Assembly: GCA_032718475.1 (NCBI GenBank)
Contig: JAUCBJ010004497.1
Location: forward strand, 1 to 64,000
Direction of reading: 5' to 3'
DNA length: 64,000 bases
Source of the DNA: Nemertoderma westbladi
Lineage: Eukaryota; Animalia; Xenacoelomorpha
Part shown: one piece after another, positions 1 through 64,000 of the stretch
Layout: each line of letters opens with the position of its first letter
How positions within the stretch are numbered: the stretch's first letter is position 1
Position numbers and translations under genes: made by a program
The notes under the pieces: model-generated
The model's input: the letters and a program-made list of their open reading frames with translations, nothing else
The model's database searches: none
What the model was told of the DNA's origin: nothing

Positions 1-207
1 GGCAAGCCGATCTATGCTGACACAGGGATGGGTAATCGGTAGGTCCGTGGCAAGCCGATCTATGCTGACACAGGGATGGGTAATCGGTAGGTCCGTGGCA
101 AGCCGATCTATGCTGACACAGGGATGGGTAATCGGTAGGTCCGTGGCAAGCCGATCTATGCTGACACAGGGATGGGTAATCGGTAGGTCCGTGGCAAGCC
201 GATCTAT
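1..207. repeat. 48-bp perfect tandem repeat (~4.3 copies, runs off the window start)
   Basis: Unit GGCAAGCCGATCTATGCTGACACAGGGATGGGTAATCGGTAGGTCCGT repeated identically, no spacers. Confidence 0.95.
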
Positions 208-1193
208 CAGGTAACTACTACCTCATCAATATACGACAGCTGAAAGTCCAGATAAAAACAAAATGTGTGTAAAATAATGTATGATTCGACAGTAAAATAA
301 AGTTATAGAAGCCAGTCATAAACAATTCAGCATACTCACGTACTTTAGGACACCTGATGCTTTGCATGGCTGCAATTTACATCCTTGTGTAGTCACTACC
401 ACTTTGCATCCACTCCATTCTCAAACCTCATTGACAGTGTACTTCCTTTATTTCAAAATTTTTTCGTGATTATTATGCGTCGCCTCGCTATGCCATGTAG
501 AGCGAATACGTGTTGTACAATATAATAATATGAACACCATAGTTATAATTACCTTGTGAATATATATTTTCAATGTTTTCTCCAACTATCTGTTGTTTTA
601 ATAACTAAAGGCCTAACGACATGTATTTGTGACAACAAATTAACGCCCAACAGACTGAAACTAATAATAATAATATGACTACTATCCATTAACTCACTGT
701 TCCATACGTTATACTTTAATCACCACACATATTGTATATATTAGCATTACTACAGATAATGCAGTTTTTACAACTCACATAATTGTTACAGGTTTGTTTT
801 ATGCCATTATTAAGTATAGCGTTAATAATGTGGTTCGGTGCCTATAAATATCACCGCTCCTCCTATATTGAGATAGGAGGAACAGGAATTAAATAATAAT
901 GATGATTAAATCGAATCCTTGCTAACTAGGCCTATTTTACTTTCAATTCTAAATTGCTAACCTAAAAATCTAACGTAACCTAAGAATAACACAATAATAT
1001 GTTGCGTATATTTTTTCCACCTCTTGATTCGTTTTATGAACCTCCTAATCAGGCAATGACTGATTATATAATCTTAAAGACACAGTATAATTATTCTATT
1101 TGGATTTTGGAATTGCACTAATTTGTTAAAATTCATATCTATATCTATAATTGGCCTGCTGTATTGAAGCTGCACATTGAGATGCTGGCTTAT

Positions 1194-2633
1194 CCCTATT
1201 AGTACCGGGCTATAAAATGTTCTACAAATACCGGGGAGGGGGGGGGGGGGGTCATATTGACCACCCCACCTCCCTCTAAAATCTAAAAATTTCAACGAAA
1301 ACGTACATTTCACTAGTCTGAATCCGACCGAAAAAAATTTTCAAAAAGATGTACTGGGGTGGTTACATTGCAGCACTAAAATTACAAGCAGTAAACAATT
1401 TTCATTAAATTTGAAAGGTACAATTTTCGGCTAATTGTTTTTTAATACAGGTTTTCTGGGGCGCAAAATCTGTTGGAAAATATTTAAAATTGATCTAATT
1501 ACTATAAATGGTTGTTTTAGACCTCTACGTAGGCAAAAAAAAATGAAAAAAAAAAGTAACCAGCACTTTTCGGTTTGAACACAAGATTTTTAATTCACTT
1601 ATACGATGCCATAAATTCACATTTATAGGTTTTCAGGGACGCTGATTCTAATGGAACTAATTTGCCAGATAATTGCTACACGTATTTTTCGGCGTAATAT
1701 GGCATCACCAAAAAGTACAAGTTTGTGATTTATTGATCAAATTGCTTATTTTAAAATATTTGGTGCTGTCACAACAATTTTCACCCACCGGCGAAAAATA
1801 CAAGTTTGAAAAAACTGTTATGCAATTTTTACTTATTCCATTGAATTCTGAACACTCACAAACCCGTATAACGCAAGAGACAGGGTGAAACAATCAATTG
1901 ATATACCGGTATTTGATGGTTTTCAAAATTTAGTGCTAACACCAAATTATGCACCCACTTCCAAATAATACAAGTTTGAGGTGTCTAGTTAGATAATTAT
2001 TTATTCCATTGAATTCAGAACCGCAATAAACTTCTGAAACGCGGGAAATAAGTTGTCACAAGCAATTAAACTATTGAATAGATTTTCAAAATTTCGTGCT
2101 GGCACCAAATTTTGCACACAGCACCGAAAAAATACAAGTTTGATATGCCTGGCGCAACTTGTATTATATATTCCATCGAATCCAGAACCCCAAATAACCC
2201 CTATTATGCAAAAAGCAGGTTCAAACAATCAATTTGCAAAATTGACATATTTCAAAATTTGGTGCTGGCACCAAAATTTGGCACCCGCCGAAAAAAACAA
2301 ATTGGAAATTTCTAAATTTATTTATATGAAATCCATCTAATTACAATCACCAAAAAACAGGTGTAAATCAAAAATAGAGATGCAAATCATATTTAATGAA
2401 ATGAAATTTTTAAAAAACGTCTCAAAAAAAGTGCCAAAAGTAGTGTTAAAATATGGTGCCATAACTCGAAAACCTCTCAATATTTTTGAAAACGGTTTTC
2501 ACTATTAGGCAGATAATAGATTTTTAGGAAAAGTCATACAATACAATTTCATATTCCCAACTGCGTTTGTTTCAGAGTTATAACAAAAAAACCACGAAAG
2601 GGTCATATTGACACCCCCCAAGGTTTAATAGAG
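1194..2633. mobile_element. Degenerate non-autonomous DNA transposon (piggyBac-like MITE)
   Basis: Ends ttat|CCCTATTA and TAATAGAG|ttaa form an imperfect inverted pair with TTAA-like flanks; subterminal GGTCATATTGAC motif near both ends (~1250, ~2600); internal degenerate repeats; no coding capacity. Confidence 0.5.
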
Positions 2634-3308
2634 TTAACAAAAATATTTTGCCACCATCATGCAATCCACAATTGGCAAGCCCAATGCAGCGTGAATTTAG
2701 AATGCTATGACGGCTTATCAACAAAATTGCGCCGCAACAACTCCCTATCCACCATGGTTTTCGCGAGATTATCTGCATCTTCAAAGCAAGTGTATGTTAA
2801 AGATGTGTCTCAAGAAAGTCATGGGCTGTCCACCATGCTTATTTTCTCCAAAGCACTAGATTGTTCACTGGCTGGACCTCACGGCGAAAACATTGATTTA
2901 TGTTTTATTATGTAGCACTTTTTGTGATATTGATTGACAAATTAACTACAATAATGTAAAGTATTTGATTAGTAGATCCTTCTCACAAAACAACAACTTT
3001 GACGTGTTTTGTTGATCAAAGTTGATGGCCCTTTTTGTTACCAAACTACCAAAACTATCATATTACCTGATGGACAAAACAGCAGATACATCAAATTCTC
3101 CTCCATTCATTCATTATTCCATAAAGCTAATAAGCAATTACTAGTGTAGATCATATTTCAAGCAAAATATTCGTATAGGATATGCCACTTGCAAGCAACC
3201 AGCTATTCGAATATATTATTCATTTAGCTCTCTCGTGTTGAGTTGATTTCAAGACTGTTATTATTGAAATTTATACCAATGAAGGCATTTTTCGAGCAGA
3301 TTATTCAT

Positions 3309-4925
3309 TTAATAATAATAATAATTGTTTATTCCAGGACCCCCAAGTTTCCCTGGTGTCCCATAACGTACATGGCCTATAGTTCTAGTACAAACAAAAA
3401 GTAGAGTAAAGTAATGTAGTAAGGAAACACAATTGTATGTACACGTAATAAATTAATAAGACCATTATTCAACCCAATTTCTTAAAACAGACATCCCCAT
3501 GATTCTACTATGGCAGCAAGTGGTCATAATAGTTGCCTGTACGAGGCTATTCGGGCAACTATAGGCACGGCCTAAAAAAGACGTTATAGACCCCGATCTA
3601 ATATGAATAAACTTTGGTAACCCCAGGCTACCAAACATATACGAAGCACTGCACCCCCATGGAAATTTGAATAACCTCCTTGCTGTATTATTATACGCTA
3701 CCCTAAACTTATTATGCACCATACTAGAATAATTTGACCTGGCCCACAGATAATTACAGTATACCTGGGTACAAAAACTACGAAATAATTTAATTTTTAC
3801 CGTAACTGAGCACCCCCCGAATTTCCTAATTATAATATTCGCACGCCTATAAAAACTACGAAGTTGATTGTAAATATCAAAATCATCATCGGTAGAGCTA
3901 CACAGGATGTGCCCTAAGTACTTTACCTCTGACACTACTTCAATATTAAGACCATTAATTGTAACCTGACCGACATCTGTATTCTTCGCACATTTTGGAA
4001 AATAAAATAAGCACCTGGTTTTCTTACAATTTACTTTTATACAATGCTCTAATGCGTACGATTCAAAAATATGAAGTAACTTTTGTAACCCATTAATCGA
4101 ATTCGAACATATCGCTAAGTCATCCGCGTACATTAAATTATTAATACGGACCCCTGACATTTGACACCCTATCCCCGAATTAGAAAGTTCCTTACTTAGG
4201 TCATCTATATACACACTATACAGGTACGGCGATAATATCCCACCCTGTTTCGTACCATTTGAAACCTGAAAACTCTCTGATATGCACTCCCCCCATTTTA
4301 CAAAAAGAACCTGTGATCTATACCACATACATAATACCCTAATATAAAATAACGGAACACCCCTATTTATCAGTTTCCGAAATAACGTGTAGTGATTAAC
4401 TAAATCGTAGGCTTTCGAACTGTCAATAAAACAAACATACACAGCACTATCATTATCCAGGTAATACTGTACCATTTCTTTAAGTGTAAAAATACACAAA
4501 TCAGTCCCTGAGCCTTTCTTAAAACCAAATTGTGAATCCGATGTAAATAACTTATCACAGAAACGTTCTAAGTAAACCAATTCTAATACTTTGCTATATA
4601 CCGTAGAAATAGCGATACCCCTATAATTATCGACGCTGGTTATGTCATCGTTCTTGTCCTTTACAAGGGGAATCATGTTACTAACTAATACACCAGGCGG
4701 AATATATCCATGCACATTAATCATCGTAAATAGATTGGCTAAGTGAACTTTTAAATTATAAGGACTATGTAAATAATGCTCACTTGATAAGTTATCAGGA
4801 CCAGTCGCTTTACCCTTAACTAACTTATCTGCAGCAAAACCAATTTCTATAGGTTTCACAATCATTTCTGCACTAAATTTAATATCTGAAAAAGCACCTT
4901 CTACAAACTCTTTGTGAAGAGTATT
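3309..4925 (-). mobile_element. 5'-truncated non-LTR retrotransposon (RTE-X-like LINE)
   Basis: RT ORF followed by a 3' UTR with AATAAA and an (ATT)n tail at ~3309-3325 on the minus strand. Confidence 0.85.
3465..4865 (-). CDS. LINE reverse transcriptase (ORF2 C-terminal part, endonuclease missing)
   Basis: Motifs KATGPD, NYRGIA, QFGFKKG, FIDSSKAYD, QGGILSP, YADD, KYLG. Confidence 0.93.
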   Translation of the reverse strand: MIVKPIEIGFAADKLVKGKATGPDNLSSEHYLHSPYNLKVHLANLFTMINVHGYIPPGVLVSNMIPLVKDKNDDITSVDNYRGIAISTVYSKVLELVYLERFCDKLFTSDSQFGFKKGSGTDLCIFTLKEMVQYYLDNDSAVYVCFIDSSKAYDLVNHYTLFRKLINRGVPLFYIRVLCMWYRSQVLFVKWGECISESFQVSNGTKQGGILSPYLYSVYIDDLSKELSNSGIGCQMSGVRINNLMYADDLAICSNSINGLQKLLHIFESYALEHCIKVNCKKTRCLFYFPKCAKNTDVGQVTINGLNIEVVSEVKYLGHILCSSTDDDFDIYNQLRSFYRRANIIIRKFGGCSVTVKIKLFRSFCTQVYCNYLWARSNYSSMVHNKFRVAYNNTARRLFKFPWGCSASYMFGSLGLPKFIHIRSGSITSFLGRAYSCPNSLVQATIMTTCCHSRIMGMSVLRNWVE

Positions 4926-5174
4926 TAAAGAGAGAGTATTTAAACTAACCTAAAACTAACCTTCTTTTTGTAATCATGATTCTGGAATTTTTCACAGTTT
5001 TTGTAAAAAAAAATTCCAGAATGCCTCAATTAATTTGCCTGACTGTGTGAATTTGAAGTCAATGAATGATTTGTTGCTTGTGATGCTAAATTTTCTAACA
5101 CGAACAAAGAGAAAGCAGCAAGTGTATTGTTCATAAACAGATTTACATATACTGGGGTTTGGTTGTATTTGGTT

Positions 5175-7806
5175 GTATTTATGTATATACAATGTATATT
5201 TATGTATATACAATGTATATTTATGTATATACAATGTATATTTATGTATATACAATGTTACAATGTATATTTATGTATATACAATGTATTTTTATGTATA
5301 TACAATGTATTTTTATGTATATACAATGTTACAATGTATATTTATGTATATACAATGTATATTTATGTATATACAATATATATTTATGTATATACAATGT
5401 ATATTTATGTATATACAATGTTACAATGTATATTTATGTATATACAATGTTACAATGTATATTTATGTATATACAATGTTACAATGTAAATTTATGTATA
5501 TACAATGTATATTGATGTATATACAATGTATATTTATGTATATACAATGTATATTTATGTATATACAATGTATATTTATGTATATACAATGTATATTTAT
5601 GTATATACAATGTATATTTATGTATATACAATGTATATTTATGTATATACAATGTTACAATGTATATTTATGTATATAAAATGTATATTTATGTATATAC
5701 AATATATATTTATGTATATACAATGTATATTTATGTATATACAATGTATATTTATGTATATACAATGTTACAATGTATATTTATGTATATACAATGTATA
5801 TTGATGTATATACAATGTATATTGATGTATATACAATGTATATTTATGTATATACAATGTTACAATGTATATTTATGTATATACAATGTATATTTATGTA
5901 TATACAATGTTACAATGTATATTTATGTATATATAATGTATATTTATGTATATACAATGTATATTTATGTATATACAATGTTACAATGTATATTTATGTA
6001 TATACAATGTATATTTATGTATATACAATGTTACAATGTATATTTATGTATATACAATGTTACAATGTATATTTATGTATATACAATGTATATTTATGTT
6101 TATACAATGTATATTTATGTATATACAATGTATATTTATGTATATACAATGTTACAATGTATATTTATGTATATACAATATATATTTATGTATATACAAT
6201 GTTAAAATGTATATTTATGTATATACAATGTATATTTATGTATATACAATGTATATTTATGTATATACAATGTTACAATGTATATTTATGTATATACAAT
6301 GTTACAATGTATATTTATGTATATACAATGTATATTTATGTATATACAATGTATATTTATGTATATACAATGTATATTTATGTATATACAATGTTACAAT
6401 GTATATTTATGTATATACAATGTATATTTATGTATATACAATGTATATTTATGTATATACAATATATATTTATGTATATACAATGTATATTTATGTATAT
6501 ACAATGTATATTTATGTATATACAATATATATTTATGTATATACAATGTATATTTATGTATATACAATGTATATTTATGTATATACAATGTATATTTATG
6601 TTTATACAATGTATATTTATGTATATACAATGTATATTTATGTATATACAATGTTACAATGTATATTTATGTATATACAATGTATATTTATGTATATACA
6701 ATGTATATTTATATATATACAATGTATATTTATGTATATACAATGTATATTTATGTATATACAATATATATTTATGTATATGCAATGTATATTTATGTAT
6801 ATACAATGTATATTTATGTATATACAATGTTACAATGTATATTTATGTATATACAATGTATATTTATGTATATACAATGTTACAATGTATATTTATGTAT
6901 ATACAATGTATATTTATGTATATACAATGTATATTTATGTATATACAATGTATATTTATGTATATACAATGTATATTTATGTATATACAATGTATATTTA
7001 TGTATATACAATGTATATTTATGTATATACAATGTATATTTATGTATATACAATGTATATTTATGTATATACAATGTTACAATGTATATTTATGTATATA
7101 CAATGTATATTTATGTATATACAATGTATATTTATGTATATACAATGTATATTTATGTATATACAATGTTACAATGTATATTTATGTATATACAATGGTA
7201 CAATGTACATTTATGTATATACAATGTTACAATGTATATTTATGTATATACAATGTATATTTATGTATATACAATGTATATTTATGTATATACAATATAT
7301 ATTTATGTATATACAATGTATATTTATGTATATACAATGTATATTTATGTATATACAATGTATATTTATGTATATACAATGTTACAATGTATATTTATGT
7401 ATATACAATGTATATTTATGTATATACAATGTATATTTATGTATATACAATGTATATTTATGTATATACAATGTATATTTATGTATATACAATGTATATT
7501 TATGTATATACAATGTATATTTATGTATATACAATGTATATTTATGTATATACAATGTATATTTATGTATCTACAATGTATATTTATGTATATACAATGT
7601 ATATTTATGTATATACAATGTATATTTATGTATATACAATGTATATTTATGTATCTACAATGTATATTTATGTATATACAATGTATATTTATGTATATAC
7701 AATGTATATTTATGTATATACAATGTATATTTATGTATATTATACAATGTATATTTATGTATATACAATGTATATTTATGTATATTTATGAATATACAAT
7801 GTATAT
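5175..7806. repeat. 21-bp AT-rich minisatellite (TATTTATGTATATACAATGTA)n with interspersed 29-bp variants (+CAATGTTA)
   Basis: About 2.6 kb of near-perfect tandem units; source of the spurious MYIQCIF/YNVYLCI ORFs. Confidence 0.98.
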
Positions 7807-8054
7807 CCATTGGAGATTCAATTCAGCACCGTTACAAGTATTGTATTCTTCGTGAATTATTATTTGAACGCATTATAATTTAGTTCTAGTAAGCATTGAT
7901 CCTATAAGTTATAGTTCATTAAATAATTGATATTTGCCTGTAATCAATGCTTAAAATATCTTAATAATTACCAATAGATAATCCTCAACAGTTTGAAAAA
8001 GACGTCTCCGGTCACAGTGCAATCATTCTTCAACCTTATAGTGATTTGATGGTA

Positions 8055-10400
8055 CGGTAGCACGAACTTAGTTCCAATCGCACTTTTTCAAAGGCGAACT
8101 TAGTTCCAATTGAAACGAATTTAGTTCCAAAATAAATTTTATAAAGCGAACTTAGTTCCAATTGAAACGAATTTAGTTCCCAAATAAATCTTACAAAGCG
8201 AACTTAGTTCCAATCGAGGCGAACTTAGTTCTATTTGAAACGAATTTAGTTCCAAAATAAATCTTACAAAGCGAACTTAGTTCCAATCGAGGCGAACTTA
8301 GTTCCAATCCCAGAATATCAAAACGAACTTAGTTCCAATGGATGCGAATTTAGTTCCAATGCATGCGAATTTAGTTCCAATGGAAGCGAATTTAGTTCCA
8401 ATGGGTACGAACTTAGTTCCAATGTTTCAATCGTGGGGATAGCCACGTAGTAGGCGAAGCCTATTGCGTATTGGCACTATTTGGGGTGGGTCAGGGTCAA
8501 CAATAATTGTAAATAATTGTAAAACCCTTCTGTCATTTATAAAAAACGAATAATTACTAATGAATTAAATGTATAATTACCCATTCTGAAATATATATTA
8601 ATCATGAGTATACTGATACTGACTGACTGAGTCTGTAGTATTGATTCCCCGTACTTAGTTCAAATTTAAGCCTCATGCGAATTTAGTTCCATTGGAAACG
8701 AATTTAGTTCCAATTTTGGCGAATTTAGTTCCAATTTAGGCGAACTTAGTTCCAATAACTAGAGAAAAACGAAAACGAATTTAGTTCCAATGCATGCGAA
8801 CTTAGTTCCAATGCATGCGAACTTAGTTCCAATGGATGCGAATTTAGTTCCAATGCGTGCGAATTTAGTTCCAATGGAAGCGAATTTAGTTCCAATGTTT
8901 CAGGTGTGAGGCGAGCCACGTAGTTGGCGAAGAATCAGTTTAATGCCACTATTAGGTGGATGGGTAAATAATAATTGTAAATAACTAACCCAAAACGCCC
9001 AACCTCCTAACCAAAACAATCTTATCTCAAACAACTCAGAACCTCTTAATTAACCCAAACAATTAAATTTAACCCAATTATATTTATTCATTTATAATGA
9101 TATTCATAGTAAAAAACAATGCCCAAGCTCTTAACCCAAACTACGCCCAACCTCCTAACCCAAATAACGCCCATCCACCTAACCCAAAGAACTGCTATTG
9201 TATTTGGTGTGAAAATGGCACAATGTGCATGACTTGAGTATATACTACTACAGACTCAGTCAGTCAGTATCAGTATACTCATGATTAATAAATATATCAT
9301 AATATGTAATTATACTTTTAATTCATTAATAATAATTAGTTTATAAAAAATGAGAAGGGTTTTATAATTATTTGCAATTATTGTTGACCCTGACCCACCT
9401 GAAATAGTGGAAATACGCAATAGGCTTCGCCTACTGCGTGGCTAGCCCCACGATTGAAACATTGGAACTAAGTTCGTATCCATTGGAACTAAATTCGCAT
9501 GCATTGGAACTAAATTCGCATGCATTGGAACTAAGTTCGCATGCATTGGAACTAAGTTCGTTTTGATAATCTGGGATTGGAACTAAGTTCGCCTCGATTG
9601 GAACTAAGTTCCCTTTATAAAATTTATTTTGGAACTAAATTCGTTTCAATTGGAACTAAGTTCGCCTTTGAAAATGTGCGATTGGAACTAAGTTCGTGCT
9701 ACCGTAGTATTATATACTCAAGTCATGCACATTGTGCCATTTTCACACCAAATACAATATTTACCAGTTGTTTCGGTTTAGGTAGATCGGCGTTGTTTGG
9801 TTTAGGAGGTTGGGCGTTGTTTGGGTTAAGAGCTTGGGTGTTTTTTGGGATAAGATTGTTTTGGTTAGGAGGTTGGGCGTTGGTTGAGCATTTTGGGTTA
9901 GTTATTTACAATTGTTATTTAACCATCCACCTAGTAGATTAAACAGATTCTTCGCCAACTACGTGGCTCGCCCCACACCTGAAACATTGGAACTAAGGTC
10001 GCATCAATTGGAACTAAATTCGCATCCATTTGAACTAAATTCGCATCCATTGGAACTAAGTTCGCATCCATTGGAACTAAATTCGCATCCATTGGAACTA
10101 AATTCGCATGCATTGGAACTAAGTTCGCATACATTGGAACTAAATTCGTTTTCGTTTTTCTCTAGTTATTGGAACTAAGTTCGCCTAAATTGGAACTAAA
10201 TTCGCATCCATTGGAACTAAATTCGCATCCATTGGAACTAAATTCGCTTATATTGGAACTAAATTCGTTTTCGTTTTTCTCTAGTTATTGGAACTAAGTT
10301 CGCCTAAATTGAAACTAAATTCGCCAAAATTGGAACTAAATTCGTTTCCATTGGAACTAAATTTGCATGAGGCTTAAATTGGAACTAAGTACGGGGAATC
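8055..10400. mobile_element. Non-autonomous DNA element with ~21-bp subterminal repeat arrays (outer copy), 7-bp TSD GATGGTA
   Basis: GATGGTA at 8048-8054 and 10401-10407; termini CGGTAGCACGAAC...GTACGGGGAATC; inverted arrays of CGAAYTTAGTTCCAAT. Confidence 0.85.
8643..9704. mobile_element. Second copy of the same element, inserted in opposite orientation into the middle of the first; 7-bp TSD TAGTATT
   Basis: TAGTATT at 8636-8642 and 9705-9711; termini GATTCCCCGTAC...GTTCGTGCTACCG are the reverse complement of the outer copy's ends. Confidence 0.85.
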
Positions 10401-12089
10401 GATGGTACCAATAGAAATCTGCCCATACAAGGAATCCAAACATGTAAAAATATTTGAATTTGGTTGGGAAACACCTGAGAAATGGGCATTCGAATGTTAC
10501 ATGTATTTGCTTCACCTGCAGGCCATTTATTCTATTTAATTAATGTAACATATTCTATTAAATATATTGTAAAAATCCATAATCTTCATACAGTAATATT
10601 TATAATATTATTATTATCTATCGTATTATAAAAAACTTCATCTTTCGCTAATAGAGATTAGTTTTCTTCATTATTATAAGAAATTCTGCCTCGTTAATCT
10701 CACCATCACCCTCAGGGTCAGCTTCATCGATCATCTCCTTGATTAGTTAAATAAGAAGGCGCGCATAAATATGGTATACCATATTCTAGAACATTTTGTT
10801 TATTCCATACGTAGCTGGGCAACAATGTAATATCTATGTAATTACTATTATGTAGCTATTCATAAATAAACAAAATGTTCTAGAATATGGTATTTTTATT
10901 TAATAGAATAAAATAGCCTCATGCAGAAGCAACACCATGCAACTTTTGACGCTCATATCTCAGCTTATTCCCCAACCAAATTCAGATTATGTTACATATT
11001 TGGAATCCTTACATGGCCAGCTTTCCATCAGTACCAATAAATCACTATAAGGTTGAAGAATATCAGGAGTGTAACTGGTGAAATATCATCGGAGACACTT
11101 TTTATAAACGCTTGTAGCTAAAGACTGAGAGCGAAAATAAAAAATTCTGGCTCACCCAGCAAGGAGGAGGGAGGTGAAACTATCTCTGTTTCAATTTCAT
11201 GCAATCTCATTAAGATTTGTAGAAAAATTAGGGGGGGGGGGGGGCAGGTACCTGAATAACGACACTATATTCTGGGACATGGTGTATACATGGAAGATAC
11301 TAATAGACAATCACAATGATAAATGTTATCGCCGTGGGGGGATTATAATGCAATGTTTAGACACTGTCAATTAGTTATATAAGTTATACTGAAGTCATAG
11401 TTCCTGCTGATTTAAAAGAAATCGAAAAGAAGATTCATTGTAAAGAAAAGCAACGACCTGTCGATTGAAACCATCGATACAGCTGAGCAGCCCACACCGG
11501 GGCAATGTTTATCCAACAAAGTTGTTACCGTGAAGAATGCCAATTATTAATAATCCGTTCTGTGGAATCCTCCACTATTACCGCCATCATTGTATATATT
11601 GTAATGATACCCGGTATTTTATTGAGTCAGGGAGGGAATCTGGACGCAAATCCCATCTCGGCGAATAAATATCTCGTCTCAATATTCAATGATCAATTAA
11701 GGGAAAGGAGCAGGTTACAGTGGCACGTTTTTCCAACTAAAACAATAAACTAAAGTCAATAGAACAGGTTACCGTTTTATTTTTGGGATTAATCAGCAGA
11801 TATTTGCATCCATGATCCTCTTTAAGGGATGGAACCACGCCTTTCTGATGTTATATAATAATATTTAAATATGTGAGAAGCTATAGAACCTGCCTTTAGG
11901 TTAGGAAGTATTAGGGTGGATATGTGCGTACGTTTATCCAATAAGTATAGCTCGAATGCACGAGTACTTTTAGTGAAAAGTTTTTGAATAGTTAATCTTG
12001 GATTGTGAGTAGAGTAATAATTGCCAAAAATTGTTGAAAGGAAAATCGACAACGGAAATTCGGTCAATCGGCTTGGAATTCTGCATTAA

Positions 12090-14898
12090 CCCTTTGCACA
12101 CGGCAGACGGGCGGTGCCCGTCACTGGACCTCCGGCAAACGGGCGGTGCCCGTTGCAGGTTTATTGAAACGTTCTAGAGGGGAGCAGCAGCCGGATCTGA
12201 ATTCATTGCAGTATATTATAGCCGGAACTCTCTTTAGACAATAATAACTTACCTAGGTGATCTCTCATTGGTCATTTTGTTCGTGGTATTGTTGTAATGG
12301 TCTCCTATATTACTAGTAGTAATATATATTAGTATTATTATAGTAAGCCCATTCATTACATTCACATATTGTGTATTACGAGAAGATATTTCATGGCAGC
12401 AAGCTATTGCATTTACACACCATAGTTGCTAAATAAATAACGTTTTTGATAATGGATGTTCTCAGATACTTTGTATTATTATTATTTTGTTTGTTACTGT
12501 ATTAGTGATATTTATATTGATTAGTTCACAGTTGAAACCAGCCAGTTTCTGATCTGTTTGTACATTTTATTTTATGAATGGATGGATTTATTTTGAAATA
12601 TTATTTTGTACTTAATTTCTCTGAAACTTACTTGTCAGCTTGTCTATAATTTGTTATTTATTTAGGAATATAGGGTACATTTTATTTTATTTGTAAACCT
12701 ACAGTATATGCAATGCGGAAGCAATGTCTATATTAGACAGATATGCAAAACGTCCACGTAGAATAGCTTTGCCAGTCAGACGATATGGCTTTGACAGTAG
12801 TACAGATGAAGACAACGACGAAGATGTATCATCAATCAGTTCTGCTTCTGAATCTTCAGCTGACGAAAGTGAAGCTGAAGGAGATCCCCTTCCCAGTTCA
12901 ACTCCATCCACTGCCCTCCCAGTACCGCTGCATCCAATATATCCAATCAATTCTGGTTGGGGCGTTGCGGTACCTGATACTGATAAACGAAAGTCAGACT
13001 TGCCATATTACAGAGGTCAAACCGACTACAAGCCTACCGGAATACAAGTTGCTGTTCCAGAATATGCAGCTGAATTTGCACTAAAAATTCTGGACGAAGA
13101 ATTATTCTCGAAAATTGCTGAATGGACTAACAGTCGCGCAAAGAAACGGAATTACAGTGAATTGAATAGATTTGGAAAGCGTAAACACACTGTACAGTGG
13201 ACTGATGTTACTTCTAATGATATCAAAAAGGTGTTTGCAATGCTGTTGGTTATGAGTGCAGTAAAAAAAGTAATGGTACGCGATTACTGGAGTACAAATG
13301 TTTATACTCATATTCCGTTTTTCACCCGAAATGATACATTGTCACGGGACAAATTTAGTCTTATTTTGTCTAACATTAGATTTGCAAGTTACGATCCGGT
13401 AATCCCTGAGAAAATGAAGAAGATTGAACCACTAATTCAACTTCTTCGAGAGAAAGTCCAATCAACATACCTTATTGAAGGTGTAGGGAGTATTGATGAG
13501 TTTTTACTTCTACACAAGGGTAGATTGTATATGAAACAGTATATACCAAAGAAAAGAGCAAGGTTTGGCATAAAAGGTTTCTCTCTGAATGAAAGTAAGA
13601 GTGGATATACGTTTGATATTGAAATTTATTGTGGAAGGGAGGGCACAGAAGAGTGGTGTGCTGATTTGGACACTGATGATCTCACAGTTTCTGAAAAAAT
13701 TGTTGTACACATTCTACATAGATCGCACCTTCTGAACAAAGGCTTTCAAGTAACAGAGATAATTGGTTTCAAAGTCTACGACTCGTGACTTTCCTTCTCA
13801 AGAATAACACCTTGTCTCTCGGAACGATAAAACCCGGTAGAGGAGTGCCTCCAGAACTGAAAGCTTTCAAGATGCATCCTATAACATCTGAATTTACCCG
13901 AAAGGATGACATTTTACTTGTAAAATTTGTTGATAAAAGGGATGTATATGTAATAAGTTCAGTGCACGTTGCTGGCACAGTAGATAAACAAAGAATAACA
14001 CAAGAACATGAAAACATTAGCTACAAGAAACCTTCGGCTATTGAAGACTATAACACAACTATGAACGGAACTGACAGAATTGACCAGATGTTGGCTCCCG
14101 TGAAGTGTCACCGTAAATCGTTTGTATGGCCAAAGAAGTTAGGAGTACACCTAATGCAGCGTCTGGGAGTTGTAAATGGATTTATTCTAGCGAAAATATA
14201 TTTACCACCAAAACTGGTTCATAAAAACTTCAATGACTATCAACTTCTTCTTGTAGAATTGCTTCTGAAACTCAGCCAACCTAGAAACCCAACATATCGA
14301 ATATCTCAACAGCATTCCTTGGAAAAAATTCCACCCACTTCTACTCGACCACGGCCAAGTCGACCTTGCAAGTGGTGCCGAAGTCAAGTTCCAAGTGGCA
14401 GTCGCACTAGGGTTTCGGAATCACGTTATCAGTGTGGCAGTTGTCCTGACAAACCTACATTACATATGGGTGCTTGTTTCGAGAATTACCATAAGTACCT
14501 TTAGGATTGTTTTATAATAAAATGGACTATTCTGTATAATGGTCTATACATCGTATTGTTTATACGTTTGATAAACCATCTGTTAAATATACAAATATGA
14601 CATATCATTGATTTTTATACAATTAAAATAAAAATTAAATTTCGAAAATGAAAAAAAATATAAAATGAAAATTTAAAAAAAAAATTTTTATAAAATAAAT
14701 ATAAACTCATTAATAAGTAAATTAGTTAATGATTTAGTTAAAATTGATAAATTATAAATAATTTATTACATTATTATAGTTCATTTTAATAATACAGTGT
14801 AATAATTTGATTTCTAACACGTTCTAAATTATAGCTCATTTTTATAAAATCTGCCGGATTTGAGATCAATGCAAGTTTATTAAGCCGTGTGCAAAGGG
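12090..14898 (+). mobile_element. Full-length piggyBac DNA transposon
   Basis: Perfect 15-bp TIRs CCCTTTGCACACGGC / GCCGTGTGCAAAGGG, TTAA on both sides (12086-12089, 14899-14902), left subterminal direct repeat CGGCARACGGGCGGTGCCCGT x2, internal transposase. Confidence 0.97.
12724..14504 (+). pseudogene. piggyBac transposase (PGBD-like) split by one frameshift at ~13756
   Basis: Acidic N-terminus, RDYWST, SIDE, YIPKKRARFGIK, DNWF (in the second frame from 13758), YNTTMNGTDRIDQ, C-terminal Cys-rich CKWC..CGSC..H..C..H domain. Confidence 0.93.
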
Positions 14899-14902
14899 TT
14901 AA

Positions 14903-17900
14903 ATGAAACCTAAGTTCGTGGGTACGAAATCCAATATTGACCATTCTTATTTTTTTGTAAAAAAATTTTTTTTTATTTTTTCACTAAAATCGCTCTAACT
15001 TCGGTTCTGATGGTCCAAATTCAATAAAATTGGTATATTCTTTGCCGTAATTTTTTTTTCTATCTTTTAAGAGGGGGTCATTTTTGGCCCCAAAAAAAAA
15101 TGAAAAAAAGGGCCAAAATTACGCGACATTTTTCGACCCTTAAAATTCGTAATTTTAATTATAAATGTTAAGAAAAAAGATAGCGGAGGTAATTTGCTAC
15201 AATTTAAAAATACTTTTGGCGCAATACGCTAAATTATAATGGATTAGCGATTTTAAGAAAAAAAATTTTTTTTTCGTCCCTTTTATAAATATTTTATTTC
15301 ACACGATTGTCTGCCGCTCCAGTTGTATAATAGCTACGGCGTTGTAACTAACGCTGAAAGATAGATAATTTAACGCTCTATAATAATGTTTAAATACGTT
15401 TCCCAGACGTTGAGTAGTTTTCGAGCTAGACGTGTTCCCGCGCAGCGAGTTTGAAACGCGAAATTTTAATATTGGCCCTCATTTTTTTAATAGCGTCCGC
15501 GGAGCAAAACCGATAGCATATTTGAATTCCCCGTATCGATATTGACCATATAAAATGTACCTTAACCAACTAAAGTGAAAAATAAAAAATTATTCGATAA
15601 AAACTATTTTTCATATTCTGGCCCTTTTTGGCCCCTATTGTCAACATATTTTTTGTACCCCCACTCGATAGGAACGTAGCCCCAATGGTCTTCTACGAGT
15701 TTCAAAAAAGAATTAGTGGAATCCTACCCGCGTTGTCAAATTAAACATTTCGGAAATAAAATTTCGAAAAAAGACGGACAAAAACGTAAAAATTTACGGC
15801 CCCTTTTTCCACCCGAAATTTTATTAAATCTCTTACCCCCATTCGATACGAAGGTAGTACCACTCATCCCCTTTCCAACCGCGTTACTTTCGTCCCCGTA
15901 CGATTAATATTAGCCGAGTTATAGCGGATTCCGCAAAGTCATTTTGTCCGTTTTTTCAACTTTGACGGACAATAGACGGAAAACAAGCCCGGAGGCGGGG
16001 TATTCCAAGATGTGGAAACGTCTAATTTAGACCCCCTCTTTCGATTCTCGGTGTCTCTGGATGCGTCAAATAGAGGTTTTTTAAGAGTCCTAGTGAAAAA
16101 AAGACAAAAAAACCAGACAATTGTCCGTCATGTCCGTCAAAACGATAGATTCGCTAAAAGCTCTGAAGAATCTTATTTTTTTGGCATTACGCGTCCCCCC
16201 TCGAAAAATCGAGAAAATCGTACCTCTGGAAATAGGTCGAATGGGGGGGGAACACCGTTTTCGCAGTAACTACGCGTCCTCTATGTAGACTGCGTCCTTT
16301 AGAGGGGCGGCGAATTCACCTCACTCGACGCCGCCCTTACTGAATGTTTTTAAAAGATATTTCTTCCCACCAAGGTGGACCCAAAATGAAGTTATACTTA
16401 AAGAAAGACCACGAGGTAAAGGGAAAAGTGTGGAGGGGGGGGGGGGGGGGGGGGGTATGCGTCGAATGACACGAGGGGAGACGAACTGGACTCGTTAATT
16501 TTATATTACTCGAAATTGTATGTAATATATTTTCGCTCCCAGTCTACACTCGTTCTATATACCGGTAACCCATTAATATTAATATATACTACTCAGTCGT
16601 TTGTACATAATACGAAGCCTGTAAGTTATAGTCACCGAAACATTTCAGCTCGGAAATTATAATATATGAATCAAGGATGTCTCTCTTATGATCTACATAG
16701 AATAGATATGGTTATTGATACTGTTACATTGTGATAATGGATTCTAGGTTTCTTTCACTGGTAAATCCGTATAAAAGTTGAAGTAATAAAATTTAATTAC
16801 AGAACCATAGTTCGAAGATCAGCATTATTCATACCAGTCATTGCTTAGAAATTTTACAGGATAATATTGTTAATCTGACTTAAGTTGTTTAGGTTGAACA
16901 AAGTCTACATAGTAAACAACAGGTCCTCCAAAGAGTGTGTCTTTGGTATATTATATCATGAAGGGGGAAGTTAGATTCACTGCATAAATGCAGTTTATCT
17001 AACTTCCCCCAAATATCTACTGTTGAATAAAATTGAAGCCATATATTAAGTCCGAAGAGGTGCGAGTTTTTTAATAAATTGTGTGGTCCATTTGTTATCT
17101 GATCTCTATTTATTGTTTAAAGTTCATTTAAGATCACACTGGTTTTTAGAATATTACAACCTTATTTATTATTAATTTATACAATTGAACCCTTATAAGG
17201 ACCGGTTATTTGTACACATACTCCTAATGCGCTCAGTAAGGTCCATACAACATATTAATATGAAAATAAATTATCTGCAACGAAAAGAACCCAATAATAC
17301 ACCATTTGACCTTATTAAAAAAAATTGCACATTTGCACACATATTTGCACAAGTGCACTTTAGCGGATCCTAAAGGTGGTTCCTATTTAACACACTTATG
17401 TCTATTCTCTACCGATCTACGATGGTGCATGATCAAGTGTCAGTCGCTAAAAGTGTCAAAAATCCAATTTAACAAATCGCGACATTTGCGATTTTGGACC
17501 ATATTCATGGACATTTTAAGTCACTTTATAGACATAAAAAGATAAACAAATGTTAAGATTATAGTTAGAAATCACTCCAAACTACATTTTAACCCAAGTA
17601 ATAACATTCTACGATGAATAGAACTGGAAATAATAGTGTTTGAATTATCGAAAAAATGTCCACTATTTAAGTGCATTTTGCACTAAGTGCACATGCGTCT
17701 TTTCCCAAGTTGTATCCTATTTCACACACTACAATCTATCCTCTATCCAATGAAAAAAGATTCAGATCAAACGGCCCAATAGAACCGAAGTTATTGATGT
17801 TTAAAAATAGTCACTCGAAAATTTCAAATTATATTGGTCACGTAGTCTAGTGGTTATCAATCATGTTAATGAAACCTAAGTTCGTGGGTACGAAATCCAA

Positions 17901-20900
17901 TATTGACCATTCTTATTTTTTTGTAAAAAAAAATTTTTTTATTTTTTTACTAAAATCGCTCTAACTTCGGTTCTGATGGTCCAAATTCAATAAAATTTGT
18001 ATATTCTTTGCCGTAATTTTTTTTTCTATCTTTTGAGAGGGGGTCATTTTTGGCCCCAAAAAAAAATGAAAAAAAGGGCCAAAATTACGCGATATTTTTC
18101 GACCCTTAAAATTCGTAATTTTAATTATAAATGTTAAGAAAAAAGATAGCGGAGTTAATTTGCTACATTTTACAGGTAGTTTTGGCGCAAAGAGCTAAAT
18201 TATAATAGAACAGCAGATTATTAAGAAAAAAACGTTTTTCGTCCCTTTTTTATAAATATTATATTTCACACGATCGTCTGCCGCTCCAGTTGTATAATAG
18301 CTTCGGCGCTGTAATTAACGCTGTTAGATAGATAATTTAACGCACTATAAGTCTGTGTAAACAAATCTCCCGTAAATTAAGTAGTTTTCGAGCTAGACGA
18401 TTTCCCGCGAAGCGAGTTTGAAGCGCGAAATTTTATTTTTGGCCCTTATTTTTTTAATAGCGTCCGCGGAGCAAAACCGATAGCATATTTGAATTCCCCG
18501 TATCGATATTGACTGAATAGAATCTACGTTAACCAACTAAAGTAAAAAATAAAAAATTATTCGATAAAAACTATTTTTCATATTCTGGCCCTTTTTGGCC
18601 CCTATTGTCGACATATTTTTTGTACCCCCACTCGATAGGAACGTAGCCCCAATGGTCTTCTACGAGTTTCAAAAAAGAATTAGTGGATTCCTACCCGCGT
18701 TGTCAAATTAAATATTTCGGAAATAAAATTTCGAAAAAAGACGGACAAAAACGTAGAAATTTACGGCCCCTTTTTTCCACCCGAAATTTTAATAAATATC
18801 TTACCCCCATTCGATACGAAGGTAGTACCACTCTTCCCCTTTCCAACCGCGTTACTTTCGTCCCCGTACGATTAATATTAGCCGAGTTATAGCGGATTCC
18901 GCAAAGTCATTTTGTCCGTTTTTTCAACTTTGACGGACAATAGACGGAAAACAAGCCCGGAGGCGGGGTATTCCAAGATGTGGAAACGTCTAATTTAGAC
19001 CCCCTCTTTCGATTCTCGGTGTCTCTGGATGCGTCAAATAGAGGTTTTTTAAGAGTCCTAGTGAAAAAAAGACAAAAAAACCAGACAATTGTCCGTCATG
19101 TCCGTCAAAACGATAGATTCGCTAAAAGCTCTGAAGAATCTTATTTTTTTGGCATTACGCGTCCCCCCTCGAAAAATCGAGAAAATCGTACGGCTGGAAA
19201 TAGGTCGAATGGGGGGGGAACACCGTTTTCGCAGTAACTACGCGTCCTCTATGTAGACTGCGTCCTTTAGAGGGGCGGCGAATTCACCTCACTCGACGCC
19301 GCCCTTACTGAATGTTTTTAAAAGATGTTTCTTCCCACCAAGGTGGACCCAAAATGAAGTTATACTTAGAGAAAGACCACGAGGTAAAGGAAAAAGTGTG
19401 GAGGGGGGGGGGGGGGGGGTATGCGTCGAATTACACGAGGGGAGACGAACTGGACTCGTTAATTTTATATTACTCGAAATTGTATGTAATATATTTTCGC
19501 TTCCAGTCTACACTCGTTCTATATACCGGTAACCCAGTAATATTAATATATACTACTCAGTCGTTTGTACATAATACGAAGCCTGTAAGTTATAGTCACC
19601 GAAACATTTCAGCTCGGAAATTATAATATATGAATCAAGGATGTCTCTCTTATGATCTACATAGAATAGATATGGTTATTGATACTGTTACATTGTGATA
19701 ATGGATTCTAGGTTTCTTTCACTGGTAAATCCGTATAAAAGTTGAAGTAATAAAACTTAATTACAGAACCATAGTTCGAAGATCAGCATTTTTCATACCA
19801 GTCATTGCTTAGAAATTTTACAGGATAATATTGTTAATCTGACTTAAGTTGTTTAGGTTGAACAAAGTCTACATTGTAAACAACAGGTCCTCCAAAGAGT
19901 GTGTCTTTGGTATATTATATCATGAAGGGGGAAGTTAGATTCACTGCATAAATGCAGTTTATCTAACTTCCCCCAAATATCTACTGTTGAATAAAATTGA
20001 AGCCATATATTAAGTCCAAAGAGGTGCGAGTCTTTTAATAAATTGTGTGGTCCATTTGTTATCTGATCTCTACTATTTATTGTTTAAAGTTCATTTAAGA
20101 TCACACTGGTTTTTAGAATATTACAACCTTATTTATTATTAATTTATACAATTGAACCCTTATAAGGACCGGTTATTTGTACACATACTCCTAATGCGCT
20201 CAGTAAGGTCCATACAACATATTATTAATATGAAAATAAATTATCTGCAACGAAAAGAACCCAATAATACACCATTTGACCTTATTAAAAAAAATTGCAC
20301 ATTTGCACACATATTTGCACAAGTGCACTTTAGCGGATCCTAAAGGTGGTTCCTATTTAACACACTTATGTCTATTCTCTACCGATCTACGATGGTGCAT
20401 GATCAAGTGTCAGTCGCTAAAAGTGTCAAAAATCCAATTTAATAAATCGCGACATTTGCGATTTTGGACCATATTCATGGACATTTTAAGTCACTTTATA
20501 GACATAGAAAGATAAACAAATGTTAAGATTATAGTTAGAAATCACTCCAAACTACATTTTAACCCAAGTAATAACATTCTACGATGAATAGAACTGGAAA
20601 TAATAGTGTTTGAAATATCGAAAAAATGTCCACTATTTAAGTGCATTTTGCACTAAGTGCACATGCGTCTTTTCCCAAGTTGTATCCTATTTCCCACACT
20701 ACAATCTATCCTCTATCCAATGAAAAAAGATTCAGATCAAACGGCCCAATAGAACCGAAGTTATTGATGTTTAAAAATAGTCACTCGAAAATTTCAAATT
20801 ATATTGGTCACGTAGTCTAGTGGTTATCAATCATGTTAATGAAACCTAAGTTCGTGGGTACGAAATCCAATATTGACCATTCTTATTTTTTTGTAAAAAA

Positions 20901-22307
20901 ATTTTTTTTATTTTTTCACTAAAATCGCTCTAACTTCGGTTCTGATGGTCCAAATTCAATAAAATTGGTATATTCTTTGCCGTAATTTTTTTTTCTATCT
21001 TTTGAGAAGGGGTCATTTTTGGCCCCAAAAAAAAATGAAAAAAAGGGCCAAAATTACGCGATATTTTTCGACCCTTAAAATTCGTAATTTTAATTATAAA
21101 TGTTAAGAAAAAAGATAGCGGAGTTAATTTGCTACATTTTACAGGTAGTTTTGGCGCAAAGAGCTAAACTATCATAGAGTAGCGATTTATTAAAAAAAAA
21201 AAAATTTTCGTCCCTTTTTTTAAATATTTTATTTCACACGATCGTCTGCCGCAGCAGTTGTATTAAAGCTAATGCGCTGTAACTAACGCTGTTAGATAGA
21301 TAATTTAACGCACTATAAGTCTGTGTAAACAAATCTCCCGTAAGTTAAGTAGTTTTCGAGCTAGACGATTTCCCGCGAAGCAAGTTTGAAGGGCGAAATT
21401 TTATTTTTGGCCCTCATTTTTTTAATAGCGTCCGCGGAGCAAAACCGATAGCATATTTGAATTCCCCGTATCGATATTGACTGTATAAAATGTACCTTAA
21501 CCAACTAAAGTGAAAAATAAAAAATTATTCGATAAAAACTATTTTACATATTCTTGCCCTCTTTGGCCCCTATTGTTGACATATTTTTTGTACCCCCACT
21601 CGATAGGAACGTAGCCCCAATGGTCTTCTACGAGTTTCAAAAAAGAATTAGTGGAATCCTACCCGCGTTGTCAAATTAAACATTTCGGAAATAAAATTTC
21701 GAAAAAAGACGGACAAAAACGTAGAAATTTACGGCCCCTTTTTTCCACCCGAAATTTTAATAAATATCTTACCCCCATTCGATACGAAGGTAGTACCACT
21801 CTTCCCCTTTCCAACCGCGTTACTTTCGTCCCCGTACGATTAATATTAGCCGAGTTATAGCGGATTCCGCAAAGTCATTTTGTCCGTTTTTTCAACTTTG
21901 ACGGACAATAGACGGAAAACAAGCCCGGAGGCGGGGTATTCCAAGATGTGGAAACGTCTAATTTAGACCCCCTCTTTCGATTCTCGGTGTCTATGGATGC
22001 GTCAAATAGAGGTTTTTTAAGAGTCCTAGTGAAAAAAAGACAAAAAAACCAGAAAATTGTCCGTCATGTCCGTCAAAACGATAGATTCGCTAAAAGCTCT
22101 GAAGAATCTTATTTTTTTGGCATTACGCGTCCCCCCTCGAAAAATCGAGAAAATCGTACGGCTGGAAATAGGTGGAATGGGGGGGGAACACCGTTTTCGC
22201 AGTAACTACGCGTCCTCTATGTAGACTGCGTCCTTTAGAGGGGCGGCGAATTCACCTCACTCGACGCCGCCCTTACTGAATGTTTTTAAAAGATATTTCT
22301 TCCCACC
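14903..22307. repeat. Head-to-tail tandem array of a ~2.97-kb non-coding unit (2.5 copies), probably TE-derived
   Basis: Units start ATGAAACCTAAGTTCGTGGG at 14903, 17869 and 20839 with high identity; third copy cut at 22307; internal hairpins. Confidence 0.95.
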
Positions 22308-25300
22308 TAGTAGAACGTCAACAGGACACTCTGATTCGTATTGATTCTGAGTTAATAAATTTGGGTTTTAAAGATAACACTTCAGGCCCATATTTTCGTA
22401 GTGCAGATGAAGTTATATTTAAATCATGGCGTATGTTAACGCGTTTAGATAATTATTCACTAGAACATAATCATAGTGTTATATCTGACAGTGTTAGAGT
22501 AGATGACCCAACCCGAAATTTACCCAAAATTGCTCCACCTACTTTTGATGGAGAATACTTAAATTAACGTCCCTTTTGGGATCAATTCCGGGCTTTAATA
22601 CATGACAGGCCTGGCCTGAGTGATGTACAAAAATTTATTTACTTGCGTAATGGGTTGCAAGGTGATACAATAGATGCTTCGCATGGTATGTCTGCTACTT
22701 CAATAAATTACAAGGCAGCAATTGAGATACTACAATGGCGTTTTGGGAATCCGCATTTACTCATGGGAATGTATTCCAGCCATTTATGTCAATTATTACC
22801 TGTTAAGGAAGGGGACATCAAATGTTTTCGAAACGCAATGGATACATTTGAAGGTGATTTGTGTGAAATTCGATATTTAGCACATGAAATTCAAACTGGT
22901 TCAATAGAACCTATTCCTGCTGAATCAAAATCGAAAATATCACCTCTGCTTGATCTCACGTCATTACTTTTGGAACCTCTATTATTACAAAAATTACCAG
23001 CTGATGTAGTCCTTTTATGGAATAGGTCATGTAATAATCCTGTTGATCGTTTTAACTTAGATTATCTTCTAGAATTTGTAAGACAGGAACTTGAATCTAG
23101 AGAATCTATTAATTTCTCTGTAAATGCTGGAAATAACCGATCTAAAACCAATAATGTGCCCAATTTCAAACCTTTACAGGTTTATAACTTCAATCCAAAA
23201 CCTTCATCAACTTCCTCATTGGTTGTTAATGACAACCCCCAATCATCATATAGTTGCCCTATCTGCAAGGGAAGAACACTTATGAACTTAAGGACTGTTC
23301 AGTTTTCATGGCACAATCTGCTGAATGTAAACTTAACCTTTTGAGGACTAGCAACTTGTGTACCAATTGTTATGGTCTCCATAAGACTAAAGATTGCACC
23401 TCTCCATATAGCTGTCGGTATTGTGGTAAAAGGCACCACTCCCTATTGAGTTTTAAACAATATAATACCGGTGGTTCGCACTCTGGTCCTGGACCTGCAC
23501 GTTCAAATCCATTAACTGGGTCCACAAATCAATCAGGTAAATTCCCACATACTATGGGTCCACCTACAATAAAACCATTTAAACCAAATAATCCTGGGAA
23601 TACTGTTTATCACAGTAATACCAATAATAATACTTCAAATAATTCCCTCGTTTCCATTTCACCCATTTTGCCTACCATAGCTGATGATATTTCTGTTTTG
23701 GTCAAACTTGCCAAAACAGTAGTTTACCCTCAAAACTCTACAACTTTTTTTTCTATTTATGTATATTTGGATGATGGTTCAAAGAGAACTTATATCCTAT
23801 CAAATCTTGCTAATTGGTTGCAATTACCCATTATACAATCTCAGACAATGACAACTGGTTCATTTGGAGGTAATGTTGACACCTATCCATCAAATACCGA
23901 TCATTATACCGATCCAATCACTATCACTGCATGGACTGCTCCTAATTTATGTCCCATTATGCGTCAGGAAAAGCTTACAACTTTACCATCCCCTATTTCT
24001 TACCTAAGTAGTTGGGCTGACAGTTTTGATGGTGGGGAACGTGAGATAGCAATTATTATTGGGGCAGACCAAATATGGTCTGTTACAGGAGCTGTTCTAC
24101 ATTACCCCAATTGCCCTGTTGTCTTAGATACTTTCGTTGGGCGCGTTCGTTCAGGAAAATTACCCCACTCAAGTCTACCCAGTCAATCTCCATGACTGGA
24201 AAGTACCCCATCTCCATCATTATTGATCACTGATACTACACCTTATACTAATATTGCCCGTTTATGGGATCTAGAAACAGTTGGTGTTACTGATAAAGAA
24301 ATTAATCTAGACCCTTATACTAAACCTATAGTATCATGTGAGGTGCCTCATCACTATCAAGTTTTACTTCCATTTTGAGGCCATCAGCGCCCTTTATCCA
24401 ATTATTCGATGGTGTCCAAACTTCCACATCGAATTGTTGCTGATATCAAACCCACTGAGAAATTAATATATTCTTCAAAGTTCCAAAAACTTATGGATAA
24501 TGGATATATTGAAGTTGCTTCAACAAACAATGATGAAGGATTTTTTCTTCCTAATCACCTTGTCTTTAGCTCTAACAAGTATAGAGTTGTTTTCAATGGA
24601 TCTGCCACTGACATATGTTGATGTCTTGGTAGATACTGTATTACGCTTCCGCTTTTATCCATATGTGGTAATGGGCGATATTGAAGCCGCATATCATCAA
24701 GTTGTACTTGACCCTTGTGATCGAATTGGAATCGGAAATGGACCAAATTTATTTGGAAGAATCAATTTATACGAGTCCCACTTGGATTATCATCTAGTTC
24801 TTTTCTGCTTAATTCTACTCTGTTACATCATATAATGACGCATTCACCACCTGAGCTTGTAAATGAACTCCTAAAGTCAATATACTCTGATGATCTAATG
24901 CATGGGATTAATGACCCACAAAAGTCAATAGAGTATCTATTTAACTCCTAATGTTATTGTACACATTTTTTGTGATGCCTCTATGAATGCATACTCATTT
25001 CTTGTTTATACTAAAGAACTTGGAAGTATTCCCAATTTATTATTTAGAAAATCAAGAGCAGCACCAATAAAAAATAATACATTATCCACATCACGTTTAG
25101 AACTCATGGGTTGCACTCTTGGTCCAAACTTTGCCAGTAATATGATTAGGAAGTTATTTATACCAAAGCAAATCTTTTTATGGAGTGATTCCATGTGTGC
25201 CTTACAATGGATACGTGATGGTGCAACAAAACGTGATGTATTTGTAGCAAATCGAGTTGAGTCAATTACGAATAATATGGATCCTCACCAATGGCATCAT

Positions 25301-26345
25301 GTGCCTTCTGAATTAAATCCTTCGGATATCCCTTCTAGGGGATGTGATCTTATTAAACTTACTACAAATAGCTTTTACAAACATGGTCCATCATTCTTGC
25401 AAGAACCATAATATTTGTGGCCTTCTGAACCAACTTCCCCTCCACAACTTTTGATAACCAACTCTCAACAATTAAATTCATTTTCAGAGTGTAATTTAAT
25501 TTCCAAGCTCTCGCAACCTGTTCGGGTATTGTCCTGGATAAAGCGTTTTAGTCATAACGCCCATAACCCAAAAGATAAGATAGTGGGTAATCTTTACTAT
25601 TTTGAACTTCGTAAGTCTCTGCATTTCCTTATTCTGTTCGAGCAATATTTGTTTTTCCAATGTGAAATTAATTCCCTGAAATGTAAAATGAATGGTTCTG
25701 TATCTCCTGCTTCTTCTATTCATAAACTTCACCCTATTATTCATAATGACCTACTAGTTATGTCACCACGTACTGGCGAACCATATATAATAATATTGCC
25801 AAATCGAAGTCATTTAACGAAATTAATTGCTATGGACTACCATGCTATGGACTACATGAATTAATGCATCAAGGACCAGATGCGACATTAGCCCAAATTA
25901 GAACAAAATATTGGATTCCTGGTGGCCGTTCACTGGTGCGCCAAATGATTAATAAATGTAATGCTGTAAACGCTATCATGCTCTACCATATATGGCTCCC
26001 GAATCAGAGTTGCAACCATTTCGACGTCAAGCTATTGCTCCTTTCATAGTTTCTGGAATGGATCATTTTGGCCCTATTTATGTAACAGGAGGTGAAAAAG
26101 CACAGTGTCTTCTCTTCACATATTCCTCTACACGAGCTATACATCTAGAACTTGTTGATAATTGTTCAACTCGTGAAACATATTTAGCTATGCGGAGATT
26201 TCTTTCATTGAGAGTACCTACCTTTACTCATATAAGTGTCCATGCATGATCGTCCATGAAATTTCCAAATCACACTGTTACTCATCATTTTACACCAGCA
26301 GGCTTACCCCATTGGGGAGGCTGGTGGGAGAGAATGGTTTGTAGT
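22308..26345 (+). pseudogene. Decayed BEL/Pao LTR retrotransposon gag-pol (no LTRs seen)
   Basis: In order: LPKIAPPTFDG/KFIYLR (DUF1759-type gag), CTNC..H..C and CRYCGKRHHSLL knuckles, protease LDDGSKRTYI, RT LPNH/YRVVF/GDIEAAYHQV/YSDD, Pao RNase H CDAS/KSRAAP/RLEL/WSDS/FVANRV/NPSDIPSRG, integrase HQG/DHFGP/RAIHLE/WGGWWERMV; many stops and frameshifts. Confidence 0.93.
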
Positions 26346-26992
26346 CTATGCAGTCTGTTGTAGACGTTGCATGCAATCAGTTATCAGCTGACAGCAGCCA
26401 GCTGATCGGTAGGTTTTGCCCTGCAGCTGAAGGCATTCTCAGGAGGCCAAGCAAGGAAATGTAGACTAAATTCACAATGGGAGACAGAATGAGTCTTGAA
26501 TGAAGAGATAGGTCTGTAGGTAACTAGCCACTGGGAAGCAGCACCACAAACATAGTGGGCTTTTGTGTTTGAATGTAATAATTTCAAGCTTTTGCAAGAC
26601 TGGCCGCAATGGGTGTCTAGCAATTACTTCGAAATGTTTAAACAATTCACGCCAGTCAGTCAGGCAACGTGTCTTGGGCTTGCCGCATTGAGTCATTCCA
26701 GTAACATTTTCATATATTCCGTTGTCGGCAGTGGTTGTCGTTGTCGCATAGCGTTTACACCCTTAATTTGACTTATTGTCAGGTTGTACCAGCTGACCTC
26801 GACTTTTGTTATCTCTACTGCGCTAGCGATACGGGCAAACTGGATTATCCGATGAGCGAGACCCGAGGACTGAAGAATGCATTGAATTTTTTGAGTTAGT
26901 TTGACTGTGGACTTCTATGACATCGATGCCAAGCTGTCAAAGCGAACGTTTTTTTTTAGTACAAGTTTGGTTAAATTTTCTTAATTATTTAT

Positions 26993-27089
26993 TTAAATTT
27001 CTTAAGTACCGATTTTGGGATAGAATTGCTCAATTTTAATCTGTATCTAATAACTGACCCTCGTCCTGCGCGATGGCCCCACGAACGTG
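26993..27089 (+). repeat. Dispersed ~95-bp repeat, second copy at ~53040-53136
   Basis: TAAATTTCTTAAGTACCGATTTTGGGATAGAATTGCTCAAT...GCCCCACGAACGTGT is present at both places. Confidence 0.8.
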
Positions 27090-27466
27090 TCACACAGCCT
27101 TAGAGTGGAAACAGTTAGATGGATTAGAACCCCCAATGATCGACGAGTATGCAGCTGTGATAACTCCTCAGTCCAAGATGAGACCAATGTGCTTTTAGTT
27201 TGCCCCATATCAAAGCCTATCTATCAAAAATTCCCTAATTTAAATTATACCGATTTAGAGTCACGTTTTAAAATGTTTAACTCAGGTACTGACTTATAAT
27301 TATACGCATGAAGTTATGGATTTATTTAAATAGGAATATTTTACATATTTGCAAATTGAGTGTGTTTATATTCGTGTAATAAGCCTACGAATCATATTTA
27401 ACTTGCACTAATTATTGCTTTTGTGCATCGTAGACGGGCCATATAAGCAATCCACTACTACTACTA
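27087..27466 (+). mobile_element. Extreme 3' fragment of a LINE (C-terminal zinc finger plus short-repeat tail)
   Basis: SHSLRVETVRW...RRVCSC..VQDETNVLLVCP fits the SHxLxIETGR..CxxC..EDExHxLLxC LINE C-terminus; (CTA)n tail at ~27454-27466. Confidence 0.7.
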
Positions 27467-27554
27467 TATTTCGTTACAAAATATGATATTTAGTATTATT
27501 TTGTTTTACAAATAGCAATTTTAGTTATTATTTATTGCAATAGCATTCCTTGTA

Positions 27555-28619
27555 GTGAGCATGAGCATGAGCGGCAACGTCTATCGTTGGTTTACAAATT
27601 ATTTAACTGGTAGGCGACAACGTGTAAAAATAGGTAATACTTTTTCAAACTACCATCCTATAATATCCGGGATTCCCCAAGGTTCCTGTTGTGGACCTCT
27701 TCTATTTATTATTTTTATTAATGACCTACCAAATAAAATGATCAGCGGTACATCTGCGAAACTGTTTGCTGATGATGCAAAATTATTTTCCGTCATTAAT
27801 TGTGCTAGTGATAGATACACGTTACAGGATAACATTAATATTTTCTCAGATTGGTCCAATTACTGGCAATTGAGTGTTGCCAACGACAAATGTAAGGTTT
27901 TAACAATAAATAGCGGTACTTCAGTATCTCCAATGTATACAATTCACGGCAAATATCTAGACTCTGTGCATGCTTACCGTGATCTTGGTGTAACTATTGA
28001 TAGTAGGCTTAATTTTTCAGAGCATATTTTGAATATTACAGCGTCAGCATATCGGTCTGTTAATAAAATATTTCGGTGTTTTATTACGTCTAACAGAGAA
28101 GCGCTGATTACGGCTTATAAATCATACACTCGGCCCGTTCTAGAATATGCTAGTTGTGTTTGGAATCCATTTACAAAGGGAGTACCTTTCTTTTGTCTAA
28201 CTGATAAACTTGAAGCCGTGCAGCGCTACTTTACAAGGCGTCTGTTTTTTCGTTGTCATCTGGACCCAGATATCCCATATATTGAGAGATTGACATATCT
28301 AGGCCTACAGCCACTAGAACTACGTAGGATACACGCTGACTTGGTATACACTTTTAAGATAATGCACGGTCTAGTTAATCTTAGGTGCAATGACTATTTT
28401 ACCGTAATAAGAAATTGCATTACCAGAGGACATCGTTTCAAAATTCGTGGGTCAAAGTGCAATACAAACTATGTTGAGAACGTATTTTTCAACCGTGTTG
28501 TTAACATATGGAACGATTTACCTACTAATGTGGTGAATAGTCCGTCTCTTAACGATTTTAAGTCGAAATTACTTACTGTGGATTTTAAAAAATATATAAA
28601 ATTTGATCGAAATCTGTAA
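27555..28619 (+). CDS. CR1-clade LINE reverse transcriptase, 5'-truncated
   Basis: SGIPQGS..GPLLF, LFADD, RDLGV, RPVLEYAS.VWNP, LEAVQR, LELRR, TRGH, FFNRVVNIWNDLP. Confidence 0.93.
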   Translation: MSMSMSGNVYRWFTNYLTGRRQRVKIGNTFSNYHPIISGIPQGSCCGPLLFIIFINDLPNKMISGTSAKLFADDAKLFSVINCASDRYTLQDNINIFSDWSNYWQLSVANDKCKVLTINSGTSVSPMYTIHGKYLDSVHAYRDLGVTIDSRLNFSEHILNITASAYRSVNKIFRCFITSNREALITAYKSYTRPVLEYASCVWNPFTKGVPFFCLTDKLEAVQRYFTRRLFFRCHLDPDIPYIERLTYLGLQPLELRRIHADLVYTFKIMHGLVNLRCNDYFTVIRNCITRGHRFKIRGSKCNTNYVENVFFNRVVNIWNDLPTNVVNSPSLNDFKSKLLTVDFKKYIKFDRNL

Positions 28620-28805
28620 CGTTTAATATTGATTTTAACTATGTTTTATTGAAGTGTATAATTTTACTTAATCTTAGTTTAGCTGGTGCATAAGTCACTT
28701 CGTGTCGTAAATTTTAATGATATAAGTGTGTTGTTTATCAATGTTATGTGTGCTGCACTAGCCGAGGTGTCTCCTCTAATAAAATATCTTATCTTATCTT
28801 ATCTT
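27570..28805 (+). mobile_element. 5'-truncated CR1 LINE with 3' UTR
   Basis: RT ORF, AATAAA at 28778 and an (ATCTT)n tail at 28786-28805. Confidence 0.88.
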
Positions 28806-29825
28806 AGTCTTACTTGCTGCAAGGTATAATTATCGCTGCTAGAAAGACATTGTCTTTGCGAGACAGCCATGCTCGAAATGATAAAGACATTATTGCATCG
28901 TGAATGGCATTTTTTACCTTATAGTTTTTGTTCTTAATTACATATTATATATATATATATTCGAGGTGTTTATTCGCAGGTGGATTCTCTATCCTGATGA
29001 ATTCAATGGGACAGCTGACATATTGCAGGAAGGCGACTACTCAACCAGTCAGCTACCTAATACAGCTGGGACACTTAGTTCCTTGAGACTCATTCCACAG
29101 AACGGAATGGTATTGTTTAACGGAACTTTCTATACCGGTAATTAATTACCACATATTAAGTAATGAGTAACTGATTAATAATTTAACATTATGCTGTTAG
29201 ATAAATATAATGTCTTATAAAATATAAGACATTATTATACCTTATAAAATGTCTTATAAATAATATAATTTTATATTGCGAAATTTTTAGATACTTCTCC
29301 ATTGAGTATTTATGCGTAGGGCCTATATCAAAAGCAGAACATGTACAAAAATTAATTCATCTGATGCATTAAAATGACCAGCAGAAAGAATGTGACACTG
29401 AGTAGTGTGTGGTTTAGGCTATACTTTATGATCTTCAGACTCCAAATGACCTTAAAGAGTCATATATTTGCATTAACACTAAAAACAAAATATTATAAAT
29501 TATCGCATTTCTTTAGAAATTGATGTTTTCCCCTCTTTAGGTATTCGAACAAGCAATTGGACAAGCAATTAAAATTGTGGCGATAAAAAGTAGCCTATTT
29601 TTTCGTCAATAATTCTTCCATCAAATTGATTAATTATAATTTATCCTAGTTAAATTCATTGCAACTTCTTTCATCCCATTCCTTGCTTTGTTAGCATTGA
29701 TTTTTCTTCACCCAACTTCCTCAAACAATCATATCCCACCGCGTTTTTGCTTCAGCTCATCCCAATTACGGCTTTTGGACCCTGTATCAGTGAGTTCATT
29801 GAAATGTCAGAATGTTTTGAGCTCA

Positions 29826-30815
29826 TTCATGTACAGGACAAACAGAGTCCCACAAGAAATGAAAACGAATAAGTTGGTCCCAATTCCCAAGAAGGGCAAC
29901 TTAACCCTCGATGTTTCTACCATGGGGCCCATTATGACACTTTAGAAGGATAATTGAAGAGTTATCAAAAAAGAATTCCTGATCTGTATTATGCCGTCTT
30001 TTAAGGGTCATAATTCAGTAAATAACATAACCTATTACTTGAGCACGTTTGCGGATGCTATTCAGATGATGGGAGTGTGAATGTTCATACTAATGATTCT
30101 AAATTGATCCTTACAGCAAAATCTCTCATGGCATGGCTTTATGGATTATTTAGAGATTGCAAAACTGTTAACTGTAACTGTCGCATTCAGTATTCTACCT
30201 GTGCGAATCAGATGATGATTCCTCATCATATTACTAACAAAGAGGATTGTAATTTGTTAACTCTAAATAGCATTCTGGGATCAGGGTCTATCTTCGGAAT
30301 AATGCGATATGGATAAGATGATACTCTGCTTATTACGAAATTGTTAACTGTGTTAAGGCTTTTGTGACTAAAAACAGGATTTCTAATCTAATGACAGGGT
30401 ATTGCCTGATAACTTTATAGAAGTAAAAGTGTCTGAGTCTGTACTCCCAGATATTCCCATTGGCGATATCTCCTTTGCAGAAGTGAAGGCTGCTGCAAAG
30501 AGCATTAAGACCAATCGTGCCAGTGGAGTAGATGGAGTTCCCCCTGAGGTCTTTAAAATACCTGAGTGTTTAAAGCTCATCTATCCCATCATAGTAGACA
30601 TGTACCGAACAACAAGAGTCCCACAAGAAATGAAAACAAATAAGTTGGTGCCAGCTCCCAATAAGGGCAACCTAACACTCTATGGTTCTTTTCGGGGAAT
30701 CTCAAAGCTATACAATAGGATTCTATTAAATCCCATCAGGGATCCCATTGAGAGACTGCTCCGTGGAAATCAGAATGGGTTCCGTAAAGGTCGTGGGACC
30801 ATGGAGCCCATTTTA
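29826..30815 (+). pseudogene. Two decayed RTE-type LINE RT fragments (~29826-29965 and ~30390-30815)
   Basis: RASGVDGVP, VPQEMKTNKLVP.P.KGNL (present twice), KLYNRILL, NQNGFRKGRGT. Confidence 0.75.
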
Positions 30816-31134
30816 CAATACAAAGTACAATAAAGCCACTACTATATTCAATATTAGTGTATACATGTATACCTACCGGTATGTAGCTGCTTAACTCCGA
30901 GGGTCTGACAGCTATTATTGGGCATTGCTCATAATCTAGTATAACACTGCGATGATGCTGCTAATATATAACAAATAATAAATAATATACGAACTGATAT
31001 CCAATATCAGCTTATGTACATGGCAAACGTAGGCAGCGAATCAAACTCGATGTAATATATAAGCCTTAGAATACCACCAACTGAATCAAGGAACCAAAAT
31101 ACCGGTACCGGTACCGGAAACCCAAACAAAAATT

Positions 31135-32100
31135 ATGCCGAAGCGAAGTGGAGAACAGAAATCAAAAGTGACAGGTAACCTCAGTAAATCGTTTTCTAAT
31201 GAAATGAATCAAATTCTAGGATTAGAGGAAAATTTAACATCTTTTGAAGACAGAATTGAGAAGATTATTATATCGAAACTAGGTGAATATACACAGGGTA
31301 TATCCAGCTCCCCGGATGAACCAAATCCAGCAAATTTATCCACGAAAGCATCTACTGCCGGGGAACCAGTCACACCGTTGTTATCGGCTAAGCAGAGAGC
31401 ATCATTGATTTCGAGTATAAAGGAAAATGTGAACTACGAGCTGGAGAAGATACGGGAATCCATCAATGAAATCAAGAATACGCTACAAAATCAACAGGAT
31501 GTTCTTAGCCGTCGACAAGATGATATTGAACAATATTCGCGAAGGAATTGTATAATTATCCATGGAGTCGCACATGAACCACGGGAAAAAACGGAAAATG
31601 ATACATGGGCCGTTGTCCAGCAATTCTTCCTACAGCAGTTGGACCTTACTGTGGAGGAATGGGAAGTAGATCGTTGCCATCGACTTACAACTACTATTCG
31701 CAAAGTTGGTTCATCTGTTCCTAGAATGTCGAAAGAAATCACTCCTCCAATTATTGTGAAATTGTGCCGCTACCGTTTCCGTGCTCGCATCTTCTCAGCT
31801 GTTCGCCGTTTGAAGGGCTCACCATTCTTTATAACAGAGTGCCTAACGAGATACCGCCAAACGATCCTAAAGAAGTCAAGGGAAATTGGGATAGCATGGT
31901 CACGAGACGGACGTATATTTGGAATTGACAAAAATGATCGTCGGTTTGAGATTTCTACTACTGAAGATACTAAGTTGATGAAAACGTTCACAAGGCAAGA
32001 GCGTCTATCAAGAAATGAGAAGCGACAGACTGCCACAGTTGTAGAATCCCCACGTTCAGAAAATGATCCAATGTTTCTAGGCTTCGCTCCTACTGAGTAA
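31135..32100 (+). CDS. LINE ORF1 (coiled-coil plus RRM-type nucleic-acid chaperone)
   Basis: Coiled-coil, then EQYSRRNCIIIHGV, VDRCHRL, PPIIVKL.RY, FITECLT..R, typical of L2/Crack/CR1-group ORF1; lies upstream of ORF2. Confidence 0.88.
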   Translation: MPKRSGEQKSKVTGNLSKSFSNEMNQILGLEENLTSFEDRIEKIIISKLGEYTQGISSSPDEPNPANLSTKASTAGEPVTPLLSAKQRASLISSIKENVNYELEKIRESINEIKNTLQNQQDVLSRRQDDIEQYSRRNCIIIHGVAHEPREKTENDTWAVVQQFFLQQLDLTVEEWEVDRCHRLTTTIRKVGSSVPRMSKEITPPIIVKLCRYRFRARIFSAVRRLKGSPFFITECLTRYRQTILKKSREIGIAWSRDGRIFGIDKNDRRFEISTTEDTKLMKTFTRQERLSRNEKRQTATVVESPRSENDPMFLGFAPTE

Positions 32101-32722
32101 TCATTTATAGTATAGCTATAGACCATGCCGGTACCGTACCGTACCGGAAGAGAAACACGTTTTGAGTTGATTTATAAGGATTTGATTCAGTTTTGTGTTA
32201 ACTTTTTTCAGTATAAAACTTTCTTTCAATTTTTCAGGAATTCATAGTTTAATGCCATGTTTCATAAACTGGTGGCACCATCCCGACCTATAATCCCCTA
32301 ACTATATTCCCATCCCTTTTTTTTTACAAACCATTTGATTGGGGATATAAAGTACATAAACAAACATACAACATATATATATATTATATATATACATGTA
32401 CTTAAATATATTGGGCAAATTTATTTGTCCAAAATCGCCGTCACCCTGCAACATTTTGTAGAGCTTGCTTTTAGTACTTTTGTTTTGCTTTTTGTTTTTG
32501 TTGTTTGGACTTTGACTCATTCAAACTGTTCTTTATAGGTATCTGTAGTTTACTTTCTTATTTAGTTAGTCTCAGTAGGAAGGCCTAATTATATTGCATG
32601 ACTTCCTATATTCAGTAGTGTAGATAAAAATCACACCTAAATTTTTCTAGTTGTAGTTGTTCCTCCTCTATACATTTTTTAGAGGGGATTTGCTTTCATC
32701 TTTAAACTGGTACCAACTTCAA

Positions 32723-35700
32723 ATGCTCGAGAAATGCCAAAAATGTACTAAAAATATAAATTCTAACAATAAGAAAGTATTACACTGTTGGATATGTAAC
32801 GCAAAATATCACGTTAAGTGTTTTTCCTTAATAAAAAAAGATATTGATTTTTTTCTTTCGAATTCACGATGGATCTGTACAAATTGTATTGTTAATATTT
32901 TTCCCTTTCAAAACATTGAAGACGATTCAGAATATTTATTATCAATTAATGACTATCGTCTACCATCCATTATAAATAGAGATCTATTAAATTCTAGTAT
33001 AGCGAACTTTTTCACCACAGATGAAAGAGATGGAAATGGAGTAGATGGACAGCTGGACCCAGACACTAATTTTTATCATAATATTAAATGCGACTACCAT
33101 TCTGATTTTTCACTTCTTAATAATTCTTCTAAATTTTCCTTTATGCACACCAATATTCGTAGTCTCAACAAGAATTTAGATAATCTCGCATACATGCTAC
33201 AATGCATATCTGAGCCCCCACGAATTATTGGCATAACTGAAACTTGGCAAAATAATCTCAATCATGATTCCTTTGCCTTAAAAAACTACGACTTTGAATA
33301 TGATTATAGAAAAAATCAAAATGGTGGTGGAACTGGTATATATATTCATAATTCGCTTAATTATATTAAGCGAAATGATCTCAATATATTCAATTCAGGC
33401 CTGTTTGAATCTACATTTATAGAATGGCAACGAGGGTCTAATAAAAATATTATATTTGGTTGCATTTATCGCCCGCCTAACTCAGATTTGGAGGAATTTC
33501 TCAAATTACTCAGTTCAACCTTAACAAAAATCAACAATGAAGGTAAAATTTGTTATCTTATGGGTGATTTCAACATAAATATACTGCATATAAACACATC
33601 ACCAATAGCGCATACATTTTTTGAAACCATATCATCTCACTGTTTTTTGCCCGTAATAAATAAGCCTACGCGAATAACAGACACGACCTCAACCGCAATA
33701 GACAACATTCTAACAAATGATTATTCAACTATTTGCGAATCAGGTATAATTATAGCAGATATATCTGACCACCTTCCTATTTTTGCAATCTGTGATATTG
33801 CGCTTAATTCCGTACCACCACCACCAAATTTCTACACTAAAAGGGACACCTCCGATTCTAATATAAATAAATTTTTGAACGCTCTTGGCAATAAATCAAA
33901 ACATAATGAATGGGAAACAATCCTGAATGAAACCGATGCAACTGAAGCGTACAACAAGTTTATATCAGAATACCAAAATTTATTTGTGCTAAACTTTCCA
34001 TTTAAACAATTTAAATTAATAAACATTGAAAAACCATGGATAACAAATTCTATTTATGCTTGTATCAAAAGGAAACAAAAATTATTTTCCTCATTCATAA
34101 AAACTAAAACGGAAGAAACAAAGACATCTTACACGAAATATAAAAATTTACTAACAACTTTAATCCGAAACTCAAAAAAACGTCATTTTTCACATCTCTT
34201 TGAAAAATTTAAATATAATATTAGTCAAACCTGGAATACTATAAAAGTACTTACTAATAGGAACAAGTCGTCTAGCTATCCATCTACTTTCCTAGTCAGG
34301 TCAAAATTGGAGGAAGATGAATATTGTATTTCAAATGCATTTAATAACCACTATGTATCTGTCGGAGAAAAACTTGCAAGTAAAATTCCAACTACAGATA
34401 GACCCGTGGCCACATTCCTGAAAAACCCAACCCTAAATTCAATGTTTTTGGATACCATTTCTGAAAATGATTTACTGAAATGTGCAATGTCTTTGAATAA
34501 TAAAAAGTCAATCGGGCTTGATGGCGTTGATCCAGTATTAGCACGGTCAGCACTTCCAAAAATTGCAACTCCCTTAACGCACATAATTAATTTATCTTTA
34601 CTCACAGGTGTTGTGCCAGACCAATTAAAATGCGCTAAAGTTGTACCAGTATTTAAAAGGGGTAATAAAAATATAATAACAAACTATCGTCCAATTAGCG
34701 TACTACCATATTTCTCAAAAATCCTTGAAAAAATTGTAAGCATACAACTCCTCGAATTTATTAAAAGAGAAAAAATATTAACCTCAAAACAGTTTGGCTT
34801 CCAAACTAAAAAATCAACTGAAACTGCGCTTTCATCTCTGTTACATGACCTTTTGACTGAAAACGAGAATAATAATATCACTGTGGGTCTGTTCCTGGAC
34901 CTCTCTAAGGCGTTTGATACTGTCAACCATAAAATATTAATTCAAAAACTCGAACACTACGGTATTCGTGGGACGCCTTTGGATTGGTTCAGGAGCTACC
35001 TAACAGATCGTCGGCAAAAAGTGCTATTTAAATCGACCCTATCAAATTCTAGTACAATAACTTGTGGCGTTCCACAAGGGTCTATTCTTGGACCGGTACT
35101 ATTTCTGATTTATATTAATGATATTACAGAATGTTCATCCATTCTAAATTTTGTTCTTTTTGCCGATGACACGAATATTTTCCACTCAGGATCTGACTTA
35201 AATATACTCATAGATCAACTTAACAGCGAATTACTTAATATATATAAATGGCTTGCAACAAATAAACTATCCCTAAATTTAGATAAAACTAAGTTTATAA
35301 TATTTTCTACTAAACAATACAGCTGGGCAAACAAACACATTTTGATTAACGGAAACTTAATCGAAAAAGTAAATGAAATGAAATTTCTTGGAATTATTAT
35401 AAGTAGTGATTTAAAATGGAACAAGCATATTCAATACATACGACTAAAAATAGCTAAAAATGTGGGAATTCTTGGTAAACTTAAACATTTCATCCCGTAC
35501 AAAATTCGCCTGACATTATACCACACACTGATCCGCCCATATCTCACATTCGCACTTACGGTATGGGGCAATGGTGCCAGTTCAAATAGTACAGCTACAA
35601 ATTCATTACTTATTTTACAAAAAAGGGCAATTCGCTACATACACTTAAAACATTCACAATACCATACAGAGGAACTCATGAAAACCCAGAACGAATTAAC

Positions 35701-35998
35701 ACTATCTAATATATATAAATATCAATGTTTACTTTTCATGTACAAATCTATTAATGGAAAACTAGATCTTCCAGAAAATTTAAAATCTATTTTAATAGTA
35801 AATCGACAGTTTCACAATTACAACACTCGTACAATGTACAATATTCATCTTCCTCTATATCGCAAATCATTAACTCAAACTGCAGTAACTTACCAAGGCC
35901 CACTATACTGGAATGACCTTCTCCCTGAAATACGCAGATCTCCTACATTAAATCAATTCAAAAATAATCTCAAGGGGGGGGGGGGGGGGGGGGGTTGA
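32723..35998 (+). CDS. LINE ORF2: PHD finger + AP endonuclease + reverse transcriptase (L2/Crack-like, CR1 group)
   Basis: First ATG at 32723; C4HC3 PHD (CQKC..CWIC..H..C..CTNC); APE motifs NIRSL, ITETW, GGTG, YRPP, GDFN, IDNI, SDHLP; RT motifs NYRPIS, QFGF, DLSKAFD, PQGSILGP, FADD, FLG; ends in a poly-G run. Confidence 0.96.
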   Translation: MLEKCQKCTKNINSNNKKVLHCWICNAKYHVKCFSLIKKDIDFFLSNSRWICTNCIVNIFPFQNIEDDSEYLLSINDYRLPSIINRDLLNSSIANFFTTDERDGNGVDGQLDPDTNFYHNIKCDYHSDFSLLNNSSKFSFMHTNIRSLNKNLDNLAYMLQCISEPPRIIGITETWQNNLNHDSFALKNYDFEYDYRKNQNGGGTGIYIHNSLNYIKRNDLNIFNSGLFESTFIEWQRGSNKNIIFGCIYRPPNSDLEEFLKLLSSTLTKINNEGKICYLMGDFNINILHINTSPIAHTFFETISSHCFLPVINKPTRITDTTSTAIDNILTNDYSTICESGIIIADISDHLPIFAICDIALNSVPPPPNFYTKRDTSDSNINKFLNALGNKSKHNEWETILNETDATEAYNKFISEYQNLFVLNFPFKQFKLINIEKPWITNSIYACIKRKQKLFSSFIKTKTEETKTSYTKYKNLLTTLIRNSKKRHFSHLFEKFKYNISQTWNTIKVLTNRNKSSSYPSTFLVRSKLEEDEYCISNAFNNHYVSVGEKLASKIPTTDRPVATFLKNPTLNSMFLDTISENDLLKCAMSLNNKKSIGLDGVDPVLARSALPKIATPLTHIINLSLLTGVVPDQLKCAKVVPVFKRGNKNIITNYRPISVLPYFSKILEKIVSIQLLEFIKREKILTSKQFGFQTKKSTETALSSLLHDLLTENENNNITVGLFLDLSKAFDTVNHKILIQKLEHYGIRGTPLDWFRSYLTDRRQKVLFKSTLSNSSTITCGVPQGSILGPVLFLIYINDITECSSILNFVLFADDTNIFHSGSDLNILIDQLNSELLNIYKWLATNKLSLNLDKTKFIIFSTKQYSWANKHILINGNLIEKVNEMKFLGIIISSDLKWNKHIQYIRLKIAKNVGILGKLKHFIPYKIRLTLYHTLIRPYLTFALTVWGNGASSNSTATNSLLILQKRAIRYIHLKHSQYHTEELMKTQNELTLSNIYKYQCLLFMYKSINGKLDLPENLKSILIVNRQFHNYNTRTMYNIHLPLYRKSLTQTAVTYQGPLYWNDLLPEIRRSPTLNQFKNNLKGGGGGGG

Positions 35999-36164
35999 TG
36001 AAACGTGGCTGTTAATGTTAAACGTGAATGAATTAATATCATAAAGTAGTATTGAGCATTACGCACAACCATAATAGATTAGATAGAGAATTGGGAATGT
36101 GAAGGCCCTTGTTTTCACGTGACTGCCATGTCATATTATGATGTAATGTATATCCACCATCTCT

Positions 36165-36239
36165 GAACTTGGGAGAAACGAAATTGCGACAACTATGGAG
36201 AATCGGGAAGCCTGGAAGGATCTCATTTCCACTGTCCGA
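36165..36239 (+). mobile_element. 3' end fragment of an RTE-type LINE, split by the BEL/Pao insertion (continues at 49089-49114)
   Basis: Joined across the TSD it reads ...MENREAWKDLISTVRVRST* followed by a (TAG)n tail at 49101-49114. Confidence 0.65.
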
Positions 36240-36757
36240 TGTGACGGGATCTACGGATCCCGGTTTATCCGTTGGGTTTTCTATCCACGCGTCCCCGCCG
36301 TTGTGTGAAAGGTAAAATAGTTCTGGTGTCCGGTTATATGTATAAGGTATAATAGTCTGATATATATATAGTATAGTATGCACAATAGGTAATATAAGTA
36401 TGATGGCGGTAGCGGACGGTGACAGAAGTCCCCGTTCCACCCTACTGATCTGACTGAGTAAACTGAATGAATGATTACAGGTTACCGGTTATATTGCACG
36501 GTGGCCTTACTGCTACTCAATCGATGCCATTCCCCCCTCTGATTGGTTATACCCTTGTTGGCGCCCCGTGGAGTATTCCCGTTCACTCCACCTGTTCTCT
36601 CTGGGTTAGGGGTTTGGCCCCTGACCCTCTATTGTGTGCTTCCTTCCCACTCTTATTGGGATGGCACGAGTTGGTTAATTGCCCAATCTCGTGGCTCCCA
36701 ATATTGCTTATCGGCTAATAACTTTATGGGGTGTTGGCGGGATTGAATAAGCTAACA
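36240..36757 (-). repeat. 3' LTR (518 bp)
   Basis: TGTGACGGG...AAGCTAACA; polypurine tract (minus strand ATGGGGGGGAG) adjacent at 36758-36768. Confidence 0.95.
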
Positions 36758-37466
36758 CTCCCCCCCATGCTATCTTCCCGGTAAGAAGATAGCATCAACC
36801 AAAAAAGTGCGCTACAATCCCGCTGGATCCCGATCTAGTATCGGGTGTGGGGTGGAATTCTTTTCTCTTGGAGCCGGCTTTCCAGGCCGCCCCCTATGGG
36901 TATGATAACGCTACCCTGTGTGCCTGGCGTCTCATGTCGGGCCGATCGCGCTCACCTCTTCACGCGATTTTTGTTTCCCCAACACTTTCGCCCTACCTCC
37001 CCTCTACTCTCACCCTAACTCTCTCATACCCCCGGACCTCCTCGTCCCTCACTCAGCCTCTTATTCTCCCCCCCCCCACACTAGAATTGCGCTCGCACTC
37101 TCTCCGCACTTCACACTCTTATTCCGATTCTCAAGTCCACTTTGACTGTTTTATCTCTCCTGACGAACCTCCCCCCCCTCTCGTGCCGCCGCACTCAAGA
37201 AGTGTGAAATTGTCAGTTGTCTCGTCCATAGTGCCATAGTCAATTGTCCCCCAGTCCCAGTAGCTAATTGAGAAAGGTTGTATGACTATAGTACTTACTC
37301 CAAACGTATGTATTTTACTGCTAATCACTACGTACGTACATACGAATTGCACTTATATGGTTATTTGCATTAATTAAATTTATACTTAATAGTTCGTACG
37401 TTACATGCGGCGCCTTCCAGGCGCACCACGTCCCAGTCTCAGTCTCATTCCCTCGCCTCCGGGAAC

Positions 37467-40010
37467 TTATCTGTACCTCCTCACGTCCTCCTCCCTGGCC
37501 CGTTTCTTGGTTATCACCGCTCCTCTGGCATCATCCGCTTTCTGCTTCCGGACCTTTGCCGCCACTTCCTTGCTGATCCCGGTCGTCGGCTCCTTGGGCG
37601 CTGGTGTTATTAAAGCCCGATACCGCTTCGCCGGTGGCCCCTCAGAATGGCCTGGTTGTTTCCCTCGTGTGGCGTCCCATAGGATCATCTTCATTGCCTT
37701 TGGTACGTGTTCCGCCAAGAAATCCCTAAACTCCCTCCGGTTCTCTGGTGTCCACCTGTCCAGGTACCGTTGCGTGTTCATAACTCCGGCGAACGATGCC
37801 GCCGTAGCTACCTCTTGATAGGTAAACGGTAACCTTCGCTTTATGATTTCCATGTGGGTCTCCTGGTTTATGAGGAAGAAACCCCACTTGAACTCTTGGG
37901 CCTTCATGCGCTGGCGCGTCATGGCCCCGACGTCGGCCCACTCCTCGAACCTCGTGAACTTCTCCTCGTCGCTCATCCAGTCGCACTCGCGCCCGTAGTG
38001 TCCCCGAAAGTGGCACTTTGGACATCGGTTATGCAACCGTGGACACGCCCCCATCCTGTGACTTGGTTCTCTACAATAGAGACAAAAGGTTCCCCGTTGG
38101 AACCGGTATAGGCAGCTGCTTTCCTGATGGGTCTGTCTCCCACAGTAGTCGCAGCCGAGTACCAATGTCTCGCGTCCCACCTCGTCCTTCGTCCCAAGCG
38201 ATCTCCGCGGTCTATGGAGTCGCTGGTAGGCAAACTTCTCCACGTTGCTCTCCCTGTTTACGTCGATCTCTCCGCCCCTCTCGGGCATCGTCTCCCCGAA
38301 TACTATCCGTGGTGCCGTCCCCGGTTGCTCGCCCAACCTGATGGTGCTCCCCGCGAAATCCATCGCCGGCCCCTCGTGCACCCAGGTCCGCTTGCCGGAT
38401 CTGTTCCAGAAGGCCCTCGCCCCACTGGCCGTCACCACCCTTCCGCCAACCCAGTCCGTGTCCGAGTGGCCTATCCTTTCGATGGGCGGCATCTCTCCGA
38501 ACTCGTCGTCGTCGTCCTCCTCTTCTGGTAGTGTCTCCAATCCCGGTATCCCGATGGATCCACTATGTCCCTTCCCGCCTTGGCTCTCGCCCGTAGCTCT
38601 CCATCCCTCTAGCTCCCTTAACTTCCTTGGCGGTTGGTCGCCCTCGGCGCCCGCTGGTATGGGCATCGCGTGCAACCCCGACGTCGACTGTTTCGGCGAT
38701 CCCACCGTCCATCCCAATTCTCGCCCTAGAGACTCCCCCGAACTCCCCGACGAAGTCCAATGAAGTTCGTCTAGGCCCGCCTGTTCCTCGAAGCCGTAAC
38801 TCTGTGCCCTGGCCTCCTCTTCCCTCTCCTCTGCTTCTATCCTCTCCCGTCTAGCGACTTCTTCCAGTCGCTTTGCTTCCCGTCTATCCATCTCTAGCTG
38901 CTCCCATCTCTGATACGGTGTATCCGTCTCCCCATCTACCAGATGTCGGCTGTTGTAGTACACCGACTCGCCCTTCAGCCCCGGGTGGTCTACCAGACCG
39001 TCAAAGGCCGTCTTAAAGGCTCTCCTGTAGCTTAGGGGTGATCCCGATAACAGAAATGCCCCTGGTTCTCTTTCGATAACTACGGTCATGAATAAGTTAA
39101 GTAAACTTATCATCATCCAGTCCTCCTGCAGGATATATCGCTTCTGATATACCTTTATCGCTCCTCTGCGAAACTGATATACCTCCTGCTTTCCCGGTCT
39201 CGCTCCCCACTTCAGCGAGTTCGCTAGTTCTGCTCCGTATTCTTCCCTAAACTTCCCCCAATCCATTGGTTTGTGGCATACGAGCCCCAATAATTGGCCC
39301 ATCGCCACCGCCCCGCATTGGCCTGAGTTCTCGACCACCCCCAATCCATCCGGTGCCGTCATAGCCATAAAGACTTTCTGCATATCCAGGAGGTTGGTGG
39401 CGTCCGGACCGATGATCCTCTCCGCGTCCTCGCGAATCGCCGATCCCACTTTCGTCGTCGACTTCTCTCTTACTAAGACCTGTACCGCTTTCGGCAGTCG
39501 GTCTAATTTCGGCCCGTCCTTCTTCCCATACGTCCCTAGGTCGAATAAGAAGATGTCCCCATTTGGCGCTGCCAAATGCAAGAGTATGGTCCTGGCCGAC
39601 CCTGCCGTTCCTCGTCTCGAACCCGCTTCGTCTTCCACGGTTCCCTCGTCATCTAGGATCATATATCCTCCTCTGTTGACGGACTCTATGAATCTTTTCC
39701 AGTCCTTCCTCGGCGATTCCCTCGGATACTTCGGAATCCCGAACTTCGCCTCGTCTCCTTTCACCACGTAGTGGAAGTGTTGGAAGATCGCGTTGTCCAG
39801 CGACGGCGTCCCGTAGGTCCCGACCAACCGCTGTTCGTGCGCCTCCCGGAAGTGATCCTGCAGCGCTCGTGCCGCGTGACCCCTTTCCAACCTCTCGTAG
39901 TATCCTCTCGTCTTCTCCTCCGGGTGTCTTTCGGTGAAATCCACCAATATTTCTTTTCCTCCTGACTCCGCCTTTCTCTTCCTGATCAGCTTACTCGCCA
40001 TTCCGAACAC
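37467..40010 (-). CDS. Extra retrotransposon ORF: RNase D/WRN-like DEDDy-type 3'-5' exonuclease + 3 CCHC zinc knuckles
   Basis: Intact 847-codon ORF (first ATG at 40001); ExoI ILDDEG, LHLAAPNGDIFLFD, ExoII KVGSAIRED, LLDMQ, ExoIII-like YILQED; knuckles CDYCGRQTHQESSC, CLYCREPSHRMGAC, CPKCHFRGHYGREC; homologous to 59503-63228. Confidence 0.82.
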   Translation of the reverse strand: MFGMASKLIRKRKAESGGKEILVDFTERHPEEKTRGYYERLERGHAARALQDHFREAHEQRLVGTYGTPSLDNAIFQHFHYVVKGDEAKFGIPKYPRESPRKDWKRFIESVNRGGYMILDDEGTVEDEAGSRRGTAGSARTILLHLAAPNGDIFLFDLGTYGKKDGPKLDRLPKAVQVLVREKSTTKVGSAIREDAERIIGPDATNLLDMQKVFMAMTAPDGLGVVENSGQCGAVAMGQLLGLVCHKPMDWGKFREEYGAELANSLKWGARPGKQEVYQFRRGAIKVYQKRYILQEDWMMISLLNLFMTVVIEREPGAFLLSGSPLSYRRAFKTAFDGLVDHPGLKGESVYYNSRHLVDGETDTPYQRWEQLEMDRREAKRLEEVARRERIEAEEREEEARAQSYGFEEQAGLDELHWTSSGSSGESLGRELGWTVGSPKQSTSGLHAMPIPAGAEGDQPPRKLRELEGWRATGESQGGKGHSGSIGIPGLETLPEEEDDDDEFGEMPPIERIGHSDTDWVGGRVVTASGARAFWNRSGKRTWVHEGPAMDFAGSTIRLGEQPGTAPRIVFGETMPERGGEIDVNRESNVEKFAYQRLHRPRRSLGTKDEVGRETLVLGCDYCGRQTHQESSCLYRFQRGTFCLYCREPSHRMGACPRLHNRCPKCHFRGHYGRECDWMSDEEKFTRFEEWADVGAMTRQRMKAQEFKWGFFLINQETHMEIIKRRLPFTYQEVATAASFAGVMNTQRYLDRWTPENRREFRDFLAEHVPKAMKMILWDATRGKQPGHSEGPPAKRYRALITPAPKEPTTGISKEVAAKVRKQKADDARGAVITKKRAREEDVRRYR

Positions 40011-40504
40011 TACACTCGCTCACCTGTAGGGTGGTGCCTTACCAAGGCGCAATACAGATGAGTGATGTATTAAGATGTTTCGATACAGTTCGATAATGGC
40101 CTACTTTTCTACTTAACTGCGCCTTTCAAGCTTAATTTAATCTAATTAATTTCGGAGCTAGTAAATCAGCCTAATTTACAATTTCCGTCCGTTACTTTTA
40201 TTATGTTCTAGAACGACTTTCTTTGTGTTACCACTATTTTCCGATTTTAGCCCTATTCTATTTATTTGTTTATTTTGCTTTGATTCTACTGTCCTACTAC
40301 TTACTACTGCCTATGGATTTATTCTATTCTCTCTCTGATCCATATTCTGGCCTACTCAGTGGGCCTATGCAGTACAGCAGTATGCGTCGTGTGGCCACAC
40401 GATTTATCCAGCTGCACTCATATGCCCCCCTCTCGCTACTAACTCTACTTACTGCTAACTAATATCTATATCCTATTTACCCCTTTTACCTCTTACTCTC
40501 TCTC

Positions 40505-41210
40505 TCTAACTAATGGTACTACGTACCCTCTAACTCTAACTCTGACTAGGTACCACGTACCTACTAACTCTAACTCTAACTAGGTACTACGTACCTACTA
40601 ACTCTCTAACTATTGGTACTACGTACCCTCTAACTCTAACTCTAACTAGGTACTACGTACCTACTAACTCTAACTCTATCGGTACTACCTACCCTCTAAC
40701 TCTAACTCTGACTAGGTATTACGTACCTACTAACTCTAACTATCGGTACTACGTACCCTCTAACTCTAACTCTAACTAGGTACTATGTACCTACTAACTC
40801 TCTAACTATCGGTACTACGTACCCTCTAACTCTAACTCTAACTAGGTACTACGTACCTACTAACTCTCTAACTATCGGTACTACGTACCCTCTAGCTCTA
40901 ACTCTAACTAGGTACTACGTACCTACTAACTCTCTAACTATCGGTACTACGTACCCTCTAACTCTAACTAACTATTGGTACTACGTACCTACTAACTCTC
41001 TAACTATCGGTACTACGTACCCTCTAACTCTAACTAACTATTGGTACTACGTACCTACTAACTCTCTAACTATCGGTACTACGTACCCTCTAACTCTAAC
41101 TAGGTACTACGTACCTACTAACTAACTAATTTTAGGTACTACGTACCTACTAACTAACTAACTAACTAACTCTAGGTACTACGTACCTACTAACTAACTG
41201 ACTAACTCTT
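40505..41210. repeat. Internal tandem array of GGTACTACGTACC mini-hairpins spaced by (CTAACT)n
   Basis: About 20 copies between the pol end and the extra ORF. Confidence 0.92.
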
Positions 41211-41316
41211 ATTTTTATTTTATTTTATTTTATTTTGTGTGGGAAGGGCGTCTCGCCCTCAATCCCACCCCCCTCAGTCCAAAACTTGGACGACTAAACT
41301 CCACACTAACTCCGCT

Positions 41317-42617
41317 CTAAGGTGCTCCTTCTAAGAGACAGCATTTACCTACCGCCCTCCTGTAGGTTTTTCTGTCCTTCGCACCTATCTTTCCACCTAT
41401 CCGCACTTCCACCGATCGGACTCTTCCGTCCTCGTCGGAGTAGGTGCCTACAACTCTCGCCAACCGCCACTGGTTGTTGATGATAGTATCATCCGTGACG
41501 ATTACGAGATCTCCCTCTCTTAACTCCCTGTTCGGTTTCCTCCACTTGCTTCGCTTATGGAGTGTGGGTAGGTATTCCTCTACCCACCTTCTCCAATACT
41601 CTGCGCTAATTGCTTTAGCTACTTTCCAACTTTGGCGGGAGTGTATATCATCTGGGTCTACACCCCGCATATCGATGGTAGCTGGCCTTTCCATCAGGAA
41701 ATGGCTAGGCGTCAACACGTCTAATGACTCAGGGTCATCATTCTCCGGGTATAGCGGTCTGCTATTAATGATCCCCTCGCACTTCGCAAGTACTGTCCGT
41801 AAGACGTCTTCAGTGCCATGTGGGTGTTCATCAGCTTCGTCATTAGACGTTTTGAACTGCCCACGAGTCTCTCGACGCATCCTAACGTATGTGGTGCATA
41901 CGGCGTCCTTCTCTCCCACTTCACTTGTCGTCTTCTCATGGCCGCTCTGACTTCTTCTCCCTCCAAGATGTCTAAGGCCTCTGCCATCTCACTCTCTGCG
42001 CCCACAAAATTGGTGCCGTTGTCGCTATATATCACCGCGATCGTCCCACCTTTGCGGTCCCTAAACCTTTCTAAGGCGTTAATGAACGCTGATGCGGTTG
42101 CATCTTGGGCGAGTTCTATCCCTACCGCCCGCGTATTGTTGCATACGAAGATAATGCCGTAACGCTTCTCCGTGTGTCGCATCACTTTGATCTTTATCGG
42201 CCCGAACATGTCCACACCGCAGTGCGTGAATGGCGGGTCGTGCTGTCTTACCCTACTCGCCGGTAGTGGCGCCATCTCCTGTACGGCTCGTTCCTTCTTC
42301 GCTCGCCGGCAGGTCTGGCACTGCCCCACTACCGCTTTAACCTTCTTCCTTAGTTGTTTGACCCAATAGGTCCTCCTTATCTCTGTGAGGGTTCGGTTGG
42401 TGCCCCCATGCAGTATCGATTTGTGGGAGTCCCATATGATCTGGTGGACTATAGGCGATCCTGTGGGAATGATGATGGGTTTCGGTGGCACGACTATACT
42501 GTTGTTATATCCCACCCTAGAATTCATTACTAGAATCCCATCCTCGTTGAGTTGTGGCGACAGCGTGATCAACTCGCTATCCCGTCGGAGGTGCTGTTGG
42601 TTACCGACGCGTTCCAC
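41317..42617 (-). pseudogene. BEL/Pao integrase plus DUF5641-type C-terminus (5'-truncated pol, one frameshift near 41830)
   Basis: H..HGG..CQTC zinc finger, PFTHCGVDMFGP, SDNGTNFVGA, GCVERLV, INSRPL, LTPSHFL, WRRWVEEYL, WRLARV, DGRVRSV, KCCLLEGAP*. Confidence 0.94.
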
Positions 42618-43135
42618 TGTGACGGGATCTACGGATCCCGGTTTATCCGTTTGGGTTTTCTATCCACGCGTCCCCGCCGTGTGTGAAAGGTAAAAGAGTT
42701 CTGATGTTGGGTAATATGTATAAAGGTATAATAGTCTGACAGTTGATATAATATAGTATGACACAACAGGTAATATATAATGGCGGTAGCGGACGGTGAC
42801 AGAAGTCCCCGTTCCACCCTACTGATCTGACTGAGTAAACTGAATGAATGATTACAGGTTACTGGTTATATTGCACGGTGGCCTTATTGCTACTCATTCG
42901 ATGCCTTTCCCCCCTCTGATTGGTTGATACCCCTGTTGGCACCCTTTGGAGTGTTTCCGTTCACTCCACCTGTTCTCTCTGGGTTAGGGGTTTGGCCCCT
43001 GACCCTCTATTGTGTGCTTCCTTCCCACTCTTATTGGGATGGCACGAGTTGGTTAATTGCCCAATCTCGTGGCTCCCAATATTGCTTATCGGCTTACAAC
43101 TTTATGGGGTGTTGGCGGGATTGAATAAGCTAACA
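42618..43135 (-). repeat. Middle LTR (518 bp)
   Basis: Same TG...CA sequence as the outer LTRs; PPT and a 3' UTR copy adjacent (43136-~43480 resembles 36758-~37100). Confidence 0.95.
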
Positions 43136-43549
43136 CTCCCCCCCATGCTATCTTCCCGGTAAGAAGATAGCATCAACCAAAAAAAGTGCGTTACAATCCC
43201 GCTGGATCCCGATCTAGTATCGGGTGTGGGGTGGGTATATTTTTTCTCGGAGTCGGCTTTCCAGGCCGCTCCCTATGGGTATGATGTCACTACCCTCTGG
43301 CGTCTCGTGTCGGGCCGATCGTGCGCTTCTCTCACACAATTTTTGTTTCCCCAACACTCTCACCACTCTAACTCCGCTCTCTTCTCTTGCTCTAACTCTT
43401 GGACTTCCCTGTCCCTCACTCTTCCTCTCACTTCTCCTCCCCCACACTTGAATTGCGCCCACATTCTCTTCGCACTCCACACTATCACCTCTCCACTCTC
43501 TTGTCACTCCCTAAGGCTTTAATCTCTAATGCTACCCCTGTGCTATCAT

Positions 43550-44965
43550 ACTATCTACCTACTGCTTACTAACTCTAACTATCTAACTAACTCTGCTAAC
43601 TACTAACTCTTACTACTTCTAGCTCTAACTGAGAGCCTCTAACTTTCTACTGACTCTAACTCTCTACTAAGTCTAACTAACTCCTACTAGCTCTCCACTT
43701 CTACTAACTCTACTTGACTCCTCTGAGTCTACCAACTCTGCTAACTAGCTCTACTAACTCTACTCCACTAGCTCTGCTAACTCTACTCCACTAGCTCTGC
43801 TAACTCTACTAACTAGCTCTACTAACTCTACTCCACTCTTCTAACTACGTGGCGCTTGCGGTGCCCACAACCACTCTACTATATGGCACCCTATGTGCCC
43901 TCTCTGCTCTACTCTACCACCTGGCACCCTATGTGCCCTCTCTACTACACTACTACCTCTCTAACTCTACTACCTGGCACCCTATGTGCCCTCTCTACTA
44001 CTCTACTCTATCTCTAACTCTACTACCTGGCACCCTACGTGCCCGTCTCTACTCTTCTACTCACTGGTACCCTATGTACCCTCTCTACTACCTCTAACAC
44101 TCTACTCTACTACCTGGCACCCTATGTGCCCTCTCTACTCTTCTACTTCCTGGCACCCAATGTGCCCGTCTCTACTCCTCTACTCCCCCTTTACGTCTCA
44201 TCGCCTACACGTGACGCTCTGAGTGCCGGCAGAGTGGGTACGTTAATTATGTGAACTACTACTGACTCTACTAACTCTACTAACTCTCTTCTAACTCTAC
44301 TAACTCTTTTTGTGCCCGGCACCTCTTGTGCCCGGCATCTTCTAACTCTACTAACTCTCTACTAACTCTTTTTGTGCCCGGCACCTCTTGTGCCCGGCAC
44401 CCACCCTAATTAACATACCCTGCTCTTACATCAAACACGTCATCACGCCCGTGCCCCACTAAGTTCAGCGCATTCCCTACTAACTCTAGCTACATGTAGC
44501 TTACGGTGCCCACAACCCTCTACTGCTACTACTAACACCCCTAACTAGCGGTACTACGTACCCTCTTACTACTCTAGCTCTCTCTACTAGCTAGCGGTAC
44601 AACGTACCCTCTTACTACTCTAGCTCTCTCTACTAGCTAGCGGTACTACGTACCCTCTTACTCTTACTAACTCTCTAACGGTACTACGTACCCCTTAACT
44701 CTTACTCTCTAACGGTACTACGTACCCTCTAACTCTTACTCTAACTAGCGGTACTTACGTACCCTCTAACTCTAACTCTAACTAGGTACTACGTACCTAC
44801 TAACTCTCTAACTATCGGTACTACGTACCCTCTAACTCTAACTCTAACTAGGTACTACGTACCTACTAACTCTCTAACTATCGGTACTACACGTACCCTC
44901 CTACTAACTCTTCTACTAACGGTACTACGTACCACCCTTTAACTAACTAACTAACTAACTAACTC
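43550..44965. repeat. Internal low-complexity repeats: (CTACTAACT)n, GGCACCCTATGTGCC hairpins, and a second GGTACTACGTACC array (44548-44965)
   Basis: Directly visible tandem motifs. Confidence 0.88.
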
Positions 44966-45016
44966 TTACTACCTAACTTCTACCTACTCTATTATTTAAT
45001 TATTTTCTTATTTTAA

Positions 45017-48000
45017 TTAAATAATTATTTTATATTTTGTGCGTGGGAAGGGCGTCTCGCCCTCATTCCCACCCCCCTCAGTCCAAAACTTTGGACGACT
45101 AAAAACTCTCAGGTGCCCCTTCTTCCAGTAGGCACTCTCCTGCTGCCCTCCTATACGTCCTCTAACTCTTCGCCACACTCTCTTCGGTGCTACCTTTGCT
45201 GGCCTCCCCCTTCGTATGTGCGCTGGCATTAAGGCCCTCGACGACCCCCGCTCGTCCCTCGGTATACGCGGTGTCTGCCCGTGCAATGCCCCCTCGCACT
45301 GTGTCAGCCGTGCGTGTGTATGCAACACGCCTCCTTCTACTATCCCGACTCCCTTATGTTTGCTAATGGGCTTCTCTGCCCCTGGTTTAGTCCTTTCATA
45401 TCCTCTCTCTTTCCAACACTCTCCGGATCTGTGTCCTTTTACCACACATCGATGACATAGTCCGTTTGCGTCTGTGTAGGCTACACGATCTCGTTTGGGC
45501 AACGCTTGCCAGTACTTGCAACTCCTGGTCTTATGGGTTCCGTCCCGATGTAATTGACATTGGAATCCTGGATTATAGCGTTTCCTGTATAGTCCTTCAC
45601 GTATCGCGCTTAGGTTTATATGTACCGATTTAATGTTTTGGTTGTCTAGACTCGGCCTACTGGGTATATTGGGATTGTGTTTATTTTTGGTGTTATTTTC
45701 TTCCTGTCCCTGCCACGGTGTGGCCCTACTACCAGCTAACTGTGGACTGGTAGTCCCCTGTACGGCCGCGTGTGGTGGTGACTGTCCGCACGACCTGCTC
45801 TCGTCCAGGGAGTTCGATGTTCTTGCTCCTATCGGGGTATATTGTCGATATTGTGATGGGGGAATGTCACCCTGTCCCCCCCCGGCCGGTATGTTTGGTA
45901 CTGGGGTTGATGTTAATACATTGGGGCCCATACGTCTATCTCCAATAACTCCCCCCTCCCCTGGATATATATTATGTCCCTGTGTATTATAGTCATGCTG
46001 CTGTACCGATATAGGCCTACCTACCTCTCGCCTACCTACCGGTATGTACTCCGCGACTTCCGGGTTTAATTCCGTCGTTCGCGCTACCCCATCGCTTACT
46101 CTATCTCTCCCAGCATGGCCTATAATAGTATGTGCAGTAAGGCCTACAGTATGTCCTGCAGTCTGCATGTGCCCTTCCGAACCGAAGCTTATTCTTCGCG
46201 AATCTCGAATCTCCCCGCGACTACTGCACTCTCGATCGGCAGCTATATCCCGTCGGGAAGCTTCTCTTCGATCCCCTCTCCTGTTCTCGACTTTGTATTG
46301 GTACCTCCTGTACCCCTCTCTTGGCGTGCAGTGCGTTTCTCCGGGGCGACGGCAATCTCCCGAAGTTCGACCCCACTGGCTCCCTGACTCCATCTCTACT
46401 GTCGACGGTCCGTTATCCGTCCTCGCACTGCTATCGTTCGTGGCGACACTTCTTCTACTATCTTCTCTTCTTCTCTTTTCTGTGTAGTATTCCGGCTCGT
46501 GAGATCTCTCGTCGACCTCCCGGTTAAACTCCACTCTTCCTCCTCCCTCTTCTAATCGGGCTCGACGCTTCGTCTGCCCTCTCGCGACGTCAACCTGCCT
46601 CTCTCTACTCGATCGCACGCCGCTGGGGATACTCGCAATCCCCCTATTACTCTCCGTCGCCGGGTGTTGCGGTTTACCTGATTCGGCCCGCGCATTATCC
46701 GCTGACGGCTGTGGGACACTCTCTGCCCCCCCTCTCTCTCTACTAGTCTCTCGCGGTGGGGTGCCCGTAGCCCCCCCCCACCCGCCACTTCTAACTTCAC
46801 TATTTCTTACTACACTTCTATACCCCTCTTGTGGGGCATTCTCTGCCCCCCCCTCTCTCGCCACTAATCTTCTGTGGTGGGGCGCCCGTAGCCCCCCCCC
46901 ACCCGCCACATCTAACTTCAATATCTCTTACTTCGTCTCTACACCCCTCTCTAGTCGACACACTATCTCTACTACGGCTGGGTCTATTCACCCCCGCCTC
47001 TCTCTCTACTACTGCGTGGCCTACCAGGCCCACCCCGGGTTGGCTCAACCGCGCCACTTCCTGCCTACTAACTACGTGGCCTACCAGGCCGCCGTCTGCC
47101 GGGTTCACATTAATAGCACCATTCCCAATATTATTTGTTAAATTAATTAAATTATTAGAACCATTAGAATTTGAAACGGGATTATTATTTAAATTATTTA
47201 AGTTAGAATTATTATTATTTTCAAAATTTAAATTGCTATTCGAATTATTTGAATTATTTTGATTATTCTGAATATTTGAATTAATATTATTATTTGAATT
47301 TAAACTTAAATTACTACTACCGGGTAAAATATTTCCTGTAATAAAGGGATTAGGGTTATCTACTACGGTACTATTAATACCAATATTTCCTAACGCACTA
47401 CTACTACCCCCCACGCCCGTACGGTTACTGTATCTACTGTACGTGTACCGCACGCTCTGTTCTCTTGCCTCACGCTCTTCGCGTTCACTCTCTTGCTCCT
47501 TCCTTCCCCTCAGTCACCACTCTAATTCTTCCATTTTTAATTTATATGCCATGCGTTCACTCTCTCGCACCCGTCTTTCTTTTGCGGAGGATGTAGCAGA
47601 CTTATAGGTTGCGACGGACTCCCGCCGCCCCTCCGTCCTACTAACTTTCCCCCGCTCTCCGGGGTTCTCGCTGACCAACGAGACCGAATCCTCGGAGCTA
47701 ACCTCGGATTCGCCCTCGTGCGGTCCCGCCCAACCCACTAACTTAACTTCCCTGGCATCGACTAAGTATGGCCCTATGTACACTACACCAGGCCCCATAC
47801 CCCTACGTTCCCATAGCCCAAACAGTTCGAAGGCAACCCCTCTCGCTCTCTCCTCGGCCAGTTCTCCCTGCCCAGAACGCACTAGGTAATCAAAGTATCT
47901 GTTCGACTCTCCTAGTCGTCTCCTCAACTTCACCTGGTCTATCTCAGCCCCTCCTCTAGCTTCCTTCAGTTGCTCCCGGGTCGCGGCGTAGGCTCGTCGG

Positions 48001-48401
48001 AGCCGGACGACCCCGACGTCCTCGTCGTCGACATCTCCTCTCTCCCTCCGGGTTCGGCGTCGTACCGTCGGCCCCACCGTTGCCGTTCCGGTGGGCCGTC
48101 CGTCGCCCTCGGCCTCTCGCTGGCCGGCGACATCGGCATATCGACCGCCGCCCTGTGTCGACTCGTCTCTCTCCTCTCCTCCCTTCTCGTCTCCTTCCCT
48201 CGACTCGCTCTCCGGTTGTAGACGACCCCCCACATCTTGGTTCGCCGGGTTGCTCGTTGTCGACGTGGCGTCAACCTGCGTCGACGTGGTCGGCGTAGCA
48301 TCGACCGGCGTCATGGGTTCGTATCGTCTCGCCGTGGCCTCGCGGATCGTTAGATCGTCGTCCGGGGTCCGCGGCGGTGTCGTTCCCCTCTCTCGACTCA
48401 T
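45017..48401 (-). pseudogene. gag-like region of the BEL/Pao element (three ORF pieces), joined to a remnant of the pol C-terminus
   Basis: ORFs 48401-47514, 47453-46818 (Asn-rich) and 46921-45017 with knuckles CQLHRDGTHKTRSC and LCHRCVVKGHRSGEC; CLLEEGAP remnant at ~45107-45135 matches the pol end CCLLEGAP at 41317-41345. Confidence 0.72.
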
Positions 48402-48565
48402 CGTCGTCTTTGGTGGCTGGCAGCCACAGTCTGTCAGTTGGTTAGATCTAGTTCTATCACTGTCAGACTGTTAGGGCAGCTGCTAGGATTCTATCTCTGT
48501 CAGGGCAGCTGGGCGGATCTAGTTCTGTCACTGTCAGGGCAGCTGGGCGGATCTGATTCTGTCAC

Positions 48566-49083
48566 TGTGACGGGATCTACGGATCCCGGTTTATCCGTTG
48601 GGTTTTCTATCCACGCGTCCCCGCCGTTGTGTGAAAGGTAAAATAGTTCTGGTGTCCGGTTATATGTATAAGGTATAATAGTCTGATATATATATAGTAT
48701 AGTATGCACAATAGGTAATATAAGTATGATGGCGGTAGCGGACGGTGACAGAAGTCCCCGTTCCACCCTACTGATCTGACTGAGTAAACTGAATGAATGA
48801 TTACAGGTTACCGGTTATATTGCACGGTGGCCTTATTGCTACTCAATCGATGCCTTTCCCCCCTCTGATTGGTTGATATCCTTGTTGGCACCCTTTGGAG
48901 TGTTTCCCTTCACTCCCTGTGTTCTCTCTCGGTTAGGGGTTTGGCCCCTGACCCCTATTGTGTGCTTCCTTCCCACTCTTATTGGGATGGCACGAGTTGG
49001 TTAATTGCCCAATCTCGTGGCTCCCAATATTGCTTATCGGCTTATAACTTTATGGGGTGTTAGCGGAATTGGATAAGCTAACA
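48566..49083 (-). repeat. 5' LTR (518 bp)
   Basis: TG...CA, followed on the + strand by TSD TCCGA; upstream of gag on the minus strand. Confidence 0.95.
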
Positions 49084-50202
49084 TCCGAGTTCGCTCGACT
49101 TAGTAGTAGTAGTATATCCGCCATTGACGTACTGTTGTTATGTAAAAGGTAGACCTAATCACACCAGATACTAATTAAAATAATGTCTTAATAACTAATT
49201 ATATTCATTCATACAATAAGCAATGTAGCCAATTAAGGCTGTGATTGACAAATTAACCGCACAATTAATTAATTGACAAAACAAAAATCAAACTAGTAGA
49301 GATCATATCCAAACCTGTATAAATATAAATAAACGCAACGATATAACTAACCCATGTACGTATACTATATTAACTGTAGAGAGGGATACTGTCCCTCCTG
49401 CGAAAAGCAAAATATATTTATCAGTATTTTAATTAATGTAACTTAAAGAAATTGAGCCTTATTCGAATAAATTTTACATGGGCATTTTGGACCTATACCG
49501 CCACTGCTTGGCTCTTTGGAAGTGTATTTCCGTAAAGCTCTATTGTATGGCTCTAGACCAACCCAAAGCAACATAAGTATGTGAACACAGAATTCCATTC
49601 CCCATTCATTTCAATGGTAGCCAACTTGTCTTTCTTGTATTGGGGGTAGACCACTGGTTAGCTTTCTGCTATTGTGTTATTCAAAGATAGCGGCAGGAAT
49701 AAAGAGAAATACCGACCTCACTAATGGGCTGTTCCTTCAGGTCAGCTTAAGTTACAGTGTGAATGTTCAAGGGCGCCGCCAGTGGCCAGTCCACTCTGTC
49801 GTTATTGTGGCTTTATGAATGGAGTTCCTTTAGTAGTTTCAAACGCTTTCATTCTATCTGCGTGCAAGAAGATGGGAGTTGAGTTGGGGTTGCGGTTGAG
49901 TGTGGGTGGAGTGATTGACAGGTTGTTGGAAGTTGTCTGATTCTGTTTGAAACTGTCTGAATCTGTTTGAAACTGTCTGAATCTGTTTGAAGTTGTTGGA
50001 CTGTTGGAGTTTGTCTGAAAGTGTTTGAAGCTGTTGGATCCGATCGGTTCAGATCGGATCCGATGGCACTCTGTTGGTGAGCTGGACTGTATATTTGCCT
50101 ATTATATAGATATTTATATGATTTTCTAAGTGTATAATACAAAATCCCAATATTTTATCAACTCTTAGGTAAAATACGATAGGAAAAACATACGAAATTG
50201 TT

Positions 50203-50490
50203 TTCGTATCGTATCTTGGATTTTTCGTATCGTATCTTAAACATTGGTTTGTATCGTATCGTATCGTATCGTATCGTATCGTATCGTATCGTATCGTATC
50301 GTATTGTCGTATCGTATCGTATCGTATCGTATCGTATCGTATCGTATCGTATCGTATCGTATCGTATCGTATCGTATCGTATCGTATCGTATCGTATCGT
50401 ATCGTATCCTAAACATTGGTTTGTATCGTATCGTATCGTATCGTATCGTATCGTATCGTATCGTATCGTATCGTATCGTATCGTATCGTA
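50203..50490. repeat. (ATCGT)n microsatellite
   Basis: About 50 pentamer copies with short interruptions. Confidence 0.97.
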
Positions 50491-51330
50491 TTCTGTCTCT
50501 GCTTAAAAGTTATATAGCTGTAATCCCCGTACCCAATTTCATTATAGTTTTTAATTAGTTCAAGTGATTTGCTTGAAGAAATGTGTTTTTAATTGATCTA
50601 AACGTAATTAATTTATTAAAATGGCCCGTCTCCAGCTATAGCTCCCTCCTTCGTTGGCATACTAGCTATTGGCTATTAGTTGGAACCAGTCCAAATCTCA
50701 TCACTATTAGGCAACGCGTAATTACATCTATAGGACATAGGCAAGGCCGGCACTACTAGTGTAAAGTGACTAATAAGCCAGCTTGCTTATTATTTATTTA
50801 TCTAGCAAAATGATTCCCTGGAGTCAAGGATGTTTACGTTACGTTACATTACTGTATTACGTTACGTTACGGTTGAAAAACTGAACTTTTTACGTTACGA
50901 TATTACATTGCGGAATAATTTCTAAATTACATTACGTTACTGAATTCCGAAAAAAATAATTGCGTATTACCGAAAATACCGTAACGTAATAACCGGTTCA
51001 GATTCCATAGGACCACAAAGAGATATTTAAAGTTTATCCTATTTTTGTCTGAAAATCGGAAAATTATAGTTTCAATGTTTTGAAATTGCAAATTAACTTA
51101 ACATAAAAATAACTTTAAATTGGTAGAACGGCTTGGCTTGTGTTGTAATAGGTTGTCATAATAAGACATACAGGTAGCGGTAGCCCTGTAGGTAGGCCTA
51201 CCATACCTACCTACTGTCCTGTAAATCTATGATCTATACCATTACAGCATACTGCGTTATTATAGGCTACAGCTGGTAGAGCAGAGACTCAGTATAAATA
51301 GTTCAGTCAGTAGCCCTAGTTAGCTTAACA

Positions 51331-51527
51331 TTAATTAAAACTTAATGTTTAATTAAAACTTAATGTTTAATTAAAACTTAATGTTTAATTAAAACTTAAT
51401 GTTTAATTAAAACTTAATGTTTAATTAAAACTTAATGTTTAATTAAAACTTAATGTTTAATTAAAACTTAATGTTTAATTAAAACTTAATGTTTAATTAA
51501 AACTTAATGTTTAATTAAAACTTAATT
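51331..51527. repeat. 18-bp tandem repeat (TTAATTAAAACTTAATGT) x~11
   Basis: Perfect tandem copies inside the hAT element. Confidence 0.95.
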
Positions 51528-51634
51528 TAACTATAAATTAATTATTAATTAAAACTTCAACATAAATAACTGGAGAAGCCAGGAAGCTGGCTATAAGGAT
51601 ACCGTGTACTGATAAACAAAACCGGATAGTACTA

Positions 51635-52500
51635 GATCGTGACAACAGTCGAAAACAGGCGAAAACAAGCGAAAACAGGCGAAAACAGTTGGAATTTAGA
51701 GAAAACAGTCGAAAACAGTTAGATCGTTTAAAAATAATCATCCATGCATCCAGGTGAAAATAGAAATTGAGGTTAACTAGGTGTAATAATAGATTTAAAA
51801 TTTAGTGGCATTTATAATATCGCTAACTTAAGATGACGTACCCATGTACAATAACACTGCTCATATTAGTGCCCGTACTGCCGTACCGGTACCTGTTGCA
51901 GTTACTGTGTCCGTACCGGTTGGGAAGTACCATATTGAATTTATTATTATTGCAGAGATGCACTTTATTGATTGTTATACAGTAGTACTGTAGTAGTAGC
52001 TAGTACAGTAGGCAGGCCTAAGTTGAACTCCATGTCTGTAAGAACGATACTAGGTACGTAAAATACATAGCACATAGGCCTATTTCATTTCCAGCAATAA
52101 ATAATTTTGTTTGTTCTGATAATGGCGAAACCGCTGGAAGCGAAGATACCGAAACTTCGTACTTCCACATCTTCTTCTATCGGTGCCGGTACGGGTGCCG
52201 GTACAATTGACTCACTGAATACTCTACTCTGTAGGCTTACTGCCGCACTGGAGTAATCCATAATCAACGGGTAATCAGTGTTATTGTACATGGGTTATGG
52301 GTAAAACGTCATCTTAAGTTAGCGACATTATAAATGCCACTAAATTTTAAATGTATTATTACACCAAGTTAACTTCAATATCTATTTTCACCTGGATGCA
52401 TGGATGATTATTTTTAAACGATCTAACTGTTTTCGTCTGTTTTCCCTACATTTCAACTGTTTTCCCTTGTTTTCGCCTGTTTTCGATTGTTGTCACAATG
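51635..52500. mobile_element. MITE with ~220-bp TIRs and TA flanks, nested in the hAT element
   Basis: 51635-51859 is the inverted copy of 52277-52500; ta|GATCGTGACAAC...GTTGTCACAATG|ta. Confidence 0.8.
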
Positions 52501-53756
52501 TATCCAACAAAATAACTAAAAAAAAAAAAAATTATATTGAATAACTAGAACGTTCAAGTAAAAGTTTTTTTTCGAAAGATTTACTTTTTTGTCCAAAATG
52601 ATTGCTTGGTAGATAAAACAAATATTACGCTATTACGTTACGGTTTACGGCAAAAATATACAGTAATATTACGTTACGGTATTGAAAAAGCTATTACGTT
52701 ACGGAAAAATATTGAGCTACACGGTATTCCTGAAAAGATACCGCAACGTAACGTAATAACATCCTTGCCTGGAGTATTTAATCATATTCTTTAGAATCAT
52801 TAGCTGAATAATTTATTTGAGGTGTTGACCTTATAAATTAATATTTCAGTATCAATACTATCGGCATAAGGTAAGTTTTAATAATTTTTACATATTTGGT
52901 TGCCTCCACACCTAAAAATATATTACTTTTAAAACACAAATTTCCTGTTAATACCTCTGCCTTTCATTAATCCTCTGTGCTCCTTTGGTTTGGGGTGCGT
53001 GGTGCAGATTAAGAGATTTATTCTTATTGGCAGTTTGATTAAATTTCTTAAGTACCGATTTTGGGATAGAATTGCTCAATTTGAATCTGTGTCTGATAAC
53101 TCAGCCTCGTGCTACGCGAAAGCCCCACGAACGTGTAATAATCCGTATTTAAAATGTTTAGAGCTAATCTGTTTAATGTATGTGTTTGTATAGGTGTTGT
53201 TGGTTGGTTAAGGAGCCTTTATTGTTTCTCGGCGTGTTAATTTGCATAAAATATTTTCCTGGAATAATGCGGCAGTATTTGAAAATTAAATAAAGTCTCA
53301 TAAATCTAAAATGAAGTAGCTAACTTATAGTGTTGGTGTTGGTAGTTTCAGCTTAGTATTGGCAAAGATGCACAGGACATGGTCTGGCCAATTTGCTACA
53401 GTCAATGTTAGACCACGTTACCACGTTAGACCATGTTACACAGTCAATGTAACTGCAGATGACACCAACAAGTGGTGGACCTACTAAAAGCTCACCCTTG
53501 GACTGGCAATCATGGTGCTGTAACTGTCCCGACACCCAACTCATTAACAAAACACCATACTGTTAAATATGGTTGTCGTCGTAATTAATTCATTGGTCTG
53601 GCCATCAGTGGAGGATGGAGTAATCGGAAAGCAAGTGGCCCACTGGCGTCGTCCAATTCCTGGTTGTCTGCCTATCATTTCTTCTACTCGAGGATGAGAA
53701 GTCTGCTGCTTGACCTTACCCATTCTGGCACAAACCTTCTACAGAGAAGGCCAGAT

Positions 53757-56540
53757 GGTGAATGTCAGACTGGAGAGACCCTGACTACAACTCTCCAGTT
53801 GGCTAGCATCCCACCTCGGTTCTCACAACGCCGGTGAATGTCAGACAGGAGAGACCCAGACTACATCTCCCCAGTTGGCCAGCATCCCAACGCGGCCCTT
53901 ACAACTCCGGTCAATGTCAGACAGGAGAGACCCAGACTACATCCCTCTAGTTGGCCAGCATCCCACCTCGGCTCTCACAACCCCGGTGAATGTCAGACAG
54001 GAGAGACCCAGACTACATCTCCCCAGTTGGCCAGCATCCCAACGCGGCCCTTACAACTCCGGTGAATGTCAGACAGGAGAGACCCTGACTACAACTCTCC
54101 AGTTGGCTAGCATCCCACCTCGGCTCTCACAACCCCGGTGAATGTCAGACAGGAGAGACCCAGACTACATCTCCCCAGTTGGCCAGCATCCCAACGCGGC
54201 CCTTACAACTCCGATGAATGTCAGACAGGAAAGACCCAGACTACATCCCTCTAGTTGGCCAGCATCCCACCTCGTCCCTCACAACCCCGGTCAATGTCAG
54301 ACAGGAGAGACCCAGACTACATCTCTCTAGTTGGCCAGCATCCCACCTCGGCCCTCACAACCCCGGTGAATGTTAGACAGGAGAGACACAGACCACATCT
54401 CTCTAGTTGGCCAGCATCCCACCGCGGCCCTAACAACCCCGGTGAATGTCAGACAGGAGAGACCCAGACTACATCCCTCTAGTTGGCCATCATCCCACCT
54501 CGGCCCTCACAACCCCGCTCAATATCAGACAGGAGAGACCCAGACTACATCTCCCCAGTTGGCCAGCATCCCACCGCGGCCCTCACAACCCCGGTAAATG
54601 TCAGACAGGAGAGACCCAGACTACATCTCCCCAGTTTGCCAGCATCCCACCGCGGCCCTCACAACCCCGGTGAATGTCAGACAGGAGAGACCTTGACTAA
54701 ATCTTTCCAGTTGGCCAGCATCCCACCGCGGCCCTCACAACCCCGGTGAATGTCAGACAGTAGAGACCCAGACTACATCTCCCCAGTAGGCCGGCATCCC
54801 ACCTCGGCCCTCACAACCCCGGTGAATGTCAGACAGGAGAGACCCAGACTACATCTCCCCAGTTGGCCAGCATCCCACCGCGGCCCTCACAACCCCGGTG
54901 AATGTCAGACAGTAGAGACCCAGGCTACATCTCCCCAGTAGGCCGGCATCCCACCTCGGCACTCACAACCCCGGTGAATGTCAGACAGGAGAGACCCAGA
55001 CTACATCTCCCCAGTTGGCCAGCATCCCACCGCGGCCCTCACAACCCCGGTGAATGTCGGACAGGAGAGACCCAGACTACATCTCCCCAGTTGGCCAGCA
55101 TCCCACTGCGGCCCTCACAACCCCGGTGAATGTCAGACAGGAGAGACCCAGACTACATCTCTCCAGTTTGCCAGCATCCCACCACGGCCCTCACAACCTC
55201 GGTCAATGTCAGACAGGAGAGACCCAGACTACATCTCCCCAGTTGGCCAGCATCCCACCGCGGCCCTCACAACCCCGGTGAATGTCAGACAGGAGAGACC
55301 TTGACTAAATCTTTCCAGTTGGCCAGCATCCCACCGCGGCCCTCACAACCCCGGTGAATGTCAGACAGTAGAGACCCAGACTACATCTCCCCAGTAGGCC
55401 GGCATCCCACCTCGGCCCTCACAACCCCGGTGAATGTCAGACAGGAGAGACCCAGACTACATCTCCCCAGTTGGCCAGCATCCCACCGCGGCCCTCACAA
55501 CCCCGGTGAATGTCGGACAGGAGAGACCCAGACTACATCTCCCCAGTTGGCCAGCATCCCACCGCGGCCCTCACAACCCCGGTGAATGTCAGACAGGAGA
55601 GACCCAGACTACATCTCTCCAGTTTGCCAGCATCCCACCACAGCCCTCACAACCTCGGTCAATGTCAGACAGGAGAGACCCAGACTACATCTACCCAGTA
55701 GGCCAGCATCCCACCGCGGCCCTCACAACCCCGGTGAATGTCGGACAGGAGAGACCCAGACTACATCTCCCCAGTAGGCCGGCATTCCACCTCGGCCCTC
55801 ACAACCCCGGTGAATGTCAGACAGGAGAGACCCAGACTACATCTCCCCAGTTGGCCAGCATCCCACCGCGGCCCTCACAACCCCGGTGAATGTCGGACAG
55901 GAGAGACCCAGACTACATCTCCCCAGTTGGCCAGCATCTCAACGCGGCCCGTACAACACTGGTGAATGTCAGACAGGAGAGATACAGACTACATCTCCCC
56001 AGTAGGCCGGCATCCCACCTTGGCCCTAACAACCCCGGTGAATGTCAGACAGGAGAGACCCAGACTACATCTCCCCAGTAGGCCGGCATCCTACCTCGGC
56101 CCTCACAACCCCGGTGAATGTCAGACAGGAGAGACCCAGACTACATCTCCCCAGTAGGCCGGCATCCTACCTCGGCCCTCACAACCCCGGTGAATGTCAG
56201 ACAGGAGAGACCCAGACTACATCTCCCCAGTAGGCCGGCATCCTACCTCGGCCCTCACAACCCCGGTGAATGTCAGACAGGAGAGACGCAGAATACATCT
56301 CCCCAGTTGGCCAGCATCTCAATGCGGCCCGTACAACCCCGGTGAATGTCAGACAGGAGAGACCCAGACTACATCTCCCTAGTAGGCCGGCATCCCACCT
56401 CGGCCCTCACAACCCCGGTGAATGTCAGACAGGAGAGACCCAGACTACATCTCCCCAGTAGGCCGGCATCCTACCTCGGCCCTCACAACCCCGGTGAATG
56501 TCAGACAGGAGAGACCCAGACTACATCTCCCCAGTTGGCC
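53757..56540. repeat. 76-bp GC-rich satellite (~36 copies)
   Basis: Unit GGTGAATGTCAGACAGGAGAGACCCAGACTACATCTCCCCAGTTGGCCAGCATCCCACCGCGGCCCTCACAACCCC with point variants, no spacers. Confidence 0.97.
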
Positions 56541-57342
56541 ATAGTATGCAGCAAAATTAGCCCGTGAGAAAGCTACGCCCGCATCAAATCTTCGCCTTCA
56601 AAATGACCAACTATCATCCGGCTGAAACTTTGCCCGCGGGCAATCATCGCCCATGAGCAAACATCGCCCACTAAACAATGATTTTTTGGTTAGAAAAAGC
56701 CGTCTCTAATTGAAGAGACAGCAACAATACCTGCAATATCCTACTGTAAAGTTTGTGAATCAAATCATAAATCCGACCTTCTCACCAAAACAGTAAACTC
56801 TAAGTAAGCGAATATATTGCAGTATCGATCTCTTATAACCGGTGAGGCAGAAAACAGTCTACGAGCAGACAAACTTCGATAAAACAAATCCCGCGCAGCG
56901 AATCCTAAAATCAGGCTGACTCACTGACGGACTAAGGGGCTCGTATACTTTGCCGCGGTGTGATTTATATGGTTGGGCAAAGGGACGCTAGCTAGGTATA
57001 GAGCAGATTTGGAGATGTCTAACTAGCGGGCAAAGCACAGTACGGACAAAAGTTAATTTTATATATTTTGAGGTGTAAATAATTTCTAACGCGCGTGTGT
57101 TAATTCTGAACGGTCAAAACAGTTTTGCTCCTTCACATATATAATTACTGGGTACGGTGTGCATTTTACGAATATTCTAATTTTGCAACTTGTAGGTCCA
57201 ATACTCACGAATGATAAGGTTCCTTCCCCTCTTGCGTATTTCCAGGACTCAAATTCAGGCATAAGGTTAATGCTACGCCCAGAATTCGGCAATTTTAGGT
57301 ACCAGGTCCCTGATACTAAGAAGAGATGTGTTAGTTTACTAC

Positions 57343-57715
57343 TGTAGGCGTACAGGTACTAATAGCTATCCTGGCTCCTATCTAGAATTTTAGTCACCCA
57401 GGTAGTCCGGGTAACTTCCTATTAGGGCGTTGGCGGGGACACGGTAGATGTTAGTATATCCCTGATAGCCTCAATTTATTTGCGCCTAGCGTAAACTGCC
57501 CTACCGCCTGAACGGTACAATCCCAATTCAGGTGAAAACACAGCAACCCCCCTAGCCTACAAGTTCTGATGTAATGGACACTGTCGTACTGCAAATAGTC
57601 ACAGACGCACCTGTACTTAGCAAGAGTTAAGCGTACAGTTTGCTGCACCCTAACCAATGTGTATGCCTTGTACCGGTGTGCCTACGTCCTATCTGCGTAC
57701 TAGTATCTGCCTGCG
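57343..57715 (-). repeat. Probable 3' LTR of the second cargo-carrying BEL/Pao element
   Basis: Imperfect terminal inverted repeat TGTAGGC...GCCTGCG, minus-strand AATAAA near 57476, strong polypurine tract (minus strand G-run + AGGAGAGAG) abutting at 57716-57734; partner LTR is outside the window. Confidence 0.6.
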
Positions 57716-58169
57716 CTCTCTCCTCCCCCCCCCCGTAGGAATGTGAAGGTCTACTGTGGGTTTTCCTGAATCAAGACAGTACAGTCCCTATGATGTAATT
57801 TTGGGCTTACAGCGTGTCACTACGTCTACCTTTTGATCTTTTGGTCTTACACTTAGGTAGCAAGGATCGAACGCTGTCTAACCTTTCAGGCGATGGGCGA
57901 ATAACTCAAAATGGTATTGCGGGTTGTCTCTCGTCTACATTCCCGTGATGTTCCCGTTCATTGCTGCGGCCCGATCTCTAGCCGGCCATCCTGTCCCTGA
58001 GTTTGTTCACCGTAGTGAAACCATAGTAAAACAGATAGAAAACTGAGGGAATATTCTGACTTTATTACAGAAGATACAATTATAATACAATGTAATCTGA
58101 GAATAAACTAAGCACGACAGAATAAATCTGAGAAGTATAGATTGAAATATAAGATTGAATAACTAATGA

Positions 58170-58330
58170 ACAAATCGCACCTTTATATAGCAAATTTGTG
58201 CCGCAATCAATCGAGAAAATTCTCGATTGTTCTATGGGTTCTAACGAGGTTTTAAAGATAGCTATTGGTCCAGCTAATATATAACTTACACGACATTGGT
58301 TACAATCAAATAACTACAGTCTCATTGGTA
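58170..58330 (-). promoter_or_regulatory. Putative Pol II promoter (three CCAAT boxes plus TATA)
   Basis: Minus-strand CCAAT at ~58325, ~58296 and ~58265, and GCTATATAAAGG at ~58180-58191. Confidence 0.4.
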
Positions 58331-58401
58331 CAGACAAATGCAATTAATTTGTAGCGGTTAATTTAAATGAGTTGAAATTCTGCACAAAAAATAATTCGCA
58401 C

Positions 58402-58472
58402 TTACTAGGATTCGAACTCGATACCTACTACACATATAATTTCCAACGCTCTACCAACTGAGCTACTGAACC
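58402..58472 (-). ncRNA. tRNA-derived Pol III-type sequence (pseudo-tRNA/SINE head)
   Basis: GGTTCAGTAGCTCAGTTGGTAGAGCG (A box/D arm) ... GAGTTCGAATCC (B box), followed by a T6 run at 58386-58391; acceptor and anticodon stems do not pair well. Confidence 0.6.
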
Positions 58473-58799
58473 ACTTGACCGATAGATGCACAAATGATAG
58501 GACCAATACGAATGAGAACTCAAAGCAATCTTTACAAAGTTAATCCGAATAAAATAAAATTTTGAAAATCCACGGCATTTAGGGAATATAATTCTATACC
58601 GCTCCATGAAAACAGGATATTATCGTGCATAAAATATACGGTTTTCACCAATAATCAATCAAACTATAGAATACTTAGGGCGTACTTACATATTTACAAT
58701 TAAGTTTCAAACAATACTTCCTTTCTACGTAATGATTCGATACAAAATTAATTACAAATTCAAACTTTACGTATTTAAGGCTTTACTAAGTAAGTACAA

Positions 58800-59460
58800 T
58801 ATAAATCTAAATTAAATTCACCAATATAAATCTATTGCATCTCAATATTGCATAAATTCAAACAATTACAAATACAAATAAATGAAAACAATAAGAAAGG
58901 CTCGCAAGTCTTCCATCTACTATTGCATCTCAAATATTGCATAAATTCAAGTAATTACAAATACTTTCGTACCTAAATGTAGATTGCATAAGTTTGGAAT
59001 AATTACAAATATGAGTCTTTCTGAGCACAAAATTTTCTGTCTATAAAACTTTCTCTTTAGGTACAAATACTGCTTATAAAATATAAATTGCATAATATTC
59101 GGAACAATACAAATTGCATAAGTTTGGAATAATATAAATTGTATAAGTTCGGAATAATTACAAATATAAATATAAATTCTTACAAATATAAACTCTCTTT
59201 GGGTAGTCTTACTAAATATAGATATAAACTGCATAAGTTTAGAATAATATAAACCTTTGCATCTCAAATATGAAACATAAATCTTTCAAATATAAGTTCC
59301 TTCTAAACTTTCTAAATTGCATAAATTCGGAACAATACAAATTGCATAAGTTTGGAATAAGCACAAATATAAAATATAAGTTTTTACTAAATATGAGTCC
59401 CTTTCAGAATACAAAACTTTCTAAATATAAAACATATAATTCAAATAAATCACAAATCCT
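58800..59460. repeat. Degenerate AT-rich repeats (AAATTGCATAAGTTTGGAATAA-like) in the element's 3' region
   Basis: Multiple imperfect copies downstream of the extra ORF. Confidence 0.7.
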
Positions 59461-59502
59461 AAGAAAGGCTAACGAGTCTTCCGTCTACCCTTGCCCTCCC
59501 TT

Positions 59503-62500
59503 TTATCGTTTAGTTGATCGAGCCCTGCCGCGTCCTCGAAAACTGCGCACAGGTGACTTTGCTCGCGATATGGGACTTGTGGGGCGAGTCACTGGTTTAC
59601 TTGGGACGTTGAGAGACGGTGCAACTATTTCCTCGCAAATTCGTCTATTTGGCATCCCAAAACCTCGACCGATTCCTCGTGACCGATCAGTCGTCACTAC
59701 AGTTGGTAGAACGTCTGGGAACGCGTGAGAAGCGGACGACGCAGACCCGAGAGTAGCTTGCGCCCCCTGTTGATCAGCTGGTGTATGTCCCGATCCTCCT
59801 ACTGGTTCTCTTGGAAGTGATACCGTATCCCGAGTAACTCGAATGGTCGGCTCTACTCCCTTGCGTTCTTCTACATTAATAATTTTCTTCAATTGTTGGC
59901 CCACTTTCTGGACCCGTATGATCCTACCCTGTCCGTCCTCCCGAGGGTGACGTGCAGACGGCGCAACCGGAGTGGCTGGTATATTCGTCGCCTCTAGGAC
60001 CTCTTCTTCCTCGAATACGCTCGCTCGTATACGTTTGTGGTAAAACGCGGCTCGGTACGCCCATGCGACGGTTAACCAAGCTCCCTTGTTCCGCTTTTCA
60101 GTTCGGAAACGATCGAATTCACCATACGTAATCCGATTAATGACTTTCTGAAAATTCCACGTGTTTTTGTTATCCGGGTGAATCTGTAACAGATATTCGC
60201 GCACCACTCGGAATCCGCTGTCGTGGGGCAAAATATCGACAACCTCGATAAGTTCGTCATATTGAGGCATAGCGGAGATGTATCCTTCCGACATCATCGT
60301 CTGGGGATTTACCGCCCAAAATCCGAGATGCACTCTCATCGGAAACCGTCTTCTCTGTGCCGATACATGTTCGTCGGCTAAATCCTCCCACTCATCAAAT
60401 AACTTCCTCACAAGTTTTACAGATTCGTGTTCATAAGGTATATCTCTCAGTTGGCATTCAGATGCTCGATGTCCCTTTATATTGCAGTAAGTACATTGAG
60501 CCATAAATCTCCAGCAAGTATAAAAGGTATGAGACCCTTGATCCCCACACCATCCACAGATTAGCTGAGTCGTAGTAATGTGCTTTCCACTGCACTTTGC
60601 CATATGATGTCCAGCGACGCCACATTTGCTACACATCGTATTAGCAGGGTACCACACTCGTTCGTATATAAGATCTCCAATCGGTCGAGCGCTTCCTCCC
60701 ATACTATAATCGTAATCATCTGGGTCTATGGGTTGGTAGGTTTCTGAAGGTTGTATACAAACTATAGCATCTGTTGCTTCAAGTTGTCGAATCTCCGTCT
60801 GAGATTTCTTCGGGAGGTTCCTTTCTATCTCAAGAAGTTCCTCTAAAGGATCGTCGGCGATCGTAGTAGTTACGTTGAAATCATCACCGAGGTGACCGAT
60901 AGGCGCGCGCGTCTGCCGTGATTCATCCGTAATTTCCACAATACGTTCTCCTTCATAGGGTAACAATGTAAACATAGATGGTCTTTCGATAAGAGATCCC
61001 GCACAGCGAAGATACACGTCTCGAAATATGCTAAATCCTGCTCGAGTAAAGGCATTACACTGAGCGTCGGAGTTGTAGAAGGGTTCAAGGAATCGTCTAA
61101 ACACGTCGGTACGAATTCTCCCTTCCATGTAGAACGTATGATCTTCTCCGAGACAAAGTGGATGTCTTTTGAGAGTCCGAGACACAATGTCGGCGATTAG
61201 GCAAACATTCACTGACGACTCTATCGCTAAATAATATTGTAAGACCGCTCTTGGAGGTGACGTAATAGCCCAATACACGCATCCTCTCCATTTAAGCTGT
61301 GATTCAAACTCACTCATATCTGGAGTATCACCTTCTCCATAAGTTTCAATATACTTGTTCCTTTTACCTTCCTTATAATCCCAATTGAATAACAGGTAGG
61401 AAATGTATCCAGTTCCAGTCTTCTGAGTATTATACTCACGAAAATATCCCTGTTCTATAGACCACAGAATAAGAGGTCGAGTGTCGACGTATGGTGTCGG
61501 TAGTCGGTCATCGCTGTCCGTCATGCCGGCGAAGTCGCTAATTAAATCCTCCCTTACTCCTGATCCAACCTTTACAACAGTTTTATCTAAAATCATGTTT
61601 CTTACCATCTTCGGTAGCATTCTAGCGTCAATATTACAAGCTTGGTCCATCTTCTTTACTATATCGGTGATAAGATGGTGTCGCTTTGTATTCGCTGGAG
61701 GTATCGGCATTCGTTTGTCGCTCCTCTGTCTACTGAAAACGTGCAGGACTCCGTCCGCCGCTCTAATCTGTATAGTCTTAGAAGTCAAACTCTGCTGATG
61801 ACTGCCGCCCTCGTTATCGTAAAACATATAACCGTTTTCCTGAAACGATCTAAACGTCCTAGTCCATTCATCCAACAATTCTTCCGAAGGTTGCCAAATC
61901 TTCTCTATATCCTTATCCTCATCGAAACGAATAACCTTACCTCGCCAATCTGCGGCAATATCTGTATCCGACTCGAAGGTTCCGATTCCAATCCATAAAC
62001 GAATCGTCTTGGTTAGATATCCTTTCAGATTACTCGGAGCTATGTCGGCACCAGCTCTATCCAGTTCCTTAAAATCTTGGATATGAGGTGGAACGTTGTT
62101 CACGACCTTTTGAGTAATATGTCTACGTAAATCATATATCTTACTCATATCGCTGAAAACAACTGCAGGAAGAAACTCCAAGTTTGAAATGATTTCTGGA
62201 TGATCCACGATGGGTATTTCGTACGTCGTATCCTGTCGGACTGGTATACTAATAGGGAAATTGAGTGTCGTACTCAATGGTTTCGTAGCTGAAGTACTAT
62301 ACGGTTGCATTTCTCTTGGTCTCTCCGGGGATGCAATCTGTAATCTCTGAATAACGTTTTGAGCAAAGTTTATGCTCTCGAAAACTTCCGGTGTCATCTC
62401 CTTAGCTGAAGTTTGATCGTGTGACGTCCAATGGCAAGGTAGGCTCGCGAGTCTTCCACCCCATTCTTCCATCTCACCTTTCTTGAAAGCCTTGTAGGCT

Positions 62501-63228
62501 CTGTATAGGCTAAGAGCTTCTTTCTTTTCGCGGGTTGACTGATTCGCCTCGTCCAGCGTAAGTTCAAATACATCGGGTTCAACAACCTTAGGTGGGTAAA
62601 TGACAGTTTCTCCCGCCTTTGGTCCGGTCATAGCAAATGAATGATATGGATTCGATAAAGGATACCCTCCTTCCTGGTAGCGTAGTTGTTGATGATTCGA
62701 ACACCTCGCCAATATCGGTTCGGGATTTTCCTTATTCAAACGCATCGGAATCGCATTTCGTTGTTCGCGCATACAAGAACCGCATTGATAATAAAGTTTA
62801 TAAACTGAAAATGCTTCTTTGGTTTCTCTATCGTCCCCTCGAGTTCGTCTGTAAAGATGCATTCCATCGAATTCATCGCGTACCGCGGGCATAGGTTCGT
62901 GCGCCTTTAGGTATTGCATGGTATGATACAAACGACTAATTTCAGTATCGGGGTCTTCGCTAATGTCTCCCGTATCACACAAAGCATCGTACGGGTAAAG
63001 TTCGTTGAAGGTTTGGCGCAAACTTTCGATTCTTTCGTTCAATGCGTTTTGCCTTCTCTTTAATACGTTCGAGTCATATTTAGTTCTCGCGAGTTTCGCT
63101 GTACTTTCCGATAATTCTTTTATACCAAATATAGTGTAGTCCTTGGCTCCAAATCTTTCGAATGGCGCTGCTGCCTCCTCTTGGATATCATATCCCCATC
63201 TCGGCTCTCCTTGTATCCCTTTCTCCAT
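59503..63228 (-). CDS. Extra retrotransposon ORF: N-terminal extension + RNase D/WRN-like DEDDy-type exonuclease + 3 CCHC zinc knuckles
   Basis: Intact 1241-aa ATG ORF; ExoI FYDNEG, IQIRAADGVLHVF, ExoII KVGSGVRED, YVDTR, ExoIII-like YLAIE; knuckles CSKCGVAGHHMAKC, CGWCGDQGSHTFYTC, CTYCNIKGHRASEC; homologous to 37467-40010. Confidence 0.82.
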   Translation of the reverse strand: MEKGIQGEPRWGYDIQEEAAAPFERFGAKDYTIFGIKELSESTAKLARTKYDSNVLKRRQNALNERIESLRQTFNELYPYDALCDTGDISEDPDTEISRLYHTMQYLKAHEPMPAVRDEFDGMHLYRRTRGDDRETKEAFSVYKLYYQCGSCMREQRNAIPMRLNKENPEPILARCSNHQQLRYQEGGYPLSNPYHSFAMTGPKAGETVIYPPKVVEPDVFELTLDEANQSTREKKEALSLYRAYKAFKKGEMEEWGGRLASLPCHWTSHDQTSAKEMTPEVFESINFAQNVIQRLQIASPERPREMQPYSTSATKPLSTTLNFPISIPVRQDTTYEIPIVDHPEIISNLEFLPAVVFSDMSKIYDLRRHITQKVVNNVPPHIQDFKELDRAGADIAPSNLKGYLTKTIRLWIGIGTFESDTDIAADWRGKVIRFDEDKDIEKIWQPSEELLDEWTRTFRSFQENGYMFYDNEGGSHQQSLTSKTIQIRAADGVLHVFSRQRSDKRMPIPPANTKRHHLITDIVKKMDQACNIDARMLPKMVRNMILDKTVVKVGSGVREDLISDFAGMTDSDDRLPTPYVDTRPLILWSIEQGYFREYNTQKTGTGYISYLLFNWDYKEGKRNKYIETYGEGDTPDMSEFESQLKWRGCVYWAITSPPRAVLQYYLAIESSVNVCLIADIVSRTLKRHPLCLGEDHTFYMEGRIRTDVFRRFLEPFYNSDAQCNAFTRAGFSIFRDVYLRCAGSLIERPSMFTLLPYEGERIVEITDESRQTRAPIGHLGDDFNVTTTIADDPLEELLEIERNLPKKSQTEIRQLEATDAIVCIQPSETYQPIDPDDYDYSMGGSARPIGDLIYERVWYPANTMCSKCGVAGHHMAKCSGKHITTTQLICGWCGDQGSHTFYTCWRFMAQCTYCNIKGHRASECQLRDIPYEHESVKLVRKLFDEWEDLADEHVSAQRRRFPMRVHLGFWAVNPQTMMSEGYISAMPQYDELIEVVDILPHDSGFRVVREYLLQIHPDNKNTWNFQKVINRITYGEFDRFRTEKRNKGAWLTVAWAYRAAFYHKRIRASVFEEEEVLEATNIPATPVAPSARHPREDGQGRIIRVQKVGQQLKKIINVEERKGVEPTIRVTRDTVSLPREPVGGSGHTPADQQGAQATLGSASSASHAFPDVLPTVVTTDRSRGIGRGFGMPNRRICEEIVAPSLNVPSKPVTRPTSPISRAKSPVRSFRGRGRARSTKR

Positions 63229-63887
63229 AATTAGGGTGTAGTTACATAATCATTACTACTAGAGGGAATACAACAGAGTTTGTAGTTAGTTGTGAGGAGA
63301 CGTGAGAGTTTCGTCTGCCCTTTGGGCTTCGACAACGCTCTAACCTCCTACCCATAGCCTAAGATCTAGGGTTTCTTTAATGACACGCTGCTTCTTATCT
63401 AAAATTTTTTGCCGAAGTAAAAACGAATTTGGGCTAAACTGGCCGTGAGTCTAAAATACTCACTTTTTGATCCCAAACTATTATCAGAAAATAAGCAATC
63501 AAGAATTAGTAATAAATATAGGGGAGTCTATTTTGACGTAACTTATTGAAACAAGACCGTGTAAAATTTAATTAAAATTTTAAGAAAGGCTCGCAAGTCT
63601 TCCTCTCTTGTTTCTCTAATTTTAAGTTCCACCCGACTGTACCCTGAAATCTATTCACTGGAGAAAATTTTAAAAATTTTTCAAATCCAAATGGATTGTC
63701 TAAAATTTCGAAAATGTCTCAATATTGTGAGTTCCAAGTAGAATTCCATTTCTTATACCTACAAATCCCGCTCCTATGTGACACATAAGGGTACCACCCT
63801 CAATGTTCACATATAAAGACAATGGAATTCTACCGCTGTCCTTACTACGGTGTACAGGTACGTGGAAATCTATTTGTAAACTCCTAA

Positions 63888-63998
63888 TTATTTACTAGTA
63901 TTAGGTGGAGATTTGTAATCTCCAGACTCGTTACGAGTCTCTTCAAGAAGTACGAGACGTTGAGTCGGTCTGTCTACTGTACGCGCTTGCGTCCTTCT
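63888..63998 (-). CDS. C-terminal end of a BEL/Pao pol (partial, continues beyond the window)
   Basis: Manual translation RRTQARTVDRPTQRLVLLEETRNESGDYKSPPNTSK*; RPxxxLxLLE is the characteristic BEL/Pao pol terminus. Confidence 0.65.
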   Translation of the reverse strand, partial: RRTQARTVDRPTQRLVLLEETRNESGDYKSPPNTSK

Positions 63999-64000
63999 GG

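Follow-up and report, generated by a model that had tools for sequence, protein, structure and literature searches.

An intact predicted exonuclease–zinc knuckle gene follows the integrase of a BEL/Pao-type retrotransposon in Nemertoderma westbladi

What kind of protein is encoded by the long intact reading frame at the env position of a broken retrotransposon in Nemertoderma westbladi, and what could it do for the element? We addressed this question in a stretch of 64,000 nucleotides (contig JAUCBJ010004497.1, positions 1 to 64,000; hereafter the window), in which the open frame, here called ORF3, occupies 37467..40001 on the minus strand. We read ORF3 as an accessory gene, intact and apparently under selection, that belongs to a BEL/Pao-type retrotransposon present in many copies, and its product is predicted to be a DEDDy/DnaQ-type 3'-5' exonuclease with three zinc knuckles.

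The insertion has to be described with three LTRs and not two. Self-comparison and alignment identified LTR1 at the 5' end (48566..49083), an internal LTR2 (42618..43135; PPT 43136-43157) and LTR3 at the 3' end (36240..36757; PPT 36758-36779), all of 518 bp, with TGT...ACA ends and on the minus strand. One 5-bp target-site duplication, present left of LTR1 (49084..49088) and right of LTR3 (36235..36239), brackets the whole 12.8-kb unit with its three LTRs. The empty-site joint across the unit is found in contigs of three of the four runs; as the flank is itself a repeated sequence, these sites may be paralogous. The order of parts is LTR1, a broken gag-like region (45017..48470, minus strand), which contains knuckle motifs, is split into three open pieces and closes with a remnant of the integrase C-terminus (45111-45173, minus strand), the repeat array of a first unit (43567..44964), LTR2, an integrase fragment starting directly after LTR2 and frameshifted near 41.8 kb (41317..42617, minus strand), a tandem-repeat array in the integrase-ORF3 interval (40500..41207), ORF3 and LTR3. 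The position first given for ORF3, between the integrase end with its array and the PPT of the 3' LTR, is thereby retained. The claim that gag and pol are broken holds for gag, which is in pieces, and for the frameshifted integrase, but most of pol is absent: no protease, RT or RNase H was detected in the scanned open pieces of this copy, indicating that it is non-autonomous.

Assignment to BEL/Pao is well supported, as judged on the integrase, RT being absent from this copy. The fragment contains H2C2, rve and DUF5641 (Pfam, E = 2e-25), of which we take DUF5641 to be a BEL/Pao marker, and it matches, with 34% identity (E = 2e-5), the corresponding integrase part of an old BEL copy that lies at 22.5-26.2 kb and bears DUF1759 and Peptidase_A17. 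It is these domains together with this match that point to a BEL/Pao element. Two Cys/His motifs occur in the broken gag region; the pattern of the triple Cys-His box of BEL Gag is given in PMC554778, and a copy of that box was rejected as the source of the ORF3 knuckles because the pattern differs. LTRs, PPT, a gag-like region, a BEL-like integrase and a third gene after pol are shared with the Belpaoviridae (PMC8742986), but the third genes in that family profile are only env-like, whereas the one here encodes a predicted nuclease. Past the upstream edge of the integrase, contigs of three runs (14, 4 and 1 contigs, two of the runs being from one sample) continue with letters other than those of LTR2, so that the upstream neighbour differs in other copies and is likely to be a longer pol. 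Linkage of integrase and ORF3 is seen in this copy only, and none of the listed contigs spans both. LTR1 and LTR3 differ at 19 sites, all within positions 12-248 and none within 249-518, a pattern which suggests that the insertion derives from young, recombinant cDNA. No Rfam family reached the gathering score in 35-64 kb, and ARAGORN found no tRNA.

The stop-to-stop open frame around ORF3 extends over 37467-40019 on the minus strand. Counted from a GTG at 40010 it has the 847 codons originally reported, while 844 codons are counted from the first ATG (40001) to the stop at 37467. A 1-nt gap at 40012 is present in contigs from three of the four runs; the frame upstream of the ATG is thus apparently not kept, and ATG 40001 is the likely start codon. 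Judging from the sequence, a candidate splice acceptor lies 22 nt before this ATG (40024..40036, minus strand), and ORF3 would be expressed from spliced RNA. Coverage in run X5, whose RNA nature is a guess, is equal over coding and non-coding parts, with a depth below 6 in most bins. An env-like signal peptide or transmembrane segment had been noted as missing, and this was also our result: no transmembrane segment was found in ORF3 (best 19-residue hydropathy 1.3, on the ExoIII helix), and the N-terminus is basic and polar, showing no env-type signal peptide with TM anchor.

Profile and model place a DEDDy/RNase D-like domain at about aa 70-350 (38952..39794, minus strand). Its motifs are all found in the order and at the places first described, with ILDDEG at 39659 (D117 at 39653 and E119 at 39647), GDIFLFD at 39560, KVGSAIRED at 39452 (D192 at 39428) and YILQED at 39137, except that the ExoIII acid aligns to E293 and not D294. 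All catalytic positions (D117, E119, D192, Y289 and E293) are present. The triple zinc knuckle is equally confirmed, with three CX2CX4HX4C motifs at aa 617-673 (37983..38153, minus strand; individually 38153-38112, 38084-38043 and 38024-37983), modelled with pLDDT 84-95 over aa 641-680. Alignment and model also define a conserved helical region that follows the knuckles (aa 678-778; 37668..37970, minus strand), which corresponds to no Pfam family and whose residues G692, T695 and G707 are conserved across the family.

Pfam gave no nuclease match for ORF3 at the curated cut-off of PF01612 and showed no HRDC domain; PF01612 was seen below cut-off in 4 of 28 family members (best E = 6e-5). The check by AlphaFold and Foldseek proposed in the initial annotation did reveal a DnaQ fold on the model. 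Single-sequence folding of ORF3 yielded a pLDDT of 32; in the AlphaFold (AF2) model built from a 28-sequence alignment, most pLDDT values of the nuclease core and the knuckles are between 80 and 95, with the helical part also confident and the stretch between disordered. As expected, a strand holds D117 and E119, a helix D192, and a long helix the pair Y289/E293. The listed Foldseek and VIA matches are DnaQ-type nucleases with Z 12-14 over about 180-215 residues (maximum 13.8); VIA ranks highest NrnC/diDNase, Nibbler, Trypanosoma brucei RNase D (TbRND), WRN, RRP6 and exonuclease domains of polymerases, and Egalitarian stands at the top of the Foldseek list. Together with the family profile (A1, 28 sequences), which matches EXD2 (E = 5e-10), TbRND (2e-7, in both domains), WRN (2e-5), Egalitarian (6e-4) and, via the knuckles, LIN28, this bears out the proposed RNase D/WRN/EXD-type domain. 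Exonuclease domains that act on DNA and those that act on RNA differ in score by no more than about 1 Z, and the fold therefore leaves the substrate unfixed. All four acids are kept in 16 of 27 relatives, while at least one is lost in the alignment of the other 11 (2 of them truncated), with loss of ExoI concentrated in two subgroups, indicating that the fold can persist without catalysis. At the last acid of ExoIII, E293 in ORF3, 13 of the 27 have D and 9 have E, and the knuckle cysteines form the sole invariant columns of alignment A1.

Relatives of ORF3 are divergent. No match to the nuclease domain came from single-sequence searches of PHROGs and PDB sequences, nor from a 5.8-billion word-index search for which protein, domain and alignment each served as query; the ESM Atlas returned PF01612-like clusters at 0.94. 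With phmmer, 75 matches at E <= 0.001 were obtained among 1.84 billion proteins, and 74 are counted here after exclusion of the repeat protein P0043 as spurious. The N-terminal domain is also present in 31 of the 74, of which 12 are seeds of the N-terminal-domain profile, and 39 of the 74 are shorter than 500 aa, many probably being fragments. The closest relatives are less than 30% identical to ORF3. The 30 relatives that were checked are unnamed or 'hypothetical' and come from ENA, JGI, NCBI and Logan contigs of 2.5-31 kb, and genomic loci for the relatives were not found in metagenome, viral or prokaryote collections. On these matches, ORF3 is placed in a wide, unannotated exonuclease-knuckle family.

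A second intact member of this family was detected in the window by tblastn with the relatives (59503..63228, minus strand; 1241 aa), outside the element. It has both domains, D-E-D-Y-E and three knuckles, and is related to ORF3 at 24-26% identity (hhalign probability 99.3, E = 2e-20). No LTR or integrase was found near it in 56.5-64 kb, of which 770 bp lie upstream of the gene within the window. The exonuclease-knuckle module is hence not confined to this element.

The fusion of exonuclease and knuckles had been regarded as peculiar, a view that finds no support given this member with no LTR seen nearby, the width of the family and the same design in TbRND (PMC7797062, available text). Both TbRND (PDB 7c45; Z 12.9) and ORF3 have a DEDDy domain followed by an array of CCHC knuckles, at about 15% identity. 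However, TbRND is a cellular, mitochondrial enzyme with four knuckles behind a 28-aa linker, whereas ORF3 has three knuckles after a mostly disordered linker of about 260 aa. EXD2, WRN exonuclease, Nibbler/Mut-7, EXD1, Egalitarian and NrnC share the fold and the ExoI/II/III order with ORF3, but they are host genes with 10-16% identity in structural alignments, and none of these is the source of ORF3 at detectable closeness. Closer in genomic setting are the DEDDy ORF3s of the bdelloid rotifer elements Juno1/2, Vesta2/5 and Athena/Terminon (PMC5408684; cited again in the available text of PMC5718144, PMC6338049 and PMC6431247), a precedent named in the initial annotation and borne out here. As described in the accessible part of that study, the rotifer frames resemble ORF3 in being separate ORFs after pol, in the env position, with an RNase D-like DEDDy fold, catalytic residues kept and no TM, and such frames are common to unrelated elements. 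The host element differs from those of the rotifers in its BEL/Pao-type integrase, and the three CCHC knuckles with the helical domain are unreported for rotifer ORF3 in the same text. Compared by published description, the rotifer motif is a DEED variant; the last acid of ORF3 is E.

ORF3 is not only intact, as first stated, but its variation is mostly synonymous. Thousands of variant contigs cover the element in the DNA runs, and the sites considered are the best-supported 40 of 1353 and 40 of 416. Synonymous changes account for 26 of the 30 distinct listed ORF3 variant sites, versus 22-33% expected, and for 16 of 18 in the integrase control; the listed sites are linked and pre-selected, and the tally is no formal dN/dS. 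We see in this a strong indication that ORF3 is under purifying selection among copies. None of the listed small indels falls within ORF3, while rare contigs with internal deletions in ORF3 indicate that decayed copies exist. Summed contig depths do not equal copy numbers.

The sequence downstream of LTR1 may bear on the role of the gene. No TGG-type tRNA primer site was found after LTR1, nor an 18-nt match to tRNA-Arg/Gly, and a tRNA-Asp half-molecule would presumably match over only about 7 nt. The primer site of BEL/Pao elements is 18 nt long and complementary to tRNA-Arg/Gly (PMC8742986). At this position lies a leader (48518..48565, minus strand), part of a 34-nt tandem unit, which is complementary to LTR positions 292-339, a candidate self-primer (48745..48792 in LTR1, minus strand) that begins, 27 nt after TATAA, with the first initiator-like TCAGT. 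The first 9 nt after LTR1 are complementary to LTR positions 331-339, and the pairing of 292-339 with the first 48 nt of the leader amounts to -43.4 kcal/mol. This is the best pairing site among 2558 element windows and, within a 2-nt shift, the best of 471 LTR windows, and its energy was reached in 0 of 150 shuffles when the whole LTR was searched. The pairing has the polarity of a self-primer, the transcript start being predicted only; once the 5' end is folded, U5 and not the primer site is the partner of the final 9 nt of the candidate primer (P 0.013). Similar features, namely no tRNA site, a post-LTR sequence complementary to the predicted RNA start and the priming polarity, are known from Tf1/Sushi elements (PMC6317226, available text), but the element here is BEL/Pao and not Ty3/gypsy or copia, and its pairing is about 48 nt long with 9 perfect pairs at the priming end.

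We tentatively propose that ORF3 binds RNA and acts as an exoribonuclease on 3' ends of transcripts of its own element, a reading that leads our order of likelihood without reaching an even chance, followed by action on host small RNAs, a non-catalytic adaptor and action on cDNA. In the available text of PMC7797062, the CCHC domain of TbRND is required for RNA binding, boosts 3'-5' cleavage and is uridine-selective, and by analogy the knuckles of ORF3 would hold RNA and guide the 3' end into the active site, with the enzyme halting at a duplex. The substrate, which is the least certain step, may be element RNA with added tails, or a tail behind the leader-paired self-primer. The self-complementary primer site somewhat favours own-RNA trimming over small-RNA degradation or cDNA proofreading, but the first unit of the insertion has the same LTR and no ORF3, and the second family member has no visible LTR, both of which count against it. 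In the full form of the self-primer reading, the R segment would anneal to the leader over about 48 nt, the knuckle-guided exonuclease would digest the unpaired 3' tail as far as the edge of the duplex, and reverse transcriptase would be offered a 3'-OH located precisely at the LTR boundary. The nuclease would then be one member of a wide pool of mobile exonuclease-knuckle genes that lack annotation. That a BEL/Pao lineage independent of tRNA produces its primer in this way, by means of a nuclease that it encodes, is, as a joint reading, improbable.

The main rival is a counter-silencing nuclease that shortens or destroys host piRNA/siRNA or their precursors, which we consider unlikely but well worth weighing. 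Nibbler, EXD1 and Egalitarian are among the close folds and the family is very high-copy in DNA runs, but mature piRNA 3' ends are 2'-O-methylated, which hinders such enzymes. The different context of the second member, and the sharing of DEDDy ORFs by unrelated classes of rotifer retroelements (PMC5408684, available text), would fit a job independent of the mode of replication; in the same text, however, the ORF3-bearing rotifer families are still covered by small RNAs and have no clear gain in copy number. The invariance of the knuckle cysteines alone in A1, the loss of ExoI in whole subgroups and the first rank of Egalitarian in Foldseek would rather suit a non-catalytic RNA adaptor or second nucleocapsid-like chaperone of the Egalitarian/EXD1 kind, acting in export, localisation or packaging of element RNA. 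This is a distinctly less probable role, since D-E-D-Y-E is retained in ORF3 and in the second member although the two are only about 25% identical, which speaks for catalysis being under selection.

Action on DNA, with the exonuclease proofreading cDNA or trimming its ends or flaps in reverse transcription, has, in our view, a small chance of being correct. The exonuclease domains of WRN, Pol I and apicoplast polymerase align at Z 11.8-13.2 and the element is long and recombination-prone, but ORF3 is separate and unfused to RT, and its CCHC array is like those of RNA binders (LIN28, TbRND, CNBP-like). A stand-alone-looking member 20 kb away might also suggest a recently captured host gene or a neutral passenger. 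With no introns, mostly synonymous variation among many copies, and relatives that are unnamed and below 30% identity, we hold this origin to be very improbable.

In the literature covered, which did not include Repbase, Dfam notes and older work on nematode Cer elements, no BEL/Pao element was found to be described with an exonuclease gene. Nematode Cer (BEL) elements may have an additional gene of the RNase D type. The word 'exonuclease' has 0 occurrences in the available text of PMC3118150, PMC13524379 and PMC2774666. The rotifer study left the function of retrotransposon DEDDy ORFs open (PMC5408684, available text). The present case extends DEDDy ORF3s to BEL/Pao, with signs of purifying selection, and adds a predicted RNA-binding module that has a solved cellular analogue. 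It also brings to light a family of at least 31 divergent proteins missed by Pfam, and offers a concrete candidate substrate in the 3'-tailed duplex of R and leader that the element itself would form. If true, the proposal would mean a new route to the primer of reverse transcription, or an enzyme encoded by a transposon whose targets are RNA tails or small RNAs.

The LTR insertion of the minus strand (36235-49088) is a composite with three LTRs and a single target duplication. Its outer LTRs, LTR1 and LTR3, are identical over positions 249-518 and differ at 19 sites in U3. No tRNA primer site was found at the leader (48518-48565), which shows a tandem repetition of about 3.6 copies. The leader also repeats, imperfectly and in inverted orientation, the sequence at which the RNA is predicted to begin (48745-48792). 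Judged from the sequence, this inverted copy may represent a signature of self-priming.

Several other features are found in the window. On the plus strand are an old, decayed and unrelated BEL/Pao copy (22568-26201; DUF1759, Peptidase_A17 and an integrase remnant), a piggyBac-like transposase split over two frames (DDE_Tnp_1_7; 12697-14504) and a LINE of CR1/L2 type with a long open endonuclease-RT frame (31063-35998). The latter frame has a PHD-like finger at its N-terminus, and the element terminates in a poly(G) run adjoining the flank of the LTR insertion. Two satellites have units of 76 bp (36.6 copies; 53757-56541) and 21 bp (AT-rich; 5176-7785), respectively. A tRNA-like sequence spotted by eye (58400-58480, minus strand), for which neither ARAGORN nor Rfam gave a call, is possibly a SINE head.

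A second intact exonuclease-triple-knuckle ORF (59503-63228, minus strand) encodes 1241 aa, the N-terminal ~430 of which constitute an unknown part. No LTR or integrase is in view around it within the window; a 23-nt direct repeat occurs four times (58893, 59461, 62436 and 63582). Among the database members of this exonuclease-knuckle family, P0032, P0040, P0060, P0064, P0067 and P0068 have lost the catalytic ExoI motif and kept the fold and knuckles; these members, which fall into two subgroups, are candidate pseudo-nucleases.

Follow-up and report, generated by a model that had tools for sequence, protein, structure and literature searches.

The closest described counterparts of the gene analysed here are the DEDDy exonuclease ORFs of the bdelloid elements Juno/Vesta and Athena/Terminon (PMC5408684; PMC6431247). 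There, as at our locus, the exonuclease is encoded by a separate ORF (ORF3) after pol, the product is without a transmembrane segment, and one catalytic Asp is replaced by Glu (DEED), a likeness that we draw from the published description. The hosts differ, being Ty3/Gypsy or Penelope-like in bdelloids and BEL/Pao-type here, and whereas our proteins have three CCHC knuckles, the bdelloid reports make no mention of CCHC for ORF3 and describe a knuckle only for gag/pol. Neither a role nor selection has been demonstrated for the bdelloid ORFs, and no departure from neutrality was reported (the tests were on env and GDSL ORFs); here, in contrast, purifying selection is clear, and two highly dissimilar elements of a single genome both carry a divergent exonuclease-like family that Pfam misses. 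DEDDy cargo is known from Ty3/Gypsy and Penelope-like elements of bdelloids, and we found no report of it from BEL/Pao elements or in company with knuckles.

The trypanosome RNase D, TbRND (PMC7797062; PDB 7C42), likewise places tandem CCHC knuckles after a 3'-5' exonuclease, and according to that report its CCHC domain provides RNA binding and strongly boosts cleavage. It is, however, a cellular mitochondrial enzyme with four knuckles and a short linker, whereas the present family has three knuckles, a linker of 170-300 residues and a motif of its own. The exonucleases of PF01612 (EXD2, WRN, Egalitarian and RNase D) share with ORF3 the ExoI DxE, the ExoII pattern LP...K-x-G-x-x-x-x-D and the ExoIII Tyr, in that order; they differ in that the ORF3 domain lies below Pfam detection, in both proteins of the window has Glu where the fourth Asp is expected, and is accompanied by no helicase, membrane anchor or HRDC. 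Among BEL/Pao elements, the env-bearing Cer13, Tas and Atlas (PMC8742986, PMC9094657) also have a third coding region after pol and ahead of the 3' LTR, but theirs encodes a fusion glycoprotein, and the ICTV profile lists only gag, pol and env. Dada transposases (PMC3706591) combine a transposon-encoded DEDDy exonuclease and zinc fingers in one protein; unlike the present elements, Dada is a DNA transposon, with the DEDDy domain inserted within the transposase. ORF3 bears on why some LTR retrotransposons hold enzymes in the env slot.

Layout of the two elements

The window analysed here is 64,000 nt of Nemertoderma westbladi DNA (GCA_032718475.1, contig JAUCBJ010004497.1, positions 1-64,000, forward strand), and its features are collected in Table 1. 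An initial sequence-only reading had given the ORF3 of element 2 (P0001) as 1241 aa, and this length was borne out, with the frame intact. Its partner in element 1 (P0002), given as 847 aa, has 844 aa from its ATG and reaches 847 only via an upstream GTG.

Table 1. Features of the two elements within the 64,000-nt window
Feature	Position	Strand	Remarks
ORF3 of element 2, P0001, 1241 aa, intact	59503..63228	-	under purifying selection
N-terminal extension, residues 1-445 of P0001	61894..63228	-	absent in three homologs; without family match
C149-x2-C152 ... C176-x2-H179, possible zinc finger	62692..62784	-	pattern only
DEDDy-like 3'-5' exonuclease domain, residues 446-690	61159..61893	-	D471, E473, D561, Y666, E670 at fourth Asp position
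Three tandem CCHC knuckles, C866-C925	60454..60633	-	three knuckles in 4/4 members
Post-knuckle motif F-[DE]-E-W ... A-D ... R ... G-F	60307..60399	-	common to family
Last 31 codons of probable integrase, BEL/Pao-like end	63888..63983	-	other copies diverge from window sequence at 63983
659-nt spacer	63229..63887	-	four consecutive stops in ORF3 frame just before ATG; upstream pyrimidine tract + AG
AT-rich 3' region with 25-nt repeats	58699..59502	-
Repeated terminal region with probable 3' LTR, boundaries approximate	56711..58698	-	TATA-like 58189, AATAAA 58066, candidate CA ends 58004 and 56711
ORF3 of element 1, P0002, 844 aa, homolog of P0001	37467..40001	-	D117, E119, D192, Y289, E293 (D294 adjacent), three knuckles
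Integrase of element 1, two frames	41317..42617	-	Integrase_H2C2 2.7e-13, rve 4.9e-5, DUF5641 1.4e-25
5' LTR of element 1, 518 nt, TG..CA	48566..49083	-	TCGGA at flank
Third, inner LTR of element 1	42618..43135	-	93.5% to 5' LTR; directly joined to integrase
3' LTR of element 1	36240..36757	-	96.3% to 5' LTR; polypurine tract ahead; TCGGA at flank

Judged by its integrase, whose DUF5641 tail we take to be associated with BEL/Pao, element 1 is of BEL/Pao type, and its features are those of a rearranged copy with three LTRs. The same TCGGA lies on both outer flanks, as a target-site duplication, and the polypurine tract (GGGGGGGAG) stands immediately before the TGT at 36757. The LTRs fall within the 0.2-1.2 kb range given for BEL/Pao (PMC8742986). 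No RT or protease motif and no long frame was found between gag and integrase of this rearranged copy. Priming in BEL/Pao is described as using an 18-nt site that pairs with tRNA-Arg or tRNA-Gly; in the leader of element 1 no TGG occurs in the first 139 nt after the 5' LTR, and the first 9 nt of the leader are an exact complement of a stretch within the element's own LTR (1/1000 shuffles, in a post hoc comparison on a single rearranged copy). The complementary 9 nt and the missing TGG are a hint as to the primer.

For element 2 the sequence-only reading had placed ORF3 between a BEL-type pol end and a PPT/LTR. On the pol side, the frame ending in RPTQRLVLLEE has its stop at 63888; the PPT and LTR could not be delimited, the terminal region having LTR-like signals, two candidate LTR ends and no clear PPT. 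The 31 codons of the pol end gave no Pfam match and no BLASTP alignment to the pol end of element 1. A 14-mer at 63983 scored 19 against the last DUF5641 positions of element 1, a score reached by 6 of the 62176 14-mers of the window (two of them element 1 itself), and it was the best of 325 local 14-mers (0.03 expected). The BEL identity of element 2, which rests on this 14-residue match, is a tentative assignment. None of six motifs from integrase ends turned up in the accessible part of the supplements of PMC3118150. Contigs of three of four runs depart from the window sequence at 63983, so the window copy has a junction there, and gag, RT and the 5' LTR of element 2 lie beyond the window.

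ORF3 of element 2 occupies the env slot, that is, the place of the usual third gene between pol and the 3' LTR. It is separated from pol by stops, and the pyrimidine tract and AG in the spacer may serve as a splice acceptor. The DNA of the two elements is dissimilar, as had been claimed (best blastn match 14 nt, E 0.98), and from the sequence comparisons each of two distantly related retrotransposon families carries an extra, related gene. A tRNA-like patch was rejected as a tRNA or structured RNA (nothing with ARAGORN or Rfam; fold no better than shuffles, 24/200), and a sigma-70 scan was set aside as irrelevant to a eukaryote.

The ORF3 family and its domains

P0001 and P0002 proved to be collinear homologs, with the pairs quoted in the sequence-only reading present in order (NGYMFYDNEG/GGYMILDDEG, TIQIRAADG/ILLHLAAPNG and FDEWEDLAD..SAQRR..HLGFWAVN/FTRFEEWAD..TRQRM..KWGFFLIN). 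BLASTP gave E 6e-7 for the exonuclease-like block and E 6e-8 for the knuckles and following motif. The full-length score was reached by 0/300 shuffles and that of each block by 0/500; the post-knuckle motif alone was equalled by 6/500 shuffles when a broad interval was compared and by 0/500 when a narrow interval was used. Two metagenome proteins, P0004 and P0006, are further members with the whole layout, which comprises a DEDDy-like 3'-5' exonuclease, an acidic linker, three CCHC knuckles and the conserved post-knuckle motif, and all four members are uninterrupted frames. The other two of the four proteins matched (P0003 and P0005) were dropped as generic gag knuckle matches. When an exonuclease profile of three rows was tested against the fourth, it scored 29-66 bits (best shuffle 5-12); the members are 23-33% identical. 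The exonuclease of P0001 scored 121 and 110 against P0004 and P0006 and 78 against P0002.

Word-index protein searches matched no relatives with residues 400-1000 of P0001, and with the queries A1 and A4 returned one query member each and no new relatives; these negatives are weak because known members were also missed. Locus scans of viral, metagenome and prokaryote genome collections confirmed nothing, and no match was found in phages and plasmids.

The claim of a long N-terminus in P0001 held, with ExoI at residue 466 (112 in P0002), and the CxxC..CxxH of the extension is present as a pattern. The ExoI D-x-E and ExoII D, which align to RNase D, and the ExoIII Tyr are invariant in all four members. 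P0004 and P0006 have the canonical D-E-D-Y-D and keep the ExoIII Y-x3-D, whereas both window proteins have Y-x3-E (P0002 with a D one place on), so that they are classed as DEDDy-like and not as strict DEDDy members. This Glu may lower or abolish their activity.

In a profile search of PDB the exonuclease placed EXD2, Egalitarian and WRN on top at E 0.015-0.17, every match being above E 0.01. By hhalign, ExoI, II and III aligned in order to E. coli RNase D (E 1.3e-4, probability 54%); HMMER gave only 0.7 bits, a score that 11/999 shuffles reach. None of the four members matched the PF01612 Pfam model at its cut-off, and Pfam, NCBIfam and PHROGs gave no match at a useful level. Neighbours of the family in Atlas protein clusters carry PF01612; the cluster nearest P0006 (score 0.89; a lead only) has PF01612 with zf-CCHC and is mostly from Euglenozoa, and an EXD1-like cluster was also among the matches. 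Structure models were unreliable (pLDDT 32 and 36), fold searches from them had no significant match, and weak fold rows for RNase AS and QIP exonuclease were not counted. P0001 and P0002 are predicted, with good confidence, to adopt the DEDDy fold. The knuckles are similar to those of nucleocapsid. Only the knuckles of 7C42/7C45 were matched (E 0.085-0.16) and TbRND was absent from the exonuclease-only list; the likeness to TbRND is therefore likely convergence or remote kinship.

Selection on ORF3 and its origin

Among the 40 variants listed (of about 104) in copies of P0001 from public runs, 31 were synonymous where 12.5 were expected (0/20000; rough omega 0.13), with 9/11 synonymous in the N-terminal extension, 7/9 in the exonuclease, 7/8 in the knuckle region and 2/5 in the linker. 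No indel in the ORF was among the variants listed, and 12/12 indels shown fall outside it; gaps are present in low-depth divergent contigs, and contig depth was not taken as copy number. The synonymous excess and the lack of a listed indel indicate that ORF3 of family 2 is under purifying selection, so the earlier claim of a functional gene, not a decaying capture, stands at least for this family. We are highly confident that ORF3 is a selected accessory gene of the element. None of the public runs carrying the sequence is listed as RNA, and X5 being RNA is a guess.

The further claim, that ORF3 is a module of one BEL/Pao lineage, is less well supported than homology and selection. The two elements could instead have taken up the gene separately from a pool of mobile retroelement ORFs or from host paralogs, a question of origin that is independent of mechanism. 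Exchange of ORFs between unrelated retroelements, DEDDy ORFs included, is documented in bdelloids (PMC5408684), and shared position is therefore no proof of vertical descent. The higher exonuclease scores of P0001 with P0004/P0006 than with P0002 and the unlike GC3 of the two ORF3s (0.41 vs 0.68) fit separate uptake, and the window holds no RT for a tree. On the other side, both elements share the position, strand and entire layout of the gene, both ORF3s begin 0.7-1.3 kb past an integrase-end-like stop, and none of the four members is interrupted. On balance we regard separate uptake as rather unlikely.

Possible role of ORF3

Our best overall explanation, offered tentatively, is that the selected ORF3 encodes a DEDDy-like exoribonuclease with RNA-gripping knuckles that trims RNA 3' ends in element replication. 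The protein would be expressed from a spliced or internal RNA; its three knuckles would, as in TbRND, hold single-stranded RNA and feed it to the active site; while the element replicates, the exonuclease would trim RNA 3' ends, and its most likely target would be the RNA that primes reverse transcription. That the protein is an active RNA 3' trimmer seems somewhat probable; that it acts on primer or genome RNA of the element itself is possible but doubtful. The sequence data do not separate RNA from DNA substrates.

A trimmer of this kind could alternatively act in trans as a counter-defence, on host piRNA or siRNA precursors or by stripping decay-marking tails from element RNA, and so weaken silencing. 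Small RNAs with U tails are degraded by TbRND, whose layout is the same (PMC7797062). The profile kin (EXD2, Egalitarian and WRN) and the EXD1-like cluster are also in keeping with this, and expression apart from pol would suit a trans-acting factor. Mature piRNAs, however, are protected at their 3' ends; a shared benefit would be expected to put weak selection on the encoding copy, yet selection is strong; and a literature search turned up no such suppressor. We consider counter-defence unlikely.

The Glu at the fourth Asp in both window proteins raises the further idea that the fold only binds RNA, as in Egalitarian/EXD1, and with the knuckles transports, localises or packages element RNA. 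Egalitarian was the second PDB match and the knuckles are nucleocapsid-like, but Glu remains a carboxylate, D, E, D and Y persist throughout this divergent family and the fourth Asp is retained in P0004 and P0006, which makes a non-catalytic adaptor improbable. Slightly more improbable is a DNA-directed role, in which cDNA 3' ends would be proofread or trimmed ahead of strand transfer or integration. The DEDDy domain of Dada transposases has been proposed to process cleaved 3' ends (PMC3706591), and WRN and EXD2 are among our matches. ORF3, though, is a separate gene with no fusion to RT or integrase. Moreover, the usual ligand of tandem CCHC knuckles, as in TbRND, is single-stranded RNA. An envelope substitute, or a chance hitch-hiker useless to the element, was suggested by the env position, and this very unlikely reading is largely refuted by the strong purifying selection and by hydropathy (Kyte-Doolittle, 19-residue window: highest means 1.38 and 1.30, no hydrophobic segment).

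Returning to RNA 3' trimming, a bolder version, improbable as it stands, would have an old BEL/Pao lineage encode, where env usually lies, an enzyme that matures the element's primer. This RNase D-like trimmer, fused to nucleocapsid-like knuckles, would anneal an RNA primer at a non-tRNA primer site and trim it; if true, the element would be freed from ordinary host tRNA priming. The intact 1241-aa protein is predicted to be soluble, so that its substrate and role are open to direct testing, and animal genomes can be screened with a profile built from the four members.

Homology of the two ORF3 products and their relatives

An earlier sequence-only reading held that the third reading frames (ORF3, the cargo gene) of the two LTR retrotransposons, elements 1 and 2, are homologous, and this was borne out. 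P0001, the ORF3 product of element 2, matched P0002, its counterpart in element 1, in two collinear BLASTP blocks (E 6e-7 and 6e-8), and the observed score was reached by 0/300 shuffles for the full proteins and 0/500 for each block; with the cysteines masked, 3/500 shuffles attained it. Also as described were the dissimilarity of the elements' DNA (best match 14 nt, E 0.98), the length ahead of the first exonuclease motif, ExoI (466 residues in P0001 vs 112 in P0002), and the CxxC..CxxH pattern of P0001.

A phmmer search that used P0001 residues 401-1000 and covered 1.84 billion representatives returned 4 matches, two of which were dropped as showing generic gag knuckle similarity only. The metagenome proteins P0004 (558 aa) and P0006 (605 aa), both from ENA contigs, aligned across the entire layout of exonuclease-like domain, acidic linker, three CCHC zinc knuckles and post-knuckle motif. 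For the exonuclease region of the four members, 0/500 shuffles reached the pairwise score in five of the six pairs and 1/500 in the sixth, and leave-one-out profiles built from the other three members gave 29-66 bits per row, where the best of 999 shuffles reached 5-12. The post-knuckle motif by itself was significant in 4/6 pairs, the exceptions being P0001-P0004 and P0001-P0006. Further protein, viral, metagenome and prokaryote-genome searches yielded no additional members, the protein searches missing known members too. Whether ORF3 was captured independently rather than inherited vertically is a separate question; independent capture appears unlikely, if by no means negligible.

Pfam, NCBIfam and PHROGs gave nothing useful for the exonuclease-like domain. 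A PDB search with the four-sequence profile ranked EXD2, Egalitarian and WRN at the top (E 0.015-0.17), and Atlas neighbours were PF01612 clusters or clusters without a name. Against E. coli RNase D, hhalign aligned ExoI, ExoII and ExoIII collinearly (E 1.3e-4 at 54% probability); HMMER alone gave 0.7 bits, which 11/999 shuffles attain. The canonical catalytic set D-E-D-Y-D is retained in P0004 and P0006; the corresponding positions are D471, E473, D561, Y666 and E670 in P0001, and D117, E119, D192, Y289 and E293 in P0002. Predicted structure models were of poor quality, below what a fold test needs. Several weak lines thus agree on a domain that appears DEDDy-like, rather than a strict DEDDy member.

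The two elements and their surroundings

Element 1 is clearly of BEL/Pao type. Its LTRs are 518 nt long with TG..CA ends and 96.3% identity, and it also shows a duplicated TCGGA, a DUF5641-containing integrase and a polypurine tract. A search of it for RT and protease motifs came up empty. It comprises two tandem units. In the first, which lacks ORF3, remnants of gag are accompanied by a duplicate of the final integrase codons (45161), by spacer repeats and by a 3' region; the second contains integrase and ORF3, the latter starting 1315 nt past the pol stop. This three-LTR layout may be a real rearrangement or an assembly artefact. The leader has no TGG start, and its first 9 nt are complementary to a site in the LTR (1/1000 shuffles); self-priming is possible, a post hoc hint from one rearranged copy. 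A 34-nt repeat is also present in the leader, in 3.6 copies.

Element 2 is probably of BEL/Pao type. The BEL-type pol end and PPT/LTR proposed around its ORF3 stood in part: a 14-mer of the pol remnant matches the integrase end of element 1 with a score that just 6 of the 62176 14-mers in the window reach, two of these belonging to element 1 itself, but the remnant, 31 codons only, had no Pfam or BLASTP match, and no clear PPT was seen downstream, so that the 3' LTR has candidate ends only. Repeated DNA extends downstream to about 56711, and the terminal region contains TATA-like and AATAAA signals with two candidate CA ends (58004, 56711). Contigs of three runs carry on with other letters at the upstream junction, and the window copy is therefore interrupted there. 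ORF3 starts 659 nt past the pol stop, with four in-frame stops ahead of its ATG, after a pyrimidine tract and AG. ORF3 is a separate cistron, presumably expressed from spliced or internal RNA. The tRNA-like patch of the terminal region, present in other copies too, drew no call from ARAGORN or Rfam and is possibly a Pol III promoter or SINE head. No ORF3 homolog was found by tblastn in the decayed third gag-pol.

Features of the two elements and of the rest of the window
Feature	Position	Strand	Remarks
P0001, ORF3 of element 2	59503-63228	minus	intact, 1241 codons
P0002, ORF3 of element 1	37467-40001		844 codons
Element 1	36240-49083	minus	a single target-site duplication encloses three LTRs and two units with different deletions
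Third LTR of element 1	42618-43135
Tandem array, element 1	40504-41195		34/66-nt, between pol and ORF3
Leader start, element 1	48557-48565	minus
Complementary LTR site	48745-48753	minus
Element 2 junction	63983/63984
22-nt motif	58893, 59461, 62436, 63582		one copy ahead of element 2 ORF3, one within it, two beyond it
tRNA-like patch	58400-58471	minus	A-box and B-box-like motifs, D-arm
Lost in deletion derivatives	60944-63095		public runs
BEL/Pao-like gag-pol, third	22280-26400	plus	decayed, many pieces; weak DUF1759, DUF1758
piggyBac-like transposase	12724-14504	plus	two frames; DDE_Tnp_1_7, E 2.6e-34
LINE-like RT frame (by eye)	3465-4865	minus
LINE-like RT frame (by eye)	27525-28619	plus
LINE-like RT frame (by eye)	31135-35998	plus	ORF1 and endonuclease-RT ORF, cut at 35998, ~240 nt from element 1 3' end
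Satellite array	53757-56541		76-nt, 36.6 copies
Tandem array	5138-7880		21-nt-based; spurious long ORFs

Selection on ORF3 in the element 2 family

The ORF3 stretch of element 2 was present in 6/9 listed public runs, none on record as RNA. Thousands of contigs cover it at 80-99% identity, which shows that many divergent copies exist, although contigs give no copy number. Among the best-supported 40 of 104 variant places in ORF3, 30 fell at third codon positions and 31 were synonymous, vs 12.5 expected when the same letter changes were put at random places (0/20000 random trials; rough omega 0.13). No indels were listed inside ORF3 at 10% share, and in the wider stretch all 12 of those listed (12 of 41) lay outside it; low-depth divergent contigs carry gaps in the ORF3 stretch. 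Three of seven joints take out 2.0-2.1 kb with the exonuclease, out of frame, so deleted derivatives exist. The suggestion of a functional gene rather than a chance capture accordingly holds for the element 2 family. Judged from sequence, ORF3 is a real DEDDy-like cargo gene with a knuckle module, carried by two divergent elements and, in this family, selected.

Predicted role and known systems

In trypanosome RNase D (TbRND), tandem CCHC knuckles come after the exonuclease; they give RNA binding and strongly boost 3' trimming (PMC7797062). The cargo protein has the same layout, and by analogy its knuckles would bind RNA and boost 3' trimming by the exonuclease-like domain. Enzymes of the RNase D type process the 3' ends of tRNAs, and the knuckles of nucleocapsid proteins anneal primers; for these reasons, and because of the element 1 leader, the element's own priming step would be the favoured target. 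We tentatively predict an RNA 3' trimmer acting there, our confidence being held low because the leader hint is post hoc and comes from one rearranged copy.

Counter-defence against small RNAs, in which the predicted RNA trimmer would act in trans, is a less likely role. A non-catalytic RNA adaptor, favoured by the glutamates that replace the last catalytic Asp in P0001 and P0002 but disfavoured by the full set in P0004 and P0006, seems improbable, and processing of cDNA ends slightly more so. An env substitute or a hitch-hiker is hardly credible: the cargo protein has no transmembrane segment, and env identity was therefore rejected, while the synonymous excess speaks against a passenger.

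An exonuclease domain may be present in some nematode Cer elements. The portions available of PMC9094657 and PMC11662393 make no mention of one for Cer13, the word exonuclease is absent from the accessible part of a BEL/Pao survey (PMC3118150), and the ICTV profile of BEL/Pao gives gag, pol and env only (PMC8742986). The searched literature gave no report of an exonuclease ORF in BEL/Pao; prior annotation, for example in Repbase, Dfam or GyDB, is possible. DEDDy ORF3s are described in Athena elements and in the LTR elements Juno and Vesta of bdelloids (PMC5408684; PMC6431247; PMC6338049), and Dada transposases contain a DEDDy domain (PMC3706591).
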